Positions 1 through 64,000 of a stretch of DNA of 64,000 nucleotides are shown here, piece by piece. Position numbers and translations under genes: made by a program. Every line of letters begins with the position of its first letter. Positions within the stretch are counted from its first letter, which is position 1. The notes beneath the pieces were generated by a model. That model searched no databases, was not told where the DNA came from, and was given only the letters and a program-made list of their open reading frames with translations. This DNA comes from Azolla caroliniana. Its lineage: Eukaryota; Plantae; Polypodiophyta. The DNA lies in contig JBHGNT010000009.1 of NCBI GenBank assembly GCA_043228905.1, forward strand, positions 19,096,001 to 19,160,000, read 5' to 3'.

Positions 1-465
1 ACAAGGATTTTTTGGTGTGGGAGCAAGTAGCAAGCAGAGTCTTGTACTGCCTTGCATCTTGTGTGCACGACCAGATGCTCGACGACATTCGGGATGCGAA
101 GATGCCGAAGGAGGCATGGGAAAATCTGAAGAAGATTTTTGCTGTAAGTACCACGACCCAGAAGTTGCAACTCCAAAACGAGCTCAACAATATTCGGCAG
201 AGGGATATGACTATGACTGACTACACCACCAAAATCAAGGAGATCTGTGATGCCCTAGGGTCCATCAATGTGACAGTGGAGGAAGATGAGATGGTACAAA
301 TCTGTCTCCGTGGTTTAGCACAAAGATACAAGCTGATTTAGACGGCTATTTGCACAAGGGAGAAACCACCATCATTCTTCGATTTGAAATCAACGCTCAT
401 GGTCGAAGAAAAGCACGCAGGTGCATCGAAGAGCACGCAATTTGATAGCCAAATGCTGTACACGG
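1..465 (+). pseudogene. gag: copia gag fragment (UBN2/Retrotran_gag_2-like)
   Basis: ORF 12-341 with EAWENLKKIF...KLQLQNELNNIRQ...YTTKIKEICDAL; in-frame stop at 339-341. Confidence 0.85.
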
Positions 466-1193
466 TGTCGTAATGTATTTTGTACACTACGTGAAAAACG
501 TATATAGTATTAGATTCAATAAAAAATGAAGAAATAGAAGAAAATAGCAAAATAAATGGAACATGCATAGGGCAAGATTCGAACCTTGCACCTCCATGTT
601 AATAATGTAATGTCTTACCATTACACTAGCATTTCATTAGTGTTAAAGCATAGATGTCCCACATAGAAAGGTAAATTCACGCTAGGATAAACATTAGAAA
701 AACGCATAACAAAAGAAAAAGCTACACATACACATCTAGCGTGCATGATAAAAAACGCACAAGTTAGAAAAAAGCATGATCACTTTAGATAAAGCATATA
801 GTCTATCTATAGGAAAAGCATGGGGTCTATAGTTAGAGAAAAAGCATAGATTACTAAGACTTCCTCATCACTACATAAGGATGGGGAGCACAATGTAATT
901 GTGTGTGAAAAATATTTGGAAACTGGATATGTTTCTAAAAAACACCAATTAATAAACTATACTCGTGGGATTCACGAGAATTCTATATCATTCTCTTTCA
1001 ACCCAAATTTATATTCTTATATTCATATTGATTAATCAAATACAATACACTCGTGGGATTCACGAGTTTGCTATAACTCTTTCTTACAACATATTTATAT
1101 TCTTATTAGCCTTAAAACTCTCCTCTTCCTAGTCCAAAACCTCGGCGGTTCCCACCCGACTCACGCAACGATCCGAAGCCGAAAGGCACGACA
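466..1193 (+). mobile_element. Solo LTR, Phygy-like gypsy family
   Basis: TGTCGTAATG...GGCACGACA; 4-bp TSD ACGG (462-465 / 1194-1197); similar to the LTRs at 13646, 15109 and 61436. Confidence 0.95.
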
Positions 1194-1356
1194 ACGGAGG
1201 CGGATCGGCCCCATGGTCATGGCGGACAAGGTGGATCGACATGCAATGGTGGTGGCCGACAAACAGAATCAAAGGCATAATTGACATGCCGACAATAGTT
1301 CCAGACCCTCCACGAGTAGGGGGAGTCAAGGCAACGCTGGAAATCAGCAAGCAAAG

Positions 1357-1798
1357 TGTTACAGGCAGGACCATATAATAGAATTTACCGTAGTATTCTA
1401 TACACGTGGATAAGTGTGAGGGTTAAACGAGAGTGCAAAGAAGGGGATGATTACTTTTAATTCTCGGGATTGAGACAACCCATTAGGCCAAGTGTGAACT
1501 TGCTTGGGGGCCTTGGGTATCACTATAAATAAGAGGCCTAGCTACCCTCATTTCATCATCTTTTGACTATGTCGAGACTCTATTCTTGTGGTGGGTCAAC
1601 TCTTGTAGCGAGTGCGCCAACACCAGGTATGACTCGACGCCATGGCGGTGGTATGGGACGCCGATCGAGGCTCGAGTCCGTCTCGATCCCTTCACTCGGG
1701 GGTGGTCGGGTGGATCGGCACCCTTTTTTCTCTCTCTCCTTTCTATCTATCTATCTTTTATCCTTATCATATGCTTACTTTAGATCATATCTCTAATG
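1357..1798 (+). repeat. 5' LTR of Met-primed chromovirus
   Basis: Aligns with 32772-33224; TATA CTATAAATA ~1523; followed by PBS. Confidence 0.9.
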
Positions 1799-1800
1799 GT

Positions 1801-1812
1801 TGGTTTCAAAGC
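1801..1812 (+). promoter_or_regulatory. PBS, tRNA-iMet (degenerate)
   Basis: TGGTTTCAAAGC versus consensus TGGTATCAGAGC, 2 nt after the LTR. Confidence 0.8.
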
Positions 1813-2043
1813 TCATGTTCTAATGTTTTTGTCTTCTTGATTGATGGTTATCGATCGATGCGCGGTCAGCCTTGATCTAGACAACTCTCAACAAACGAAC
1901 TTCGGTAATCTTTCTTGTTTTTCTTTTTCTATTTTTTCTTCTCCCTTCTAATCATGTATATGGTCATATGTATTTGTTTTTTCTCACTAATTCAATGATG
2001 TTGTAGTGGTAATTAATTGGTTATATAAAACGTTTACATATTT

Positions 2044-2300
2044 GCACGAGGTCAATACCTCATTTGACATATATTTAATATGCGATTAGTGTCATATGTG
2101 TACGAGGTTAATACCTCAATTATGTATTACGTTCACAAATATAGGCTATGCTTGCGTATGAGGTCATTACCTTAGTTTGTATGTAAATGATATGCGTTTG
2201 GTGTTGTATGCGTATGAGGTCAATACCTCAATTGCGTATTACGATTAACCCTTATTTTTAGATGTTTCATGTGCGTAGAGGGTATATGCCTCGATTACTT
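2044..2300 (+). repeat. About five ~55-bp degenerate tandem repeats in the 5' UTR, each with a GAGGT-caat-ACCTC palindrome
   Basis: Units start near 2044, 2098, 2155, 2210 and 2271. Confidence 0.75.
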
Positions 2301-3485
2301 ATCTCGATCACATCATTTTTCGCTATTTTATATTACGATTACTTTTATATATGCATATGTGGTCACATGTATATGTATTTGATCGTATATATGTGATAAT
2401 ATACATATGTGTATATAAGTTATTACGTGATTTCAATATCGAATGTTTTCCTTTTCGGGGAAAGGATCTTGGTGGCCGTCCTCACATTTTTGTGAGAATG
2501 GCATTGTCACCATCCCTTTTTCAACAAATTTTTATTGTTGACATCCTTGTTGGTGACTTCAATTTTGTTACGTAATGAAACAATCTTAGCCACAATGGTG
2601 TTGAGAACGTAGGGCTTGACACACTTGATGTGAGGTTGCTCTTATGACACACATATCTAACATCCCTCCCTCATTACACGGATAGGATGCCACTATGAGA
2701 TCATTCTTACGAAAGACATTTGTAATGACGTAACCATGTGATGGGCCACGTGGGCCTACTACGAAAAGAGGGCTCATTTGGCTTGACCATTAGGTTGCAT
2801 TTTGGCGTATGCCATCGTAATTATGAGACTTGAGGTTAGGTAATGTACCAACATAGTTTGTGGTAAATGAGGGGGAAATAAGGACTCTTGACATATATGT
2901 TTCTTTTAAAAAAACATATATGACCAAATGCCTTACATGTCTCTTATACGCATTAAAATTAAACATTCAAGAAGAGCAACCTACTTGGTTGGCTCAAGTG
3001 TTTAATCCATTTGTTCTCGAGGTCTTGAGTTCAAATATGACCAAGACCATACAACATCGTTGATACATATGACTATAACACATGTTTAGACTTGAGGTCT
3101 AAGTGCATTTCGGGGTCCTTGTAATAGGACTTAAAGAGCCGAAACCACATATGTAAGCACCGAAACATAGTTTATTATTTAATATTTTTTTCATGTATAA
3201 ACTATTCATGACGCGAACATACATAGTAGAGCCTCAGGGAGCCCCCATGAAAAAATCGATATAGAGATCAGGGAAAGACATTAATTTGTCACCCCCATGG
3301 TTTTTAAAACACCTTCGTGTTACCATAGTAACCTGATCTTGAACCTCATCTCATACATCTAGAGGGGTATTGATGTGAGATCATGATATCAATTAATGTT
3401 TTCCCATGATATGTTTACATCACGACATGATGTTATGACTATTTGTTTGACCTTATCCTATTTCTTTGCCAGAAATAATCATTGA

Positions 3486-4430
3486 ATGGCTCAAAATAAC
3501 GACCCGATGTCATCCGCTCAAGCGGAAGGAACTCAAGGAAATCCTCCTAGACAAATGTCCATTGAGATGTATTTTTCACAAATAAGCCAATACCTTAGTT
3601 TCACCGCTCAATAGATGACCGAACTTCGGCAATCTCAAAGTCCTCTCGAGGCACGTGTCATTAGTTTACAACGTGAAACTAATAGACCTGATGAGCGACA
3701 AGGTGAATCATCGTTTGTCGTTAAGCCATTTAAGGGAGAAAAAAAGGAAAGAACTGAAGAAGCAATCTGCACGTGGTTGGGCCGATGGGAGTCTCATTTT
3801 GAGCTCTATCTTACGCTAGATAGTACGAATATTGCATATGTCGGCTGAGAACTAGGGGGTAAGGCCGTCGCGTGGTGGCGTGGGCTCCGAACTTTGGGGA
3901 AATTGCCTGATACTTGGACAGATTTTGTCAAAGTTTTTAAGGGCCAATTTCTACAACCTCCCTCTCGAACTAAGGCAGCAAAAGCTTTAATGAACCTCTC
4001 TAGCAGGAAGTTTTCCTCGCTAGAAGAAAATGTTCACCATGCTAGAACCAAAATCTAAAAATCGGGTCTAGAAGGGGACAACTGGTTAATAGCTTGTTTT
4101 GTGAATGACATCCCCAATTCGGACTATCACTGGATAGTGCACGATAAGGATCCAAAATCCTTCGAAGAGGCCGTTGAAATAGTTCTTCGCTATCAACGCA
4201 CTTTGAAGAAGGACCACAACAAACCCAACGAAGCGCCCGGGACTAAGCAGTTGCAATTCGTTGGGAAATGTAAGAACATCCTTTTTGCGTATTTTATAAA
4301 AAGAAGGGTCATACAAAAGAGCAATGTCGAAAGCTCCAACGGTAAGAGCACGACAACAAAGCTAAATCTGCAGACCATAAAGGTCAGATTCTTAATGTCC
4401 TTCAGGTCTATACACATCATTTAAGTAATT
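3486..4430 (+). pseudogene. gag: gypsy gag (retrotransposon gag domain plus degenerate zinc knuckle)
   Basis: VKPFKGE..WLGRWE, GKAVAWW..TWTDFVKVFK, degenerate Cys/His knuckle ~4285-4330; stops and frameshifts. Confidence 0.8.
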
Positions 4431-4614
4431 GTCAATGTTCTTTCCCTCGCTATGTATTGGGTCCCAATGATTTACTATGTGCAAACGGTGTCATAGTGTA
4501 TTTTGTACACTACGTGAAAAACGTATAAAGTACCCGATTTAATAAATATGAAGAAAATGACAAAAATATCAAAATATATATTACATGCATAGGGCAAGAA
4601 AGTTTATTTCACGT

Positions 4615-5345
4615 TGTCGTGAAGAAAACCGTCCCCAGGCGCAAACTGTGTATGGTGTGTGTGAACCGGCCCTTACATGTGGGCACACCCCTTGTTGTAT
4701 AGTGGATAGGTAGGCACAAAGGTCAAATCCTAGGTAGCAATATTCTATAGGGGAAATCGAGGAGTATCTCTGTCCGAAAGGATAGAGAATGAATGTGATG
4801 TAAACGGGTGAAACGGCCTCCCTCCTTGAGCTATAAAAGAGAGGGAGACGGGGGAGAGAAGGTATCGCGCGCTAGAGGGGACAAAGTGCTGTCGGACTGG
4901 GACTGAGCTCTTCTTCTCTGTCGTTCTCCATAGCTTTCTTTTGCGCAGGTTCTCAGGAGGTTGATCCTGCTCCGTGGAACGCCCGTGTGCTTCCGACAGA
5001 ATCTCCATCTTGCTCTCCTGTGTGCGTGGGCGATCAGGTCGTCAGAATCTCCATCTTGCTCTCCTGTGTGCGTGGGTGATCAGGCACCGACATCCATCTC
5101 GCCGACCTGATCGGCTGTAACCGTATGAGTCCTCTACATACATACAAATACATACATATATTTATATACATACGCTAGTGTTCTCAACTCGTGTCTCCTG
5201 TGTTGTTGGGCCGCGTCCCCGTGCGCTTCTTTGTCTATACGTGTGTGAGCGTCTCTCGCTCTCTATCTCTCTCTCCCTCTTCTCACCTCTTCCTCGGTCC
5301 AAGACCCCAGTGGTCCTGCCTTGTTCTCCACGCACGCGTGTACAA
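4615..5345 (+). mobile_element. Solo LTR of a related TGTCGTGAAG family, inside the 4489 LTR
   Basis: TSD ACGT (4611-4614 / 5346-5349); the empty site TTCACGTATATTTTC is seen in the sister LTR at ~13857; 3' end slightly eroded; related to 37151-43622. Confidence 0.85.
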
Positions 5346-6581
5346 ACGTATATTTTCTAGGAAAAAGCTTTAGTTAGAAGAAAAACGCATGATAGAAAAA
5401 AGCTACACGTGCACATCTAGCGTGCATAAACACAATAGTCGATAAAAAACGCATGAGGTTAGAAAAAGCATGTTAGAGAAAGCATATAGTCTATAGATAG
5501 AGAAAACATATAGTCTATAGATAGAGAAATCATATAGTCTATAGTTAGAGAAAAACAATGGATTGTGAAGACTCTCTCTCATCACTATATAAGGATGGGG
5601 AGCACAATGTAATGGGTGTGTGTGAAATATTTGGAAATTGGATATATTTCTAAAAACACCAATTAATAAACTATACTCGTGGGATTCACGAGGTTTCTAT
5701 ATTCTTCTCTTTCAATCTAAATTCATATTCTTATCTTAATATTGATTAATCTAATACAATATACTTGTGGGATTCACAAGTTTCAATCTCTCTTTCTTAT
5801 AATAGATTCACATTCATAACTAAACTCGTCTCAAATTCTTCCTCCTAGTTCAAAACCCCAACGGTTCCCACCTGACTCACGCAACGATCTGGCGCCAAAA
5901 GGCACGACACAGTTGGTGAACCCAACGTCAAGACGGGTGGCAAGGAGATGGAGAATCAACAAGAGGTGATGAAAACGATAATGATGATGTTCGAGCGGAT
6001 GCTACAACAACAATGAGCGATATCGGAGATCACGATGTTAATAAAGAGGCTCGTACAACGAAACAGACAATTCAACGGAAAGTGTCATGATATGGCAAGA
6101 CTCGAACCCATGACCTTATGCTACATGGGTCGAGCTCTTACCATTAGACTATGAATTGTAATTTGTAGGATATTATTTTCATTTATGCTTTATCATAGAA
6201 AATTGATGTATATTCCAGATCTCTCTGGAACATTCTAGAAGCTTCATGATTATTCCTAAAAACACTATAAAAGGAGGCACAAGGCATTGTTTTGAACCAA
6301 ATTGGTTCAACACCAGTCTTAAGCCTCTTAGCCGATTTGTACTTATCTTTCATATAATATAAGAGCTGCTGTCATCATCCTATCTCTCTCTCTCCTCTTC
6401 TCACTTTCTCTCTCTCGGGAATCTTACGCAGTCCCGTCCTCTTAGTACTAATAGTACTGCTCTTCTTAGTACTAATTCCATCTCTGCTTTAGTACTATTC
6501 CTGACAGTTTGAACCAATTTTCCCTCTTTCCTCCAGCCTACTTGTCGTTCTCCCTCATCCTCCTACCCTTTTCCCTCTACT

Positions 6582-7739
6582 ATGGCTACTGTTAGCGCCC
6601 AAGAATATCAATCCGTTTTCTCCGAGTTACAGTGCCTAAAAGAAAAGTTTGTTGCCCTGGCACAAGAAAACCAACGACTGATAGGGGATCTGCAACAAAT
6701 CGCTCCAGAAAAGCAACAAACGCAGCAACAGCATGGAGAGTTAGCGTTACGGGTACAACAACTCGAAGCGGCATTGCAACAATAAGGATCAAGTTCCCAA
6801 GGATTTCATAAAGAGCCGAAGATTGGACTTCTTGTGAAATTTGATGGAACGCGATCGCAATTCAGGGGATTCCTTAATCAGGTACGATTAGTCCTCCAAA
6901 TGCATCCTTCTCGATACCCCACTGATGCATCTTGAGTCGGCTTAATAGGCACGTTGCTTAGCGGCTCAGCCTTAGCATGGTTCGCTCCGCTTCTAGAAAA
7001 ACAATCACCCTTGCTTAATAACTTTGAAGATTTTATTAGTGAGTTCAAAGCCTGCTTTGGAGACACCGACAGCATCAGGACGGCGATCAACAAGATCTGG
7101 CCATTGCGTCAGGGCGATCGTCCAGCCTCTGGCTACGCGGCGGATTTCCGTCTACTCGCTTCCGACATACCTTGGGATGATCAAGCACTAATGGAGTAGT
7201 TTCGCTATGGCCTGCGAAATGATGTCAAAGATCTACTTCTAACCTTCCTCGAAGAACCAAAGTCTCTTACGGAGGCAATCAGTCGAGCGGTCCGATGTGA
7301 CAACCGCCTTTTCGAACGGCGTTCGGAACGTCAATTACAGATACCACGCGCTAGGCCGGAGCCCACTTACGCCGCAATCGCGGCTAGACCATTTGCACGA
7401 GTCATACCTGAAGCAAATACTTTGACACCGATGGAGATCGATATCATGCGTCGACGCGGCCCGTTATCGGAAGAAGAAAAGCAACGACGACGTGCAAATC
7501 GATTATGTCTTTATTGCAGTGGACTAGGGCATATCGCAATCAATTGTCCCCATAGGCCAAGAAGACAGGTAAATCAAATTGTAGCCTATACTAAACCCGA
7601 GTCAATTCTTCCCTTAGGAGTGTCTGATAGTATTAATAGTACTAATAGAGTGTTTGATAGTATTCATAGTACTAATAGCCCAAATATCTCAAAAAAATTT
7701 GAAATCCTTAGTCAATTAGATGAAGAGTTAAACGATTGA
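6582..7739 (+). pseudogene. gag: gag, copy 1 (stops at 6783, ~6933, 7197)
   Basis: Collinear with intact gag 38085-39242; CLYC..GH...C knuckle. Confidence 0.93.
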
Positions 7740-10700
7740 GTCCAGCCAAAATAGGAGCCGTTTGGTTGGACAACAGCCCTAGATCTGTATAGCCCATTAG
7801 TGGTTCCATTCCTTCCAAGCAAGTTAGCAATGTGTTCCTAGCCCAAGTTATTGTTAGTACTAAAAGTACTCCCCCAATACCCGTCCTAGCACTTTTAGAT
7901 TCCGGAGCTAATTCCTGTTTCATGGATCGAAATTTTGCCCAAGCTTCTCAGATATCCCTAAGAAAACTTCCTTGTCCCGCATTTGTAGTAGTCATTGATG
8001 GTCGTCCCATTGCTTCCGGGAATATTGTAGAAGAATCAGAACCCATTCAAGTTGTCCTAGGTAGTTTTGTGTGTGTAATATCATTTAATATAATTAGTAG
8101 TCCAGAGCATCCCATTGTCCTAGGATTACCTTGGTTTCAATTACATAATCCAGCCATAGATTGGAGAACAAGAGAAGTCCGATATCGACCATCCCAAGAA
8201 CCTACTCATCGAGTTTCGACCATCTCACTCCATCATTTACGCGAAGAAGGACACAAGGAGGCAATGTTCCTATTTGCAATATCAGTACATCCTTCCAGCA
8301 CTATTAAGAAGGAATCCTCAGTACAACTTCCAGCAAAATATCATCCTTATGCCGATGTATTTGACAAGGTAAAAGCCGGTACCCTTCCTCATCACCGTCC
8401 CTATGACTATCCCATCGATTTACAACCAGGAACCGAGCCACCATGGGGACCAATTTACAACTTGTCACCCACCGAGTTAGAGGTCCTTCGAGCCTACATA
8501 GAGGAGAACTTGGCAAGTGGGTTCATCCGCCATTCGAAATCTCGAGCCGGTGCACTCATCTTCTTTGTCAAGAAGAAAGATGGCTCACTTCGTCTTGTCG
8601 TTGATTACCGCGGATTGAATAAAGTCACCATTCGGAATAGGCATGCACTTCCTCTTATATCAAGTCTTTTAGAGTGAGTTAATGGTGCCAAGTTTTTTAC
8701 TAAAATCGACCTACGAGGAGTGTATAACCTCATGTGGATCCGACCGGGAGATGAGTGGAAGACCGCCTTTCGCACGCGGTATGGGTATTTCGAGTATACT
8801 GTTATGCCATTTGGCTTAACCAATGCACCCGCAGTCTTCCAACACATGGCAAATGATATATTCAGAGATCTCTTGGATATCTGTTTGATCATTTATCTGG
8901 ATGATCTATTGATTTATTCGAAGACCCAGGAAGAGCACGATTCTCATGTACTATTAGTATTAAATCGACTCCGCGAGAATGGTCTTTATGCCAAGCTAGA
9001 AAAATGTAGCTTTGACTGCAAGCAAGTGGAATTTCTAGGCTACGTCATCTCCTCAAAGGGCATCGCCATGGATCTAGCTAAAGTCCAAACTGTACTAGAG
9101 TGGCAAATTCCACGGTCGGTACGAGATGTACAATGTTTTCCAGGTTTTGCTAACTTCTACTGTAAGTTTATACAGGATTACTCGAAGATTATTTTACCTC
9201 TCACACAACTTACAAAGAAGGGCCAGGCATTTATTTGGTCCATAGAAGCAGATATGGCTTTTCGACATCTTAAGAAAGCGTTTACATCAACACCGATTCT
9301 AGCTCATGTGGATAAGAGCAAACCATTCATCATGGAGGCCGACGCATCAGATTTCGCCCTCGGTAGCATCCTTTCTCAACAAGGCGATAAAGAAGAGTTG
9401 CATCCGGTGGGTTTCCATTCGCGCAAATTCGATGTCGCAGAAATCAACTACGAAATACATGACAAGGAGTTATTAGCCATCGTGGATTCATTTGTGCAAT
9501 GGCGGCATTTCTTAGAGGGCTCTCCACATCAGGTCATTGTCTTTAGCGATCATAAAAATCTTGCTTATATTCAGAACGCTCGTGTACTAAATCGACGGCA
9601 AGCTCGGTGGGCTCAATTCTTCACGCGTTTCGACTTCAAAATCACATATCGACTGGGGAAGCAGCAAGGAAAAGCAGATGCACTATCACGGTGTTCATAT
9701 CTTGCACCTCGTCCTGGTGACGCAACATTTGATAATCAAAAGAAAGTAATCTTGGGACCAACACGATTGCACACGACACGGATTTTTCACACCCCGATGG
9801 ATTCACGGATTACCGATGACATACATGCAACCTTGAAGACGGATAGTTTTGCTCAAGACATCCTGGCGCACATTGATACTTCTCGGGCATCCTGTTCTTG
9901 GTCTCAAGAATCAGGTATTGACTACCGACAATTCGAATATCATGATGGTTTGTTATTCTTTAAAAAGCGCGTTTATGTCCCTGATTGCTCCTGTCGCCTT
10001 TAAATCGTCCAACATTGTCACGACACCCATACGGCGGGACATTTCGGTAGTACTAAGACGTTGGAGCTAGTGCAACGATCTTTTTGGTGGCCTCGCATGC
10101 GCCGTTTTGTCGATGACTACGTTCGGACCTTTGATGCTTGCTGCCGAGCAAAGATGCCACGACACCATCCATATGGCTTGTTGGAACCCTTACCGATTCC
10201 AAGTAAGCCGTGGCAGTCTATTTGTCTTGATTTTATCACAGATCTGCTGGGCTCGAAGGGGTTCGATGCTATCCTAATTGTCGTCGATCGATACACGAAG
10301 ATGGCACATTTTGTGCCGTGTACTAAAGCCATCACTAGCGAGGAAACCACCGCTCTTGTTATGCGTGAGGTATTTCGGCATCATGGCCTCCCAGACAGTA
10401 TTATCAGTGACCGAGGCCCGCAATTTGTCTCCAAATTTTGGCAGCATCTCTTCAAGATGCTCAAGGTCTCCTGTAACCTCTCCTCCGGCTACCATCCTCA
10501 GACTCACGGGCAGGCGGAACGAACAAACCAAACGCTAGAGCAATATCTCCGGTGTTTCCTGAGTTATCAACAGGATGATTGGGCCGAGATTCTCCACTTT
10601 GCGGAGTTTGCGTATAATAATGCTATTCACTCCTCGACTCGGGTCTCCCCATGTTTCGCTTATACCGGTTTCCATCGTCGATGGTCAGTGATCGACACTC

Positions 10701-11308
10701 CGGAGCTACCTACCAACCCTCGTGCCGAGGATCATTTGGAGAGGCTACACAAGATCCAGATGGATCTTTCTACTCACCTTCGTCATGCTCAACACACATA
10801 GAAGACTTATGCGGATCGTCATCGGATTCCCTCCTCTTTTGCCATCGGAGATCGAGTATGGCTCTTACGTCATCACATCAAGACTACTTGACTGTGCGAC
10901 AAGTTGGATTATCGACAACTCGGTCCCTTCCGTATTACGGGTAAGATTAACGGTGTCAGCTTCCGCCTTGATCTCCCTCCGCAGCTTCAGATACATCCGG
11001 TTTTCCATTGTTCTCTTCTTGAACCTTATAAAGCGAACACCATTCCCGATCGTGTGACACCACCGCCGCCCCCGGTGGAGTTGGACGCCGGCCCGGAGTA
11101 TGAAGTTGCTGCCATCCTCGATTCCAAACTTGTTCGCAACAAACTTTATTACTTGGTCGATTGGCTTGGTTATAGTTCGAGCGAACGTATTTGGGAACCC
11201 GTCGAGCATGTTGCTAATGCACAGGATCTTCTTGCTGATTTCCACCAAAAGTATCCAGACAAACCCGGTCCACAATTAGCGCCAACTCGTTCCACTCGTC
11301 GTCTTTAA
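7736..11308 (+). pseudogene. pol: pol (PR-RT-RH-IN-chromodomain), copy 1, stops at 8675, 10001 and 10799
   Basis: LLDSGA, YLDD, EADASD, HPQT, GPF and chromodomain motifs in ORFs 7832-11308. Confidence 0.95.
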
Positions 11309-11748
11309 GGGGGAGATAGTGTCATGATATGGCAAGACTCGAACCCATGACCTTATGCTACATGGGTCGAGCTCTTACCATTAGACTATGAATTGTAATT
11401 TGTAGGATAATATTTTCATTTATGCTTTATCATAGAAAATTGATGTATATTCCAGATCTCTCTGGAACATTCTAGAAGCTTCAGGATTATTCCTTAAAAC
11501 ACTATAAAAGGAGGCACAAGGCATTGTTTTGAACCAAAATCGTTCAACACCAGTCTTAAACCTCTTAGCCGATTTGTACTTATCTTTCATATAATATAAG
11601 AGCTGCTGTCATCATCCTATCTCTCTCTCTCCTCTTCTCACTTTCTCTCTCTCGGGAATCTTATGCAGTCCCGTCCTCTTAGTACTAATAGTACTGCTCT
11701 TCTTAGTACTAATTCCATCTCTGCTTTAGTACTATTCCTGACAGAAAG

Positions 11749-13645
11749 GATGTGTCACGCTATCTACGTGACTACAAAGCGGAGATGATGCGATGTGGGA
11801 TACCAGAAGGATTGCAAGTGATATCCACAAGATACGGCAACAAAACCTGACATGGGGGTCCTTTGAAGAAGCTTTATGAGAGGCATATGACTATGAGAGA
11901 CCGAAGGGACGAGATCAACGCGAGTTCGACGAATGGGTTTTATTAGAGAAAACCCACCGAAGCGCAACACAAGCATTCCTAGAGTTCGAGCATCGTTTTG
12001 CTTGACTCTCGGAGCGGAACAAAGATTGTTGGGGGAGGATAAAGTCCTAATCTTCGTGAGATCGATCGATTAGAAAGAAAGGATGGACATCAGAATCCAA
12101 CTTGAAGATGATACGGTGCAAATGGTCTCATCGAGGATTGGGATGAAGTCGAAAGAGTATGCTAAAGACATGATAAGAGGAAAACGAGAATCTCGTTAAC
12201 AACAACATGGTCCATGAGGGATGTTCGATTAAGGATGAACAATGTGGCCGATACGAAGACTGAAGTACGATACGAAGGTACCACGGTAGAGGGTGTGGAA
12301 CAAACTACCCTCTCTTCTTGCAAAAGAACAATGACCAAGGATAAGGTCGATGACTTGAGAGTGGAGAATGCTACTTCAAAGGTGGAAGAAGGTTTTGGGA
12401 TATGAGTGTTTGAAACATCGAGTGAGATAGGGGTAAGCATAATCGATGCTTGCATGATCAAGGGAGATTAATAGTGTGAGGTAGACGTGATTGAGGAGGT
12501 AGCCACAAAAGATGACATCGAATCAGAGGTGGCTATGGATGAATCAATGGCGGATGGTCCTATCAACACTTTCCCACCACTAATTCCAGAGACTTCGGTG
12601 GTTGCATCTGAAAGGCAACGTGAGACCGAAGAGATGGAAGGTGGCGGAGAGAAAATAAAGGTCGAAGCCTATGCATATGACTGGGAGATAGCCGAGAAGG
12701 TGGCAATGAGCGAAACGATGGAGGACGGTATTATTGAGGATTCCTGCCCACCAATTCAAGAGACTTTGGCGATTGTGTCCGAGAACCAACGTGAGACCGG
12801 GGAGGTGGAAGGTGGGAGCAAAGAACGTAAAGTCGGAAGTGGGTTTGGACGGAAGATGATTTAACCAGAATTTCGGCCTAGACGAAAGCTGAACCAAGCG
12901 AAAGTGGATTTGAACAAAATCCGATTCGTCCAGTTCAACCTGGACATCATTCCAATCGGAAGCCGATCGGACGAGATCGATCCAGAAAGAAGTGCGGGAA
13001 GTCAAACCGGTCGAGACCGGTGAAAACAAAGAAAAGGACGCAAACCCAGATAGAAAGTGATAGGTCGAACCCAACCCGGAAGGGGCCCGACTCGGTAAAA
13101 ACCAATCAACCGAGTTCGATTCGGCCAAATACGAATTAGAATGGAAGCTTATTCAACTGAAAGACGATCGGACGAGACCAATCCAGAAAGAAATTGAGGT
13201 TGATGAATACGAGGAAGAGGCCAAGTAAGTGCACTACAACGGATGACAAGGACCAAGCGGGCCAAGTGGATTTGAAGAGTGTTATTAAGGATGAGATCTC
13301 GACAAAGAAGGAGGGCACTAACATGAAGATTGTCAATTCTAATGCGAGATTATACGACAAAGGTGGATGAAGTGGGAAGCATGGCACATGCACAAGACAT
13401 GAAGGGTTATGCTCAAGAGGATCACAAGGAGCCATGACAACTGGCCATGGCAATGCAAAGAGTGAACAAAGAATATGGTGGATCGGATGGCGACAATGGT
13501 TCGGGTGGAAAGAATGGATGTGCTCAAAATGGAGAGACAAAGTCGACACAACGTAAGAAACTGAGGGTACTATGGATAAAAGAGAATAACGAGCTCCAAC
13601 AACTTTGGCACATACCGGAGGATGTGCAGGTTCGAAGGGGGCGAG
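11749..13645 (+). pseudogene. Rest of the non-autonomous internal region: gag remnant, then an acidic low-complexity coding-like region with a ~170-bp tandem duplication
   Basis: ORF 12487-12864 repeats EVAMDESMADG..PPLIPET..ERQRETEEMEGG / KVAMSETMEDG..PPIQET..ENQRETGEVEGG; no RT or IN motifs. Confidence 0.6.
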
Positions 13646-14353
13646 TGTCGTAGTGTATTTCGTATACTACGTGAAAAACGTGTATAGTACTAGATTCAAT
13701 AAATAAGAAGAAATAGAAGAAAATATTAAAATATAAATTACGTGCATAGGGCAAGATTTGAACCTTGTACCTCCGTGTTAATAATGTAAAGCCTTACCAT
13801 TACACTAACACATCATAAGATTTAAAAAAGAAGATATCCCACGTAGAAAGGTAAGTTCACGTATATTTTCTAGGAAAAACTTTAGTTAGAAGAAAAACAC
13901 ATGATAGAAAAAAGTTACACATGCACATTTAGCGTGCATAAACACTATAGTCGATAAAAACGCATGAGGTTAGAAAAGCAGGATCACTTTTAGAAAAAGC
14001 ATGTTAGAGAAAGCATATAGTCTATAGATAGAGAAAGCATGGAGTCCATAGTTAGTGAAAAAGCATGGATTGCTAAGACTCTCTTGAATCACTATATAAG
14101 GATGGGAGCACAATGTAATAGGGGGGAGAAAATTATGGATGAAAAATCATTAGGGTTAAAAATTAATGATTAATAAAATAAACTATGCTTGTGGGATTCA
14201 CAAGTTTCTATATCTTTCTTTTCCAATCTATTCCTATTGATTCTTAAAATCTATTCATAACTAGATTCATCTCAAGTTCTTCCTCCTCCTAGTCCAAAAC
14301 CCCAGCGGTTCCCACCCGACTCATGCAATGATCCGACGCCGAAAGGCACGACA
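13646..14353 (+). repeat. 3' LTR of the 4489 element
   Basis: TGTCGTAGTG...GGCACGACA after the PPT. Confidence 0.93.
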
Positions 14354-14357
14354 ACGG

Positions 14358-15106
14358 GTATATCAATAGATCTCCCGTAAAATTTTTGTTTGATTCGGGA
14401 AGCTCACACAATTTTGTGAATGATCATTTGGTTCAGATATGGGGAATCCAACCCACCATAAGTGATCACACCTATACGATGCACTTGGCTGATGGAAGAG
14501 TACAATACATCAAATGAGGCGATTCATTCGTTAGGAATTTCTATTGATATTTATATAGAGGAAGTAGACTTCTATGTAATGAATCTTTGTACCACTGATG
14601 TAATACTGGGTTATCCCTGGTTCTAGAATAAAAACTCTTCTTTATCTATTAATTGGGTTCATCAATCAATAACTTTTGTACTGAACGATTGTACTCATTT
14701 TATTCAATGTGTAAAAAAACAATCCCTCTCGATTGCTTCCTCTCCATCAATATCTGAGTTGTCTTGTTCTACTCTATTTTATTGTGTACTTGATCCAGAT
14801 ATTCATGTTTACAATATCGATAATGTCTCGGTTCAGTTAACATATTTTGAACAACAACTTGATGAAATCTTAAATGATTTTCGTGATGATTTTCCGAGTG
14901 AACTACCAGATGGGTTACCTCCTAAACATAATATAGACCATCGTATAAATATTGTACCTGGTGTTGCACCAATAAGTATACCTCCTTATTGTTTAAGTTT
15001 ATCCAAAGAGGATGAGGTATCTAAGCAACTCAAGGACTATTTACGAATGGGTTATATACGTTATAGTAAATCTCCATGGGGTGCACTAGTTCTCTTGGTC
15101 AAACGT
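14358..15106 (+). pseudogene. pol: Host chromovirus protease and RT N-terminus
   Basis: FLFDSGSSHNF; DFPSELPDGLPP..DHRI..PG; SKSPWGALVLLVK. Confidence 0.85.
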
Positions 15107-15847
15107 GTTGTCGTAGTGTGAATCACACATTACGTGAAATATGTAAAATACTATATCCGATTTAAAGTACGTATAATAAATAAAATAAAATATTAAAAAT
15201 ATGTTTTACATGCATAAGGCAAGATTCAAACCCTGTACCTCTATCTAGATAAACCCCAACCTTACCATTGTACTAACTTATCCTAAGTGTTTTAAATATA
15301 GATTTAATACATATAAGACCTTTATTTACGCCTACCTTTATTAAAAGGTAAGTCATGCATGTTTTTTAGAATGCGTGAATACTTTATTTATAATAAAAAA
15401 AATGTACACCAATGAAAAATGACTCGTGCACATTTAACGAGCATGAGCACTATATTTAGGAAATAAAAGCATAGTGTAAAAAGGCAACTCATGCACATTT
15501 AGTGTGCATGAACACCCTAGAAAAAGCATGAAGCTATGCTTAGCCTCTTCCATCCTTATATAAGGAGGAGAGAAAGATGTATGGGGGGTTGTTGATTATT
15601 TTACAAGGATTGATTAATAAAAAAATATTCGTGGGATTCACGATTTTGCCATCTATTTCTCCCTTACATTCTAAGTATCAATTAATACACTATACTCGTG
15701 GGATTCACGAGTTTTTCATATCTTTCTTTCTTACAACATATTTCATATTCTTCATTGCCTTAGAATTTTCTTTTCTCCTAGTCCAAAACCTCAGTGGTTG
15801 CCACCAGACTCACGCAAACGATCCGGCGCCAAAAGGCACGACACAAG

Positions 15848-15864
15848 TGGTGAACCTAACGTGA
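15848..15864 (+). promoter_or_regulatory. PBS complementary to the 3' end of tRNA-Trp
   Basis: TGGTGAACCTAACGTGA; the perfect version TGGTGAACCCGACGTGA at 62246 is the reverse complement of plant tRNA-Trp ...TCACGTCGGGTTCACCA. Confidence 0.85.
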
Positions 15865-15881
15865 ACACGGGTGGCAAGGAG

Positions 15882-17931
15882 ATGGAAAATAAATCGGAGG
15901 CTAACAACATGATGATGATGTTCGAGCGGATGCTTCAAGAACAACGTGCGATGATGTCGGAGATAGCGGCGGCAGTAGAGCGACTCATGCAACGGATCGG
16001 GCAATTCAACGGGAAGGACGTATCACGCTATCATCGGGACTACAAGGCGGAAATGATACGATGTGGGATTTTGGAAGGACTACAAGTGATATCCTTCAAT
16101 CGGGTAGCTACCGACGGGCTTCAAGCAAGTATCCACGGGCTACGACAACAAAATCTGACGTGGGAAGCATTTGAAGAGGCGCTAAAGACCACGTTCGCTA
16201 TCGAGGACTCCTCCAAGGCAACGTGGAGAGGATTCGAGGATTGGGTAGAAATGCTGGACAAGGGGATGAAGGTCCTCGATGTGTTTTCGGCATTCGAAAG
16301 TCGGTTCGGGAGGTTGTCTGCGAGAGATCAAGCTATCCTCGCACCAGACAAAGTTATCATGTTCTTACGAGCCGTAGACGTCCGGGACCGGAAGGATCTT
16401 GGAGTGCTTCTAGAGGACACGAATACCGAGAGTGGCCTCACCGAAACATGGGAAAGCGTGCGGGATATCGTCGCGCGATACACAAAGAGGGGGCAATGGC
16501 TTGCCAACGAAGAAAAGAGGGTTTTGGAACTGATCCCAAAATTGAGATTCGGATCGGAAGACCATCAACCGCGGGCTCGGGAAGCTATGACCGAGAAGGG
16601 AATCGATGCAACTATGGTGGAGCAATTGCTGAAGGAGATGGAGAATTTAAAAATCGCGATGGTGAAGAAGTCGGATGACCGTCCCACAAGTTCCAAGTAT
16701 ATGGACCGTCGGTGCATATGGTGCGATAGCACCGAACATGATCAGAGGGATTGCGACGAATACAAGGAAGCGCTACGATGGGATCTTATCTACTACGAGG
16801 GAAATCAGATTCATTCGATGGACTCTCGGAAGCCGCTTCGACCGAACATCCGAAAAGGCAGCATGAAGAAGGTCCTAGAGGAGGAAATAGCGGCGAAGAG
16901 CAATTACACGACAACCGCGGGAATACGTGTCGGGGAGTCATCGGGAGCAAAGGTGTCTTTTTGGCCGGAAGTGCTAGAAAACAACGAGAAAACCGACTCT
17001 AATGAGATCCGAAGCACCGCGGAAGGCATTCGGGAAGCTACGGGATGGGAGTGCCCCGTCGATAAGAATAGCGTATACGCCCTATGTCAATTACATGAGG
17101 TGTATGTGGATGAGAAGCGGCGATGCACGGAGGATGCGGCTGGACCATCGAAGACACCGGAGAGCTGGAACTCCGACGGAAGAGGGAAAGGAAAAACGAT
17201 TCCAGCATTCAAGCTCGCCTCGGACATCGAACAACAAACGGACTTGAAAAAGGTGTTCGGGGAGAGAATCCTCGACAGCCGGGTAGATTTTTCACTTCGA
17301 GAACTACTCGGAATAGCAAAAAAGGAGTTCCATGATCTTATGGATCTCGTAAAATGAAAAAGACAAAATACAGAGGAAAATGCGCCGATGGTGAATGCAA
17401 ATACCATTATGATGAACGACACCGAAGTGGAGGACGAGATTCCGAATTCCCACTATACAAAGCCACACTGGGCACGTGTAACTACGGAGACTCCGGTCCG
17501 AATCGGCAACATCAAAGAGCCCGTGCTAGCATTGATTGATCACGGATCGGAGATCAATTTGATGTCCAAAGAGTTCTACCGGAAGGGGAAGTGGCCTATT
17601 AACACCAATCATGGATGGAAGATCCGGGTGGCCACTAAAGCAATGGAAGATCTATTTGCGGCTTGTCCGGATGTGACGGTGAAGATCGGGGATGTTGAGA
17701 TCGACCAAAATTTCTTCGTATAAGACGAGGTCTCACACTCCGTGATCCTCGGGCAACCCTTTATCATGGCATCACGGATGGAGACGAAGGTGCTCGATAG
17801 CGGTGCGGCTTTTGCACGAATCCGGAGCCAAAACGGAGGGAAATCCGTCCACCGTCCAATTCCTAACGGTGTCGGCAAATTATGAAAGGAACAAGAGAGA
17901 GCTCTTGTCCCAAACAAGGATGGATTTTTAG
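15882..17931 (+). pseudogene. gag: gag-protease, Phygy-like (stops at 17355 and 17721, 7-bp duplication at ~17845)
   Basis: CIWCDSTEHDQRDC knuckle and ALIDHGSEIN protease; the repaired frame ends ..RMDF* at 17931; collinear with the ORF starting at 62280. Confidence 0.88.
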
Positions 17932-20900
17932 AGTGGACTGTTGCGTAGTGGGGAAGTGATAGTCCGAGAAGCCCTGATACCCCACACAGGAGAAAACTCT
18001 CGGAGCAAAACAAGTACGAATCGGTCCGGATGGGGCATCTATGTACATGGCCGTAACCGGAGGAATGAAGAAAGAATACCGAAAAGTGGAGGATAAGTTA
18101 CGGTCGGCATCAATAATAAAAGAAGATGAAGAAATCGTGGGAATAGTTGAAGAAATGTTCTATGGGAGCACGCTACAACGGCTTGAAGAGCTCGCGAAAG
18201 ATACAAGCCAGGGAGACCGGGTAGTCCTGGTGGAATCGGTCGAGATGTACGAGATCATTGTGAAAATGGGGCCGGATATGCTCCGCAAAGAAGAAGCAAT
18301 GGTAAGTATGAAATACAAGACCGTGGAGAAGAAGGTGAATGTGGCCGCGGGACCACTACCTGCCGATAGCGAACAAAAGAGGAAAGAAGTCTCGGGAGAT
18401 CCGACACTTCAGAAGTCCGTGGATATTGGACATGCCTTCAAGGATGAGACCCCGGAAGAAACTTTGGATTGGTGGAGGTGGTTTCCTTTTACAAAATGAA
18501 GAAGAACGATTCCGAGGGATGTTGGAACAACATGGGAAAGCATTTGCATTCACATTGAAGGAGATAGGGTGCGTTGATCCGAAGATAGTGGAGCCGATGG
18601 TGATCTTCATGATTGACCATGTGCCGTGGAACCTGAAGCCGATTCCGGTGCCACGGACACATATTTTGAAAGTCATCAACTTGCTCAAGGAGAAGGTGGC
18701 GATGGGGATTCTAGAGCCATCAAGTGCTCCGTACTCAAATCGATGGTTTACGGTTCCGAAGAAGAATGGGTCACTCCGATTTATCCAAGACTTGCAATCG
18801 GTAAACAAAGTCATGATCCGGAACTCCGGAGTCGGTCCGATAGTGGATGAATTTGCGGAAGCATTTGCCGGTCGAGCGATATACTCCATCGGAGACCTAT
18901 ACTCGGGGTATGACCAATTCCAGCTAGCCGTGGAGAGCCGAGACATCACTACCATGCGGACACCGATAGGATTAGTCCGGATGTGTACGCTACCACAAGG
19001 CGCGACGAACTCGGTCGCACATATGATGAATGCAATGAACAAGGTGCTTCGAGACTGCATTCCGGAGATAACGATGCTTTTCCTGGATGACATTCCGATG
19101 AAAGGATGCGCGGTAGAAGAAAACGATGAAACTATGGATGATCGAGGATGCCGAAAGTTCGTAGTCGACCATATTCGCGATTGCGAGAAAGTGCTTCGAA
19201 AGTTAGAAGATGTGCACCTAACACTTTCCGGGGAGAAATCGGCATTCGAGCAAGAAGAAATATTGGTAGTCGGATATCTATGTGGGCCCTACGGCCGAAG
19301 ACCGTCACCGACCAAGATCGATGCAATTCAAGCTATGAAAGAAAAATGCGAGTCACAATCTGAAGTCCGAAGGTTTCTCGGAGCATGTGCACTCTATCAC
19401 ATATGGATTCCGCACTATGCACATATTGCGGACCCACTCTATCACTTGTTGCGGAAGGGTAAGAAGATTGAATGGAAACCGGAGCATACCAAAGCTGTGA
19501 AGAAGCTCAAGAAATCACTACGGAGGGCAAAAGCACTAAAGAAGTTGAACTATGACCGACTGATCATAGTAATGGTTGCCACGAGTCCAAATGGAATCGG
19601 ATGGGTCATCAATCAAGCCGATCCGGATGGTTCGCGATATCCGATCCGATTCGGAGCAAAGGTTCTCAATGAAAGGCAACGCGGATATGCACAAGTCAAA
19701 AGAGAATTATGGGGAGTCATGTCGGCAATCAAATCGGATCAAGATTATTTGATCGGGGTTGAAGTAGTGATCGAAACGGATTGTCTTCCGATACTCGGGA
19801 TGATGCGGTGTTGCACGATACCGGATGTGGCTATGCTAAGATGGATTGCATATGTTAAGTCGCTTAATCCGGAGGTACGACACATCTCCGGAAAAGACAA
19901 TGCGGTAGCGGATATGCTATCAAGGGCGAGGTTCGGAGATGACATAACCGAATCCGATAATGAAGAAGTTTCCGAAGACTACTTTGCTTCAGAGCACATA
20001 TGCCGGGTGAACATAATCCGAGAATTCTGGAAAGAAGAATACGAGGGAGAAAGCTTGCTGATCGGGAAAGTGCTACAAGAAATCGAGAAATCATCGGACA
20101 ATAAAGAGAAGAGATCCGAGATCTGAAGTAAGAAGCGGCAAGTTCGAAAGTTCTTCTTGAAAAATGGGTTAATAGGAGGGAGCCGAAAAGACCGGATGGC
20201 ATACCACTTCGGGTAGTCGGGACGAAAGAGCAACGAAACCGGATAATGTCCGAATTTCACGAATCCGATTGGGCTGGACATTGAGGAACATGGGCAACTT
20301 TTGTGCAAATCAAACAAAAATATTGGTGGAAGAACATGTACAAAGATATAGCGGAATTCACGGAAAGCTGCGAGAAGTGTCAAATCTACTCCGGAGTTCG
20401 ACACCGAGATGAGTTACATCTGACATTCTCACCGACAATCAATTTCAAATGGATGGTCGATATTGTAGCCATGCCAACTGGGATCAGACAAAAGAAGTAC
20501 TTGATGTTAGCTCGGGAAGATCTCACAAACCAAGTAGAAGGTCGGGCGCTACGAAGGAAAACATGTTCTGCGGTATGCCAATTTCTTTTGGAGGAGGTGT
20601 TTTGCAGGTACAAGTGATTGCGGATCGGGGAGAACTCAACTCTGATAAAGCTAAGGAATTCTTCACCAAACATGGAGTTCGGTTAACATTGACAACGGCA
20701 TACAATCCAGAAGCCAACGGGAAGATTGAACGAGGACATAGTCTGATCGTCAAAGCACTTGCGAAGGCATGCGATGGAAGTGTGAAGAATTGGTCGCAGA
20801 TGCTTCCGTATGCACTATGGGCGGATCGGACGACACATAGCTCCGTAACCGGTTACATGCCGGCAGAACTCATGACCGGACAAGCACCGATAATGCCAAC

Positions 20901-21458
20901 GGAAACCGCGATCGCAACATGGACAATGCTACCGTGGAAGGAAGAGATGAGCCGGAAAGAACTACTAGCGGTCCAGATACGACAACTAGAGGGAAGACCG
21001 GAAGACCGGAAGACGTAGCGGAAGCAATGCGCCGACAACAAGAAGCGCGATTCCGGAATAAAAGCATGTTCGACACAAAGCACTGACTACGACTGCGGAA
21101 GATTGAAGAAGGAGATTGGGTGATTGTCTACGACAGTAGTTTGGATCATCAACATAGAACGATGTGGAAGTTCGCGAAAAGGTGGTTCGGGCCATACGAG
21201 GTTCGGAAAGTTTTCGACAACAGAACTTACCGACTATGCGAGTTGGATGGAACGATGCTACGAGTGTCTATAGCTGGGAAACGGGTGAAGATTTTCAAGA
21301 AGCGGACTGATGAAGAACCTTATGTGATCCTAGACAAGACCGACAAGAAGGAGCAATCGGACGAAGATTGCGGTGATGCGGAAAGCGAAGAAAGTGGATT
21401 ACAACTCATAGTCGACTTAAGGGGAGAATCGGAGGAAGCTTCGGATGAAGATGAATAG
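17932..21458 (+). pseudogene. pol: pol (RT-RH-IN), Phygy-like, with frameshifts and stops
   Basis: ORF 18339-20126 with DLYSGY, LPQG, FLDD, ETDC, NAVADMLSR; IN 20303-21018 (C..C, D..D..E, YNPEANG); FGPY at ~21185. Confidence 0.92.
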
Positions 21459-22251
21459 AAAGCATCGGGGACTTCGGCACATACCGGAGGATGTGCGGGT
21501 TCGGAGAGGGCGAGTGTCGTAGTGTGAATCACACACTACATGAAATATGTAAAATACTATATCCGATTTAAAGTACGTATAATAAATAAAATAAAATATT
21601 AAAAATATGTTTTACATGCACAAGGCAAGATTCAAACCCTATACCTCTATATAGATAAACCCCAACCTTACCATTGTACTAACTTATCCTAAGTGTTCTA
21701 AATATAGATTTAATACGTATAAGACCTTTATTTACGCCTACCTTTATTAAAAGGTAAGTCATGCATGTTTTTTAGAATGCGTGAATACTTTATTTATAAT
21801 AAAAAAATGTACACCAATGAAAAATGACTCGTGCACATCTAACGAGCATGAGCACTATATTTAGGAAATAAAAACATAGTGTAAAAAGGCAACTCATGCA
21901 CATTTAGTGTGCATGAACACTCTAGAAAAAGCATGAAGCTATGCTTAGCCTCTTCCATCCTTATATAAGGAGGAGAGAAAGATGTATGGGGGGTTGTTGA
22001 TTATTTTACAAGGATTGATTAATAAAAAAATATTCGTGGGATTCACGATTTTGCCATCTATTTCTCCCAAGTTACATTCTAAGTATCAATTAATACACTA
22101 TACTCGTGGGATTCACGAGTTTTTCATATCTTTCTTTCTTATAACATATTTCATATTCTTCATTGCCTTAGAATTTTCTTTTCTCCTAGTCCAAAACCTC
22201 AGTGGTTGCCACCTGACTCATGCAAACGATCTGGCGCCAAAAGGCACGACA

Positions 22252-22639
22252 ACGTAAGTCTACAAAACCTATTGTCTGGAATGCTACACTAGACCTTGCC
22301 TTTAAGGAACTCAAGGACTTGGTGTGCAAGGTTCCTTCACTTCTTTTACCGGATCCTTCAAACCTTTTGAGGTTGAAACCGATGCAAGCGATTATGCTAT
22401 AGGTGTTGTCTTATATCAAGATGGTAAACCAATAGCATTCGAGAGTAAGAAACTTGATTCTGCTCAATGTCAGTATACCGTTCAAGAAAAGGAATTATTT
22501 TGCAGTTATACATGCGCTCAAAACATGGCGCCATTATCTTTATGGAAAATCATTTTGTGGTAACTACGGACCACAAGTCCTTTAAATATTTTTGTCACCA
22601 ACAAGACCAAAAAGATCGTAAGGCACGATGGGCTGATCG
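22252..22639 (+). pseudogene. pol: Host chromovirus RNase H fragment
   Basis: LLLPDPSKPFEVETDASDYAIG..PIAFESKKL..EKEL..TDH. Confidence 0.88.
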
Positions 22640-25600
22640 TGTCATGATATGGCAAGACTCGAACCCATGACCTTATGGTATATGGGTCGAGCTCTTGAAT
22701 TACGATATTATTTTCATTTATGTTTTATTATAAGAAAGTAATGTATATTCCAGATTTCTCTGGAACATTCTAGAAGTTTCAGGATTACTCCTGACAACAC
22801 TATAAAAGAAGGCACTAGGCATTATGTTGAACCAAATTGGTTCGACGCCAGTCTTAAGCCTCTTAGCCGATTTGTACTTATCTTTGGACATAATATAAGA
22901 GCTGTTGTCATTATCATCTCTCTCTCTCTCTCTCTCCTCTTCTCACATCCTCTCTCGGGAATCTCACGTAGTTCCGTCCTCTTAGTACTAATAGTACTAC
23001 TCTTCTTAGTACTAATTCCATCTCTGCTTTAGTACTATTCTTGACAGTTTGAACCAATTTTTTCCTTTCCTCCAGCCTACTTGTCGTTCTCCCTCATCCT
23101 CCTACCCTTTTCCCTATACTATGGCTACTGTTAGCGCCCAAGAATATCAATCCGTTTTCTCCAAGTTACAGTGCCTAAAAGAAAAGTTTGTTGCCCTGGA
23201 ACAAGAAAAACCAACGGTTGATAGGGGATCTGCAACAAATCGCTCTCGAAAAACAACAAACGCAACAACAACATGGGGAGTTAGCATTACGGGTACAACA
23301 ACTCGAAGCAGCGTTGCAACAACAAGGATCAAGTCCCCAAGGATTTCATAAAGAGCCCAAGATTGGACTTCTTGTGAAATTTGATGGAACGCGATCGCAA
23401 TTTCGGGGATTCCTTAATCAGGTACGCTTAGTCATCCAGATGCATCCTTCCAGATATCCCACTGATGCATCTCGAGTCGGCCTAATAGGCACGTTACTTA
23501 GCAGCTCAGCCTTGGCATGGTTCGCTCCGCTTCTAGAAAAACAATCACCCTTGCTTAATAACTTTGAAGATTTTATTGGTGAGTTTAAAGCCTACTTTGG
23601 AGATACCGACAACATCTGGACGGCGATCAACAAGATCCGAAGATTGCGTCAAGGCGATCGTCCAGCCTCTGCCTACGCGGCGGATTTCCGTCCACTCGTC
23701 TCAGATATTCCTTGGGATGATCAGGCCCTCATGTACCAGTTTCACTACGGCTTCCACAATGATGTCAAAGATCTGCTTTTAACCTTCCCCGAAGAACCAA
23801 AGTCTCTTACGAAGGCAATCAATCGAGCGGTCCGATGCGACAACCGCCTTTTCGAACGGCGTTCGGAGCGTCAGTTACAAATACCACGCTCTCGGCCGGA
23901 ACCCACATATGCCTCAGTCACGGCTAAACCGTTTGCACGCGATGTACCCCAAGCCAATATTCCGACACCGATGGAGATTGACAGCATGCGTTGACGCGGC
24001 CCATTATCGGAAGAAGAAAAGCAACGACGACGTGCCAATCGATTATGTCTTTATTGTGGTGGACCAGGGCATATCGCCATCAATTGTCCCCATAGGCCAA
24101 GAAGACAGGTAAATCAAATCATCTCTTGTACTAAACCCGAGTCAATTCTTCCCTTCGGAGTGTCTGATAGTATTAATAGTACTAATAGAGTGTCAGATAG
24201 TATTCATAGTACTAATAGCCCAAGTATCTCAAAAAAATTTGAAATCCTTAGTCAATTAGATGAAGAGTTAAACGATTGAGTCCAGCCAAAATAGGAGCCG
24301 TTTGGTTGGACAGCAGCCCTAGATCTGTACAGCCCATTAGTGGTTCCATTCCTTCCAAGCAAGTTAGCAATGTGTTCCTAGCCCAAGTCATTGTTAGTAC
24401 TAAAAGTACTCCCCCAGTACCCGTCCTAGCACTCTTAGATTCCGGAGCTAATTCTTGTTTCATGGATCGAAATTTTGCCCAAGCTTCTCAGATATCCCTA
24501 AGAAAACTTCCTTGTCCCGCATTTGTAGTAGTCATTGATGGTCGTCCCATTGCTTCTGGGAATATTGTAGAAGAACTAGAACCCATTCAAGTTGTCCTAT
24601 GTAGTTTTGTGTGTGTAATATCATTTAATATAATTAGTAGTCCAGAGCATCCCATTGTCCTAGGATTACCTTGGTTTCAATTACATAATCCAGCCATAGA
24701 TTGGAGAACAAGAGAAGTCCGATATTGACCACCCCAAGAACCTACTCATCGAGTTTCGACCATCTCACTCCATCATTTACGCGAAGAAGGACACAAGGAG
24801 GCAATGTTCCTATTTGCAATATCAGTACATCCTTCCAGCACTATTAAGAAGGACTCCTCAGTACAACTTCTGGCAAAATATCATCCTTATGCCGATGTAT
24901 TTGACAAGGTAAAAGACGGTACCCTTCCGCATCACCGTCCCTATGACTGTCCCATCGATTTACAACCAGGAACCGAGCCACCATGGGGACCAATTTACAA
25001 CTTGTCACCCACCGAGTTAGAAGTCCTTCGAGCCTACATAGAGGAGACCTTGGCAAGCGGGTTCATCCGTCATTCGGAATCTCCGGCCGGTGCACCCATC
25101 TTCTTTGTCAAGAAGAAAGATGGCTCACTTCGTCTCGTCGTTGATTACCGCGAATTGAATAAGGTCACCATCCGGAATAGGTATGCACTTCCTCTTATAT
25201 CAAGTCTTTTAGAGCGAGTTAATGGTGCCAAGTTTTTTACCAAAATCGATCTACGAGGAGCGTATAACCTCGTGCGGATCCGACCGGGAGATGAATGGAA
25301 GACCGCCTTTCGCATTTCGCGTATACTGTTATGCCATTTGGCTTAACCAATGCACCCGCAGTCTTCCAACACATGGCAAATGATATATTCAGAGATCTCT
25401 TGGATATCTGTTTGATCATTTATCTGGATGATCTATTGATTTATTCGAAGACCCAGGAAGAGCACGATTCTCATGTACTATTAGTATTAAATCGACTCCG
25501 CGAGAATGGTCTTTATGCCAAGCTAGAAAAATGTAGCTTTGACTGCAAGCAAGTGGAATTTCTAGGCTACGTCATCTCCTCAAAGATTATCCTACCCCTC

Positions 25601-28600
25601 ACACAACTTACGAAGAAGGCCCAAGCATTTCTTTGGTCCATTGAAGTAGATATGACTTTTCGGCATGTTAAGAAAGCCTTTACATCAGCACCAATTCTAG
25701 CTCATGTGGATACTAGCAAACCATTCATTATGGAGGCCGATGCTTCCGATTTCGCCCTCGGTAGCATCCTTTCTCAACAAGGAGATAAAGAAGAGTTGCA
25801 TCCGGTGGCTTTCCATTCGCGCAAATTCGATGTTGCCGAAATTAACTACGAAATACATGACAAGGAGTTATTAGCCATCGTGGATTCATTTGTGCAATGG
25901 CGGCATTTCTTCCAAGCAAGTTAGCAATGTGTTCCTAGCCCAAGTCATTGTTAGTACTAAAAGTACTCCCCCAGTACCCGTCCTAGCACTCTTAGATTCC
26001 GGAGCTAATTCTTGTTTCATGGATCGAAATTTTGCCCAAGCTTCTCAGATATCCCTAAGAAAACTTCCTTGTCCCGCATTTGTAGTAGTCATTGATGGTC
26101 GTCCCATTGCTTCTGGGAATATTGTAGAAGAACTAGAACCCATTCAAGTTGTCCTATGTAGTTTTGTGTGTGTAATATCATTTAATATAATTAGTAGTCC
26201 AGAGCATCCCATTGTCCTAGGATTACCTTGGTTTCAATTACATAATCCAGCCATAGATTGGAGAACAAGAGAAGTCCGATATTGACCACCCCAAGAACCT
26301 ACTCATCGAGTTTCGACCATCTCACTCCATCATTTACGCGAAGAAGGACACAAGGAGGCAATGTTCCTATTTGCAATATCAGTACATCCTTCCAGCACTA
26401 TTAAGAAGGACTCCTCAGTACAACTTCTGGCAAAATATCATCCTTATGCCGATGTATTTGACAAGGTAAAAGACGGTACCCTTCCGCATCACCGTCCCAA
26501 TGCGGGACAAGGAACCGAGCCACCATGGGGACCAATTTACAACTTGTCACCCACCGAGTTAGAGGTCCTTCGAGCCTACATAGAGGAGAACTTGGCAAGT
26601 GGGTTCATCCGCCATTCGAAATCTCGAGCCGGTGCACTCATCTTCTTTGTCAAGAAGAAAGATGGCTCACTTCGTCTTGTCGTTGATTACCGCGGATTGA
26701 ATAAAGTCACCATTCGGAATAGGCATGCACTTCCTCTTATATCAAGTCTTTTAGAGTGAGTTAATGGTGCCAAGTTTTTTACTAAAATCGACCTACGAGG
26801 AGTGTATAACCTCATGTGGATCCGACCGGGAGATGAGTGGAAGACCGCCTTTCGCACGCGGTATGGGTATTTCGAGTATACTGTTATGCCATTTGGCTTA
26901 ACCAATGCACCCGCAGTCTTCCAACACATGGCAAATGATATATTCAGAGATCTCTTGGATATCTGTTTGATCATTTATCTGGATGATCTATTGATTTATT
27001 CGAAGACCCAGGAAGAGCACGATTCTCATGTACTATTAGTATTAAATCGACTCCGCGAGAATGGTCTTTATGCCAAGCTAGAAAAATGTAGCTTTGACTG
27101 CAAGCAAGTGGAATTTCTAGGCTACGTCATCTCCTCGAAGATTATCCTACCCCTCACACAACTTACGAAGAAGGCCCAAGCATTTCTTTGGTCCATTGAA
27201 GTAGATATGGCTTTTCGGCATGTTAAGAAAGCCTTTACATCAGCACCAATTCTAGCTCATGTGGATACTAGCAAACCATTCATTATGGAGGCCGATGCTT
27301 CCGATTTCGCCCTCGGTAGCATCCTTTCTCAACAAGGAGATAAAGAAGAGTTGCATCCGGTGGCTTGCCATTCGCGCAAATTCGATGTTGCCGAAATTAA
27401 CTACGAAATACATGACAAGGAGTTATTAGCCATCGTGGATTCATTTGTGCAATGGCGGCATTTCTTCCAAGCAAGTTAGCAATGTGTTCCTAGCCCAAGT
27501 CATTGTTAGTACTAAAAGTACTCCCCCAGTACCCGTCCTAGCACTCTTAGATTCCGGAGCTAATTCTTGTTTCATGGATCGAAATTTTGCCCAAGCTTCT
27601 CAGATATCCCTAAGAAAACTTCCTTGTCCCGCATTTGTAGTAGTCATTGATGGTCGTCCCATTGCTTCTGGGAATATTGTAGAAGAACTAGAACCCATTC
27701 AAGTTGTCCTATGTAGTTTTGTGTGTGTAATATCATTTAATATAATTAGTAGTCCAGAGCATCCCATTGTCCTAGGATTACCTTGGTTTCAATTACATAA
27801 TCCAGCCATAGATTGGAGAACAAGAGAAGTCCGATATTGACCACCCCAAGAACCTACTCATCGAGTTTCGACCATCTCACTCCATCATTTATGCGAAGAA
27901 GGACACAAGGAGGCAATGTTCCTATTTGCAATATCAGTACATCCTTCCAGCACTATTAAGAAGGACTCCTCAGTACAACTTCTGGCAAAATATCATCCTT
28001 ATGCCGATGTATTTGACAAGGTAAAAGACGGTACCCTTCCGCATCACCGTCCCAATGCGGGACAAGGAACCGAGCCACCATGGGGACCAATTTACAACTT
28101 GTCACCCACCGAGTTAGAGGTCCTTCGAGCCTACATAGAGGAGAACTTGGCAAGTGGGTTCATCCGCCATTCGAAATCTCGAGCCGGTGCACTTATCTTC
28201 TTTGTCAAGAAGAAAGATGGCTCACTTCGTCTTGTCGTTGATTACCGCGGATTGAATAAAGTCACCATTCGGAATAGGCATGCACTTCCTCTTATATCAA
28301 GTCTTTTAGAGTGAGTTAATGGTGCCAAGTTTTTTACTAAAATCGACCTACGAGGAGTGTATAACCTCATGTGGATCCGACCGGGAGATGAGTGGAAGAC
28401 CGCCTTTCGCACGCGGTATGGGTATTTCGAGTATACTGTTATGCCATTTGGCTTAACCAATGCACCCGCAGTCTTCCAACACATGGCAAATGATATATTC
28501 AGAGATCTCTTGGATATCTGTTTGATCATTTATCTGGATGATCTATTGATTTATTCGAAGACCCAGGAAGAGCACGATTCTCATGTACTATTAGTATTAA

Positions 28601-31181
28601 ATCGACTCCGCGAGAATGGTCTTTATGCCAAGCTAGAAAAATGTAGCTTTGACTGCAAGCAAGTGGAATTTCTAGGCTACGTCATCTCCTCGAAGATTAT
28701 CCTACCCCTCACACAACTTACGAAGAAGGCCCAAGCATTTCTTTGGTCCATTGAAGTAGATATGGCTTTTCGGCATGTTAAGAAAGCCTTTACATCAGCA
28801 CCAATTCTAGCTCATGTGGATACTAGCAAACCATTCATTATGGAGGCCGATGCTTCCGATTTCACCCTCGGTAGCATCCTTTCTCAACAAGGAGATAAAG
28901 AAGAGTTGCATCCGGTGGCTTTCCATTCGCGCAAATTCGATGTTGCTGAAATTAACTACGAAATACATGACAAGGAGTTATTAGCCATCGTGGATTCATT
29001 TGTGCAATGGCGGCATTTCTTAGAGGGCTCTCCACATCAGGTCGTTGTCTTTAGTGATCATAAAAATTTCTTTATTTCCAGAACGCTCGCGTACTAAATC
29101 GACGGCAAGCTCGGTGGGCGCAATTCCTCACGCGTTTCGACTTCAAAATCACATATCGACCGGGGAAGCAGCAAGGAAAAGCAGATGCACTATCACGGCG
29201 TTCATATCTTGCACACGATGTGGATTTTTGACACCCCGATAGATTCACGGATTACCGATGACATACGTGCAAACTTGAAGACGGATAGTTTTGTTCAAGA
29301 CATCTTGGCGCACATTGATACTTCTCGGGCATCCTGTTCTCAGTCTCAACAACCAGGTATTGACTACTGACAATTCGAATATCATGATGGTTTGTTATTC
29401 TTTAAAAAGCGTGTATATGTCCCCGATTGCTCTTGTCGCCTTCAAATCGTCCAATATTGTCACGACACCCATACGGCGGGACATTTCGGTAGTACTAAGA
29501 AGTTGGAGCTAGTGCAACGATCTTTTTGGTGGCCCCACATGCGCCGTTTTGTCGACGACTACGTTCGGACCTGTGATGCTTGCTGCCGAGCAAAGATGCC
29601 ACGACACCATCCATATGGCTTGTTGGAACCCTTACCGATTCCAAGTAAGCCGTGGCAGTCTATTTGTCTTGATTTTATCACAGATCTACCGGTCTCGCAG
29701 GGGTTCGATGTTATCTTAACCGTCGTCGATCGATATACGAAGATGGCACATTTTGTTCCGTGTACTAAGGCTATCACTAGCGAGGAAACCGCCGCCCTAG
29801 TCATGCGTGAGGTATTTCGGCATCATAGCCTCCCAGACAGTATTATGAGTGACCGAGGCCCGCAATTTTACTCCAAATTTTGGCAGCATCTCTTCGAGAT
29901 GCTCAAGGTCTCTTGCAACCTCTCCTCCGGTTACCATCCTCAGACCGATGGGTAGGCAGAACGAACAAACCAAACGTTGGAGCAATATCTCTGGTGTTTC
30001 CTGAGTTATCAACAGGACGGTTGGGCCGAGATTCTCCACTTTGCGGAGTTTGCGTATAATAATGTTGTTCACTCCTCGACTCAGGTCTCCCCATTCTACA
30101 CTTATACCGGTTCTCATCCTCACTGGTCGGTGATCGACACCCCTGAGCTACCTACCAATCCTCGTGCCGGGGATCATTTTGAGAGACTAAGCAAGATCCA
30201 GACAGATCTCTCGACTCATCTTCGTCATGCTCAATAGACACAGAAGACTTACGCGGATCATCATCGGCTTCCCTCTTTTGCCATCAGAGATCGAGTATGG
30301 CTCTTACGTCGTCACATCAAGACTACTCGACCGTGCGACAAGTTGGATTATCGACGACTCGGTCCTTTCCGTATTACGGGTAAAGTTAATGATGTCACAT
30401 TCCGCCTTGATCTCCCTCCGCAGCTTCAGATACATTCGGTTTTCCATTGTTCTCTTCTTGAACCTTATAAAGCGAACACCATTCCCGATCGTGTTACACC
30501 ACCGCCGCCCCCGCTGGAGTTGGACGCCGTCCCGGAGTATGAAGTTGCGGCCATCCTCGATTCCAAACTTATTCGCAACAAACTTTATTATTTGGTCGAT
30601 TGGGTTGGTTATAGTCTGAGCGAACGCACTTGGGAACCCGTCGAGCATGTTGCCAATGCTCAGGATCTACTTGCTGATTTTCACCGAAAGTATCCGGACA
30701 AACCCGGTCCGCAGACAGCGCCAACTCGTTCCACTCGTCATCTTTAAGGGGGAGATAGTGTCATGATATGGCAAGACTTGAACCCATGACGTTATGGTAT
30801 ATGGGTCGAGCTCTTAACCATCACACCATTTATTGTAATTCATAGGATATTATTTTCATTTATGTTTTATTATATGAAAGTAATGTATATTCCAGATTTC
30901 TGTGGAACATTCTAGAAGTTTCAGGATTACTCCTGACAACATTATAAAAGAAGGCACTAGGCATTATGTTGAACCAAATTGGTTCACCGCCAGTCCTAAG
31001 CCTCTTAGCCGATTTGTACTTATCTTTTCACATAATATAAGAGCTGTTGTCATCATCTCTCTCTCTCTCTCCTCTTCTCACTTCCTCTCTCGGGAATCTC
31101 ACGCAGTCCCGTCCTCTTAGTACTAATAGTACTACTCTTCTTAGTACTAATTCCATTTCTGCTTTAGTACTATTCCTGACA
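22640..31181 (+). mobile_element. Tcn1-like chromovirus copy 2 with internal tandem triplication
   Basis: LTRs 22640-23046 and 30759-31181; TSD GATCG; frameshifted gag 23121-24279; pol rearranged. Confidence 0.95.
24352..29021 (+). repeat. Three tandem ~1.56-kb PR-RT-RH units (starts 24352, 25909, 27464)
   Basis: Near-identical ORFs recur at 1555-bp spacing (25890/27445, 26361/27916, 26802/28357); junction GGCATTTCTT|CCAAGCAAG. Confidence 0.95.
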
Positions 31182-31186
31182 GATCG

Positions 31187-32757
31187 CATCTAGGACTTTG
31201 ATTTTTCCATACAGTAACGTAAAGGTTCCATGAACACTATTGCTAATGCACTAAGTCGCATCCGTGAAGTTAACATGCTTAACTTCCTTGAAATAACATC
31301 AGATCTTTATGATCACCTTCGAGGAAAGTATCCTGATGAAAGTTAATTTGCAAAATCATAGGCAAGAGTTGAGTTTGGAACAAACACCACCACATCCTCG
31401 AAGGAATACTTCCACATTGCTAACGGTCTCCTCTACCGTAATGGGAAGGTCTGTGTTCCAGATTTGCCTGAGGTCAAAAAGAGAATTCTTTTTGAATGCC
31501 ATGATGCACCCTCAACAGGGCACCCTAGAATACATCGTACACTCATTCTCATCTCCACTCAATGCTATTGGCCTAAGATGCATCCTGACATACATAACTA
31601 TGTTACTAAATGTCACCAAGGTCAGGTTAACAAAGTCGAGCGACTTAAAGCCGCATGAATTTTACATCCCTCGGACATTCCCAATAATAAGTGGGAAAGT
31701 ATATCCATGGATTTTATTGTTAGCCTTCCTTGCACCCAAAAAGGCCATGATGCCATCTGGGTTGTCGTTGATAGACTAACTAAAATGGCCAGATTTATTG
31801 CTACTAAAACCACGGTAATAGCTCCTGAATTGGCTTACCAATTCGTTGATGAGTTATTTCGTTTTTATGGGTTACCGATGGATATTGTGAGTGATCGAGA
31901 TCCAAAATTTACTAGTGACTTCTAGACGCAAGTCTTTAAGAAGTTAGAAACTACGTTGAGCATGAGCTCCACGGATCATCCTCAATTCGATGGATAGATG
32001 GAACGAGTAAATCAAATTATTGAGAACATGCTTCGAGCATACATTGGTGCAAAACCAACAAAATGGGAACGTTATCTCCCAATTTTGGAGTTTGCTTATA
32101 ACAACTCCAAGCATACATCGACGGGATATAGTCCATGTTGATGTATGGTTTTTAGCCACGAGCCCCGATTGATGTTAATATACATCATGATGAGTTGCGA
32201 AGTACGCAAAACTTTCTTCGGGATATGCAAGATATGTTGCATATTGCACATGATAATATAAAAATAGCTCAAGATAGGGCGCGTGTTTATGTCGATCATC
32301 ATAGGCAACCTCGTGTATTCAACCCTGGACAGAAGGTATTTTTACGTGTACCTCACAATTCTAAGACATTGTCTAAGGGTAAGTATGCTATGTTAGCCCC
32401 ACGGTTTTGTCGACCTTTTACAGTCCTCAAATGCATTGGGTCATCAACCTATCGTCTCGCTCTTCCCGATGGTGTTGAAATTCATCCAGTTTTCCATGTG
32501 AGTCGTCTAAAAGAACTTCTAGGTTCTGGTGACAATACAATTACAATTGAAACTCTGGTTAGTTCTGAAGAATTATCTTCTAAACCACATGTACCAGAAA
32601 GAATTCTCGATGTTAAAACAAAAAAATTATGTACTAAAGAAATCCGAGAATTTAAAATAAAATACATGGATAAATCCATAAAAGATGCCACATGGGAACG
32701 CGAAAATACTCTCAGAACTAACTTCCCTAACTTTCCATTGCAAGAGTGCAATGTTTT
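31187..32757 (+). pseudogene. pol: Host chromovirus integrase plus chromodomain
   Basis: ECHDAPSTGH, SMDFIVSLP, VVVDRLTKMARF, IVSDRDPKF, IHPVFHVSRLK, PERILD..ATWE. Confidence 0.9.
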
Positions 32758-32771
32758 AAAGAGGGGGAGTA

Positions 32772-33224
32772 TGTTACGAGCATGACCATATAATATCCCG
32801 TGGTGAGAATTTACCGTAGTATTCTATACACGTGGATAAGTGTGAGGGTTAAACGAGAGTGTAAAGAAGGGGACGATTACTTTTAATCCTCGGTATTGAG
32901 GCAACCCATTAGGCCAAGTGTGAACTTGCCTGGGGGCCTTGGGTATCACTATAAATAAGAGGCCTAGCTACCCTCATTTCATCATCTTTTGACTACGTCG
33001 AGACTCTGTTCTTGTGGTGGGTCAACTCTTGTAGCGAGCGCGCTAGCACTAGGTACGACTCGACGCCACGACGGTGGTATGGGACGCCGATCGAGGCTCG
33101 AGTCTGTCTCGATCCCTTCGCTCGGGGGTGGTCGGGTGGATCGATACCCTTCTTTCTCTCTCTCCTTTCTATCGATCCATCTTTTATCCTTATCATATGC
33201 TTACTTTAGATCATATCTCTAATA
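32772..33224 (+). repeat. 3' LTR of Met-primed chromovirus
   Basis: Follows PPT GAGGGGGAGTA; followed by TSD CAAAG. Confidence 0.9.
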
Positions 33225-35924
33225 CAAAGGCTGACACAAAGTATTGGTATTGTAAGGACACAGAGAAAGCAACTGTTGGAAAAAGGAGGCTGATTCGGAT
33301 AATTCCGGGTTGAGCAAAGACGAAAACAAGAATCAACAACGATCACACTAGGCCAAAGGGTCGGAAGGACCCGAAACCGGAAAGGGCACAGTCTTTGTGA
33401 TGAAGCACAAGGCAAAATCGATGAAGAAGAGCACCTCAAAACCAAATGAGGTGTGGTATGTCGACTCTAGAGCGTCGAATCATATGACGAGCCACGAATA
33501 GTGGTTCTCATACTTGGAGAAACCGGGACAACCAGGAGTCGTCGAAACCGCTGACGACACCTCGCATCCGATCAAACATGTCGGCGATGTCCCCATGAGT
33601 CATGTCGGATAGAAGGGAAGACTGATGAACATATTGCACATTTTGACAATCACGAAGAACTTGGTTATGGTCGGATAGATCATCGACCAAGGGATGCAGG
33701 TCCGATCACCCACCTTGGCTGCTTCATCGAAGAAGAGGGTTAGATCATTGCGCAAGGGTGCCAGGAAGGGAGGATGTTCATCCTCAACACAAATGACATT
33801 GACACCGCATTGTTCACCAAGGGACAAAAGGTCGAACCTGATATTGACTTGTGGCATAAGTGGATCGACCACGTCAATTACCAAAGGCGTTAGGAGTTGC
33901 AAATGAAAGAAGTTGTGTTCGGGTTGCCAAAAGTCAGTGCCCGGAAGGCCCAAATTAGTGAATCCTGCAATCTAGGGAAGAGACACCGAACTCCATTCTC
34001 TAATGAGCGAAATCGGAGTTGGAACAAGCTCGACTTGATACATTCGGATGTATGGGGACCGACACTGAATGTGAGCTTAGGCGGGAGTCGGTAATTCATC
34101 TCCTTCATCAATGACTATAGTTGGCACACTTGGATCTACCTCATCGAAAAGAAAAGTGAAGTCTTTGACTGTTTCCGGAACCTAAAAAGCTTAGTGGAGA
34201 GGGAAACAAGAAGAAAGATCAAGTGTTTGTGGTCAGATGGCGGAAAGGAATACTGTTATCTACAACAAATGGGATTTCGGCATGAATTCAGCTGTAGATA
34301 TACGCCGAAACAGAACGGCATAACCGAAAGGAACAATCGATCGGTTGTGGAAGCGGCAAGGGCAATGCTGGAGGAGAAAAGCCTGCCCAAGTTTTATTGG
34401 GCTTAGCGGTTTGGACAACTGAATTCGGTGTGAATTTAGCTGTAGATATATGCTTAAACAGAATGGCGTAGCCGAAAGGAAGAAACATGAGTTGTATTTT
34501 GGGGGAAAGTGGAACTTGAAACACCCAAGGGTATTCGGTAGCATTGCCTATGTGCATGTGCCAGATGAGAAGAGGAATAAGCTGGACACGAAGTCGGAAA
34601 AGTGCATATTTGTCGAATACTCACAGGAATAGAAGGGGTATAAGTGTTATAACCCCCAGACCAAACATGCATGAATAATCCGTGACGTTGTCTTCGATGA
34701 GTCAACGTCCTGGTATTCTTTTCTAACTCCGACCCCCGACACCTCCGACCCCTCGATTACTGAGGATGAGGCCAATGAGGCTGACATAATCCAAGAAGAA
34801 GAAGAAGATTTCGACACTCAGGAGGAGAGTTCTATCTTATTTCGGCTGAGTGGGCCGAATGAAGAGTTGAGTCGGAATGACCAACTGAATGAAGAGCCGG
34901 TGAGGAGTGACGACTCGACCATGCACTCTCTGCACAAGGAACCGAGGAGACGGTATATGCACAAGGGAAAAGGGAAGATGAAGATGCTAGATTACGACAC
35001 GGATAAGGGTGCTTCGGATCCAAGAAAATCCAAAACCAACCGGAGTGAAGACGGACCTCAGGAGTTAAGATTAGATGTGACCAAGAAGGCCATTAAATCG
35101 GTGAATGAGAAGCTACGCCGATCGACTGCCACAAGAAGTCAGTGATCAGGTATGGTTATAACGAGTACATGGTGCACCATTATGCGTACATGATGAAAGT
35201 GGCGGAAGTCCATGAACTGGAGAGCTATGCGGAGGCATCACAGGATGCCAAATGGCGTTTGGCCATGAAGGAAGAAATGGAGGCACTGGATGCCAACGGC
35301 ACATGGGACTTGGTTGACCCTCCGCGACACTGGAAACCGATCGGATGTAAGTGGGTATACAAAGTGAAATACAAGGCCGATGGTTTGGTCAACCGATACA
35401 AGGCCCGATTGGTGGCCAAAGGATATGCACAAACCAAGGACATAGATTACGACGAGACCTTTGCACTGGTGGCAAAGATGATGGCGGTCTGTGTGGTGTT
35501 GGCAGTAGCAACGGCAAGGGGGTGGCATCTCCACCAGATGGACGTGAAGAACACGTTTCTTCAAGGAGATCTTGAAGAACAAGTATACATGGTCCAACCA
35601 CCTAGATTTCAGTCGGAGATGAACAAGTGGGCAATCTATTTACTAAAGAAGTCACTTTATGGCCTAAAGCAAGCCCCCCGTGTTTGGAATTCGAAGATCA
35701 CACACCGATTGTGTAAGATGGGGTTTACAACCTCCAAATCCGATTCTTCCCTATTCATTCAGAGAGGTTCAAAGGGTCCGGTGTGCATCTTATTGTACAT
35801 GGACGATCTGGTAGTCACCGGCCCCGACCTTGCTGAAATCTGCCAAGTGAAGTCTCAACTGTTAGATGCATTCGAGATAAAGGACTTGGGGGACCTTCAC
35901 TATTTCCTCGGGATTGAAGTGATC
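33225..35924 (+). pseudogene. pol: copia gag end, PR, IN and RT (host), truncated within RT
   Basis: ORFs 33897, 34194, 34450 and 35142-35930 carry copia motifs. Confidence 0.9.
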
Positions 35925-36178
35925 TGTTGAGAATTAGGTCCCTTTTGGATGGGTTGAATTCTACATAACTATCTAAGAAGAAGATAAAATATATAAATAG
36001 GTTTTGAGTCGAGCCTATTTAGGCAAGTTGTGTAAATAGCCTAGGTATAAAGACAACTAGGGGAAAACCATTTGATGTACATGAATGTTCTGTTGTGTTT
36101 TCTATCGTATAAAGACAACTAGGGGAAAACCATTTGATGTACATGAATGTTCTGTTGTGTTTTCTATCGTGTAACTGA
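35925..36178 (+). mobile_element. Truncated copia-type LTR with a 62-bp tandem duplication (36045-36170)
   Basis: Begins TGTTGAGAATTAGGTCCCTTTTGGATGGG, like the 54497 LTR start; no 3' end or TSD found. Confidence 0.6.
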
Positions 36179-36857
36179 GTACTGTGCGTGCAAGGTCATT
36201 GCCTCCATAGCCAGAACGGACAAAGCGTGTGTGAGAGAGAGACACTGCGAGTGCCTTTGTTGTAACCGCCGTGATCGCCGGTTGTGTACGATGAGAAGCA
36301 TCCTCGGCGGGGGGTCTGGTGAAACACAACACCACAATTGACCACCCATGTTGATTCATCGTTGACAAGATTTAGCTCGTTCTGCTCACTAATGAGCAAC
36401 AACTACTCCTCACTTGTCATGATGGCGGAGGTGCCCTTTGTTTCTAGATTCTTCTTCAATTCGGGACCATCAGCTCCGCCTTTGTCTTTCTGGTAGTGCC
36501 ATAAATACTTTTGGAAGAGCCTCAACTTCTCACAATAGAAGCACGTGAGCCACCCCTTGACTTTGACCTCGAACATGACGCCGATCTTCTTCCACAATAC
36601 ATCTGCTTTTGTTTCTTCATTAAAATTGTTATATAGATTGATGTCTATAAAACATTTGATGTAAGGCGCCGTCTTCATATGAAAAACCTCCTTGGTTAAT
36701 GCATTGATCTTTTCGGGCTTTTCATCTCCGAATTGCACCGACAACCAGAGGGTCTTTACACACCAACATATCCCTCATCTTTGACTTCCACACTGAGTAG
36801 TTGGAGCCGGTTAGCTTGAACATTCCTCCAAGATGTTCATCCATCGCACTGATACTA
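36179..36857 (-). pseudogene. gag: Copia element B internal part (PBS, deleted gag, protease), minus strand
   Basis: Degenerate Met-PBS 36846-36857; MDEHLGGMFKLTGSNYSVWK; knuckle remnant CFYCEK; protease TWVVNCGVVFH. Confidence 0.82.
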
Positions 36858-37577
36858 GTTTTTGATAGGAATCGTTCTCGGCCACAACTGACATCCAAAC
36901 TCAATATGGAAGAAAAACACAGAAAATAAGACGACACATTGTGTTAACGTGGAAAACCCTATTCGGGAAAAATCACGGGAACCCACAGACTCCAAACTGA
37001 CGGGAACTCAACGCTCCTTATCCACCACGCTCGGCCACAACCGAGCTTAGAATCATACACAGAAAACGGGAAATAATAAACGACACAAAGAAGAGAAGAG
37101 TACACAGGAGGTTTACATGGAAAACCCCAAACTAGGGAAAAAAACCACGGTGTCGTGAAGAATTTCGGCCAAAGGCGAAAACCGGGAAACATTGGCTACA
37201 TCGGCGGGGTGCAGCGTGTGTACGCACCCATGTACATTTAGTGTGAATATCGAGGGCGCCTTTATGGCACCGAAGAGTAGTCAAGTCGGGATAGATGATC
37301 CCATGGAAGTCGGGATTTGTCCCACGTTGTAACGCATCCCTCTCCTTGTTCTATAAAAGGAAGGGATCGCCCTTTCTGGAGGGGTTGCCCATTTTGCATT
37401 CGAGGGTATCCCGTTAGGTTTAGAGTTAGGTTTCTTCTTCTTCTTCTTCTCCCCCCTTCGTGTTCGTTTAGGGTTTGCTTCAGCTCATCTCTTGCGCAAG
37501 ACCCCGCTCGGCGCGACGAGCCCGTGAGCTCCGCGACGGCGGCTTGGCAGCAGACGACTACTGTAACCTACCTCAGT

Positions 37578-37648
37578 TGTCATGAGATGGCAAGACTCGA
37601 ACCCATGACCTTATGGTATATGGGTCGAGCTCTTAACCATCTCACCAT
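37578..37648 (-). promoter_or_regulatory. tRNA-like A-box/B-box cassette in Tcn1-like LTR (also at 6083, 11320, 30759, 42823; A box deleted at 22640)
   Basis: Minus strand TGGTGAGATGGTTAAG...GGTTCGAGTC with 44-nt spacing. Confidence 0.65.
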
Positions 37649-38017
37649 CTATTGTAATTCATAGAATATTATTTTCATTTATGTTTTATTATAAGAAAGT
37701 AATGTATATTCCAGATTTCTCTGGAACATTCTAGAAGCTTCAGGATTATTCCTGAGAACACTATAAAAGAAGGCACTAAGCATTATGTTGAACCAAATTG
37801 GTTCAACACCAGTCTTAAGCCTCTTAGTCGATTTGTACTTATCTTTCATATAATATAAGAGCTGTTGTCATCATCCTATTTCTCTCTCTCTCTCCTCTTC
37901 TCACTTCCTCTCTCTCGGGAATCTTACGCAGTCCCGTCCTCTTAGTACTAATAGTACTAATAGTACTACTCTTCTTAGTACTAATTCCATCTCTGTTTTA
38001 GTACTATTCCTGACAGT

Positions 38018-38029
38018 TTGAACCAATTT
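38018..38029 (+). promoter_or_regulatory. Self-priming PBS
   Basis: TTGAACCAATTT is the exact reverse complement of AAATTGGTTCAA (37795-37806), ~33 nt after TATAAAA (37762); no tRNA-type TGG start. Confidence 0.85.
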
Positions 38030-38084
38030 TTTCCTCTAGCCTACTTGTCACTCTCCCTCATCTTCCTACCCTTTCCCCTATACT

Positions 38085-39242
38085 ATGGCTACTGTTAGCG
38101 CCCAAGAATACCAATCCGTTTTCTCCGAGCTACAGTGCCTAAAAGAAAAGTTTGTTGCCTTGGAACAAGAAAACCAACGGCTGATAGGGGATCTGCAACA
38201 AATCGCTCTAGAAAAACAACAAACGCAACAACAACATGGGGAGTTAGCGTTACGGGTACAACAACTCGAAGCAGCGTTGCAACAACAAGGATCCAGTCCC
38301 CAAGGATTTCATAAAGAGCCCAAGATTGGACTTCCTGTGAAATTTGATGGAACGCGTTCGCAATTTCGGGGATTCCTTAATCAGGTACGCTTAGTCATCC
38401 AGATGCATCCTTCCCGATATCCCACTGATGCATCTCGAGTCGGCCTAATAGGCACGCTACTTAGCGGCTCAGCCTTGGCATGGTTCGCTCCGCTTCTAGA
38501 AAAACAATCGCCCTTGCTTAATAACTTTGAAGATTTTATTGGTGAGTTTAAAGCCTGCTTTGGAGACACCGACAGCATCAGGACGGCGATCAACAAGATC
38601 CGGCGATTGCGTCAAGGCGATCGTCCAGCCTCTGCCTACGCGGCGGATTTCCGCCTACTTGCTTCAGATATACCCTGGGATGATCAAGCACTAATGGAGC
38701 AGTTTCGCTATGGCTTGCGAAACGATGTCAAAGATCTACTTCTAACTTTCCCCGAAGAACCAAAGTCTCTTACGGAGGCAATCAGTCGAGCAGTTCGATG
38801 TGACAACCGCCTTTTTGAACGGCGTTCAGAACGTCAATTACAGATACCACGCTCTAGGCCAGAGCCCACTTACGCCGCAGTCGCGGCTAAACCGTTTGCA
38901 CGAGACATACCTCAAGCAAATACTTCGACACCGATGGAGATCGATACCATGCGTCGACGCGGCCCGTTATCGGAAGAAGAAAAGCAACGACGACGTGTCA
39001 ATCGATTATGCCTTTATTGCGGTGGACCAGGACATATCGCCATCAATTGTCCCCATAGGCCAAGAAGACAGGTAAATCAAATTGTCGCCTGTACTAAACC
39101 TGAGTCAATTCTTCCCTTCGGAGTGTCTGATAGTAGTAATAGTACTAATAGAGTGTCAGATAGTATTCATAGTACTAATAGCCCAAGTATCTCAAATAAA
39201 TTTGAAATCCTTAGTCAATTAGATGAAGAGTTAAACGATTGA
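38085..39242 (+). CDS. gag: Gag (385 aa): coiled coil, capsid, CCHC zinc knuckle
   Basis: [37 protein letters not shown]. Confidence 0.96.
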   Translation: MATVSAQEYQSVFSELQCLKEKFVALEQENQRLIGDLQQIALEKQQTQQQHGELALRVQQLEAALQQQGSSPQGFHKEPKIGLPVKFDGTRSQFRGFLNQVRLVIQMHPSRYPTDASRVGLIGTLLSGSALAWFAPLLEKQSPLLNNFEDFIGEFKACFGDTDSIRTAINKIRRLRQGDRPASAYAADFRLLASDIPWDDQALMEQFRYGLRNDVKDLLLTFPEEPKSLTEAISRAVRCDNRLFERRSERQLQIPRSRPEPTYAAVAAKPFARDIPQANTSTPMEIDTMRRRGPLSEEEKQRRRVNRLCLYCGGPGHIAINCPHRPRRQVNQIVACTKPESILPFGVSDSSNSTNRVSDSIHSTNSPSISNKFEILSQLDEELND

Positions 39243-42200
39243 GTCCAGCCAAAATAGGAGCCATTTGGTTGGACAGCAGCCCTAGATCTGTACAGCCCAT
39301 TAGTGGTTCCATTCCTTCCAAGCAAGTTAGCAATGTGTTCCTAGCCCAAGTCATTGTTAGTACTAAAAGTACTCCCCCAGTACCCGTCCTAGCACTTTTA
39401 GATTCCGGAGCTAATTCCTGTTTCATGGATCGAAATTTTGCCCAAGCTTCTCAGATATCCTTAAGAAAACTTCCTTGTCCCGCATCTGTAGTGGTCATTG
39501 ATGGTCGTCCCATTGCTTCCGGGAATATTGTAGAAGAATCAGAACCCATTCAAGTTGTCCTAGGTAGTTTTGTGTGTATAATATCATTTAATATAATTAG
39601 TAGTCCAGAGCATCCCATTGTCCTAGGATTACCTTGGCTTGAGTTACATAATCCAGCCATAGATTGGAGAACAAGAGAAGTCCGATATCGACCACCCCAA
39701 GAATCAACTCGCCGAGTTTCGACCATTTCACTCCATCAACTACGCGAAGAAGGACCCAAGGAGGCAATGTTCCTATTTTCCATATCAGTACATCCTTCCA
39801 ACACTATTAAGAAGGACTCCTCAGTACAACTTCCGGCAAAATATCATCCTTATGCCGATGTATTTGACAAGGTAAAAGCCGGTACCCTTCCTCATCACCG
39901 TCCCTATGACTGTCCCATCGATTTACAACCAGGAACCGAGCCACCATGGGGACCAATTTACAACCTGTCACCCACCGAGTTAGAAGTCCTTCGAGCCTAC
40001 ATAGAGGAGAACTTGGCAAGCGGGTTCATCCGTCATTCAAAATCTCCGGCCGGTGCACCCATCTTCTTTGTCAAGAAGAAAGATGGCTCACTTCGTCTTG
40101 TCGTTGATTACCGCAGATTAAATAAAGTCACCATCCGGAATAGGTATGCACTTCCTCTTATATCAAGTCTTTTAGAGCGAGTTAATGGTGCCAAGTTTTT
40201 TACTAAAATCGACCTACGCGGAGCGTATAATCTCGTGCGGATCCGACCGGGAGATGAGTGGAAGACCGCTTTTCGCACGCGGTATGGGCATTTTGAGTAT
40301 ACTGTTATGCCGTTTGGCCTAACCAATGCACCCGCAGTCTTCCAACACATGGAAAATGATATATTCAGAGACCTCTTGGATATCTGTTTGATCATTTATC
40401 TGGATGATCTGTTGATTTATTCGAAGACCCAGGAAGAGCACGACTCTCATGTACTATTAGTACTAAAGCGACTCCGCGAGAATGGTCTTTATGCCAAGCT
40501 AGAAAAATGTAGCTTTGACTGCAAGCAAGTGGAATTTCTAGGCTACGTCATCTCCTCAAAGGGCATCGCCATGGATCCAGCTAAGATCCAAACTGTACTA
40601 GAGTGGCAAATTCCACGGTCGGTACGAGATGTACAATGTTTTCTAGGTTTTGCTAACTTCTACCGTAAGTTTATACAGGATTACTCGAAGATTATTTTAC
40701 CTCTCACACAACTTACGAAGAAGGGCCAAGCATTTCTTTGGTCCATTGAAGCAGATATGGCTTTTCGGCATCTTAAGAAAGCCTTTACATCAGCACCGAT
40801 TCTAGCTCATGTGGATACAAGCAAACCATTCATCATGGAGGCCGACGCATCAGATTTCGCCCTCGGTAGCATCCTTTCTCAACAAGGTGATAAAGAAGAG
40901 TTGCATCCGGTGGCTTTTCATTCGCGCAAATTCGATGTCGCAGAAATCAACTACGAAATACATGACAAGGAGTTATTAGCCATCGTGGATTCATTTGTAC
41001 AATGGCGGCATTTCTTAGAGGGCTCTCCACATCAGGTCATTGTCTTTAGCGATCATAAAAATCTTGCTTATTTTCAGAACGCTCGCGTACTAAATCGACG
41101 GCAAGCTCGGTGGGCGCAATTCCTCACGCGTTTCGACTTCAAAATCACATATCGACCGGGGAAGCAGCAAGGAAAAGCAGATGCACTATCACGACGTTCA
41201 TATCTTGCACCTCGTCCTGGTGAAGCAACATTTGATAATCAAAAGCAAGTAATCTTGGGACCAACACGATTGCACACGACGCGGATTTTTCACACCCCGA
41301 TGGATTCACGGATTACCGATGACATACGTGCAACCTTGAAGACGGATAGTTTTGCTCAAGACATCCTGGCGCACATTGATACTTCTCGGGCATCCTGTTC
41401 TCAGTCTCAACAACCAGGTATTGACTACCGACAATTCGAATATCATGATGGTTTGTTATTCTTTAAAAAGCGCGTATATGTCCCCGATTGCTCCTGTCGC
41501 CTTCAAATTGTCCAACATTGTCACGACACCCATACGGCGGGACATTTCGGTAGTACTAAGACGTTGGAGCTAGTGCAGCGATCTTTTTGGTGGCCCCACA
41601 TGCGCCGTTTTGTCGACGACTACGTTCGGACCTGTGATGCTTGCTGCCGAGCAAAGATGCCACGACACCATCCATATGGCTTGTTGGAACCTTTACCAAT
41701 TCCAAGTAAGCCATGGCAGTCTATTTGTCTTGATTTTATCACAGATCTGCCGGTCTCGAAAGGGTTCGATGCTATCCTAACCGTCGTCGATCGATATACG
41801 AAGATGGCACATTTTGTGCCATGTACTAAAGCCATCACTAGCGAGGAAACCGCCGCTCTTGTTATGCGTGAGGTTTTTCGGCATCATGGCCTCCCAGACA
41901 GTATTATCAGTGACCGAGGCCCGCAATTTGTCTCCAAATTTTGGCAGCATCTCTTCAAGATGTTCAAGGTCTCCTGCAACCTCTCCTCCGGCTACCATCC
42001 TCAAACCGACGGACAGGCGGAACGAACAAACCAAACACTGGAGCAATATCTCCGGTGTTTCCTGAGTTATCAACAGGACGATTGGGCCGAGATTCTCCAC
42101 TTTGCGGAGTTTGCGTATAATAATGCTATTCACTCCTCGACTCGGGTCTCCCCATTTTTCGCTTATACCGGTTTCCATCCTCGCTGGTCGGTGATCGACA

Positions 42201-42811
42201 CTCCGGAGCTACCTACCAACCCTCGTGCCGAGGATCATTTGGAGAGGCTACGCAAGATCCAGATAGGTCTCTCTACTCACCTTCGTCATGCTCAACACAC
42301 ACAGAAGACTTATGCGGATCGTCATCGGATTCCCTCCTCTTTTGCCATCGGAGATCGAGTATGGCTCTTACGTCGTCACATCAAGACTACTCGACCGTGC
42401 GACAAGTTGGATTATCGACGACTCGGTCCTTTCCATATTACGGGGAAGATTAATGATGTCACCTTCCGCCTTGATCTCCCTCCGCAGCTTCAGATACATC
42501 CGGTTTTCCATTGTTCTCTTCTTGAACCTTATAAAGCAAACACCATTCCCGATCGTGTGACACCACCGCCGCCCCCACTGGAGTTGGACGCCGGCCCGGA
42601 GTATGAAGTTGCTGCCATCCTCGATTCCAAACTTGTTCGCAACAAACTCTATTACTTGGTCGATTGGCTCGGTTATAGTCCGAGTGAACGTACTTGGGAA
42701 CCCGTCGAGAATGTTGCCAATGCACAAGATCTTCTTGCTGATTTCCACCGAAAGTATCCGGACAAACCCGGTCCGCAAGTAGCGCTGACTCGTTCCACTC
42801 GTCGTCTTTAA
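39227..42811 (+). CDS. pol: Pol (PR-RT-RH-IN-chromodomain), -1 frame relative to gag, probably expressed by frameshift
   Basis: 1190-aa open frame with LLDSGA, YLDD, EADASD, H..H..C..C, DDE, GPF, and chromodomain EYEVAAILD..YLVDWLGY..TWEP. Confidence 0.96.
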   Translation, partial: RVKRLSPAKIGAIWLDSSPRSVQPISGSIPSKQVSNVFLAQVIVSTKSTPPVPVLALLDSGANSCFMDRNFAQASQISLRKLPCPASVVVIDGRPIASGNIVEESEPIQVVLGSFVCIISFNIISSPEHPIVLGLPWLELHNPAIDWRTREVRYRPPQESTRRVSTISLHQLREEGPKEAMFLFSISVHPSNTIKKDSSVQLPAKYHPYADVFDKVKAGTLPHHRPYDCPIDLQPGTEPPWGPIYNLSPTELEVLRAYIEENLASGFIRHSKSPAGAPIFFVKKKDGSLRLVVDYRRLNKVTIRNRYALPLISSLLERVNGAKFFTKIDLRGAYNLVRIRPGDEWKTAFRTRYGHFEYTVMPFGLTNAPAVFQHMENDIFRDLLDICLIIYLDDLLIYSKTQEEHDSHVLLVLKRLRENGLYAKLEKCSFDCKQVEFLGYVISSKGIAMDPAKIQTVLEWQIPRSVRDVQCFLGFANFYRKFIQDYSKIILPLTQLTKKGQAFLWSIEADMAFRHLKKAFTSAPILAHVDTSKPFIMEADASDFALGSILSQQGDKEELHPVAFHSRKFDVAEINYEIHDKELLAIVDSFVQWRHFLEGSPHQVIVFSDHKNLAYFQNARVLNRRQARWAQFLTRFDFKITYRPGKQQGKADALSRRSYLAPRPGEATFDNQKQVILGPTRLHTTRIFHTPMDSRITDDIRATLKTDSFAQDILAHIDTSRASCSQSQQPGIDYRQFEYHDGLLFFKKRVYVPDCSCRLQIVQHCHDTHTAGHFGSTKTLELVQRSFWWPHMRRFVDDYVRTCDACCRAKMPRHHPYGLLEPLPIPSKPWQSICLDFITDLPVSKGFDAILTVVDRYTKMAHFVPCTKAITSEETAALVMREVFRHHGLPDSIISDRGPQFVSKFWQHLFKMFKVSCNLSSGYHPQTDGQAERTNQTLEQYLRCFLSYQQDDWAEILHFAEFAYNNAIHSSTRVSPFFAYTGFHPRWSVIDTPELPTNPRAEDHLERLRKIQIGLSTHLRHAQHTQKTYADRHRIPSSFAIGDRVWLLRRHIKTTRPCDKLDYRRLGPFHITGKINDVTFRLDLPPQLQIHPVFHCSLLEPYKANTIPDRVTPPPPPLELDAGPEYEVAAILDSKLVRNKLYYLVDWLGYSPSERTWEPVENVANAQDLLADFHRKYPDKPGPQVALTRSTRRL

Positions 42812-43453
42812 GGGGGAGATAGTGTCATGAGATGGCAAGACTCGAACCCATGACCTTATGGTATATGGGTCGAGCTCTTAACCATCTCACCATCTATTGT
42901 AATTCATAGAATATTATTTTCATTTATGTTTTATTATAAGAAAGTAATGTATATTCCAGATTTCTCTGGAACATTCTAGAAGCTTCAGGATTATTCCTGA
43001 GAACACTATAAAAGAAGGCACTAAGCATTATGTTGAACCAAATTGGTTCAACACCAGTCTTAAGCCTCTTAGTCGATTTGTACTTATCTTTCATATAATA
43101 TAAGAGCTGTTGTCATCATCCTATTTCTCTCTCTCTCTCCTCTTCTCACTTCCTCTCTCTCGGGAATCTTACGCAGTCCCGTCCTCTTAGTACTAATAGT
43201 ACTAATAGTACTACTCTTCTTAGTACTAATTCCATCTCTGTTTTAGTACTATTCCTGACATCAGTCCGGCTCAAAGCCGGGAGTGTATTCTTCTTATATA
43301 TATACATATACGTTTGCATCTGTCTGTGTATATTGGCGTTTTTGTTGGTGTCGGGTGCTCCCCCCCTTTCCTGCGTTTCCTGTACATGAGGGCGTGAGAT
43401 GCGCGCGTGTGTGCGTGTGCGTGTGTGTGTGTGCGCGCGCGAGTCGGTGTTAA

Positions 43454-43456
<3 letters not shown>

Positions 43457-43490
<34 letters not shown>
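43457..43490. repeat. (CT)n microsatellite in the solo LTR; (GT/GC)n tract at 43401-43440
   Basis: Seen directly. Confidence 0.9.
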
Positions 43491-43493
<3 letters not shown>

Positions 43494-44300
43494 TCGGTTG
43501 CTTCTGGGGTGTTCCTGGGATGCCCAGAAATAGTGAAGCACGACTTCCTACGCTCCATCACTCCCTAGTCCAAGACCCTCGTGGTCCCGCCTTTCTCCAC
43601 GCACGCGCGTAACAACGCGACAACGGCAGCCCATAGGCTGCAAACTGTCACTATGTAAGAATGTACAACAGTGAGTTCACTGAGGCAACGACCTCGTGCT
43701 CACAATCTTCGCCACAGGCGGCGGTTACAACTGAGGCAACGACCTCTATTTCTCTCTCTTTCTCTCTCTCTATACATTGTTACGTGCACTAATCTCGTGC
43801 AAAACAAGAAAAATGACAACAACTGCTAAAGGTTTGCCCTAAGTCATATTTATACTAATATGACTTTTCGGCTATTTACAAATATAGCCATGATGGACTC
43901 TCATAAACATATTTACGAATATGTCTCTTCATCCGGTTCTCACCGGGTCTGCACCATCCGGGTCTCCGTAGCTGAGTACTCCTCATCCAGTTCTCACCGG
44001 GTCTGTACCATCCGGCTCTCCGTAGCCGAGTACTCCTCATCCGGTCTTCACCGGGTCTGTATCATCCGGCTCTCCGTAGCCGGGTACTTGTCATCTGGTT
44101 TCGGCCGAGTTTGTTTGTCAGCACTGTTCTTCTCCCTTCCCATCCGGAGGGACCTGTCTCCCAACACAAACTATACCACTAGAAAGAGGAAGGGTACAAT
44201 GGGAGACTCAGAGGCAATGACCTCCACCTCTACCTTACCAATTGGCGGTTACAACAAATACAAGTTTTGTATCTCTGTCTGTCTGTCTGTCTCTCTCTCT

Positions 44301-45078
44301 CAAGTCGGGATCACTTCCCATTGAGATCATCGCCATGGAAAGGGTTGTTGAATAGATGCTTAAGGTTCAAAAAAGTCCCTCACATTGACTTCCTAGAATT
44401 GCATGGGAAGCAAGCAAAAAGATCCAAAAGACGCATAAAAGCAAAATTTTGTGTTCTGACTGGATGCATGATATAGAAAAATGGTTTGGTAGATGGGATG
44501 CGAGACAATTGCTTCATGATGCATCACTAGATTCCTCTCTAAATGAGGGCTTTTTGCAATGCCAATGTATCATGACATGGGACAAATGTGGAGGCTCACT
44601 CTTCACACATTTTACTACACATGTTGCATCTAACTACAAAACCATATTCTTTGTGGAACGGGGAAACTGTACACATCGATACATGTTAGAGCCCATACCG
44701 TTATCTACCATTCGAACCATTGCTTCCATGACACTTAGCTCACATGCCTTGTGATGTGAGACAAGGAGTTGGGGCACAAGTGATGAGAGTGGTCGACTAT
44801 GCACACTTTTCCCTAAACAAGTTCGCAAGTCTGAGTATCACACTTGTATACAATGCTCTGCCTTTGATCATATTCGACCATGCTTTGCACATCTCTTCGA
44901 TCGAGCCCAATCCTTGCATGAATTCCTCTCAAAAGCACAATGTGCACTCTCGATTGCAACATTCATTGTTAAAGTTCTTGAACATCGAGAGTCACTACTC
45001 ACTTTCACAAGTATAACGTGAAATGTAATCTTTTTGGTCTCATAGGTCATATTTGACCTCCAAAGACGATAATATTCT
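44301..45078. other. Unassigned ~780-bp insertion in the 3' LTR of element A
   Basis: Absent from the sister LTR (49735-49770); no recognisable motifs. Confidence 0.6.
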
Positions 45079-45100
45079 TATCTATCTATCTATTTATCTA

Positions 45101-45143
<43 letters not shown>
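45079..45143. repeat. (TATC)n-(TG)n microsatellite
   Basis: Seen directly. Confidence 0.9.
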
Positions 45144-45145
<2 letters not shown>

Positions 45146-45373
45146 ATCAATAAGAATGATATCACACTTACTACAAATATTGCCGTAGTTATATTTATAC
45201 TTATATAACCTTTGGGTTATTTACAAACATGACCTCAATATGTCCGATCGGATACCTTCTGGATCCATCCGATTCGGTTTCTGGATACCTTCCGGATCCA
45301 TCCAGTCCAGTTCCTTCCTTCGACACGTCCAATTCTCATCCGGAGGGACCGGTTTCCCAACAAAATCCCCCTT

Positions 45374-48300
45374 CACTCTGGCATGGGATGTCTCGTCAAT
45401 CCGATCCGTCTCCGACATGCGTCTAGCTATTGGTTGACTGTACCTTTGTCAACATGTCTGACCTGTTCTCCTATGTATGGATCTTCGTCAGCGAAAACTC
45501 TTTATCTTCTACCTTCTCCAAGAGCCAGTGATATCTCCTCTGGATGTGCTTAGTCTGGGAGTGGTAGGCTGCATTCTTCGCAAGGTGGATGGCACTTTGA
45601 CTATCGTAGTAGAGCCGAAATTCCTCCTCGATCTCTAACTCTTCGATAAAGTCCTTCTGAAGTCTTTGACAGGAACTGCACGCTCCCTATACGCAACGCT
45701 CGGCCACAACCGAGCTTAGAATCATACACAGAAAACGGGAAATAAATGCATGACACAAAGAAGAGAAGAGTACACAGGATGTTTACGCAGAAAACCCCAA
45801 ACTAGGGAAAAAAACCACGGCAGCCCACAGGCTGCAAACTATCACTATGTTAGAATATACAACAATGAGTTCACAGAAGCAACGACCTCGAGCTCACGAT
45901 CTTCGCCACAGGCGGCGGTTTCAACAGAGGCAACGACCTCTTTCTCTCTCTCTCTCTCTCTGTCTTTGTACACGGTTACACGCTATCTCTCTTCTTGCAC
46001 CAACAAGAATAACAACAACTACTAAAAGTTTGCCCTAAGTCATATTTATACTAATATGACTTTTCGGCTATTTACAAATATAGCCACGATGGACTCTCAG
46101 AAACATATTTACGAATATGTCTCTTCATCTGGTGAGCACTCCTCACTGGGTCTGCACCATCCGGCTCTCCGTAGCCGGGTACTCCTCATCCGGTTCTCAC
46201 CGGGTCTGCACCATCCGGCTCTCCATAGCCGGGTACTCCTCATCCGGTTCTCACCGGGTCTGCACCATCCGGATCTCCGTAGCCGGGTACTCCTCATCCG
46301 GTTCTCTCCGGGTCTGCACCATCCGGAGGGACCTGTCTCCCAACAGTCTTGACGGCCATGATACCGTTCCCCCTGTATAGGTCATGATGTATCCGGACGT
46401 GGACCGGCTGGTATCTACATCAGACGACATATCCAAATCCGCAAAGCTTTCCAATAGGGGTTTACCTGATCCGAATCGAGGGCACATACTCGAGGACCCT
46501 TTCAGGTACAAGAGTATCCACTTGACGACTACTCAATGTTCTCTTCCTGGATTGCTCATGAACCGGCTGGCCATTCCGACTGCATATCCGATGACCGGCC
46601 GGGTACACACCATTGCATACATTAGGCTTCCGATTGTTGAGGCATAGGGTACCTTTGTCATCTCTACTTTCTCTGCCTTTGTCTTCAGACTTTGTTTTCG
46701 GGACAACTTGCAATTTGCTAGAAGTATCGACTTGACCAACTTTGCTTCCGTCATGATGAACCTTTGGAGTGCCTTTGTCATGTACTTCTCTTTTGATAGC
46801 CACAATAGCTTCTTTGTCTGGTCCTGGATTATGTGCATGCCAGTATTTTTCTTACCAAACCCAAATCTTTCATTGAGAAGGACCGGTTCAAGGCCTTCTT
46901 CAACATTCCGATTTTGGTGCAGTCCTGTCCAATGATTCGCATGTCCTCCACATACAAGAGGAGTATTAGGAGGTCTCCTTCGTCGATCTTTTTCACGAAC
47001 ACAAAGTGGTCGTCCTGCGTCTTGTGGTATCCTTGGTCGGTCATGAAGGAGTCAAATTTACAGTACCATTGTCGGGGAGCTTACCTTCTTGAACCGACAC
47101 ACCAAGTTCTCCTTCCCTTTCTTGATGAATCCTTTCGGTTGTTGCATGTAGATCTATTCGTCAAGGTCACTATGCAGGAACGTCGTCTTGACGTCTAGTT
47201 GCTCTACCTCGAGGTCCATGCTTGCCTCTATGCTCAACACCATCCAGATGGATGTCATCTTTGCCACCGGGACACTGATCTCATCGAAATTCACTCCTTT
47301 CTTCTATTGGAAGACCTTCACCACAATCTGGGCTTTGTACCTCGATGGATTTCCGATGTCTCCCGGTTTTAGCTTGTACACCCACTTGTTCTGGAGCGTT
47401 CTCTTTCTTTTCAACAACTCCGTCAATTCATATGTGTGGCTCTCATGCAGGGAATCCATCTCATTCAGCATGGCACTTAACCACTTGTGGTTGTGGGTGT
47501 CTTTCTTTGCTTCTTCGAAGCTTTCTGTCTCCCCCTCATCCGTCAGTAAAACATGCTCTGCATCCGGAAATCTCTACGTCCCTTAGAGGGCATCTACGTC
47601 CTTGATTTTCGGCCATGAGTTCTTCAGTCAATTCTTCATCCAAATCCTATTTAGTGTCTGGTCTGGTTTGATGTCCGATCCTTCTTCTGTCTGTTTAGTT
47701 CTTTGTCTGAGTTTGGCCAATCCCGTATGGTCTTTGACTGACATCCAACTTCTGACCGGATGGATCCTTGTGTCTTCCAACCAATCTTTGTAGGCCGATC
47801 CAAAGTAGGCTATCTTCTTCTCCAGTTCCCACTCGGTGATGGTCTTGTCTTCCGTGAAGACTATGTTCCTACTCCAGATCACTTTCTTTTCAGCTAGGCT
47901 CCACGGCCAGTAGCGGAACTCATCATCACCGTACCCATGAAATATACATGGCCGAGTTTTTAGATCCAGTTTTCCTCATTTATCCTTTGCAATGTGCACA
48001 TATGCAAGGTAGCCGAACACTTTTAGATGCCGGTAAGAAACATCTTTACCGGTCCATACTCTCTGTGGTGTGTCTCCGTCCAATGGCGCTGAGGGTGATT
48101 TGTTTATCATGTACGTCGTCTTCATCAACGCCTCAGTCCAAAACGTCTTGGACAACTTGGCATGTGCAACCATACTCCGGACTTTCTCCATTACGGTCTG
48201 GTTGATTCTCTCGGCCAACCCAATAAGCTTTGGTGTCTTCGACATGGTGTAGTCAAGCCGGATTCCCTACGACCAACAATAGTCCTTGAATTGGCCCCAG

Positions 48301-49465
48301 TATTCACCGCCGTTGTCCGCTCGAACTACTTTCAACTTCCGACCAGTTTCTCTTTCTACTCTTGGATGAAACTCCTTGAAGACGGACAATACCTGGTCCT
48401 TCATCTTTAGTGTGGAAACCCACAGCTTCTGGCTGTGGTCATCTATGAATGTCATGAAGTAGTGTGATCCGACATGTGACTTCGTGCCCACACAACATAT
48501 GCCGGTATGCACGAGTTCAAGTGGTGCCTTTCGTCTCATTGGTGGTCTCAACTGGAAAGAGGTTTTGTTCTGCTTGTCGGCTAAGCAATCGGTCCACTTC
48601 TCAAGTTGCATGTCCTTCACCTCTGGAATGAGGTTATCATCAACTAGTCTTTTCATCCCTTTCTGGCTCATGTGACGCAACCTTTTGTGCCACAACTCAC
48701 TAGCATTGTCGGATTCCATGTTCACTTCCTCTCGGCATATCCGAGCATGCATCAAGTACAATGTGTTGATCTTCCGAGCTTGGGCCATGACCAGGCTTCC
48801 TCTGCAAAACTTCATTGTGTCGTTCCGGATGCTACTGGTATAGCCTTCATCATCCAACTGACCGACTAATATCATGTTCAGTCGAACCTTCGGAACATGG
48901 TCGACTCCCAATCCTTCAGGCGAGCTTCTTCATTTAGCAAACTCAACTTTACTCTCGCTAGGGATAAGTGCTTCCCTTCCCGTCGAGCGTTGCCCAAAGT
49001 GACGACAAGAGTCTCTCAGCTATCTGGAAGGGATCTGAGCAGTAGCAATGTTAGTACCTTGTCGGCTAGAGGTACTTTGAGCGAGGTAGTCTGATTTATC
49101 AACCCCTCGAAAGAATTCATATGGTCCGCCATGCTAGAGTTGTCCTGATATCTGAACCTCACTATTTTCCGAAATACAAAGACTCGATTTACAACATTCT
49201 TGTTCTCCAACATCATGCCAATCTTCTCCTAGAGCTCATTGGCCTAGTTCTCTTCATTGAAGTTATTGTACAGGCTCATGTCGATGAAGCATATTATGTA
49301 TGCCGTCGTCTTCATATGCATCACCTCCCAAGTCGCAACATTGATCTTGTCTAGTTTTTTATCTCCAAATTGTACCGGAAGCCAGAATGTCCCTCATCTT
49401 TGATTTCCACACTGGGTAGTTGGAACTGGTGAGCTTGAACATGCCACCAAATGACTCTTCCATTT
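45374..49465 (-). pseudogene. pol: Degenerate gag-pol of element A with internal deletions
   Basis: Minus-strand ORFs 49016 (gag), 48267 (GAG-pre-integrase and IN), 47976, 46829 (LLLYVED), 46533, 46251 (STSGY). Confidence 0.88.
45667..46345 (-). mobile_element. Copia solo LTR inserted in the RNase H region of element A
   Basis: TSD GTCTT (45662-45666 / 46346-46350); 54-bp CCGG-rich repeats at 46140-46325. Confidence 0.92.
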
Positions 49466-50006
49466 TCATTCTTTTGGTTGAAGTTCAGAACTTCGCTTTG
49501 ATACTAGATTGATAGGAATTGTTCTCGGCCACAACCAAGATCCAAACTCACTATGGAAGAAAAACAAAATAGAAATAAGACAACGCAGTGTGTTAACGTG
49601 AAAAAACACGGGAGCCCACAGACTCTAAACTATACCACTAGAAAGAGGAAGGGTACAATGGGTGGGTGTCTCAAAAGGCAACAACCTCGAGCTCTACCTT
49701 GCCAACTAATGGTTACAACAGATACACGTTCTGTGACTCTCTCTCTCTCTGTATCTCTCTCTTTGTACATGAATAAGAATGATACCACACTTACTACAAT
49801 TATTCCCCTAGTTATATTTATACTTATATAACTTTAGGGCTATTTACAAATATGACCTTAACAGTCACGTCGGAACATATTCACTAATATATCTAGCCGA
49901 ATACCTTCCGGATCCATCCGGTCTAGTTCCTTCCTTCGACTCGTCCGATCTGGCTCGTCCGGTTCTCATCCGGATCCCATTTGGAGGGACCAGTTTCCCA
50001 ACAGTT

Positions 50007-50608
50007 TGATATGAATATGAAGCTAGACACAACCAATTCAATACCTGCAAATGAGAGATACAAAGATCAAGACAACGAACGATAGACAAGACAAAGTAGA
50101 AAGTACAAAGAAACTAATTTTTACGTGGAAAACCCTGAATGGGAAAAACCACGATAATCTACAAACACCAAACTATATCACTATGGTAGGAGGAATACAC
50201 AGGAGACTTTAAGGTAACAACGTTAAGCTCCTCTTCGTTAGGCGACAGTTACAACAGAGTTTCCACACCCTCACACCCTCTCCTACTCCTACTCACAAGT
50301 TACACACACTAATACACTAGTTACAATGACTACCACACATATATAACTACTTTCCCTAGCAATATTTATACTTATATACATATATGATTATTTAAAAATA
50401 TAACCCAATCGGATTCGGTAGATTCGGCTATTAACCGAATTGGTTATCAATCGATTATTGGTCAGTCGATTATTCTGCCTTGTCCGAGTTAGTTATTAAC
50501 TGATTCGGCTCGTCTCTTCAGTTAGTGATGAATCGGTTCCTTAAGATCTGAATCCTTGTGCAATATCCGAATTGTGTTCTTCCCATCCGGAGTGACCAAT
50601 TTTCCACG
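50007..50608 (-). repeat. Older copia LTR, probable 5' LTR of element B
   Basis: Shares GTGGAAAACCCT..GGGAAAAACCACG and CCCATCCGGAG.GACC motifs with the other copia LTRs. Confidence 0.7.
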
Positions 50609-52067
50609 GGGATGAATTTCTTCTACAATTAAAGATCTTGACTTTCAAGGAAATGACCTATAGGCGTGGGAAGGTGTTTGCACTAAGCATGGGAAGACGT
50701 TTACATTTAAAGTTGAGGAGATTGATTGTGTAGATCTAAATGTGGTGACACCAATTGTAATATTTACTATCCCTCATATTCCTTGGAATTTTAAACCTAT
50801 TGCAGTACTGAGAGCTCAATTGCCTCAATTGTTAGCACTGCTAAAAGATAAAGTTGAGATGAATATTTTGGATCCTTCTAACGCACTATACTCCAACCAA
50901 TGGTTCATCATTCCAAAGAAACATGGTTCTCTAAGATTCATTCAAGATCTACAACTAGTCAACAAAGTCACAATCCGAAATGCAGGAATTGGACAGAGCA
51001 TTGAGTAATTTGCAGAAGCCATTGCTAGGAAAGCAATTTACTCTATGGGAGAGCTATATTCAGGATAAGACCAATTTTAGTTAGCAAATGATAGTCATAA
51101 TATCATAACAATGGAAACACCAACTGGGTTGGTTCGAATGTGCACTCTTCCTCAAGGTGCGATAAATTCAGTTGCTCATATGATGAATGCAATGAACAAA
51201 GCTCTACATGAGTACATCCCAAAGGTAACTATGCCATTTTTGGATGATGTTCCTATTAAGGGATGTTTAGAAAGAGAGAAAGATGAGAATATGGTTGCAG
51301 AAAGTTTGTGATGGATCACATTAATGATTGTGAAAGTATTTTAAATAAGCTTGAGCAGGTACATTTGAAACTATAAAAAACAAAGTCAAGCTTTGGGCAG
51401 AATGAAGTTGTGATAGTTGGTCATATGTGTGGGTGGTATGGGAGGAAGCCTTCACCGATCAAAATTAACACAATTTACAAAATATGAAGTAGGTTTGTGA
51501 ATCGGTAATAGAGGTGAGAAGATTTTGCACATGTCTCAGATCCTCTCTACCAACTTTTATGAAAAGGGAAGAAGTTTATTTGGACTGACAAACATACACA
51601 AGTTGTTCAACAATTGAAAGAAACATTATTAAAAGCTCCAATTCTTCATCAACCAGACTACAAAGATGGAATACCAATTATAGTGACAGTTGATACTAGC
51701 CCGATTGGGATTGGTTGGTTTATCAACCAAGAGGATGAAGAGCACCATTGATATGCTATCATAGTTGGAGCAAATATATTAAATGATAGACAACGAAATT
51801 ATGCAAAAGTTAAACGAGAATTGTGGGGTTTGCTTACTGCATTAAAAATAGATAGAGATTACTTGATTAGAGTAGACGTAGTGGTTGAAACAGATTGTTT
51901 GCCACTCATCAGAATAATAGCAAGTTACCATCACCGAATATTGCAATGCTTTGGTGGATTGCATACATAAGAACCATGAACCTAGAATTATGGCATATAA
52001 ATGGTAAAGAGAACCTACTTGCATATATATTGTCAAGAGCAAGGTTCATTAATGAAAAGGTGATGCA
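50609..52067 (+). pseudogene. pol: Old AT-rich Phygy-like RT-RH fragment
   Basis: HIPWNFKPI, GSLRFIQDL, MCTLPQGA, PFLDDVPIKG, homologous to 18600-19930; many stops. Confidence 0.88.
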
Positions 52068-52547
52068 TGACGAGAAATATGCGGAATAATCTTCGGCCAC
52101 AACCGAAGCTTAGATCACTTGATGACAATCAAACACAAAAGAAATGGGAATGGAGGTAGGTACACAAATAGAGAGAGAATACACATGATGTTAACGTGGA
52201 AAACCCTGAGAGGGAAAAACCACGGGAGTCCACAGACTCCAAACTATCACTATGTCGAAGCAATACAACTAGGAGCGCAGAGGCAACGACCTCTTGCTCA
52301 AAATCTTCGCCTGGCAACGGTTACAACAGAGACATGCTCTGTATCACTCACTCTCTCTCTCTCTCTCTCTGTATAGTCGTTACACCAATGATACTATCGT
52401 CTTCTTACATTGGGTTTGCCCTAGGTCATATTTATACTAATATGACTTTCGGGCTATTTACAAATATAGCTCCAGTGGGCTCTTTGGAACATATTTACAT
52501 ATATGTCCCTTTCATCCGGTGAGAGGTTTTCATCGGGTCTGCATCAT

Positions 52548-52817
52548 CCGGTTCTCACCAGGTCTTCCTTGCCGGGTACTCCACATCCGGTTCTCACCGG
52601 GTCTTCCGTTGCTGGGTACTCCACATCCGGTTCTCACCAGGTCTTCCGATGCCGGGTACTCCACATCCGGTTCTCACCGGGTCTTCTGATGCCGGGTACT
52701 CCACATCCGGTTCTCACCGGGTCTTCCGTTGTCAGGTACTCCACATCCGGTTCTCACTGGGTCTTCCGATGCCGGGTCCTCCACATCCGGTTCTCACCGG
52801 GTCTTCCAATGCCGGGC
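52548..52817. repeat. About seven 40-bp tandem repeats CCGGTTCTCACCGGGTCTTCCGATGCCGGGTACTCCACAT in LTR U3
   Basis: Unit starts at 52548, 52587, 52627, 52667, 52707, 52747 and 52787. Confidence 0.92.
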
Positions 52818-54496
52818 CTTCGTATCCCATCCAGAGAGACCAGGATCCTAACAAACTCCCCCTTCACTCCGGCATGGGATGCCTCGTCAATCCGATCAGC
52901 TTCCAGCATGCGTCTAGCTTGTTGGGCGTCAACACCTTGGTCAGCATATCCGACCCGTTCTCCTCCATGTGGATCTTCGTCAGCATGAACTCTCGGTCTT
53001 CCACTCGCTCCTGAATCTAGTGGTACCTCCACTAGATGTGCTTCGTCCTGGAGTGATACGTTGCGTTCTTCGCAAGGTGGATGGAACTTTGACTGTCGCA
53101 ATAGAGCCGGTATTCCTCTTGCCAGATCCCTAGCTCTTCGATGAAGTCCTTCATCCATAGTATTTCCTTGCCGACTTCCACAACCGCCATGTACTCCGCT
53201 TCCGTGGTTGACAACACAACCGTCTTCTGCAACCTCGATTGCCACGAAATAGCTCCCCCCCGCATATGTCATGACATATCCGGATGTTGACCAACTGGTA
53301 TCCGCATCAGCCGACATATCCGAATCGGTGAAACCATCAAGTTGGGGTTTACCTGATCCGAATCAGAGACACATACTTGAGGTTCCTTTCAAGTATCGGA
53401 GTATCCATTTTACCGCATTACAGTGCTCCTTGCCGGGATTGCTCATAAACCGGCTCACCACTCCGACTACATATCCGATATCTGGTCGGGTACACACCAT
53501 TGCATACATTAGGCTCCTGATGGCAGAGGCATATGGTATCTTCATCATATCCGCCTTCTCTGCCTTCGCCTTCAGGCTTTGCTTACCGGATAACTTGCAG
53601 TTTGCGAGAAGTGTCGATCTACCAAGTTTCGTATCTGACATGTTGGACCGCTGAAGCACCTTTGTCACGTCCTTCTCTTGTGACAGCCACAATTGCTTCG
53701 TCGGCTGGTCCCGGATGATATGCATCTCCAACATCTGTCTTGCTGGACCCAAGTCTTTCATTGAGAAGGTCCGGTTCAAGGCCTTCTTTAGCATCCGTAT
53801 CTTGACTTGGTCTCGTCCGACGATCAACATGTCGTCCACATACAAGAGGAGTATCACGAAGTCTCCACCTTCGAACTTCTTCACAAATACGCAGTGATCG
53901 GCCTGTGTCTTGTGGTACCCTTGATCGGTCATGAAGGAGTCAAACTTCCGGTACCATTGACGGGGAGCCTGCTTCAACACGTAGAGGCTCTTTTTTAACC
54001 GGCAAACCAGGTGCTCCTTCCTTTTCTTCACAAATCCATCCGGTTGCTGCATGTAGATCTCCTCTTCGAGGTCGTCGTGGAGGAACGACGTCTTCACGTC
54101 TAACTGCTCTACCTCGAGGTCCATGCTTGCCGCTATGCTCAGCACCGTCTGGATGGAAGTCATCTTTACTACCAGGACAAATATCTCGTCAAAGTCCACG
54201 CCTTCTTCTGCTGGAACCCCTTCACCACGATCCTGACTTTGTACCTTGGAGGGTTGCCGACATCTCCCAGTTTCAACTTGTACACCCACTTGTTTTGGAG
54301 TGCCCTCTTTTCTTCGGCAACTCCACCAATTCATACGTGTGGTTCTCATGCAGGGAATCCATCTCGTCCTGCATGGCACTCAACCACTTGCGGCTATGGG
54401 TGTCATCCTTTGCTTCTTCGAAGCTTTCCGGCCCCCCTCATCGGTCAGCAGCACATGCTCTACATCCGGAAATCTCCGGGGGGCCCTTCTCTCTCT

Positions 54497-57400
54497 TGTT
54501 GGGTTTACGGTCCCTTTCGGATGGGATGGTCGGATGTCGAGATGAATACCGACAAGCACGGTTTCGGTTTCGGAACCGGACGATGAAGACCCCGGTTTCG
54601 GAACCGGATGACGAATGTACCCGGAGCGAGATCCGGATGCAGGAACATATCTGTGAATATGTTTGCTATGGGCCCCTGAGGCTATAGTTGTAATTAGCCC
54701 CAAAGTCATATATGTATAAATATGACTTAGGGCAAACTGTTTTGTAGCTTGCTTATCATTTTTCTGTTTTTCCACTCTAGAGGAGTGAAGTGAGAGCAGC
54801 CGTGAGAGAGAGAGAGAGATAGAGCGTGAGAGAGGAAGAGGTCGACGCCTCTGTGTATTTCCGCCGCCTGTGGCGAGGACAGCGAGCTCAAGGTCGTCGC
54901 CTTGCAGCTCGCCATTGTATACTTCTCTGTATAGTGTTGGTTCGGAGTCTTGTACTCCCGTGGTTTTTCCCATCTAGGGTTTTCCACGTTAATCCCTGTG
55001 TTCGCGTTTTGTTTCTCTGTGTGGTTCCTATTCTCTGCTGCATCGATTCGCGCTTACTCGGTTGTGGCCGAGGGAAGAAGGTTAATCGAAGAGTCGATTT
55101 CCAACAAACTGGTATCAGAGCGAACTGCTGCAGAAAATGGAAGGCGGCGGCAGCGGGCAGCCGGGAATGATGGTGCTGAACGCGCAGAATTACGCCGACT
55201 GGAAGATCAAGATGGAGGATCTTCTGATTGTTCGGGACCTGTACGAACCGATTGACAGGTCGGAAATACCGAAGGGAGTACTTGAGTCGGAATGGAAGCT
55301 CCTGAACCGGAAAGCCGTAGCGACGATCCGACAATATGTCGATGTAAGCGTCCTACAACATGTGGCGAACGACACCAACGCATATGAGATGTGGAAGAAG
55401 CTGTCGGGCCTCTACGAGAGGAAGAATGCGTTGAACCGGACCTCCCTGATGAGGAAGATAGTGAATCTCAAGTACCGGGACGGCGAGAGTATGGTGGAAC
55501 ACGTAAGCACGTTCATGGGATTCGTGAATCAGCTTGCGGCGATCAAGTTCCCGTTGGAGGATGCAATGCAAGCCATCATCCTGATGTGTACATTGCCGGA
55601 AAGCTGGGAGAACTTGGTGGTGACTCTCAGCAACTCCTGCACCGAAGATAACTTGTCCTTACAAACGGTAAAGACAAGCATTTTGAACGAAGAAGCGCGT
55701 CGGAGAGATAAAGAACCGGCCTCCGATTCGAAGGCGCTGCTTACCGAATCGGATCGGGGAAGACAATGGAACCGGAGTCCGCAAAGACGGGAGAAGTCGG
55801 GGACCCGGTCGCAGTCAAGAGGAAGGCCCACATGCTTCCACTGTGGGAAGCCGGGGCACTTCTGAAAGAATTGTCGGCATTACCGAAAAGACAACGGAGC
55901 CGACGACACCGATTCGAAGAAGTCACCGGAGAGAAACGGTGCATACCGGGGAGCCACGGACCGGAGAGGTTCGGATCGGCGAGGGCAGGACCGGAAAGGA
56001 ACGACGGCACTCGCGGCAAGTGAGGAAGAAATCATGCTCATCACCGAAGAAGGTGAACTAAACATTGCCGGCGATGAGACGACCTGGGTGGTCGATTCCG
56101 GAGCATCGTTCCACCTGACCCCGGAGAGAAGATACTTCTCATCCTACACAGCCGGTGAACATGGCTGTGTTCGGATGGGAAATGAAGGTACGTGCCGGAT
56201 TGCCGGCATCGGAGACGTGTGGTTGACAACCCCGACCGGATGCAAAATGCTGCTGAAGGATGTTCGACACGTTCCGGAGGTTCGATTGAACCTGATTTCG
56301 GCCGGGAGGCTAGACGATGAAGGTTACACAGGTAGCATCCGGAATGGCGTAATGAAGTTCAGCAAGGGGAGCCTGATAGTGGCTCGGGCCCGGAAAGACA
56401 ACACACTGTACCTTATGAATGCCCGGTTATGTCCGGAAGAGCTGAATGTGGCAGCCGACACTGCCGGTGAGCTGTGGCACAAAAGACTGTGCCACATGAG
56501 TGAGAAGGGGATGAAGAGGCTTGCAGAAGACAACCTTATCCCAGTGAAGCAAGTGCACCTGGAGAAGTGCACCGATTGCCTGGCCGGTAAGCAGAACCGA
56601 ACCTCCTTCCATTCAAGGCCACCGACGAGACGTAGCGCACCATTGGAGTTGGTGCACACTGATGTGTGTCAGGTAGAAACGAAGTCACATGGCGGAGCCC
56701 AGTACTTCGTAACATTCATCGATGATCATAGCCGAAAACTGTGGACGGCACCGATGAAGACAAAGGACCAAGTGTTGTGCGTCTTCAAAGAACTCCACGC
56801 GAGAGTGGAAAGGGAATCCGGCAAGAAGCTGAAAGCGATACGAGCGGATAACGGAGGGGAATACCGGGGGCAGTTCCAGGAGTACTGTCGCTCGAAGGGA
56901 ATCCGACTCGAGTTTACTGTGCCGAAGACGCCGGAACTGAACGGGCTGGCCGAGAGGATGAATCGGACCATAATGGAGAGGGTCCGGAGTATGCTGGCGC
57001 ATGCGAAATTACCCAAGGGGTTTTGGGCTGAGGCAATGTCGACGGCGACATACGTGATAAACAGATCACCCTCAGTACCTTTGGACGGAGACACGCCGCA
57101 GAAAGTGTGGACCGGTAAGGAAGTGTCCTACCGGCATCTGAAGGTGTTCGGGTGTCTCGCATACGTGCATGTGGCAAAGGACCGGAGAGGAAAGCTAGAT
57201 CCAAAGACCCGGCCATGCATATTCCTCGGTTACGGCGACGACGAGTTCGGCTACCGAGTATGGGACCCGGTCGACAAGAAAATATTCAGGAGTCGAGACA
57301 TCATCTTCATGGAGGACAAGACACTCGCCGACTGGGAGTCGGAGAAGAAGATGAAGGGCTCCAAGTCGACCGGTGAGGATCAACTCTACGAGGAGCAGTC

Positions 57401-59805
57401 CCGACCGGCAAGGGACCGGTTAGCACTCGAGGATCCGGCCGAAGACGGTGAAGAAACAGAACCGGCCGAAGAAGATGAAAATGATACCGGAACCGGCCCC
57501 GATCCCGAAATGGATTCGGATGAAGAAGAATCGGAAGAACCGGTTACCGAAGCTCCGGAACGGAGATATCCTCTAAGAGAGAGAAGGGCCCCCCGGAGAT
57601 TTCTGGAACCAGAGCACGTGCTGCTAACCGACGAGGGGGAGCCGGAGAGCTTTGAAGAAGCAAAGCATGACACCCAGAGCCGCAGGTGGTTGAGTGCCAT
57701 GCAGGACGAGATGGATTCCCTGCATGAGAACCACACATATGAACTTGTGGAGTTGCCGAAAGGAAAGCGGGCACTTCGAAACAAGTGGGTGTTCAAGCTG
57801 AAACCGGGAGATGCCGGAAACCCCCCGAGATACAAAGCCAGGATCGTGGTGAAGGGGTTTCAGCAGAAGAAGGGCGTCGACTTCGACGAGATATTTGCCC
57901 CGGTAGTGAAGATGACCTCCATCCGAACGCTGCTGAGCATAGCGGCAAGCATGGACCTCGAGGTAGAACAGATGGACGTGAAGACGGCATTCCTTCACGG
58001 TGACCTCGAAGAAGAGATCTACATGCAGCAACCGGAAGGATTCGAGAAGAAAGGGAAGGAGCACTTGGTATGCCGGTTGAAGAAGAGCCTTTACGGACTG
58101 AAGCAGGCTCCCCGGCAATGGTACCGGAAGTTCGACTCCTTCATGACCGACGAAGGGTACCTCAAAACGCAGTCCGACCACTGCGTGTTTGTGAAGAAGT
58201 TCGAAGGAGGAGACTTTCTAATACTCCTCCTATACGTGGACGACATGTTGATCGTCGGACGGGACCAGGTCAAGATACGGATGCTGAAGAAGGCTCTTCA
58301 CCGAACCTTCTCAATGAAGGACCTGGGTCCGGCGAGGCAAATACTAGGGATGCACATCATCCGGGACCGGAAGAAGAAGCAGTTGTGGCTGTCACAGGAG
58401 AAGTACGTGACGAAGGTGCTTCACCGGTTCAACATGTCGGAAGCAAGACCGGTCGGATCGACCCTCCCGGCAAACTGCAAGCTGTCCAGCAAGCAAAGTC
58501 CCAAGACAAAGGCTGAAAAGGAGGATATGATGAAAGTGCCGTATGCCTCAGCCGTCGGGAGCTTGATGTACGCGATGGTGTGTACCCGACCGGACATAGG
58601 ATATGCAGTCGGAGTGGTGAGCCGGTACATGAGCAATCCCGGCAAAGAGCATTGGAACGCGGCCAAGTGGATACTCCGATACCTGAAGGGCACGGCAAAC
58701 GTGTGCCTCCGATTCGGCTCCGGTAAGCCCGAACTCGACGGCTTCACCGATTCGGATATGTCGGCTGATGCAGATACCAGCCGGTCCACATCTGGGTATG
58801 TGATGACGTATGCAGGGGGAGCTGTTTCATGGCAGTCGAGACTGCAGAAGACGGTTGCGTTGTCAACCACGGAGGCGGAGTACATGGCAGCTGTTGAAGC
58901 CGGCAAGGAAATAATATGGATGAAGGACTTCATTAGAGAGCTCGGGATCCGACAGGAGGAGTACCGACTCTACTGCGATAGTCAGAGCGCCATCCACCTT
59001 GCAAAGAACGCGGCCTACCATTCCCGGACGAAACACATCCAGCGCAGATATCACTGGATCCGGGAAAGGATAGAAGACAAGGAGTTCGTGCTGACGAAGA
59101 TCCACACGGACGAGAACGGGTCGGATATGCTGACCAAGGTGCTCACACCCGACAAGCTGGAAGCATGTCGGAAGAGGATCGGATTGGAGAGACATCCCAT
59201 GCCGAAGTGAAGGGGGAGTTTGTTGGGTTTACGGTCCCTTTCGGATGGGATGGTCGGATGTCGAAGATGAATACCGACAAGCCCGGTTTCGGTTTCGGAA
59301 CCGGATGACGAATGTACCCGGAGCGAGATCCGGATGCAGGAACATATCTGTGAATATGTTTGCTATGGGCCCCTGAGGCTATAGTTGTAATTAGCCCCAA
59401 AGTCATATATGTATAAATATGACTTAGGGCAAACTGTTTTGTAGCTTGCTTATCATTTTTCTGTTTTTCCACTCTAGAGGAGTGAAGTGAGAGCAGCCGT
59501 GAGAGAGAGAGAGAGAGATAGAGCGTGAGAGAGGAAGAGGTCGACGCCTCTGTGTATTTCCGCCGCCTGTGGCGAGGACAGCGAGCTCAAGGTCGTCGCC
59601 TTGCAGCTCGCCATTGTATACTTCTCTGTATAGTGTTGGTTCGGAGTCTTGTACTCCCGTGGTTTTTCCCATCTAGGGTTTTCCACGTTAATCCCTGTGT
59701 TCGCGTTTTGTTTCTCTGTGTGGTTCCTATTCTCTGCTGCATCGATTCGCGCTTACTCGGTTGTGGCCGAGGGAAGAAGGTTAATCGAAGAGTCGATTTC
59801 CAACA
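54497..59805 (+). mobile_element. Young full-length Ty1/copia (Tnt1/Tork-like)
   Basis: LTRs 54497-55106 and 59221-59805; TSD TCTCT; PBS TGGTATCAGAGC 55110-55121; PPT AAGGGGGAG 59210-59218. Confidence 0.97.
55137..59210 (+). pseudogene. gag-pol: gag-pol polyprotein with one in-frame TGA (55863-55865) in the zinc knuckle
   Basis: ORFs 55137 and 56034 share a frame, linked by CFHCGKPGHF*KNC; VVDSGAS, HTD..D..E, YVDD, TDSD, TEAEY. Confidence 0.93.
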
Positions 59806-61636
59806 TCTCTAAGAGGATATCTTCGTCTTTTGCTTTTGGCAACCGGCTCCTCTATTTGTTCCTCATGTGAATCCGATTCGGGGTCTTGGCCGGTTCCCGT
59901 TTCAGCTTCCTCTGCTTCTTCTTCTGCTGGTTCGGTATCCTCATCATAACCGGTTGGTTCCTCAAGTGTCAACCGGCTCTTAGTCGGGTGGGTTCGAATC
60001 TCATCGGAGTTCATTATCTTCTTCCCCGACTCCCAGTCGGCAAGAGTCTTGTCCTCCACGAAGATAATATCTCGGCCCCGGAAAACCTTCTTGTCAACCG
60101 GATCCCACACTCGGTAGCTGAACTCATCATCGCCGTATTCGTGGAATATGCATGGCCGCGTCTTTGAATCAAACTTTCCTCTCCGATCCTTAGCAACATG
60201 CACGTACGTGAGACACCCGAACACCTTCAGATGCGGGTAGGACACTTCCTTACCGGTCGACACCTTTTGCGGCGTTTCTCCATCCAAGGGCACTGAGGGT
60301 GATCTGTTTATCACATATGTCGCTGTCAACAGCGCCTCGGCCCAAAACGTCTTGGGTAGCTTAGCATGTGCTAGCATACTCCGGACCCTCTCCATTATGG
60401 TCTGGTTCATCCTCTCGGCCAACCCGTTTAATTCTGGCGTCTTCGGCACGGTAAATTCGAGCCGGATTCCCTTCGAGCGGCAGTACTCCTCGAATTGCCC
60501 CTGGTATTCTCCTCCGTTATCTGCTTGAACTGCCTTCAGCTTTTGTCCGGTTTCTCTTTCCACTCTTGCGTGGAGCTCCTTGAAAACGGATAACATCTGA
60601 TCCTTCGTCTTCAACGGTGTGGCCCATAGCCTCCTACTGTGGTCATCTATGAATGTCACGAAGTACTGCGCTCTAGCATGGGACTTTGTGTCCACTTGAC
60701 ACACATCGGTATGCACCAACTCGAATGGTGCATTACGTCTCATCGGTGGCGTTGATCGGAAGGAGGTCCGGTTTTGCTTACCGGCTAGGCAGTCAGTGCA
60801 CCTCTCAAGATGCACGTTCTTCATCAGAATGAGGTTGTCATCGGCAAGCCTCTTCATTCCCTTCTCGCTCATGTGACACAGTCTCTTGTGCCACAGCTCA
60901 CCGGCAGTGTCGGATGCCACGTTCACTTCTTCCGGGCATAACCGGGCATTCATCAGGTACAACGTGTTGACCTTCCGGGCCCGAGCCACTATCAGGCTCC
61001 CTTTGCTAAATTTCATGACTCCGTTCCAAATGCTACCCGTGTAGGCTACATCATCTAGCCGACCGGCTGATATCAGGTTCAGTCGAACTTCCGGAATGTG
61101 TCGGCCATCCTTCAGCAGCAGCTTGCATCCGGTTGGTGTTGTCAACCACACGTCTCCTATGCTGACAATTCGGCATGTACGTTCATTCCCCATCCGGACA
61201 CAGCCGCGATCACTGGTTGTGTAGGATGATAAGCATTTCCGATCCGGGGTAAGGTGGAACGACGCTCCGGAATCGACAACCCACGTTGTCTCATCATCGA
61301 CAAGGTTCAACTCACTCTCCTCGGTGATGAGCATCAACTCTTCTTCACTTGCCACGATTGCCGTCGTTCCCTTCTAGTCCGGTCCCCTTCGGTCTTTACC
61401 GTTCCAGTCCGGTGACCGCTTCGAATCGGTACCGTTGTCGTAGTGTAGGTTGCACACTATGTGGAAATTATAATTTTGTCTCTCCGGATAGAGAATGGAG
61501 TGCTCGGTGAGAACCGGAAGAAAACTGCATACCGGCAAGGAGGAAAACGGCATACCGGCAAGGAAGAAAACGGCATACCGGCAAGGAAGAGCCGGATAAA
61601 GAGACATAAATGTAAAATAAAAGGAAATACTCACTA

Positions 61637-61704
61637 CTGCGCAGGGCGTGATTCGAACTCTGCACCTCCACGTTGACAAACCCCAACCTTACCATTACAT
61701 TAAC
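61637..61704 (-). promoter_or_regulatory. tRNA-like A-box/B-box cassette in Phygy-like LTR (also 565-630, 13744-13810, 15211-15277, 21617-21683)
   Basis: Minus strand TAATGTAATGGTAA...GAGTTCGAATC with ~42-nt spacing. Confidence 0.65.
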
Positions 61705-62279
61705 TTATCTTAAGTGTTTTTAAAAATAGATTTAATACGTATAAGACCTTTATTTATGCATACCTTTATTAAAAGGTAAATCGTGTATTTTTTTAATATA
61801 TGAAAAAAAGAAAAACACGAGACACTAAAAATAACTCATGCACATCTAGCGTGCATGAGCCCTATACTTAGGAAATAAAAAAAGCATCACATGCACATTT
61901 AGTGTGCATGATCATATTAGAAAAAGCATGTAGCTATGCTTAGTCTCTCCCATCACTATATAAGGACGGGGAGCACATTGTAGTTGTTGTTGATTGTTTG
62001 GACCAAATATATTTTCAATACAAAAATTATTCGTGGGATTCACGATTTATACATCTACTTCTCTCTTAACACCCTAAGTACCAATTAATATAGTATACTC
62101 GTGTGATTCACGAGTTTCTTATCTTTCTCTTTGCTATTTACTCATAATTAATCTCTATCTCACGAACTTCTTTCTCCTAGTCCAAGACCTCTGTGGTTCC
62201 CACCCGACTCACGCAACGATCCGGAGCCGAAAGGCACGACACAGTTGGTGAACCCGACGTGAAGACGGGTGGCAAGGAG

Positions 62280-64000
62280 ATGGAGGCTCAACAAGCTAAC
62301 AATATGATGGCGATGTTCGAACGGATGCTTCAAGAACAACGCACGATGTCGGAGATTTCGGCATTAGTAGAGCGGCTCGTGCAACGCAACGGGCAATTTA
62401 ATGGTAAGGATGTGTCGCGATATTTGCAGGACTACAAGGCGGAGATGCTCCGGTGCCGGGCTTCGGAAGGACTGCAAGTGACATCCTTTAACCGGGTGGC
62501 GACCGACGGGCTTCAAGGGAGTATCCACGGGTTGCAACAACAAAATCCGACGTGGGAAGCATTCGAAGAGGCGTTAAAGACCACGTTTGCCATCGAGGAC
62601 TCCTCCAAGGCAACGCGGAGGGGATTCGAGGATTGGGTGGAAACGTCAGGTAAGGGGCTGAAGGTCCTCGAAGTGTTTTCGACATTTGAAAGTCGGTTCG
62701 GGAGGTTGTCCGCGAGAGATCAAACTATTCTTGCGCCGGACAAAGTCATCATGTTTTTGCGAGCTGTGGACGTCCGGGACCGGAAAGATCTCGGAGTGCT
62801 TCTTGAGGACACGACCACCGAAAGCGGCCTCACCGAAACATGGGAAAGCGTGCGGGATATCGTCGCGCGGTACACGAAGAGGGGGCAATGGCTTGCCAAC
62901 GAAGAAAAGAGGGTTTCGGAACCGATTCCGAAACCGAGAACGGGACTGGAAGACCATCAACCGAGGGCTCGGGAGATTACGGCCGAGAAGGGAGTCGACG
63001 CGTCTACGGTGGAGCAGCTGCTGAAGGAGATGGAGAATCTAAAGATCGCGATGGTGAAGAAGTCGGATGACCGCCCCACAAGCTCCAAATATACGGATCG
63101 ACGGTGCATATGGTGCGATAGCGCCGAACACGATCGGAGGGATTGCGACGACCATAAGGAGGCGCTACGACGGGATCTCATCTACTACGAGGGAAACCGG
63201 ATTCATTCGATGGACTCTCGGAAGCCACTCCGACCGAACTTCCGGAAAGGCGGCATGAAGAAGGTGCTCGAGGAGGAGTTATCGGCAAGAAGCAACTATG
63301 CGACAACCGCGGGAATATGTGTCGGGGAGTCAACGGGAGCGAAGGCGTCTTTCTGGCCGGAGGTGCTAGGAAACACCGAGAAAACCGACTCCAACGATAT
63401 CCGAAACACCGCGGAAGGCGTCCGGGAAGCTACGGGATGGGAGTGCCCTGTCGACAAGAATAGCATATACGCCCTGTGTCAATTACATGAGGTGTATGTG
63501 GACGAGAAACGACGGCGCACGGAGGATGCGACAGGATCATCGAAGATACCGGAAAGCTGGAACTCCGGAGGTAAGGGAAAAGAAAAGGCGACTCCGGCAT
63601 TCAAGCTCGCCTCGGACATAGAACAACAAACCGACTTGAAAAGAGTGTTCGAGGAAAGAATCTTGGATAGCCGGGTAGATTTTTCGCTGCGGGAACTACT
63701 CGGAATAGCGAAGGAGTTTCACGATCTTCTCGTGGATCTCGTGAAAAGGAAGAGACAAAGTACGGAGGAAAATGCTCCAAGGGTGAATGCAAATACCGTT
63801 TCAATGAACGACACCGAAGTGGAAGGCGAAATTCCGAACTCCCACTATACAAGGCCACACTGGGCACGTGCGACTACTGAGACTCCGGTCCGAATCGGCA
63901 ACATCAAAGAACCCGTGCTAGCATTGATTGATCACGGATCGGAGATCAACTTGATGTCCAAGGAGTTCTACCGAAAGGGGAAGTGGCCTATAAACACCAA
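62280..64000 (+). CDS. gag: Gag-protease, apparently open to the window end (partial)
   Basis: ATG at 62280; CIWCDSAEHDRRDC; ALIDHGSEIN at 63921 in the same frame; absent from the ORF track, consistent with no stop before the edge. Confidence 0.88.
   Translation, partial: MEAQQANNMMAMFERMLQEQRTMSEISALVERLVQRNGQFNGKDVSRYLQDYKAEMLRCRASEGLQVTSFNRVATDGLQGSIHGLQQQNPTWEAFEEALKTTFAIEDSSKATRRGFEDWVETSGKGLKVLEVFSTFESRFGRLSARDQTILAPDKVIMFLRAVDVRDRKDLGVLLEDTTTESGLTETWESVRDIVARYTKRGQWLANEEKRVSEPIPKPRTGLEDHQPRAREITAEKGVDASTVEQLLKEMENLKIAMVKKSDDRPTSSKYTDRRCIWCDSAEHDRRDCDDHKEALRRDLIYYEGNRIHSMDSRKPLRPNFRKGGMKKVLEEELSARSNYATTAGICVGESTGAKASFWPEVLGNTEKTDSNDIRNTAEGVREATGWECPVDKNSIYALCQLHEVYVDEKRRRTEDATGSSKIPESWNSGGKGKEKATPAFKLASDIEQQTDLKRVFEERILDSRVDFSLRELLGIAKEFHDLLVDLVKRKRQSTEENAPRVNANTVSMNDTEVEGEIPNSHYTRPHWARATTETPVRIGNIKEPVLALIDHGSEINLMSKEFYRKGKWPINT

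What the first reader, a model, noticed from the sequence alone, without database searches (positions are those of the whole stretch)
462..1197. CpG-centred target-site preference of the TGTCG...CGACA LTR group
Seen: the six insertions of this group have 4-bp targets ACGG (466), ACGG (4489), ACGT (4615), probably ACGT (15109), ACGG (37151) and CCGT (61436; left side only, the reverse complement of ACGG). The consensus [A/C]CG[G/T] is palindromic around CpG. The other families have unrelated 5-bp TSDs (CAAAG, GAAAG, GATCG, TCAGT, TCTCT, CAAAC, GTCTT). Inference: the integrase, which has no chromodomain, reads sequence or methyl-CpG directly, which could target methylated heterochromatin and would be of interest as a tool.
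Basis: partly seen in the sequence, partly recalled or inferred. Interest (0 to 1): 0.72.

Follow-up and report, generated by a model that had tools for sequence, protein, structure and literature searches.

The report
Retrotransposons that insert at CpG
A group of plant jumping genes inserts almost only into the two letters CG, a habit already published for the moss Phygy lineage to which they likely belong; their integrase likely reads the CG letters themselves, and whether methylation matters is untested.

Summary
Of LTR starts not preceded by the element's own PPT, 775 of 840 (group A) and 2557 of 2988 (groups B+C) have CG at the centre of a 4-bp target, against 3.2% background. TA occurs at 4 of 2988, so this is not generic YR flexibility. 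The motif is VCGB (ACGT favoured, T at the edge avoided), wider than [A/C]CG[G/T]. The elements are chromodomain-less, aRH-less Ty3/gypsy with a tRNA-Trp primer site. These are the features Neumann et al. 2019 give for Phygy, whose 4-bp NCGN targets they report; phylogenetic membership could not be tested. Five of the six window sites have the stated target; 15109 reads GTGT/ACGT, a decayed GCGT. Nothing here requires methyl-CpG reading: 47 of 59 sites lie in repeats, against 66% (41-83%) of background CpGs, because gene windows are CpG-poor. New here: the refined motif, a clade-wide Glu at the position of foamy-virus Ala188, and homologues in liverworts and a fern. The scan noted NCGN targets before, in another, likely fungal, genome (e1-10582392).

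The parts
462..465 (+). Left copy of 4-bp target duplication ACGG, in a copia-type gag host
   Evidence: empty host sites read ACGG 2x, ACAG 1x
466..1193 (+). Solo LTR, group A, 728 bp, TGTCG...CGACA
1194..1197 (+). Right copy of target duplication ACGG
4485..14357 (+). Group A non-autonomous element 4489-14353 with ACGG/ACGG; 5' LTR 4489-5909, 3' LTR 13646-14353 (516 of 602 aligned bases identical); holds the nested 4615 LTR and a chromovirus at 6083-11743
4611..5349 (+). Group B solo LTR 4615-5345, lacking its last 8 nt, ACGT on both sides, inserted in the 4489 LTR
15105..22255 (+). Group A full-length element 15109-22251 (7143 bp, coding frames broken; LTRs 720 of 734 identical); flanks GTGT/ACGT, likely a decayed GCGT target
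37147..43626 (+). Group C solo LTR 37151-43622 with ACGG/ACGG, interrupted by a chromovirus at 37578-43260 (5-bp TSD TCAGT)
61432..62241 (+). Left target copy CCGT and 5' LTR (61436-62241) of a 7276-bp group A element that ends beyond the window with CCGT; LTRs 804 of 806 identical
62246..62261 (+). Primer-binding site complementary to the 3' end of tRNA-Trp(CCA), 4 nt after the LTR
62181..64000 (+). gag-protease frame (DUF4100, aspartyl protease) running off the window; pol (RT, RNase H, integrase, no chromodomain) follows in locus L090

Best explanation
These LTR retrotransposons insert at CG-centred 4-bp targets (VCGB) across the genome, and their integrase likely recognises the CG bases directly, whether methylated or not, while likely kinking the DNA at that step. 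Shown: 4-bp staggered duplication, central CG at 87% of 3828 junctions, near-exclusion of TA and of T at the edge, no chromodomain or other reader domain. From established knowledge: integrases with a 4-bp stagger unstack the central pyrimidine-purine step and avoid T at the joining position (foamy virus consensus VYRB). Inferred: this lineage narrowed YR to CG through base contacts; candidates are a clade-wide Arg-Gly-Glu after the second catalytic Asp (Glu aligns with foamy-virus Ala188) and a conserved Gln-His...Lys-Phe loop in the SH3-like domain. Inferred consequence: because gene windows here hold about 17 CG per kb and retroelements 49-73, CG reading alone sends most copies into other elements, with no need for a chromatin reader. 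Non-CG duplications are mostly later C>T or G>A decay. The elements are likely members of the Phygy lineage.
For: Genome-wide counts 775/840 and 2557/2988 against 3.2% background. TA 4/2988 and TG+CA 248/2988. Of 12 mismatched duplications, 10 differ from an NCGN word by one C>T or G>A; only 1 of 56 sites has TG on both sides. T at the edge in 2 of 43 CG targets against 23.6 expected; ACGT 15 against 2.0 expected; base before the LTR in 200 listed matches T 115, G 56, C 24, A 5 (hand tally). Where host copies vary at the site, the hit copy has CG (L074: GCGC in 3 empty copies, 37 others with other words among those printed). Repeat share 47/59 against 66% of CpGs; CG density by compartment. 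Integrase folds like foamy-virus and Ty3 integrase, with a disordered acidic tail at pLDDT under 50. Glu148 in 34 of 34 close homologues, Pro in 6 of 8 distant ones, same motif in 8 group-B loci. Bending and T avoidance: PMC4422553, passages and section 14. NCGN, 4 bp, tRNA-Trp for Phygy: PMC6317226, passages and supplementary file 3.
Against: No methylation data were available, so methyl-blindness is inferred, not shown. The repeat share is on the high side (80% against 66%), and 6 of the 12 remaining sites also have LTR-retroelement domains beside them (the background was not re-scored that way), so up to 53 of 59 may be in repeats. The background rests on 20 windows of one contig and its interval is wide. 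In foamy virus Ala188 touches bases outside the duplication, not the central step, so Glu148 need not be the CG reader. A review states that cytosine methylation created strong target preferences for avian retroviral integration in vitro (PMC11054761, passage; the original was not held). Surviving insertions are filtered by selection.
Confidence: 0.68

Rival explanations
1. The integrase prefers or needs 5-methyl-CpG, reading the methyl groups in the widened major groove or the altered stacking, and so targets silenced DNA without a chromodomain.
For: 47 of 59 sites in repeats, up to 53 with Pfam evidence; duplications show the C>T/G>A decay expected of methylated DNA; methylation shaped avian retroviral target choice in vitro (PMC11054761 passage).
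Against: Repeat share not above the CpG-weighted background (P about 0.13). No reader domain. TpG, which carries a methyl where 5mC does and is accepted by many methyl readers (recalled), is a true target at 1 of 56 sites although TG+CA are 13.9% of dinucleotides. Decay dates from after insertion. CG-containing specificity (CGCG) exists in Drosophila ZAM-group elements (PMC5408687 passage), in a host with almost no CpG methylation (recalled).
Confidence: 0.15
2. Two tiers: CG is read locally, and a host factor bound by the acidic integrase tail or another element part additionally tethers integration to heterochromatin.
For: An acidic tail follows the SH3-like domain in nearly all 42 aligned integrases; 52 of 62 group-A LTR starts on contig C1 lie at 8-26 Mb of 37 Mb.
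Against: The tail is not conserved in sequence or length (6-159 residues). The repeat- and CpG-rich background windows lie mostly in the same stretch, so CG density predicts the same distribution. Groups B+C occur from the first 60 kb of C1.
Confidence: 0.14
3. The pattern is generic preference for flexible YR steps, local GC richness, or a boundary artefact.
For: All 4-bp retroviral integrases enrich central YR (PMC4422553); flanks are 44% GC.
Against: TA 4 of 2988 although twice as common as CG; CG reaches at most 7.8% in the richest background window; empty sites confirm 4-nt duplication in 39 of 40; 7 of 7 neighbouring 5-bp TSDs have no central CG.
Confidence: 0.02

Closest known systems
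Phygy, non-chromovirus Ty3/gypsy lineage of Physcomitrella patens (Neumann et al. 2019, PMC6317226)
   Same: 4-bp NCGN target, tRNA-Trp primer site, no chromodomain, no extra RNase H, coding region filling the interior.
   Different: The two full-length copies measured are 7143 and 7276 bp, below the published 7656-9968 bp; many short non-autonomous copies; motif refined to VCGB; close homologues in Riccia, Calypogeia and Adiantum, where the paper called Phygy species-specific. Tree placement not tested.
Ginger1 DNA transposons (Bao et al. 2010, PMC2836005)
   Same: Gypsy-like integrase with GPY/F motif, 4-bp CG-centred targets (CCGG 75%, CCGT/ACGG 24%).
   Different: Cut-and-paste elements with inverted repeats; narrower motif, centred on CCGG, whereas ACGT leads here.
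Prototype foamy virus integrase (PMC4422553; PDB 3oy-series)
   Same: Best structural match with Ty3; 4-bp stagger; consensus VYRB, of which VCGB is a subset.
   Different: Weak YR preference, no CG requirement; Ala188 where this clade has Glu.
Drosophila errantiviruses, gypsy/ZAM/Idefix groups (PMC5408687, PMC3276498)
   Same: Ty3/gypsy integrases with sequence-specific 4-bp palindromic targets (TATA, CGCG, ATAT).
   Different: Different lineage and termini; the ZAM target has GC, not CG, at its centre.
TatI and Selgy (PMC6317226 supplementary file 3)
   Same: Non-chromovirus, 4-bp TSD; TatI also uses tRNA-Trp.
   Different: TatI has an extra archaeal-type RNase H, not found here; Selgy uses tRNA-Ala and is about 5 kb; no NCGN preference listed for either.

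Membership tests
Phygy | Ty3/gypsy order gag-protease-RT-RNase H-integrase | tested here: met
   Pfam on the two frames of the 61436 element
Phygy | No chromodomain | tested here: met
   No Chromo hit at E<=0.1; the window's chromovirus pol does hit; tail disordered in the model
Phygy | No extra (archaeal-type) RNase H and no extra ORF | tested here: met
   One RNase H region only; the pol frame runs up to the 3' LTR
Phygy | 4-bp TSD with NCGN | tested here: met
Phygy | Primer site for tRNA-Trp | tested here: met
   The complement of the site lies in tRNA-Trp(CCA) genes in 6 of 6 loci examined, of 64 matches
Phygy | Length 7656-9968 bp (descriptive range) | tested here: inconclusive
   7143 and 7276 bp, 5-7% under the range of one species
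Phygy | Clusters with P. patens Phygy in RT-RH-INT trees (the formal definition) | not testable with these tools
   No REXdb reference sequence was available; none of the homologues listed carried a Physcomitrium name; ESM Atlas gave only generic RT clusters
TatI | Extra archaeal-type RNase H | tested here: not met
Tcn1 chromovirus | Chromodomain, 5-bp TSD, self-priming | tested here: not met
Methyl-CpG-reading integrase | Preference for methylated over unmethylated CpG | not testable with these tools
   No methylome or assay; indirect test neutral

The most novel reading that the evidence does not exclude
The integrase of this lineage senses 5-methyl-CpG in its target groove, through the clade-specific Arg-Gly-Glu and Gln-His motifs, and so finds silenced DNA without a chromodomain: an integrase directed by a DNA modification, shared from mosses and liverworts to ferns and possibly fungi.
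Probability: 0.15. Interest if true: 0.75.

Novelty: new member of a known kind. Interest (0 to 1): 0.22.

Why it matters
The preference itself is published, so the finding is mostly a confirmation in another genome at larger scale (3828 junctions against 186 elements). It remains the one plant LTR lineage reported to pick a sequence, and my searches found no test of how. The data narrow that question: CG-specific, edge-T avoiding, with two candidate integrase motifs, and with CpG scarcity in gene space as a sufficient reason why copies pile into other elements. If methylation is sensed, it would be a new targeting route and a possible tool; if not, a 2-bp motif is too common to be a useful tool.

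Tried and rejected
Generic YR flexibility: rejected. 5-bp TSD or shifted boundary: rejected. [A/C]CG[G/T] as consensus: too narrow. Longer target motif: beyond the 4 bp only G depletion next to the duplication (0.12 against 0.25) in 44 sites; no strong signal. Preferential insertion into the element's own lineage: 8 of 59 sites against 21% (3-38%) of background CpGs, no excess. Target motifs of distant relatives: the 80 metagenome loci were mostly collapsed repeats; the 21 distant ones (L230-L250, mostly 25-31% identity) gave no usable paired ends; a few close relatives showed ACGT, GCGC and CCGT flanks but also ATGG, ACAT, ATGT, TAAT. A link to fungal Ylt1 (recalled lead) was not established. 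Earlier scan notes on this genome about PPT-less elements concern other families; these elements have a PPT. Rows left out before the 59-site count: of 68 non-PPT starts in the first 100 listed, two second LTRs inside fetched regions and the last seven on C2. Supplements not seen: the element-level table and sequences of PMC6317226, which would allow the tree test.

Full report
Setting. The window is G000:C9:19096001-19160000 in a 523-Mb, chromosome-scale genome. It is a stack of nested LTR retroelements. Tcn1-type chromoviruses and homologues named from Riccia, Calypogeia and Adiantum point to a non-seed plant; I did not identify it.

The six sites. 466-1193 is a solo LTR with ACGG on both sides. 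4489-14353 has ACGG/ACGG. 4615-5345 has ACGT/ACGT but lacks the last 8 nt of its family's LTR. 37151-43622 has ACGG/ACGG. The 61436 element ends 4.7 kb past the window with CCGT, matching its left side. 15109-22251 reads GTGT/ACGT; three of five uninterrupted host copies read GCGT there, so the target was likely GCGT and has decayed. The six fall into three LTR families (A, B, C) that share termini, primer site and integrase clade; group B integrases are 55-61% identical to group A. All seven 5-bp control duplications are present.

Genome-wide test. Exact patterns for LTR starts were counted over the whole genome. Group A: 1324 starts, 484 preceded by the element's PPT end, 775 of the remaining 840 with CG at the centre of the preceding four bases. 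Groups B+C: 5113, 2125, and 2557 of 2988; TG+CA 248, TA 4. Together 3332 of 3828, 87%, against 3.2% background. The denominators include 3' LTRs with mutated PPTs and the numerators may hold a few 3' LTRs, so the shares are approximate and probably low. The patterns catch only copies with intact termini.

Both ends. For 59 group A sites on C1 and C2, chosen without regard to flank (59 of 68 non-PPT starts in the first 100 listed), 56 had both ends; 44 had a perfect 4-bp duplication (43 with CG), none a 5-bp one; 10 of the 12 mismatches are one C>T or G>A away from an NCGN word. Junctions in the search loci gave 31 of 32 (A), 27 of 31 (B) and 33 of 37 (C) with CG. Empty homologous sites, found for 40 of 61 sites, show a 4-nt duplication in 39. 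Among CG targets ACGT is over-represented (15 against 2.0 expected) and words with T first or A last are rare (2 against 23.6). The motif is VCGB.

What the elements are. The 61436 element is 7276 bp with LTRs 804 of 806 identical; its frames carry DUF4100 and protease, then RT, RNase H and integrase, with no chromodomain and no second RNase H. The primer site matches tRNA-Trp(CCA) genes of this genome. Neumann et al. 2019 (PMC6317226; passages and supplementary file 3 read, element table not seen) state that Phygy is the exception among plant LTR lineages in preferring NCGN, and list 186 elements, 4 bp 100%, tRNA-Trp 81%, 7656-9968 bp. Jedlicka et al. 2019 (PMC6911290, passages) repeat the 4-bp TSD for Phygy. 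Every testable feature fits except length, which is slightly short; the formal tree test could not be run.

Mechanism. Shown: CG specificity, 4-bp stagger, exclusion of TA, avoidance of T at the edge. Known: 4-bp retroviral integrases bend the central YR step and avoid T at the joining base; the foamy-virus consensus is VYRB (PMC4422553, passages and section 14). The predicted integrase (mean pLDDT 76) matches foamy-virus and Ty3 integrases best and ends in a disordered acidic tail. The residue aligned with foamy-virus Ala188 is Glu in 34 of 34 close homologues and Pro in 6 of 8 distant ones; Gln and His in the SH3-like loop are each kept in 31 of 34. That these read CG is inference; Ala188 itself contacts bases outside the duplication.

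Methylation. It could not be measured. Indirect test: 47 of 59 sites lie in repeats, against 39% of positions but 66% of CpGs in 20 background windows (bootstrap 41-83%, P about 0.13). The repeat library was built largely from insertion loci, which favours the sites; six of the other 12 sites also have retroelement domains nearby, which pushes the share up, and the background was not re-scored. Four gene-bearing windows hold 17 CG per kb, retroelements 49-73, so CG reading alone predicts nesting. True TpG targets are rare (1 of 56). In favour of the rival, a review reports that methylation shaped avian retroviral targets in vitro (PMC11054761, passage; original not held). The question stays open; I put methyl sensing at about 15%.

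Prior art beyond Phygy. Ginger1 transposons use CCGG or CCGT/ACGG (PMC2836005, abstract and passages; lead from scan note e1-10582392, whose fungal data I did not check). Drosophila errantiviruses use TATA, CGCG or ATAT (PMC5408687 and PMC3276498, passages). PMC7466625, PMC2864245 and PMC6839031 (passages) added nothing on the motif. Searches found no test of the Phygy mechanism; subscription journals are mostly outside the library.

Verdict. Real, strong and genome-wide, but a new instance of a published trait. Interest 0.22; 0.75 if methyl sensing were shown.

Noticed in passing
window 62242-62245 and own-genome loci: The LTR end and the primer site are 4 nt apart in 63 of 70 cases (5 nt in 5, 8 nt in 2), and 4 nt also separate the G tract from the 3' LTR; the integrase may trim 4 nt rather than the usual 2 (recalled) from each end.
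   Followed up: partly
L068:5696-6578 (-) and 7879-9648 (-) (G000:C1:29.91 Mb): A solo LTR sits between a 589-residue frame with no Pfam hit and exon-like pieces matching the N6/N4 DNA methylase family (E 1.5e-8); an empty homologous site exists among the loci. Marchantia has N4-cytosine methyltransferases (bioRxiv 10.1101/2021.02.12.428880, passages); relation untested.
   Followed up: partly
L151-L170 (contig C1): Two compartments: repeat-rich windows at 42-55% GC with CpG o/e 0.83-1.11, and mostly non-repeat windows, several with genes, at 35-39% GC with o/e 0.38-0.53; the reverse of the usual expectation that repeats lose CpG.
   Followed up: partly
window 4489-14353; L033-L081: An abundant non-autonomous group A derivative of 3.1-3.8 kb, several with LTR identity 0.995-1.000, so recently mobile; solo LTRs are also very common.
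   Followed up: partly
window 24347-29021: The chromovirus at 22640-31181 carries a 1555-bp internal segment three times in tandem.
   Followed up: no
window 14401-15100: The host element left of 15109 has lost about 650 bp of its RT between short similar words, an event separate from the insertion.
   Followed up: yes
G000:C8:17.80-17.82 Mb, C16:4.99-5.11 Mb, C5:10.11 Mb: Clusters of matches to the tRNA-Trp 3' end at spacings of about 0.9-1.3 kb on C8 and C5, likely tandem tRNA arrays.
   Followed up: no
L092, L093, L095: Group B LTRs whose flanks look like shared internal sequence of another element rather than unique targets.
   Followed up: no

Follow-up and report, generated by a model that had tools for sequence, protein, structure and literature searches.

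The LTRs of a retrotransposon at 37578-43260 of the window, by which we mean the whole 64,000-nt stretch of Azolla caroliniana DNA analysed here, carry near their outer edge and on the minus strand the A and B boxes of a tRNA gene, facing away from the element that bears them. This raises the question of what such an outward unit is, how widely it is shared among related elements and for what benefit it might be kept.

The carrier element and its antisense cassette

The carrier, hereafter family A, is an intact Ty3/gypsy chromovirus of the Tcn1 type, 5683 bp long and read on the plus strand, flanked by the target-site duplication TCAGT and bounded by two identical LTRs of 438 bp each (37578-38015 and 42823-43260). 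Its gag ORF (38040-39242, stop to stop, plus strand) encodes a Retrotrans_gag domain and a zinc knuckle. Its pol ORF (39227-42811, plus strand), which lies in the -1 frame and overlaps gag by 16 nt (39227-39242), encodes protease, RT, RNase H, integrase and a C-terminal chromodomain, in the Pfam order PR-RT-RH-INT-Chromo. The aromatic-cage residues Y, W and Y are read in this chromodomain, at what we take to be the cage positions. A polypurine tract is located at 42810-42819 (plus strand), and a TATA box, the putative Pol II promoter (37762-37768, plus strand), lies 114 nt from the A box and points in the opposite direction. The self-primer AATTGGTTCAA (37796-37806, plus strand) follows 34 nt past the TATA box and is complementary over 11 nt to the primer-binding site (38018-38028, plus strand), which is not a tRNA site; inspection of the bases after the 5' LTR reveals no tRNA primer site.

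The preliminary description of this locus had called the element Tcn1-like, in agreement with the self-priming, chromodomain and LTR length found here. Size, 438-bp LTR, 5-bp duplication, aromatic-cage chromodomain and self-priming are those described for plant Tcn1 chromoviruses (PMC2864245; PMC6317226), a clade with a self-priming layout found in mosses and club-mosses (Neumann 2019, PMC6317226). Taken by themselves, the clades of the elements described here would suggest a host among the non-seed plants, likely a bryophyte. The R-region motif and primer-site layout are as in SM-Tcn1 (Novikova 2010, PMC2864245), a likeness judged by eye, and the placement of family A is that of an integrase tree of 38 rows with no named Tcn1 reference. 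The passages of these papers devoted to the clade mention no tRNA-like or Pol III element, whereas family A has one; by eye, no cassette is seen in the SM-Tcn1 LTR (Selaginella, supplement of PMC2864245). The bases after the SM-Tcn1 LTR show by eye the same complementarity to a site past the TATA box, in an element for which the relevant part of PMC2864245 had reported no evidence of self-priming; in L013, L016, L020, L025 and L029, which belong to the survey of relatives described below, the bases after the LTR are likewise complementary to a site about 30-40 nt past the TATA box. Family A is very abundant in sequencing runs under several organism codes. The copy at 37578-43260 sits inside a Copia-type LTR (36850-37577 and 43261 onward), in a window where Gypsy and Copia elements are inserted into one another and no host gene was seen.

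The cassette itself is of tRNA length (37582-37654, minus strand, tRNA positions 1-73), without a cloverleaf. Its A box TGGTGAGATGG (37637-37647, minus strand) has one mismatch to the consensus used, its B box GGTTCGAGTCT (37593-37603, minus strand) ends 15 nt inside the LTR edge, and the distance between them is 44 nt. The minus-strand sequence quoted in the preliminary description is recovered at 37647-37589, with the two boxes at tRNA-like spacing that it had reported (37647-37637 and 37603-37593), and the A-box variants that it cited for the copies at 6083, 11320 and 30759 are correct. The motif AGGTC occupies tRNA positions 44-48 (37607-37611, minus strand). Upstream of the cassette lies an A/T-rich tract (86%; 37655-37704, minus strand), the putative TFIIIB region, with CAA beside it at 37654-37652. 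The 3' LTR holds an identical cassette (42827-42899, minus strand). There is no T-run between B box and LTR edge at the 37578 LTR, and the nearest T4 run downstream of the 3' LTR cassette is 1368 nt away, within pol.

Six family A LTR copies are present in the window, one of which, at 22640, had been missed before, and both boxes are kept in five of the six. The copy at 6083 (cassette at 6087-6158, minus strand) has a full A-box match and reaches 27.2 bits; the cassette of the copy at 11320 lies at 11324-11395 (minus strand), and that of the copy at 30759, in which AGGT is mutated and the hairpin described below is weakened, at 30763-30835 (minus strand). In the 22640 copy, the B box alone remains (22655-22665, minus strand), the A box being lost by a 23-nt deletion. 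This copy is the 5' LTR of another family A element (22640-31181, duplication GATCG), whose LTRs are only 89% alike and in whose interior a 1555-bp segment stands three times in tandem. An inverted fragment of the family A cassette was also observed at 80-134 (plus strand) of locus L043, where it immediately precedes the start of gag in a more distant chromovirus.

In contigs from four sequencing runs, the main A-box variants of family A (at a frequency of at least 3%) fall on free positions or change the box toward the consensus, and the variant at 37641 makes up 40-99% of the depth. These data come from contigs only; they list no variants over 37578-37613, a stretch subject to edge bias, a variant at 37586 that is known from copies in the window being unlisted as well.

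A/B-box scoring gives 23.4 bits for the 37578 cassette. The box consensus used agrees with that in the corresponding parts of PMC10886601 and PMC11700998, and an A-B spacing of 38-60 nt was permitted; among 9308 windows of masked background, 208 reach 14 bits, 13 reach 18.4 and one reaches 22.8. A sequence-only profile was independently built from 128 tRNA genes of phages, taken irrespective of the box pattern, and the LTR cassettes are its first 12 matches in 561 kb (E = 0.02 for the 37578 copy and 0.008 for the 6083 copy). The tRNA-likeness put forward in the preliminary description is upheld by these scores and by the profile. ARAGORN calls no tRNA at the cassette, yielding mostly noise with relaxed thresholds, and Rfam gives no tRNA or 5S match there. 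The miRNA-type Rfam matches at the cassette were discarded, being below the gathering score and reflecting a generic hairpin. When the skeleton pattern was sought in viral contigs, phage DNA was hit and 78 of 120 matches fell inside tRNA genes; these scans revealed no close relatives of family A or of family B (see below). No donor tRNA could be named, blastn against phages giving only chance-level matches of 18-27 nt.

A hairpin overlapping the B box had also been described. It is present, but it is not local: it is a long imperfect structure of about 62 nt that includes both boxes (37583-37644, either strand) and is specific to family A. Its z value is -6.1 to -6.9 in the 37578 copy and -1.6 to -2.0 in the 30759 copy. 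As values in the other families are -2.0 to +0.8, the hairpin is absent there and was rejected as a conserved feature.

Distribution and conservation in two Gypsy lineages

An integrase alignment gave 79 metagenome loci. The 3' LTR start was located in 28 of them, 25 of which, with at least 90 nt, were scored; the remaining 51, mostly distant, were covered by a whole-locus scan alone. An antisense A/B pair is found in 10 of the 25 scored relatives (14.0-27.2 bits), with an A-B distance of 43-45 nt in every positive although 38-60 nt was allowed, and 13 of the 25 are without the cassette. Positives cluster on the integrase tree. In the clade of the window's element (100/99), whose families share 63-94% integrase identity, all six families with LTR sequence are positive, the LTR sequence of L018 and L022 being too short to score. 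In a second clade (99/96), two of five loci (L030 and L033) have the cassette, two more (L025 and L026) have a degenerate form of it and L029 has none. LTR scoring finds it missing in an eight-locus chromovirus clade (100/100) and in L023, L028, L031 and L038. Judged from these sequences, one gain followed by losses and two gains would both fit the tree distribution.

A T-run terminator lies within the LTR in three of eight Tcn1 families (L016, L019 and L020), and no T4 is found inside the LTR in the five others (family A, L013, L015, L030 and L033). Some copies, namely L016 and those at 15275 and 21681, have C56T in the B box, a change that would weaken TFIIIC binding. In the L013 family, a second antisense A/B pair of 20-21 bits was observed in the protease-RT linker of pol (30-83 and 5354-5406 of L013, minus strand); it occurs in two copies of this family, and no other family showed it. 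AT-rich chromoviruses of fungal type (L079, 5321-5375, and L082, 2309-2362, both plus strand) have a tRNA-like A/B cassette in sense orientation, accompanied by T-runs and about 30 nt after an apparent polypurine tract and LTR start.

The prediction that the boxes would be more conserved than the flanking U3 is borne out across families: mean pairwise identity is 0.55 for the A box, 0.74 for the B box and 0.87 for positions 44-48, versus 0.34 for the spacer (anticodon arm) and 0.27-0.38 for the flanks. Since this comparison is anchored on the boxes, the weight lies on the unscored features, spacing and AGGT. Across the 10 families, A44 G45 G46 T47, G53 T54 T55 and A58 (tRNA numbering) are invariant. 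AGGT at positions 44-47, noticed after the fact and not part of the score, is present in 10 of 10 families versus 2 of 260 background box pairs, and a strict pattern finds it in 24 of 128 unselected phage tRNAs. The D-loop GG lies 34-35 nt from the B box in all 11 rows and the anticodon arm is exactly 17 nt long across families. In sequence, the anticodon arm and positions 49-51 are free to vary.

The stems tell of loss. Acceptor pairs (1-3 of 7 across families) and anticodon pairs (0-4 of 5) are not those of the cloverleaf of a functional tRNA, and pairing is at chance in the acceptor stem (24/70), the anticodon stem (22/50) and the free T-stem (13/30). Pairing exceeds chance in the D-stem, where 27 of the 40 cells that have changed on both sides are paired (p 0.023 by permutation, 0.008 for Watson-Crick pairs), in a test of four stems and one subset that is uncorrected and ignores relatedness. 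The A/T content at LTR nt 95-145 is 0.74-0.92 in the nine cassette loci measured versus 0.42-0.66 in 13 others, a contrast that may be confounded by different hosts; plant tRNA genes likewise have an A/T-rich upstream region, as described in parts of PMC11700998 and PMC13578239. With boxes 30-60 bp apart and an A/T-rich tract upstream, the cassettes have the layout of a plant type-2 Pol III unit.

The cassette is not confined to chromoviruses. Family B is a Phygy-like, non-chromovirus Gypsy (15109-22251, plus strand, 7.1 kb) with a broken pol and LTRs 97.6% alike (15109-15843 and 21515-22251), and its RT-RH is 24% identical to that of family A. Its named relatives are from Riccia, Adiantum and Calypogeia (liverworts and a fern), the likeness to Phygy being assessed without a reference tree. 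The right flanks of its copies are ACGG, ACGG and ACGT and the duplication is ACGG, which fits target sites of the NCGN type, a preference given as a mark of Phygy along with a short element, a pol that spans its interior and no chromodomain.

A scan of the window and of 90 loci recovered antisense cassettes in family B, all on the minus strand. They are as strong as those of family A at 628, 13807, 15275 and 21681, and weaker at 61702. They lie in the 5' LTR (15211-15282, with a T5 run 22 nt past the B box, inside the LTR), in the 3' LTR (21617-21688), in a solo LTR (466-1193, duplication ACGG; cassette at 564-635, the best tRNA-profile match, E 2e-4) and in the LTRs at 13646-14353 (13743-13814) and 61436-62241 (61638-61709). 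The cassette, located 162-267 nt inside the LTR, is thus present in five of the six family B LTRs whose outer part is present, and T4-T5 runs follow 22-26 nt past the B box in all five. It has been deleted from the sixth copy (4488-5909), which itself contains an apparent solo LTR of another family, at an ACGT site near 4616. Downstream of the TATA box, family B LTRs also hold one or two copies each of the palindromic motif CTCGTGGGATTCACGAG (933-1089, 5647-5715, 14159-14227, 15599-15734, 22004-22142 and 62069-62137). In the window's Copia LTRs the cassette was not found (best score 14.0 bits).

No chromodomain was seen in family B, in ORF translations read by eye and with only two ORFs scanned against Pfam. 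The link to the chromodomain drawn in the preliminary description is therefore not supported, as family B has the cassette and other chromoviruses are without it.

A likely Pol III-type promoter and its possible benefit

From its sequence, the cassette is likely a maintained Pol III-type promoter. It is nevertheless dispensable, as it is missing in many relatives and has been lost from single copies (22640 and 4488). That this tRNA-derived, outward A/B skeleton is kept as a Pol III promoter in order to hold the element's Pol II promoter open, or shielded from silenced chromatin, is a reading to which we give about even chances.

TFIIIC would bind the A and B boxes and place TFIIIB upstream of them, on the A/T tract that separates the cassette from the Pol II TATA box 114-285 nt further in. 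Pol III would then start near the A box and run outward. Where a T-run follows, in family B and in three of eight Tcn1 families, the product would be a non-decoding RNA of about 90-100 nt; where none follows, it would be a read-through antisense RNA. The bound complex might keep the element's own Pol II promoter open and shielded from the surrounding silenced chromatin, and, because U3 is copied into both LTRs every cycle, every new insertion would carry the barrier to its 5' edge. As the unit faces outward, it cannot transcribe the element, and as its RNA would moreover differ widely between families, the shared selected property would most simply be the bound complex. TFIIIC is reported to relieve nucleosome repression and to bind insulator-type sites in yeast and animals (PMC11346459, in part). 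The least certain step is that the benefit would be chromatin opening or insulation rather than the RNA.

The strict spacer length, the invariant AGGT and the D-stem covariation exceed what a TFIIIC site would need, box spacings of 30-60 bp being tolerated by such a site according to the relevant part of PMC11346459, and they point to constraint at the RNA level. The cassette could be a Pol III promoter of which the RNA is selected, either a partly tRNA-shaped short RNA or an antisense RNA across U3, polypurine tract and the end of pol, tuning silencing, copy number or reverse transcription. We hold this to be a minority possibility, though the foremost of the alternatives. The D-stem signal (p 0.023, uncorrected), the 17-nt anticodon arm and AGGT would fit it, as would the fixed distance of the family B terminators and, as far as the account in PMC3993851 goes, the Pol III RNAs that foamy viruses make from U3. 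Acceptor, anticodon and free T-stem pairs are nevertheless at chance, five of the eight Tcn1 families have no T4 in the LTR, so that product lengths would range from about 90 nt to more than 1 kb between families, and the hairpin belongs to one family only.

The constraint might alternatively act on the sense genomic RNA, in which the U3 sequence has complementarity with the D, variable and T loops of host tRNAs, so that a bound tRNA would bridge the genome ends during reverse transcription. The antisense orientation by the polypurine tract, the co-linear spacing and the conservation of AGGT fit such a hybrid, and precedents exist in the bipartite primer site of Ty3 and in a tRNA-like stretch in the U3 of HIV-1. 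We nevertheless regard it as improbable: family A self-primes and needs no tRNA, the free variation of positions 49-51 and of the anticodon arm would not be expected if they paired with a single tRNA, the A/T tract before the cassette and the T-runs after it are features of a promoter, and the sense cassette of the fungal-type relatives cannot pair with a tRNA.

It is equally doubtful, and already disfavoured by the data, that a tRNA or SINE once inserted in an ancestral LTR left the cassette as a neutral relic, or that the likeness arose by chance from the hairpin. 'Not a few LTRs' in Repbase have tRNA-like pieces, for which SINE insertion has been proposed (Kojima, PMC10886601, in part), many relatives are without the cassette or have copies that lose it, and the B box of family A lies within a strong hairpin. 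A relic would hardly explain, however, that identity drops to 0.27-0.38 in spacer and flanks but the boxes, their spacing and AGGT are kept, or that the same position and orientation are found in two lineages at 24% identity, and the other families are without the hairpin (z -2.0 to +0.8). Finally, Pol III factors could attract the integration of other elements or of the element's own family, much as Ty3 and DGLT-A target Pol III start sites at tRNA genes (PMC5006619, in part), but this is very unlikely. In the window, five LTRs of family A and five of family B have a whole cassette, and in none of them does an insertion lie on the immediate upstream side of the A box; the one family B LTR hit by a nested insertion (near 4616) has no cassette, and such a landing pad would not explain selection on the carrier.

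Known Pol III promoters in LTRs and significance

The reading as a promoter that opens or shields chromatin can be set beside several known systems. Helenus TRIMs (TRIMp3) likewise have LTR sequence of tRNA origin, in which the A and B boxes are conserved but a functional tRNA fold is lacking (Kojima 2024, PMC10886601). From what that study sets out on them, they are nevertheless short (about 0.3-1.3 kb) and non-coding, and a role in transcribing the element itself is proposed for their Pol III promoter, whereas the carriers here are protein-coding elements of 5.7-7.1 kb (gag and pol being open in family A), the cassette faces outward and a separate TATA box and self-primer mark the sense start. 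The autonomous partners of Helenus are expected there to use Pol II and not to share such LTR sequence (PMC10886601). The Cassandra TRIM also shows a long-maintained Pol III promoter inside plant LTRs; in the sections of PMC7215508 and PMC10886601 that deal with it, this promoter is of 5S type (box A and box C), in a non-autonomous element, and drives the element's own transcript, whereas here it is of tRNA type, antisense and in an autonomous element. The cassette therefore belongs to neither Helenus nor Cassandra, but it resembles both at the level of promoter capture.

The U3 miRNA units of foamy viruses (Kincaid 2014, PMC3993851, in part) are closer in that they are A/B-box Pol III units placed in U3 beside the Pol II promoter of an autonomous element, but they belong to an animal retrovirus and give conserved hairpin RNAs processed to miRNAs, whereas the cassettes here have a tRNA-gene skeleton and no cross-family hairpin. 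In tRNA-gene and TFIIIC-site insulators, A and B boxes likewise stand beside a Pol II unit where heterochromatin likely ends; the cases known from the relevant part of PMC11346459 are fixed host loci of fungi and animals, whereas the present candidate travels with a plant retrotransposon. In the literature searched, no antisense cassette of tRNA type is reported for the LTRs of Tcn1 or Phygy elements; Repbase entries and the element supplements of PMC6317226 may bear on this point.

Pol III promoters in LTRs are thus known for tiny non-coding elements, which they transcribe, and a different function must be sought for a tRNA promoter that is conserved, faces outward and occurs in two autonomous lineages unrelated to each other. 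We tentatively propose, as a possibility still short of even odds, that two or more unrelated Gypsy lineages of autonomous elements in non-seed plants may have adopted an outward tRNA-gene promoter as a standard U3 module. It would act as a portable TFIIIC/Pol III barrier that keeps copies transcribable in heterochromatin, and it would scatter thousands of Pol III sites through the host genome. The moss chromovirus RLG1 is described, in the part of PMC7466625 concerned, as lying in heterochromatic islands and yet being transcribed. Families with and without the cassette, together with the deletions in single copies, offer natural controls. If the cassette is a barrier or an opener, it would be the first candidate for TFIIIC insulation in plants and would offer a testable account of how elements that dwell in heterochromatin, the moss chromoviruses among them, stay expressed. 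Many Pol III sites and antisense RNAs that escape tRNA scanners would then lie hidden in bryophyte-type genomes.

Follow-up and report, generated by a model that had tools for sequence, protein, structure and literature searches.

The U3 regions of two distant lineages of Gypsy retrotransposons carry a real, widespread and apparently undescribed module. It is a tRNA-derived cassette in antisense orientation, likely captured from a tRNA, which has lost the tRNA fold and kept the A box, the B box and the spacing between them. We tentatively suggest that it persists as a binding site for the transcription factor TFIIIC.

The window, which is the whole stretch of 64,000 nucleotides analysed here (19,096,001-19,160,000 of the contig), is a nest of LTR retrotransposons. 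Judged by its Phygy and Tcn1 lineages, the host is probably a moss. A minus-strand cassette had been predicted at 61637-61704 from the sequence, and it is present as quoted. The focal element at the end of the window comprises the following features.

61432..61435, plus strand: target site duplication (TSD) of 4 bp, CCGT (NCGN type), at the focal element
61436..62241, plus strand: 5′ LTR of 806 bp (TG...CA) of a young Phygy element, host of the focal cassette
61619..61622, minus strand: first T4 run, a weak candidate for a Pol III terminator
61637..61704, minus strand: focal antisense tRNA-like cassette in U3, 20.6 bits with the host-tRNA profile
61649..61659, minus strand: B box (tRNA positions 52-62), beginning 43 nt after the A-box start
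61664..61667, minus strand: AGGT at tRNA positions 44-47, invariant in 15/15 aligned Phygy cassettes
61675..61677, minus strand: GTC at tRNA positions 34-36, without an anticodon stem; the triplet differs among families
61692..61702, minus strand: A box (tRNA positions 8-19)
61957..61963, plus strand: TATA-like box ~255 nt inward of the A box, putative promoter of the LTR for Pol II
62181..64000, plus strand: gag-type ORF, extending past the window end
62246..62262, plus strand: primer binding site (PBS), 17 nt complementary to the 3′ end of host tRNA-Trp including CCA

The 3′ LTR lies 6,470 bp further on, outside the window, and is 99.6% identical to the 5′ LTR. After gag, a second ORF in another frame encodes 1,241 aa with reverse transcriptase (RT), RNase H and integrase domains (Pfam) and no chromodomain. 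The ORFs occupy the whole 5.66-kb interior of this 7.3-kb element with gag and pol. All 40 scored genome matches to the focal cassette region (of 1,274 candidates) are 100% identical, which marks the family as young. The assignment to Phygy, a non-chromovirus group of Ty3/gypsy, is supported by the Trp PBS, the NCGN-type TSD of 4 bp and the absent chromodomain. NCGN was found in 41 of 49 scored 3′ flanks of the Phygy-A group, and in the accessible text of Neumann 2019 (PMC6317226) a 4-bp TSD with NCGN preference is reported for Phygy only. The comparison family carries a Chromo domain (PF00385) at the integrase end and a PBS that is not complementary to a tRNA, and the sequence past its 5′ LTR is complementary to a 7-nt site inside its own LTR. 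This matches the Tcn1 clade, which the same source characterizes by a chromodomain at the integrase end, the lack of a tRNA PBS and self-priming. The original prediction that the two families differ in lineage and priming thus holds.

The four homologous Phygy cassettes that had been predicted in the window are present, together with six cassettes in Tcn1 LTRs.

565..630, minus strand: Phygy-A cassette in the solo LTR 466-1193 (TSD ACGG)
6093..6154, minus strand: Tcn1 cassette in LTR 6083-6506, B box ending ~15 nt from the LTR 5′ end
11330..11391, minus strand: Tcn1 cassette in LTR 11320-11744
13744..13810, minus strand: Phygy-A cassette in the 3′ LTR 13646-14353
15211..15277, minus strand: cassette of the 5′ LTR at 15109-15843, with a C56-to-T change that damages the B box
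21617..21683, minus strand: cassette in the matching 3′ LTR (to 22251), with the same B-box damage
22650..22678, minus strand: Tcn1 cassette in the LTR at 22640, reduced to the half with the B box, A box lost
30769..30828, minus strand: Tcn1 cassette in the LTR at 30759
37587..37645, minus strand: Tcn1 cassette in LTR 37578-38015, with a variant A box
42832..42890, minus strand: Tcn1 cassette in LTR 42823-43260, identical to the copy at 37587

Since both LTRs of the element 15109-22251 share the B-box damage, it was inherited through replication. Two elements of the window show further peculiarities. The Phygy-A 5′ LTR at 4488-5909 is without a cassette owing to a deletion that begins at the B-box end, and just behind it contains an LTR of the cassette-less Phygy group; the 3′ LTR of the same element (13646) has retained its cassette. 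The Tcn1 element 22640-31182, whose 5′ LTR is without an A box, contains tandem internal duplications of ~1,555 bp over the protease-RT region.

The relation to tRNA, which had been part of the prediction, is evident from a profile for which 37 tRNA sequences of the host were the sole input. It gave 13 matches in the window, of which 11 are all of the known cassettes, five of Phygy and six of Tcn1. In 264 kb of DNA, 13 matches of at least 10 bits were obtained, compared with none in each of 20 block shuffles and none in the reversed sequence. With a matrix of the A and B boxes, the focal LTR scored above 60 of 60 shuffles. A functional tRNA gene was ruled out: ARAGORN reported no tRNA, Rfam gave no tRNA family at E≤10, and the covariation score for a cloverleaf was reached by 259 of 500 shuffles (paired cells 46.9%, shuffled 45.6%). 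Two details of the prediction stood only in part. The GTC triplet does occupy exactly the anticodon positions 34-36; it carries no weight, as the sister families have six other triplets there (ATC, ATT, GTT, CTC, CAT, CCT). T-runs had been placed 10-25 nt downstream, and the first runs of at least four T do follow 12-15 nt beyond each of the five Phygy cassettes. However, in this T-rich flank the excess is barely above chance (T4 runs near 40 of 49 Phygy-A cassettes, 34.4±3.1 in shuffles).

A survey of further LTRs for the same position and orientation, as had been suggested, revealed a pattern far wider than the five Phygy and the Tcn1 copies first seen. In a sample for which 3′ LTRs were chosen by the polypurine tract (PPT) junction and not by the boxes, 47 of 50 Phygy-A LTRs and 48 of 49 Tcn1 LTRs (50 fetched, 49 anchored) scored with the host-tRNA profile, all of them on the minus strand. 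Of 5,561 genome matches to the Trp PBS, 30 loci were examined; 26 belong to another large Phygy group, the commonest Trp-primed family, without an antisense cassette, and four carry one, namely the focal family and three further families, one of them with a weak match. At the loci that represent these three families (L257, L262 and L279), gag is no more than 31-35% identical to the focal gag, and a fourth further family with the cassette was found in neighbouring DNA; these families were recognised by the tRNA profile and are biased towards retained boxes. The A+B box matrix placed eight of eight cassette-bearing Phygy LTRs and three of three Tcn1 LTRs above all 60 shuffles. On the minus strand of six cassette-less Phygy LTRs (L286, a nested Copia LTR, was left out) it gave at most 9.6, and six Copia LTRs and the LTR of a Met-primed chromovirus had no significant A+B box match. 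When the Phygy-A LTR is compared with the LTRs of L140, L283 and L285, nothing but the cassette can be aligned. No pair of a Tcn1 and a Phygy LTR aligns at E≤0.001, in agreement with the prediction that the LTRs are otherwise unrelated.

In a tree of Phygy RT sequences, built from genome copies with Tcn1 as outgroup and without the REXdb reference clades, the cassette-less family forms one clade (96/96), a topology that would agree with either gain or loss of the cassette within Phygy. L283 (57% cover) was omitted from the tree, and for L148 and L293 the presence of a cassette is uncertain. In two of the six LTRs of the cassette-less group (L288 and L290), a lone, well-matched B box without an A box was noted in sense orientation, ~60 nt from the 3′ end (p 0.03 each), which may be due to chance. 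A non-autonomous derivative of Phygy-A is located at L302:1659-4874, where identical 729-bp LTRs flank 1,758 bp with a Trp PBS, a gag fragment and the end of pol. Paired matches 2.5-2.9 kb apart suggest many copies of this type.

The distribution among more distant relatives was followed in a metagenome scan, which covered Tcn1. With the integrase end of Tcn1 as query, 80 loci of 42-92% identity were obtained. Seventy-six were taken on, as four matches stopped at a contig end; 16 were dropped because they were too short or without PPT, and the remaining 60 were condensed to 29 non-redundant clusters. In 18 of the 29, the first 140 nt of the LTR scored above all 200 shuffles on the minus strand; p≤0.05 was reached in 20 clusters and not in nine. 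On the plus strand, and in the 140 nt that follow, scores did not go beyond 9.4 bits. Three of the nine negative clusters are the most distant contigs and constitute a clade of their own, and the other negatives appear decayed or misanchored. The cassette is therefore likely to be ancestral to the surveyed Tcn1 radiation. For Phygy, the search in other hosts concerned near-identical contigs only, and no relatives were found on viral contigs. Within the genome, exact patterns recovered 3,374 B-box cores of the Tcn1 type and 2,344 of the Phygy type; in 100 copies of each among the matches listed, C56 is kept in about three quarters and two thirds, respectively.

The conserved positions follow the internal promoter of tRNA genes. 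Among 15 Phygy cassettes the tRNA columns 8, 14, 18, 20, 21, 44-47, 53-55, 58, 61 and one at 68 are invariant. They include the promoter invariants 8, 14, 18, 21, 53-55, 58 and 61, and also AGGT (44-47), which lies outside both boxes. Column conservation tracks that of host tRNAs (Spearman 0.43-0.44, p about 0.002; for the Tcn1 clusters rho 0.44, p 0.0015). Majority frequencies in the Tcn1 clusters are 0.65 for the A box, 0.76 for the B box and 0.47-0.49 for the flanks, and the CpG-containing B box persists over integrase identities of 48-92%. The spacing from A to B box is 43-44 nt in 20 of 25 Tcn1-like clusters with at least 50% protein identity. Thus, with both boxes at tRNA spacing, the layout of a type-2 Pol III promoter is given. 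In 31 Tcn1 cassettes, which had been selected as positives, C56 is retained in 29 and G57 in 17, which agrees with the B-box rule. Single Tcn1 genomic copies decay in both ways (14 against 11 among 100 copies of the matches listed); in the Tcn1 tree, a change of G57 was fixed in ~3-4 clades and one of C56 in a single clade, too few for significance. In neither of the two families does the slightly higher conservation of the boxes over the remaining LTR reach significance (Fisher p 0.27 and 0.37). C56 is changed in 35 of 100 Phygy-A genome copies among the matches listed, and one Phygy-A subfamily has G19 changed.

RNA features are far less constant. No consensus fold was found, and fold z-scores are mostly near 0 across the Tcn1 clusters and +0.8 in the focal family. 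The position of the first T4 varies across families from +0 to +309, or the run is missing; in five Phygy-A subfamilies it lies 21-26 nt past the B box. Only in the main Tcn1 family does the cassette fold into a long rod (z -3.6 to -6.9), with compensatory double changes in four of 11 consensus pairs. In this family the first 70 nt of the LTRs (e.g. window 6083-6160) form the rod hairpin on either strand, with z down to -6.9 to -8.4. The distance from the cassette to the LTR end is ~10-60 nt in Tcn1 and ~100 to 350 nt in Phygy. Where a TATA-like box was found, the cassette is located outside of it, ~115-255 nt apart, and faces outward.

Small-RNA-derived LTR promoters are known from short non-coding terminal-repeat retrotransposons (TRIMs), in which they make the element RNA, and according to the accessible text of Kojima 2024 (PMC10886601) autonomous partners are not expected to share such LTR sequences. 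Since the cassette is reversed, occurs in coding elements of two lineages and was kept over the deep Tcn1 radiation, it would need another job. TFIIIC, a factor of type-2 Pol III promoters, is the known reader of A and B boxes. We propose, with a confidence that falls a little short of an even chance, that the antisense U3 module is kept as a TFIIIC site and acts as a barrier which shields the Pol II promoter of the LTR from silencing. The tRNA-derived module would have lost its fold and been retained as a site in DNA, with selection on replicating master lineages presumably keeping the boxes. Bound TFIIIC would then block the spreading of silent chromatin from the flank into the LTR, and an antisense RNA, ~85 nt in Phygy-A, would be a by-product if it is made at all. 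A protein site is suggested by the retention of boxes and spacing in the DNA together with the loss of a common RNA fold and 3′ end. Lying outward of the TATA-like box, the module is on the side where flanking heterochromatin would arrive. In yeasts, TFIIIC-bound tRNA genes and B boxes are described as heterochromatin barriers (PMC10530723). We also count in favour of a barrier that the cassette-bearing elements are nested in TE-dense DNA, and that one Phygy family (L284) has a bracket-like layout of two outer antisense cassettes and an inner sense one. Against the barrier and against selection speak the non-significant conservation of boxes within families and the replication of Phygy-A copies with a changed C56. 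Further points against the barrier are that the commonest Trp-primed Phygy family thrives without an antisense cassette, that AGGT belongs to neither box, and that the A box and the fixed spacing are retained to the same degree as the B box. A barrier can do with a B box alone, so this pattern agrees with a functional Pol III promoter no less than with a barrier.

A different explanation is a working Pol III gene whose antisense RNA itself matters, by feeding or decoying small-RNA silencing or by damping the element. Its product would span ~85 nt in Phygy-A; from Tcn1 it would run into the flank at the 5′ LTR and back over the polypurine tract at the 3′ LTR. The discrete RNA of ~90 nt suggested from the sequence would be hypothetical, since families differ in the terminator. 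Besides the two boxes and their spacing, the T4 runs of the five Phygy-A subfamilies and the rod of the main Tcn1 family with its double changes are in accordance with such a gene, and the Pol III cassettes in foamy-virus LTRs yield functional small RNAs (PMC3993851). We nevertheless consider it unlikely, as no rod is formed in the focal family, the other Phygy families and most Tcn1 clusters, spacer sequence and 3′ end vary freely, and the T4 excess of Phygy-A is weak. Non-significant conservation within families, replicating copies with damaged boxes, the largest Phygy family lacking the cassette and the recognition bias in the additional Phygy families would also be explained if the module were a neutral relic. 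In that case, an ancient copy of a tRNA or SINE would be decaying in an ancestral LTR, with boxes that seem conserved only by their recognisability. However, the Tcn1 sets were anchored at the polypurine tract and not at the boxes, the B box has survived with its CpG in Tcn1 while the flanks have not been held to a comparable degree, and the cassette forms the only alignable island between Phygy families, so that decay without function appears quite improbable.

It is very unlikely, in our opinion, that the motifs are used by a different protein or in Pol II transcription, as an enhancer or as an integrase or Gag site near the U3 end, with an incidental tRNA origin. AGGT is indeed as invariant as the boxes, and the Tcn1 module is close to the LTR end; but the kept columns form two separate blocks, spaced as in tRNA, that follow the tRNA invariants, and Phygy cassettes lie at variable distances from the LTR end. 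Finally, the U3 of the genomic RNA could pair with the primer tRNA and aid minus-strand transfer, as is reported for HIV-1 U3-R, whose similarity to tRNA-Lys3 is cited from Piekna-Przybylska 2010 in PMC6468702. The cassette resembles this case in being a tRNA-complementary U3 sequence of the same polarity. The focal subfamily contains 12 nt that exactly match the T loop of tRNA-Trp, its primer, and 21 nt are common to tRNA-Lys(TTT) and one Tcn1-like family. HIV-1 U3-R matches the primer tRNA, whereas the cassette lacks a primer preference: by duplex energy, tRNA-Trp ranks 6th, 12th and 15th of 20 tRNAs for three Phygy cassettes. Moreover, Tcn1 is self-priming, without a tRNA primer site, and yet keeps the cassette best; tRNA docking is therefore highly unlikely.

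Among known systems, Helenus/TRIMp3 comes closest; the cassette resembles its promoter part at most and is not a Helenus. These non-coding elements of <1.3 kb, for which Selaginella is named as the sole plant host, have a tRNA-derived LTR part with conserved boxes A and B (PMC10886601), and as in the cassette there is no functional tRNA and no use as primer. In contrast, the cassette hosts are protein-coding Gypsy elements of 5-7 kb with a TATA-like box, and the cassette lies antisense in the outer U3 in all PPT-anchored matches; one Phygy family (L284) has an additional sense cassette. In the Helenus consensus LTRs examined, the tRNA part is in sense orientation and is proposed to drive the element's own RNA. 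The TRIMs Cassandra and Ajax likewise have held a small-RNA-derived Pol III promoter in their LTRs over long times. Unlike the cassette, theirs is 5S-derived and located in non-autonomous elements, and that of Cassandra makes genomic RNA (PMC10886601). The foamy-virus miRNA cassettes share with ours that A/B-box Pol III units reside in the LTR of an autonomous retroelement using Pol II; they give defined hairpin RNAs with terminators (PMC3993851), whereas our cassette has no fold or terminator common to the families and keeps the full tRNA geometry. The action that we propose corresponds to that of tDNA/TFIIIC barriers and ETC sites, with boxes at the edge of a chromatin domain. Those, however, are host loci of yeasts and animals (PMC10530723), and the putative barrier described here would be carried by a transposon for its own promoter. 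In the openly accessible full-text literature searched, moss Gypsy LTRs are not described as carrying an antisense tRNA-like module, and the main text of PMC7466625 contains neither 'tRNA' nor 'SINE' nor 'polymerase III'. Since Kojima mentions that 'not a few' Repbase LTRs hold tRNA-like pieces, which are left unanalysed in that paper, an unremarked database record of the cassette is possible.

If the cassette is bound by TFIIIC, the genome would contain at least 5,700 extra B-box cores, with a bearing on the organisation of TE islands. Binding would also bear on why RLG1, which we take to be a Tcn1 family, is so highly expressed in P. patens. Among the TEs of P. patens, expression is highest for RLG1 (PMC7466625). 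Should the barrier reading be true, transposons would stay expressed in TE-dense heterochromatin and scatter thousands of TFIIIC sites. As cassette-bearing and cassette-less Phygy families coexist in this genome, they offer a natural comparison for the barrier idea.

As to the origin of the cassette, capture from a tRNA appears likely. Of the predicted tRNA- or SINE-derived U3 module, the tRNA derivation in antisense holds in both lineages; the SINE is no closer than the tRNAs. A free-standing host SINE was rejected as donor since it scored below the best tRNA for 37 of 40 cassettes, and no SINE body, tail or TSD was seen around the cassette; other or extinct SINEs are not excluded. A tRNA isotype, including Asp, is unassignable, as the best host tRNA changes from copy to copy in a host tRNA set that is incomplete (e.g. 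no Ala or Phe).

The 15-nt cores of Phygy and Tcn1 differ by one base, as had been noted from the sequence. The shared core was found, however, in one subfamily of each lineage only and is mostly B-box consensus, and so is weak evidence for kinship. When the boxes are excluded, the similarity between Phygy and Tcn1 cassettes is 42%, compared with 40% for tRNAs of different isotypes, and the 43-44-nt spacing of both lineages is plain tRNA geometry. Further tests of kinship are mixed. With the Tcn1 matrix, cassettes of Phygy score higher than tRNAs (p 0.002 overall and 0.045 with the boxes excluded), and in the reverse comparison the Phygy matrix does not rank Tcn1 cassettes significantly above them (p 0.37 and 0.19). 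For 31 of 40 cassettes, AT-rich flanks included, a cassette from the opposite lineage gives a better alignment than each of 52 tRNAs, and the L284 cassette is the most Tcn1-like among the Phygy families. Exchange between the lineages and double capture both stand, with the comparisons giving no more than a hint.

In the standard replication scheme, copying of a tRNA by RT into plus-strand DNA yields the polarity of the PBS. The cassette is on the PBS strand, as would be expected if RT had copied a tRNA in this way, and the same orientation could thus have arisen in two lineages independently. That two distant Gypsy lineages each took a backward tRNA promoter and kept it across their radiation as a portable anti-silencing TFIIIC barrier, with RT copying of tRNA as a recurring source, is a broader scenario which we regard as doubtful. 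If true, repeated capture in PBS polarity would mark RT copying of tRNA as a recurring source of modules.

Additional cassettes were observed in single groups. In one Tcn1 clade, a second antisense A/B-box cassette is situated in the in-frame protease-RT linker, ~320-335 nt before the RT domain (L308:42-100, L310, L311, L315, L152:4330-4390, L297 and L298). In L308 it reaches 29.5 bits, equal to host tRNAs, with a spacing of 42 nt. Four of 39 such regions scored at p≤0.02, three of them from one family; a fifth match (L396) resembles an LTR cassette beside a truncated copy, and the Tcn1 copies of the window have no linker cassette. The young Phygy family at L284:182-1279 has a 1.1-kb LTR (LTRs 99.9% identical) with two antisense cassettes and one sense cassette at ~180-232, 343-396 and 726-779. 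The sense cassette lies further inside the LTR than both antisense ones and scores 28.7 bits; a sense cassette in L285 is weaker. The linker cassette and the three cassettes of L284 are in line with repeated capture. The start of the L330 3′ LTR shares 21 identical nt with host tRNA-Lys(TTT), and its sister L331 differs there; the L330 cassette was possibly refreshed from a tRNA.

The host SINE-like family is free-standing and ~205 bp long, with 30 loci (L433-L462, e.g. G000:C1:32660989-32661104) in addition to L413, L415 and L417. A first look gave 1,770 candidates, and copies are 97-100% alike in the searched part. Their tRNA-like head retains its acceptor stem, the body holds a second, inverted A/B-box unit, and the tail is A/GA-rich. 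For moss SINEs, no paper was found in the literature searched. The copies are nearly always located within (GA)n tracts, sometimes in tandem. Furthermore, the genome contains long tandem arrays of single tRNA types with many degenerate copies, of Asp, Lys and Tyr-like type and, by motif, of Gly type. They were detected at C3:14.65 Mb and 15.25-15.33 Mb, C9:17.80-17.83 Mb and 19.70 Mb, C8:16.32 Mb, C5:17.9-18.0 Mb and C1:26.52 Mb.
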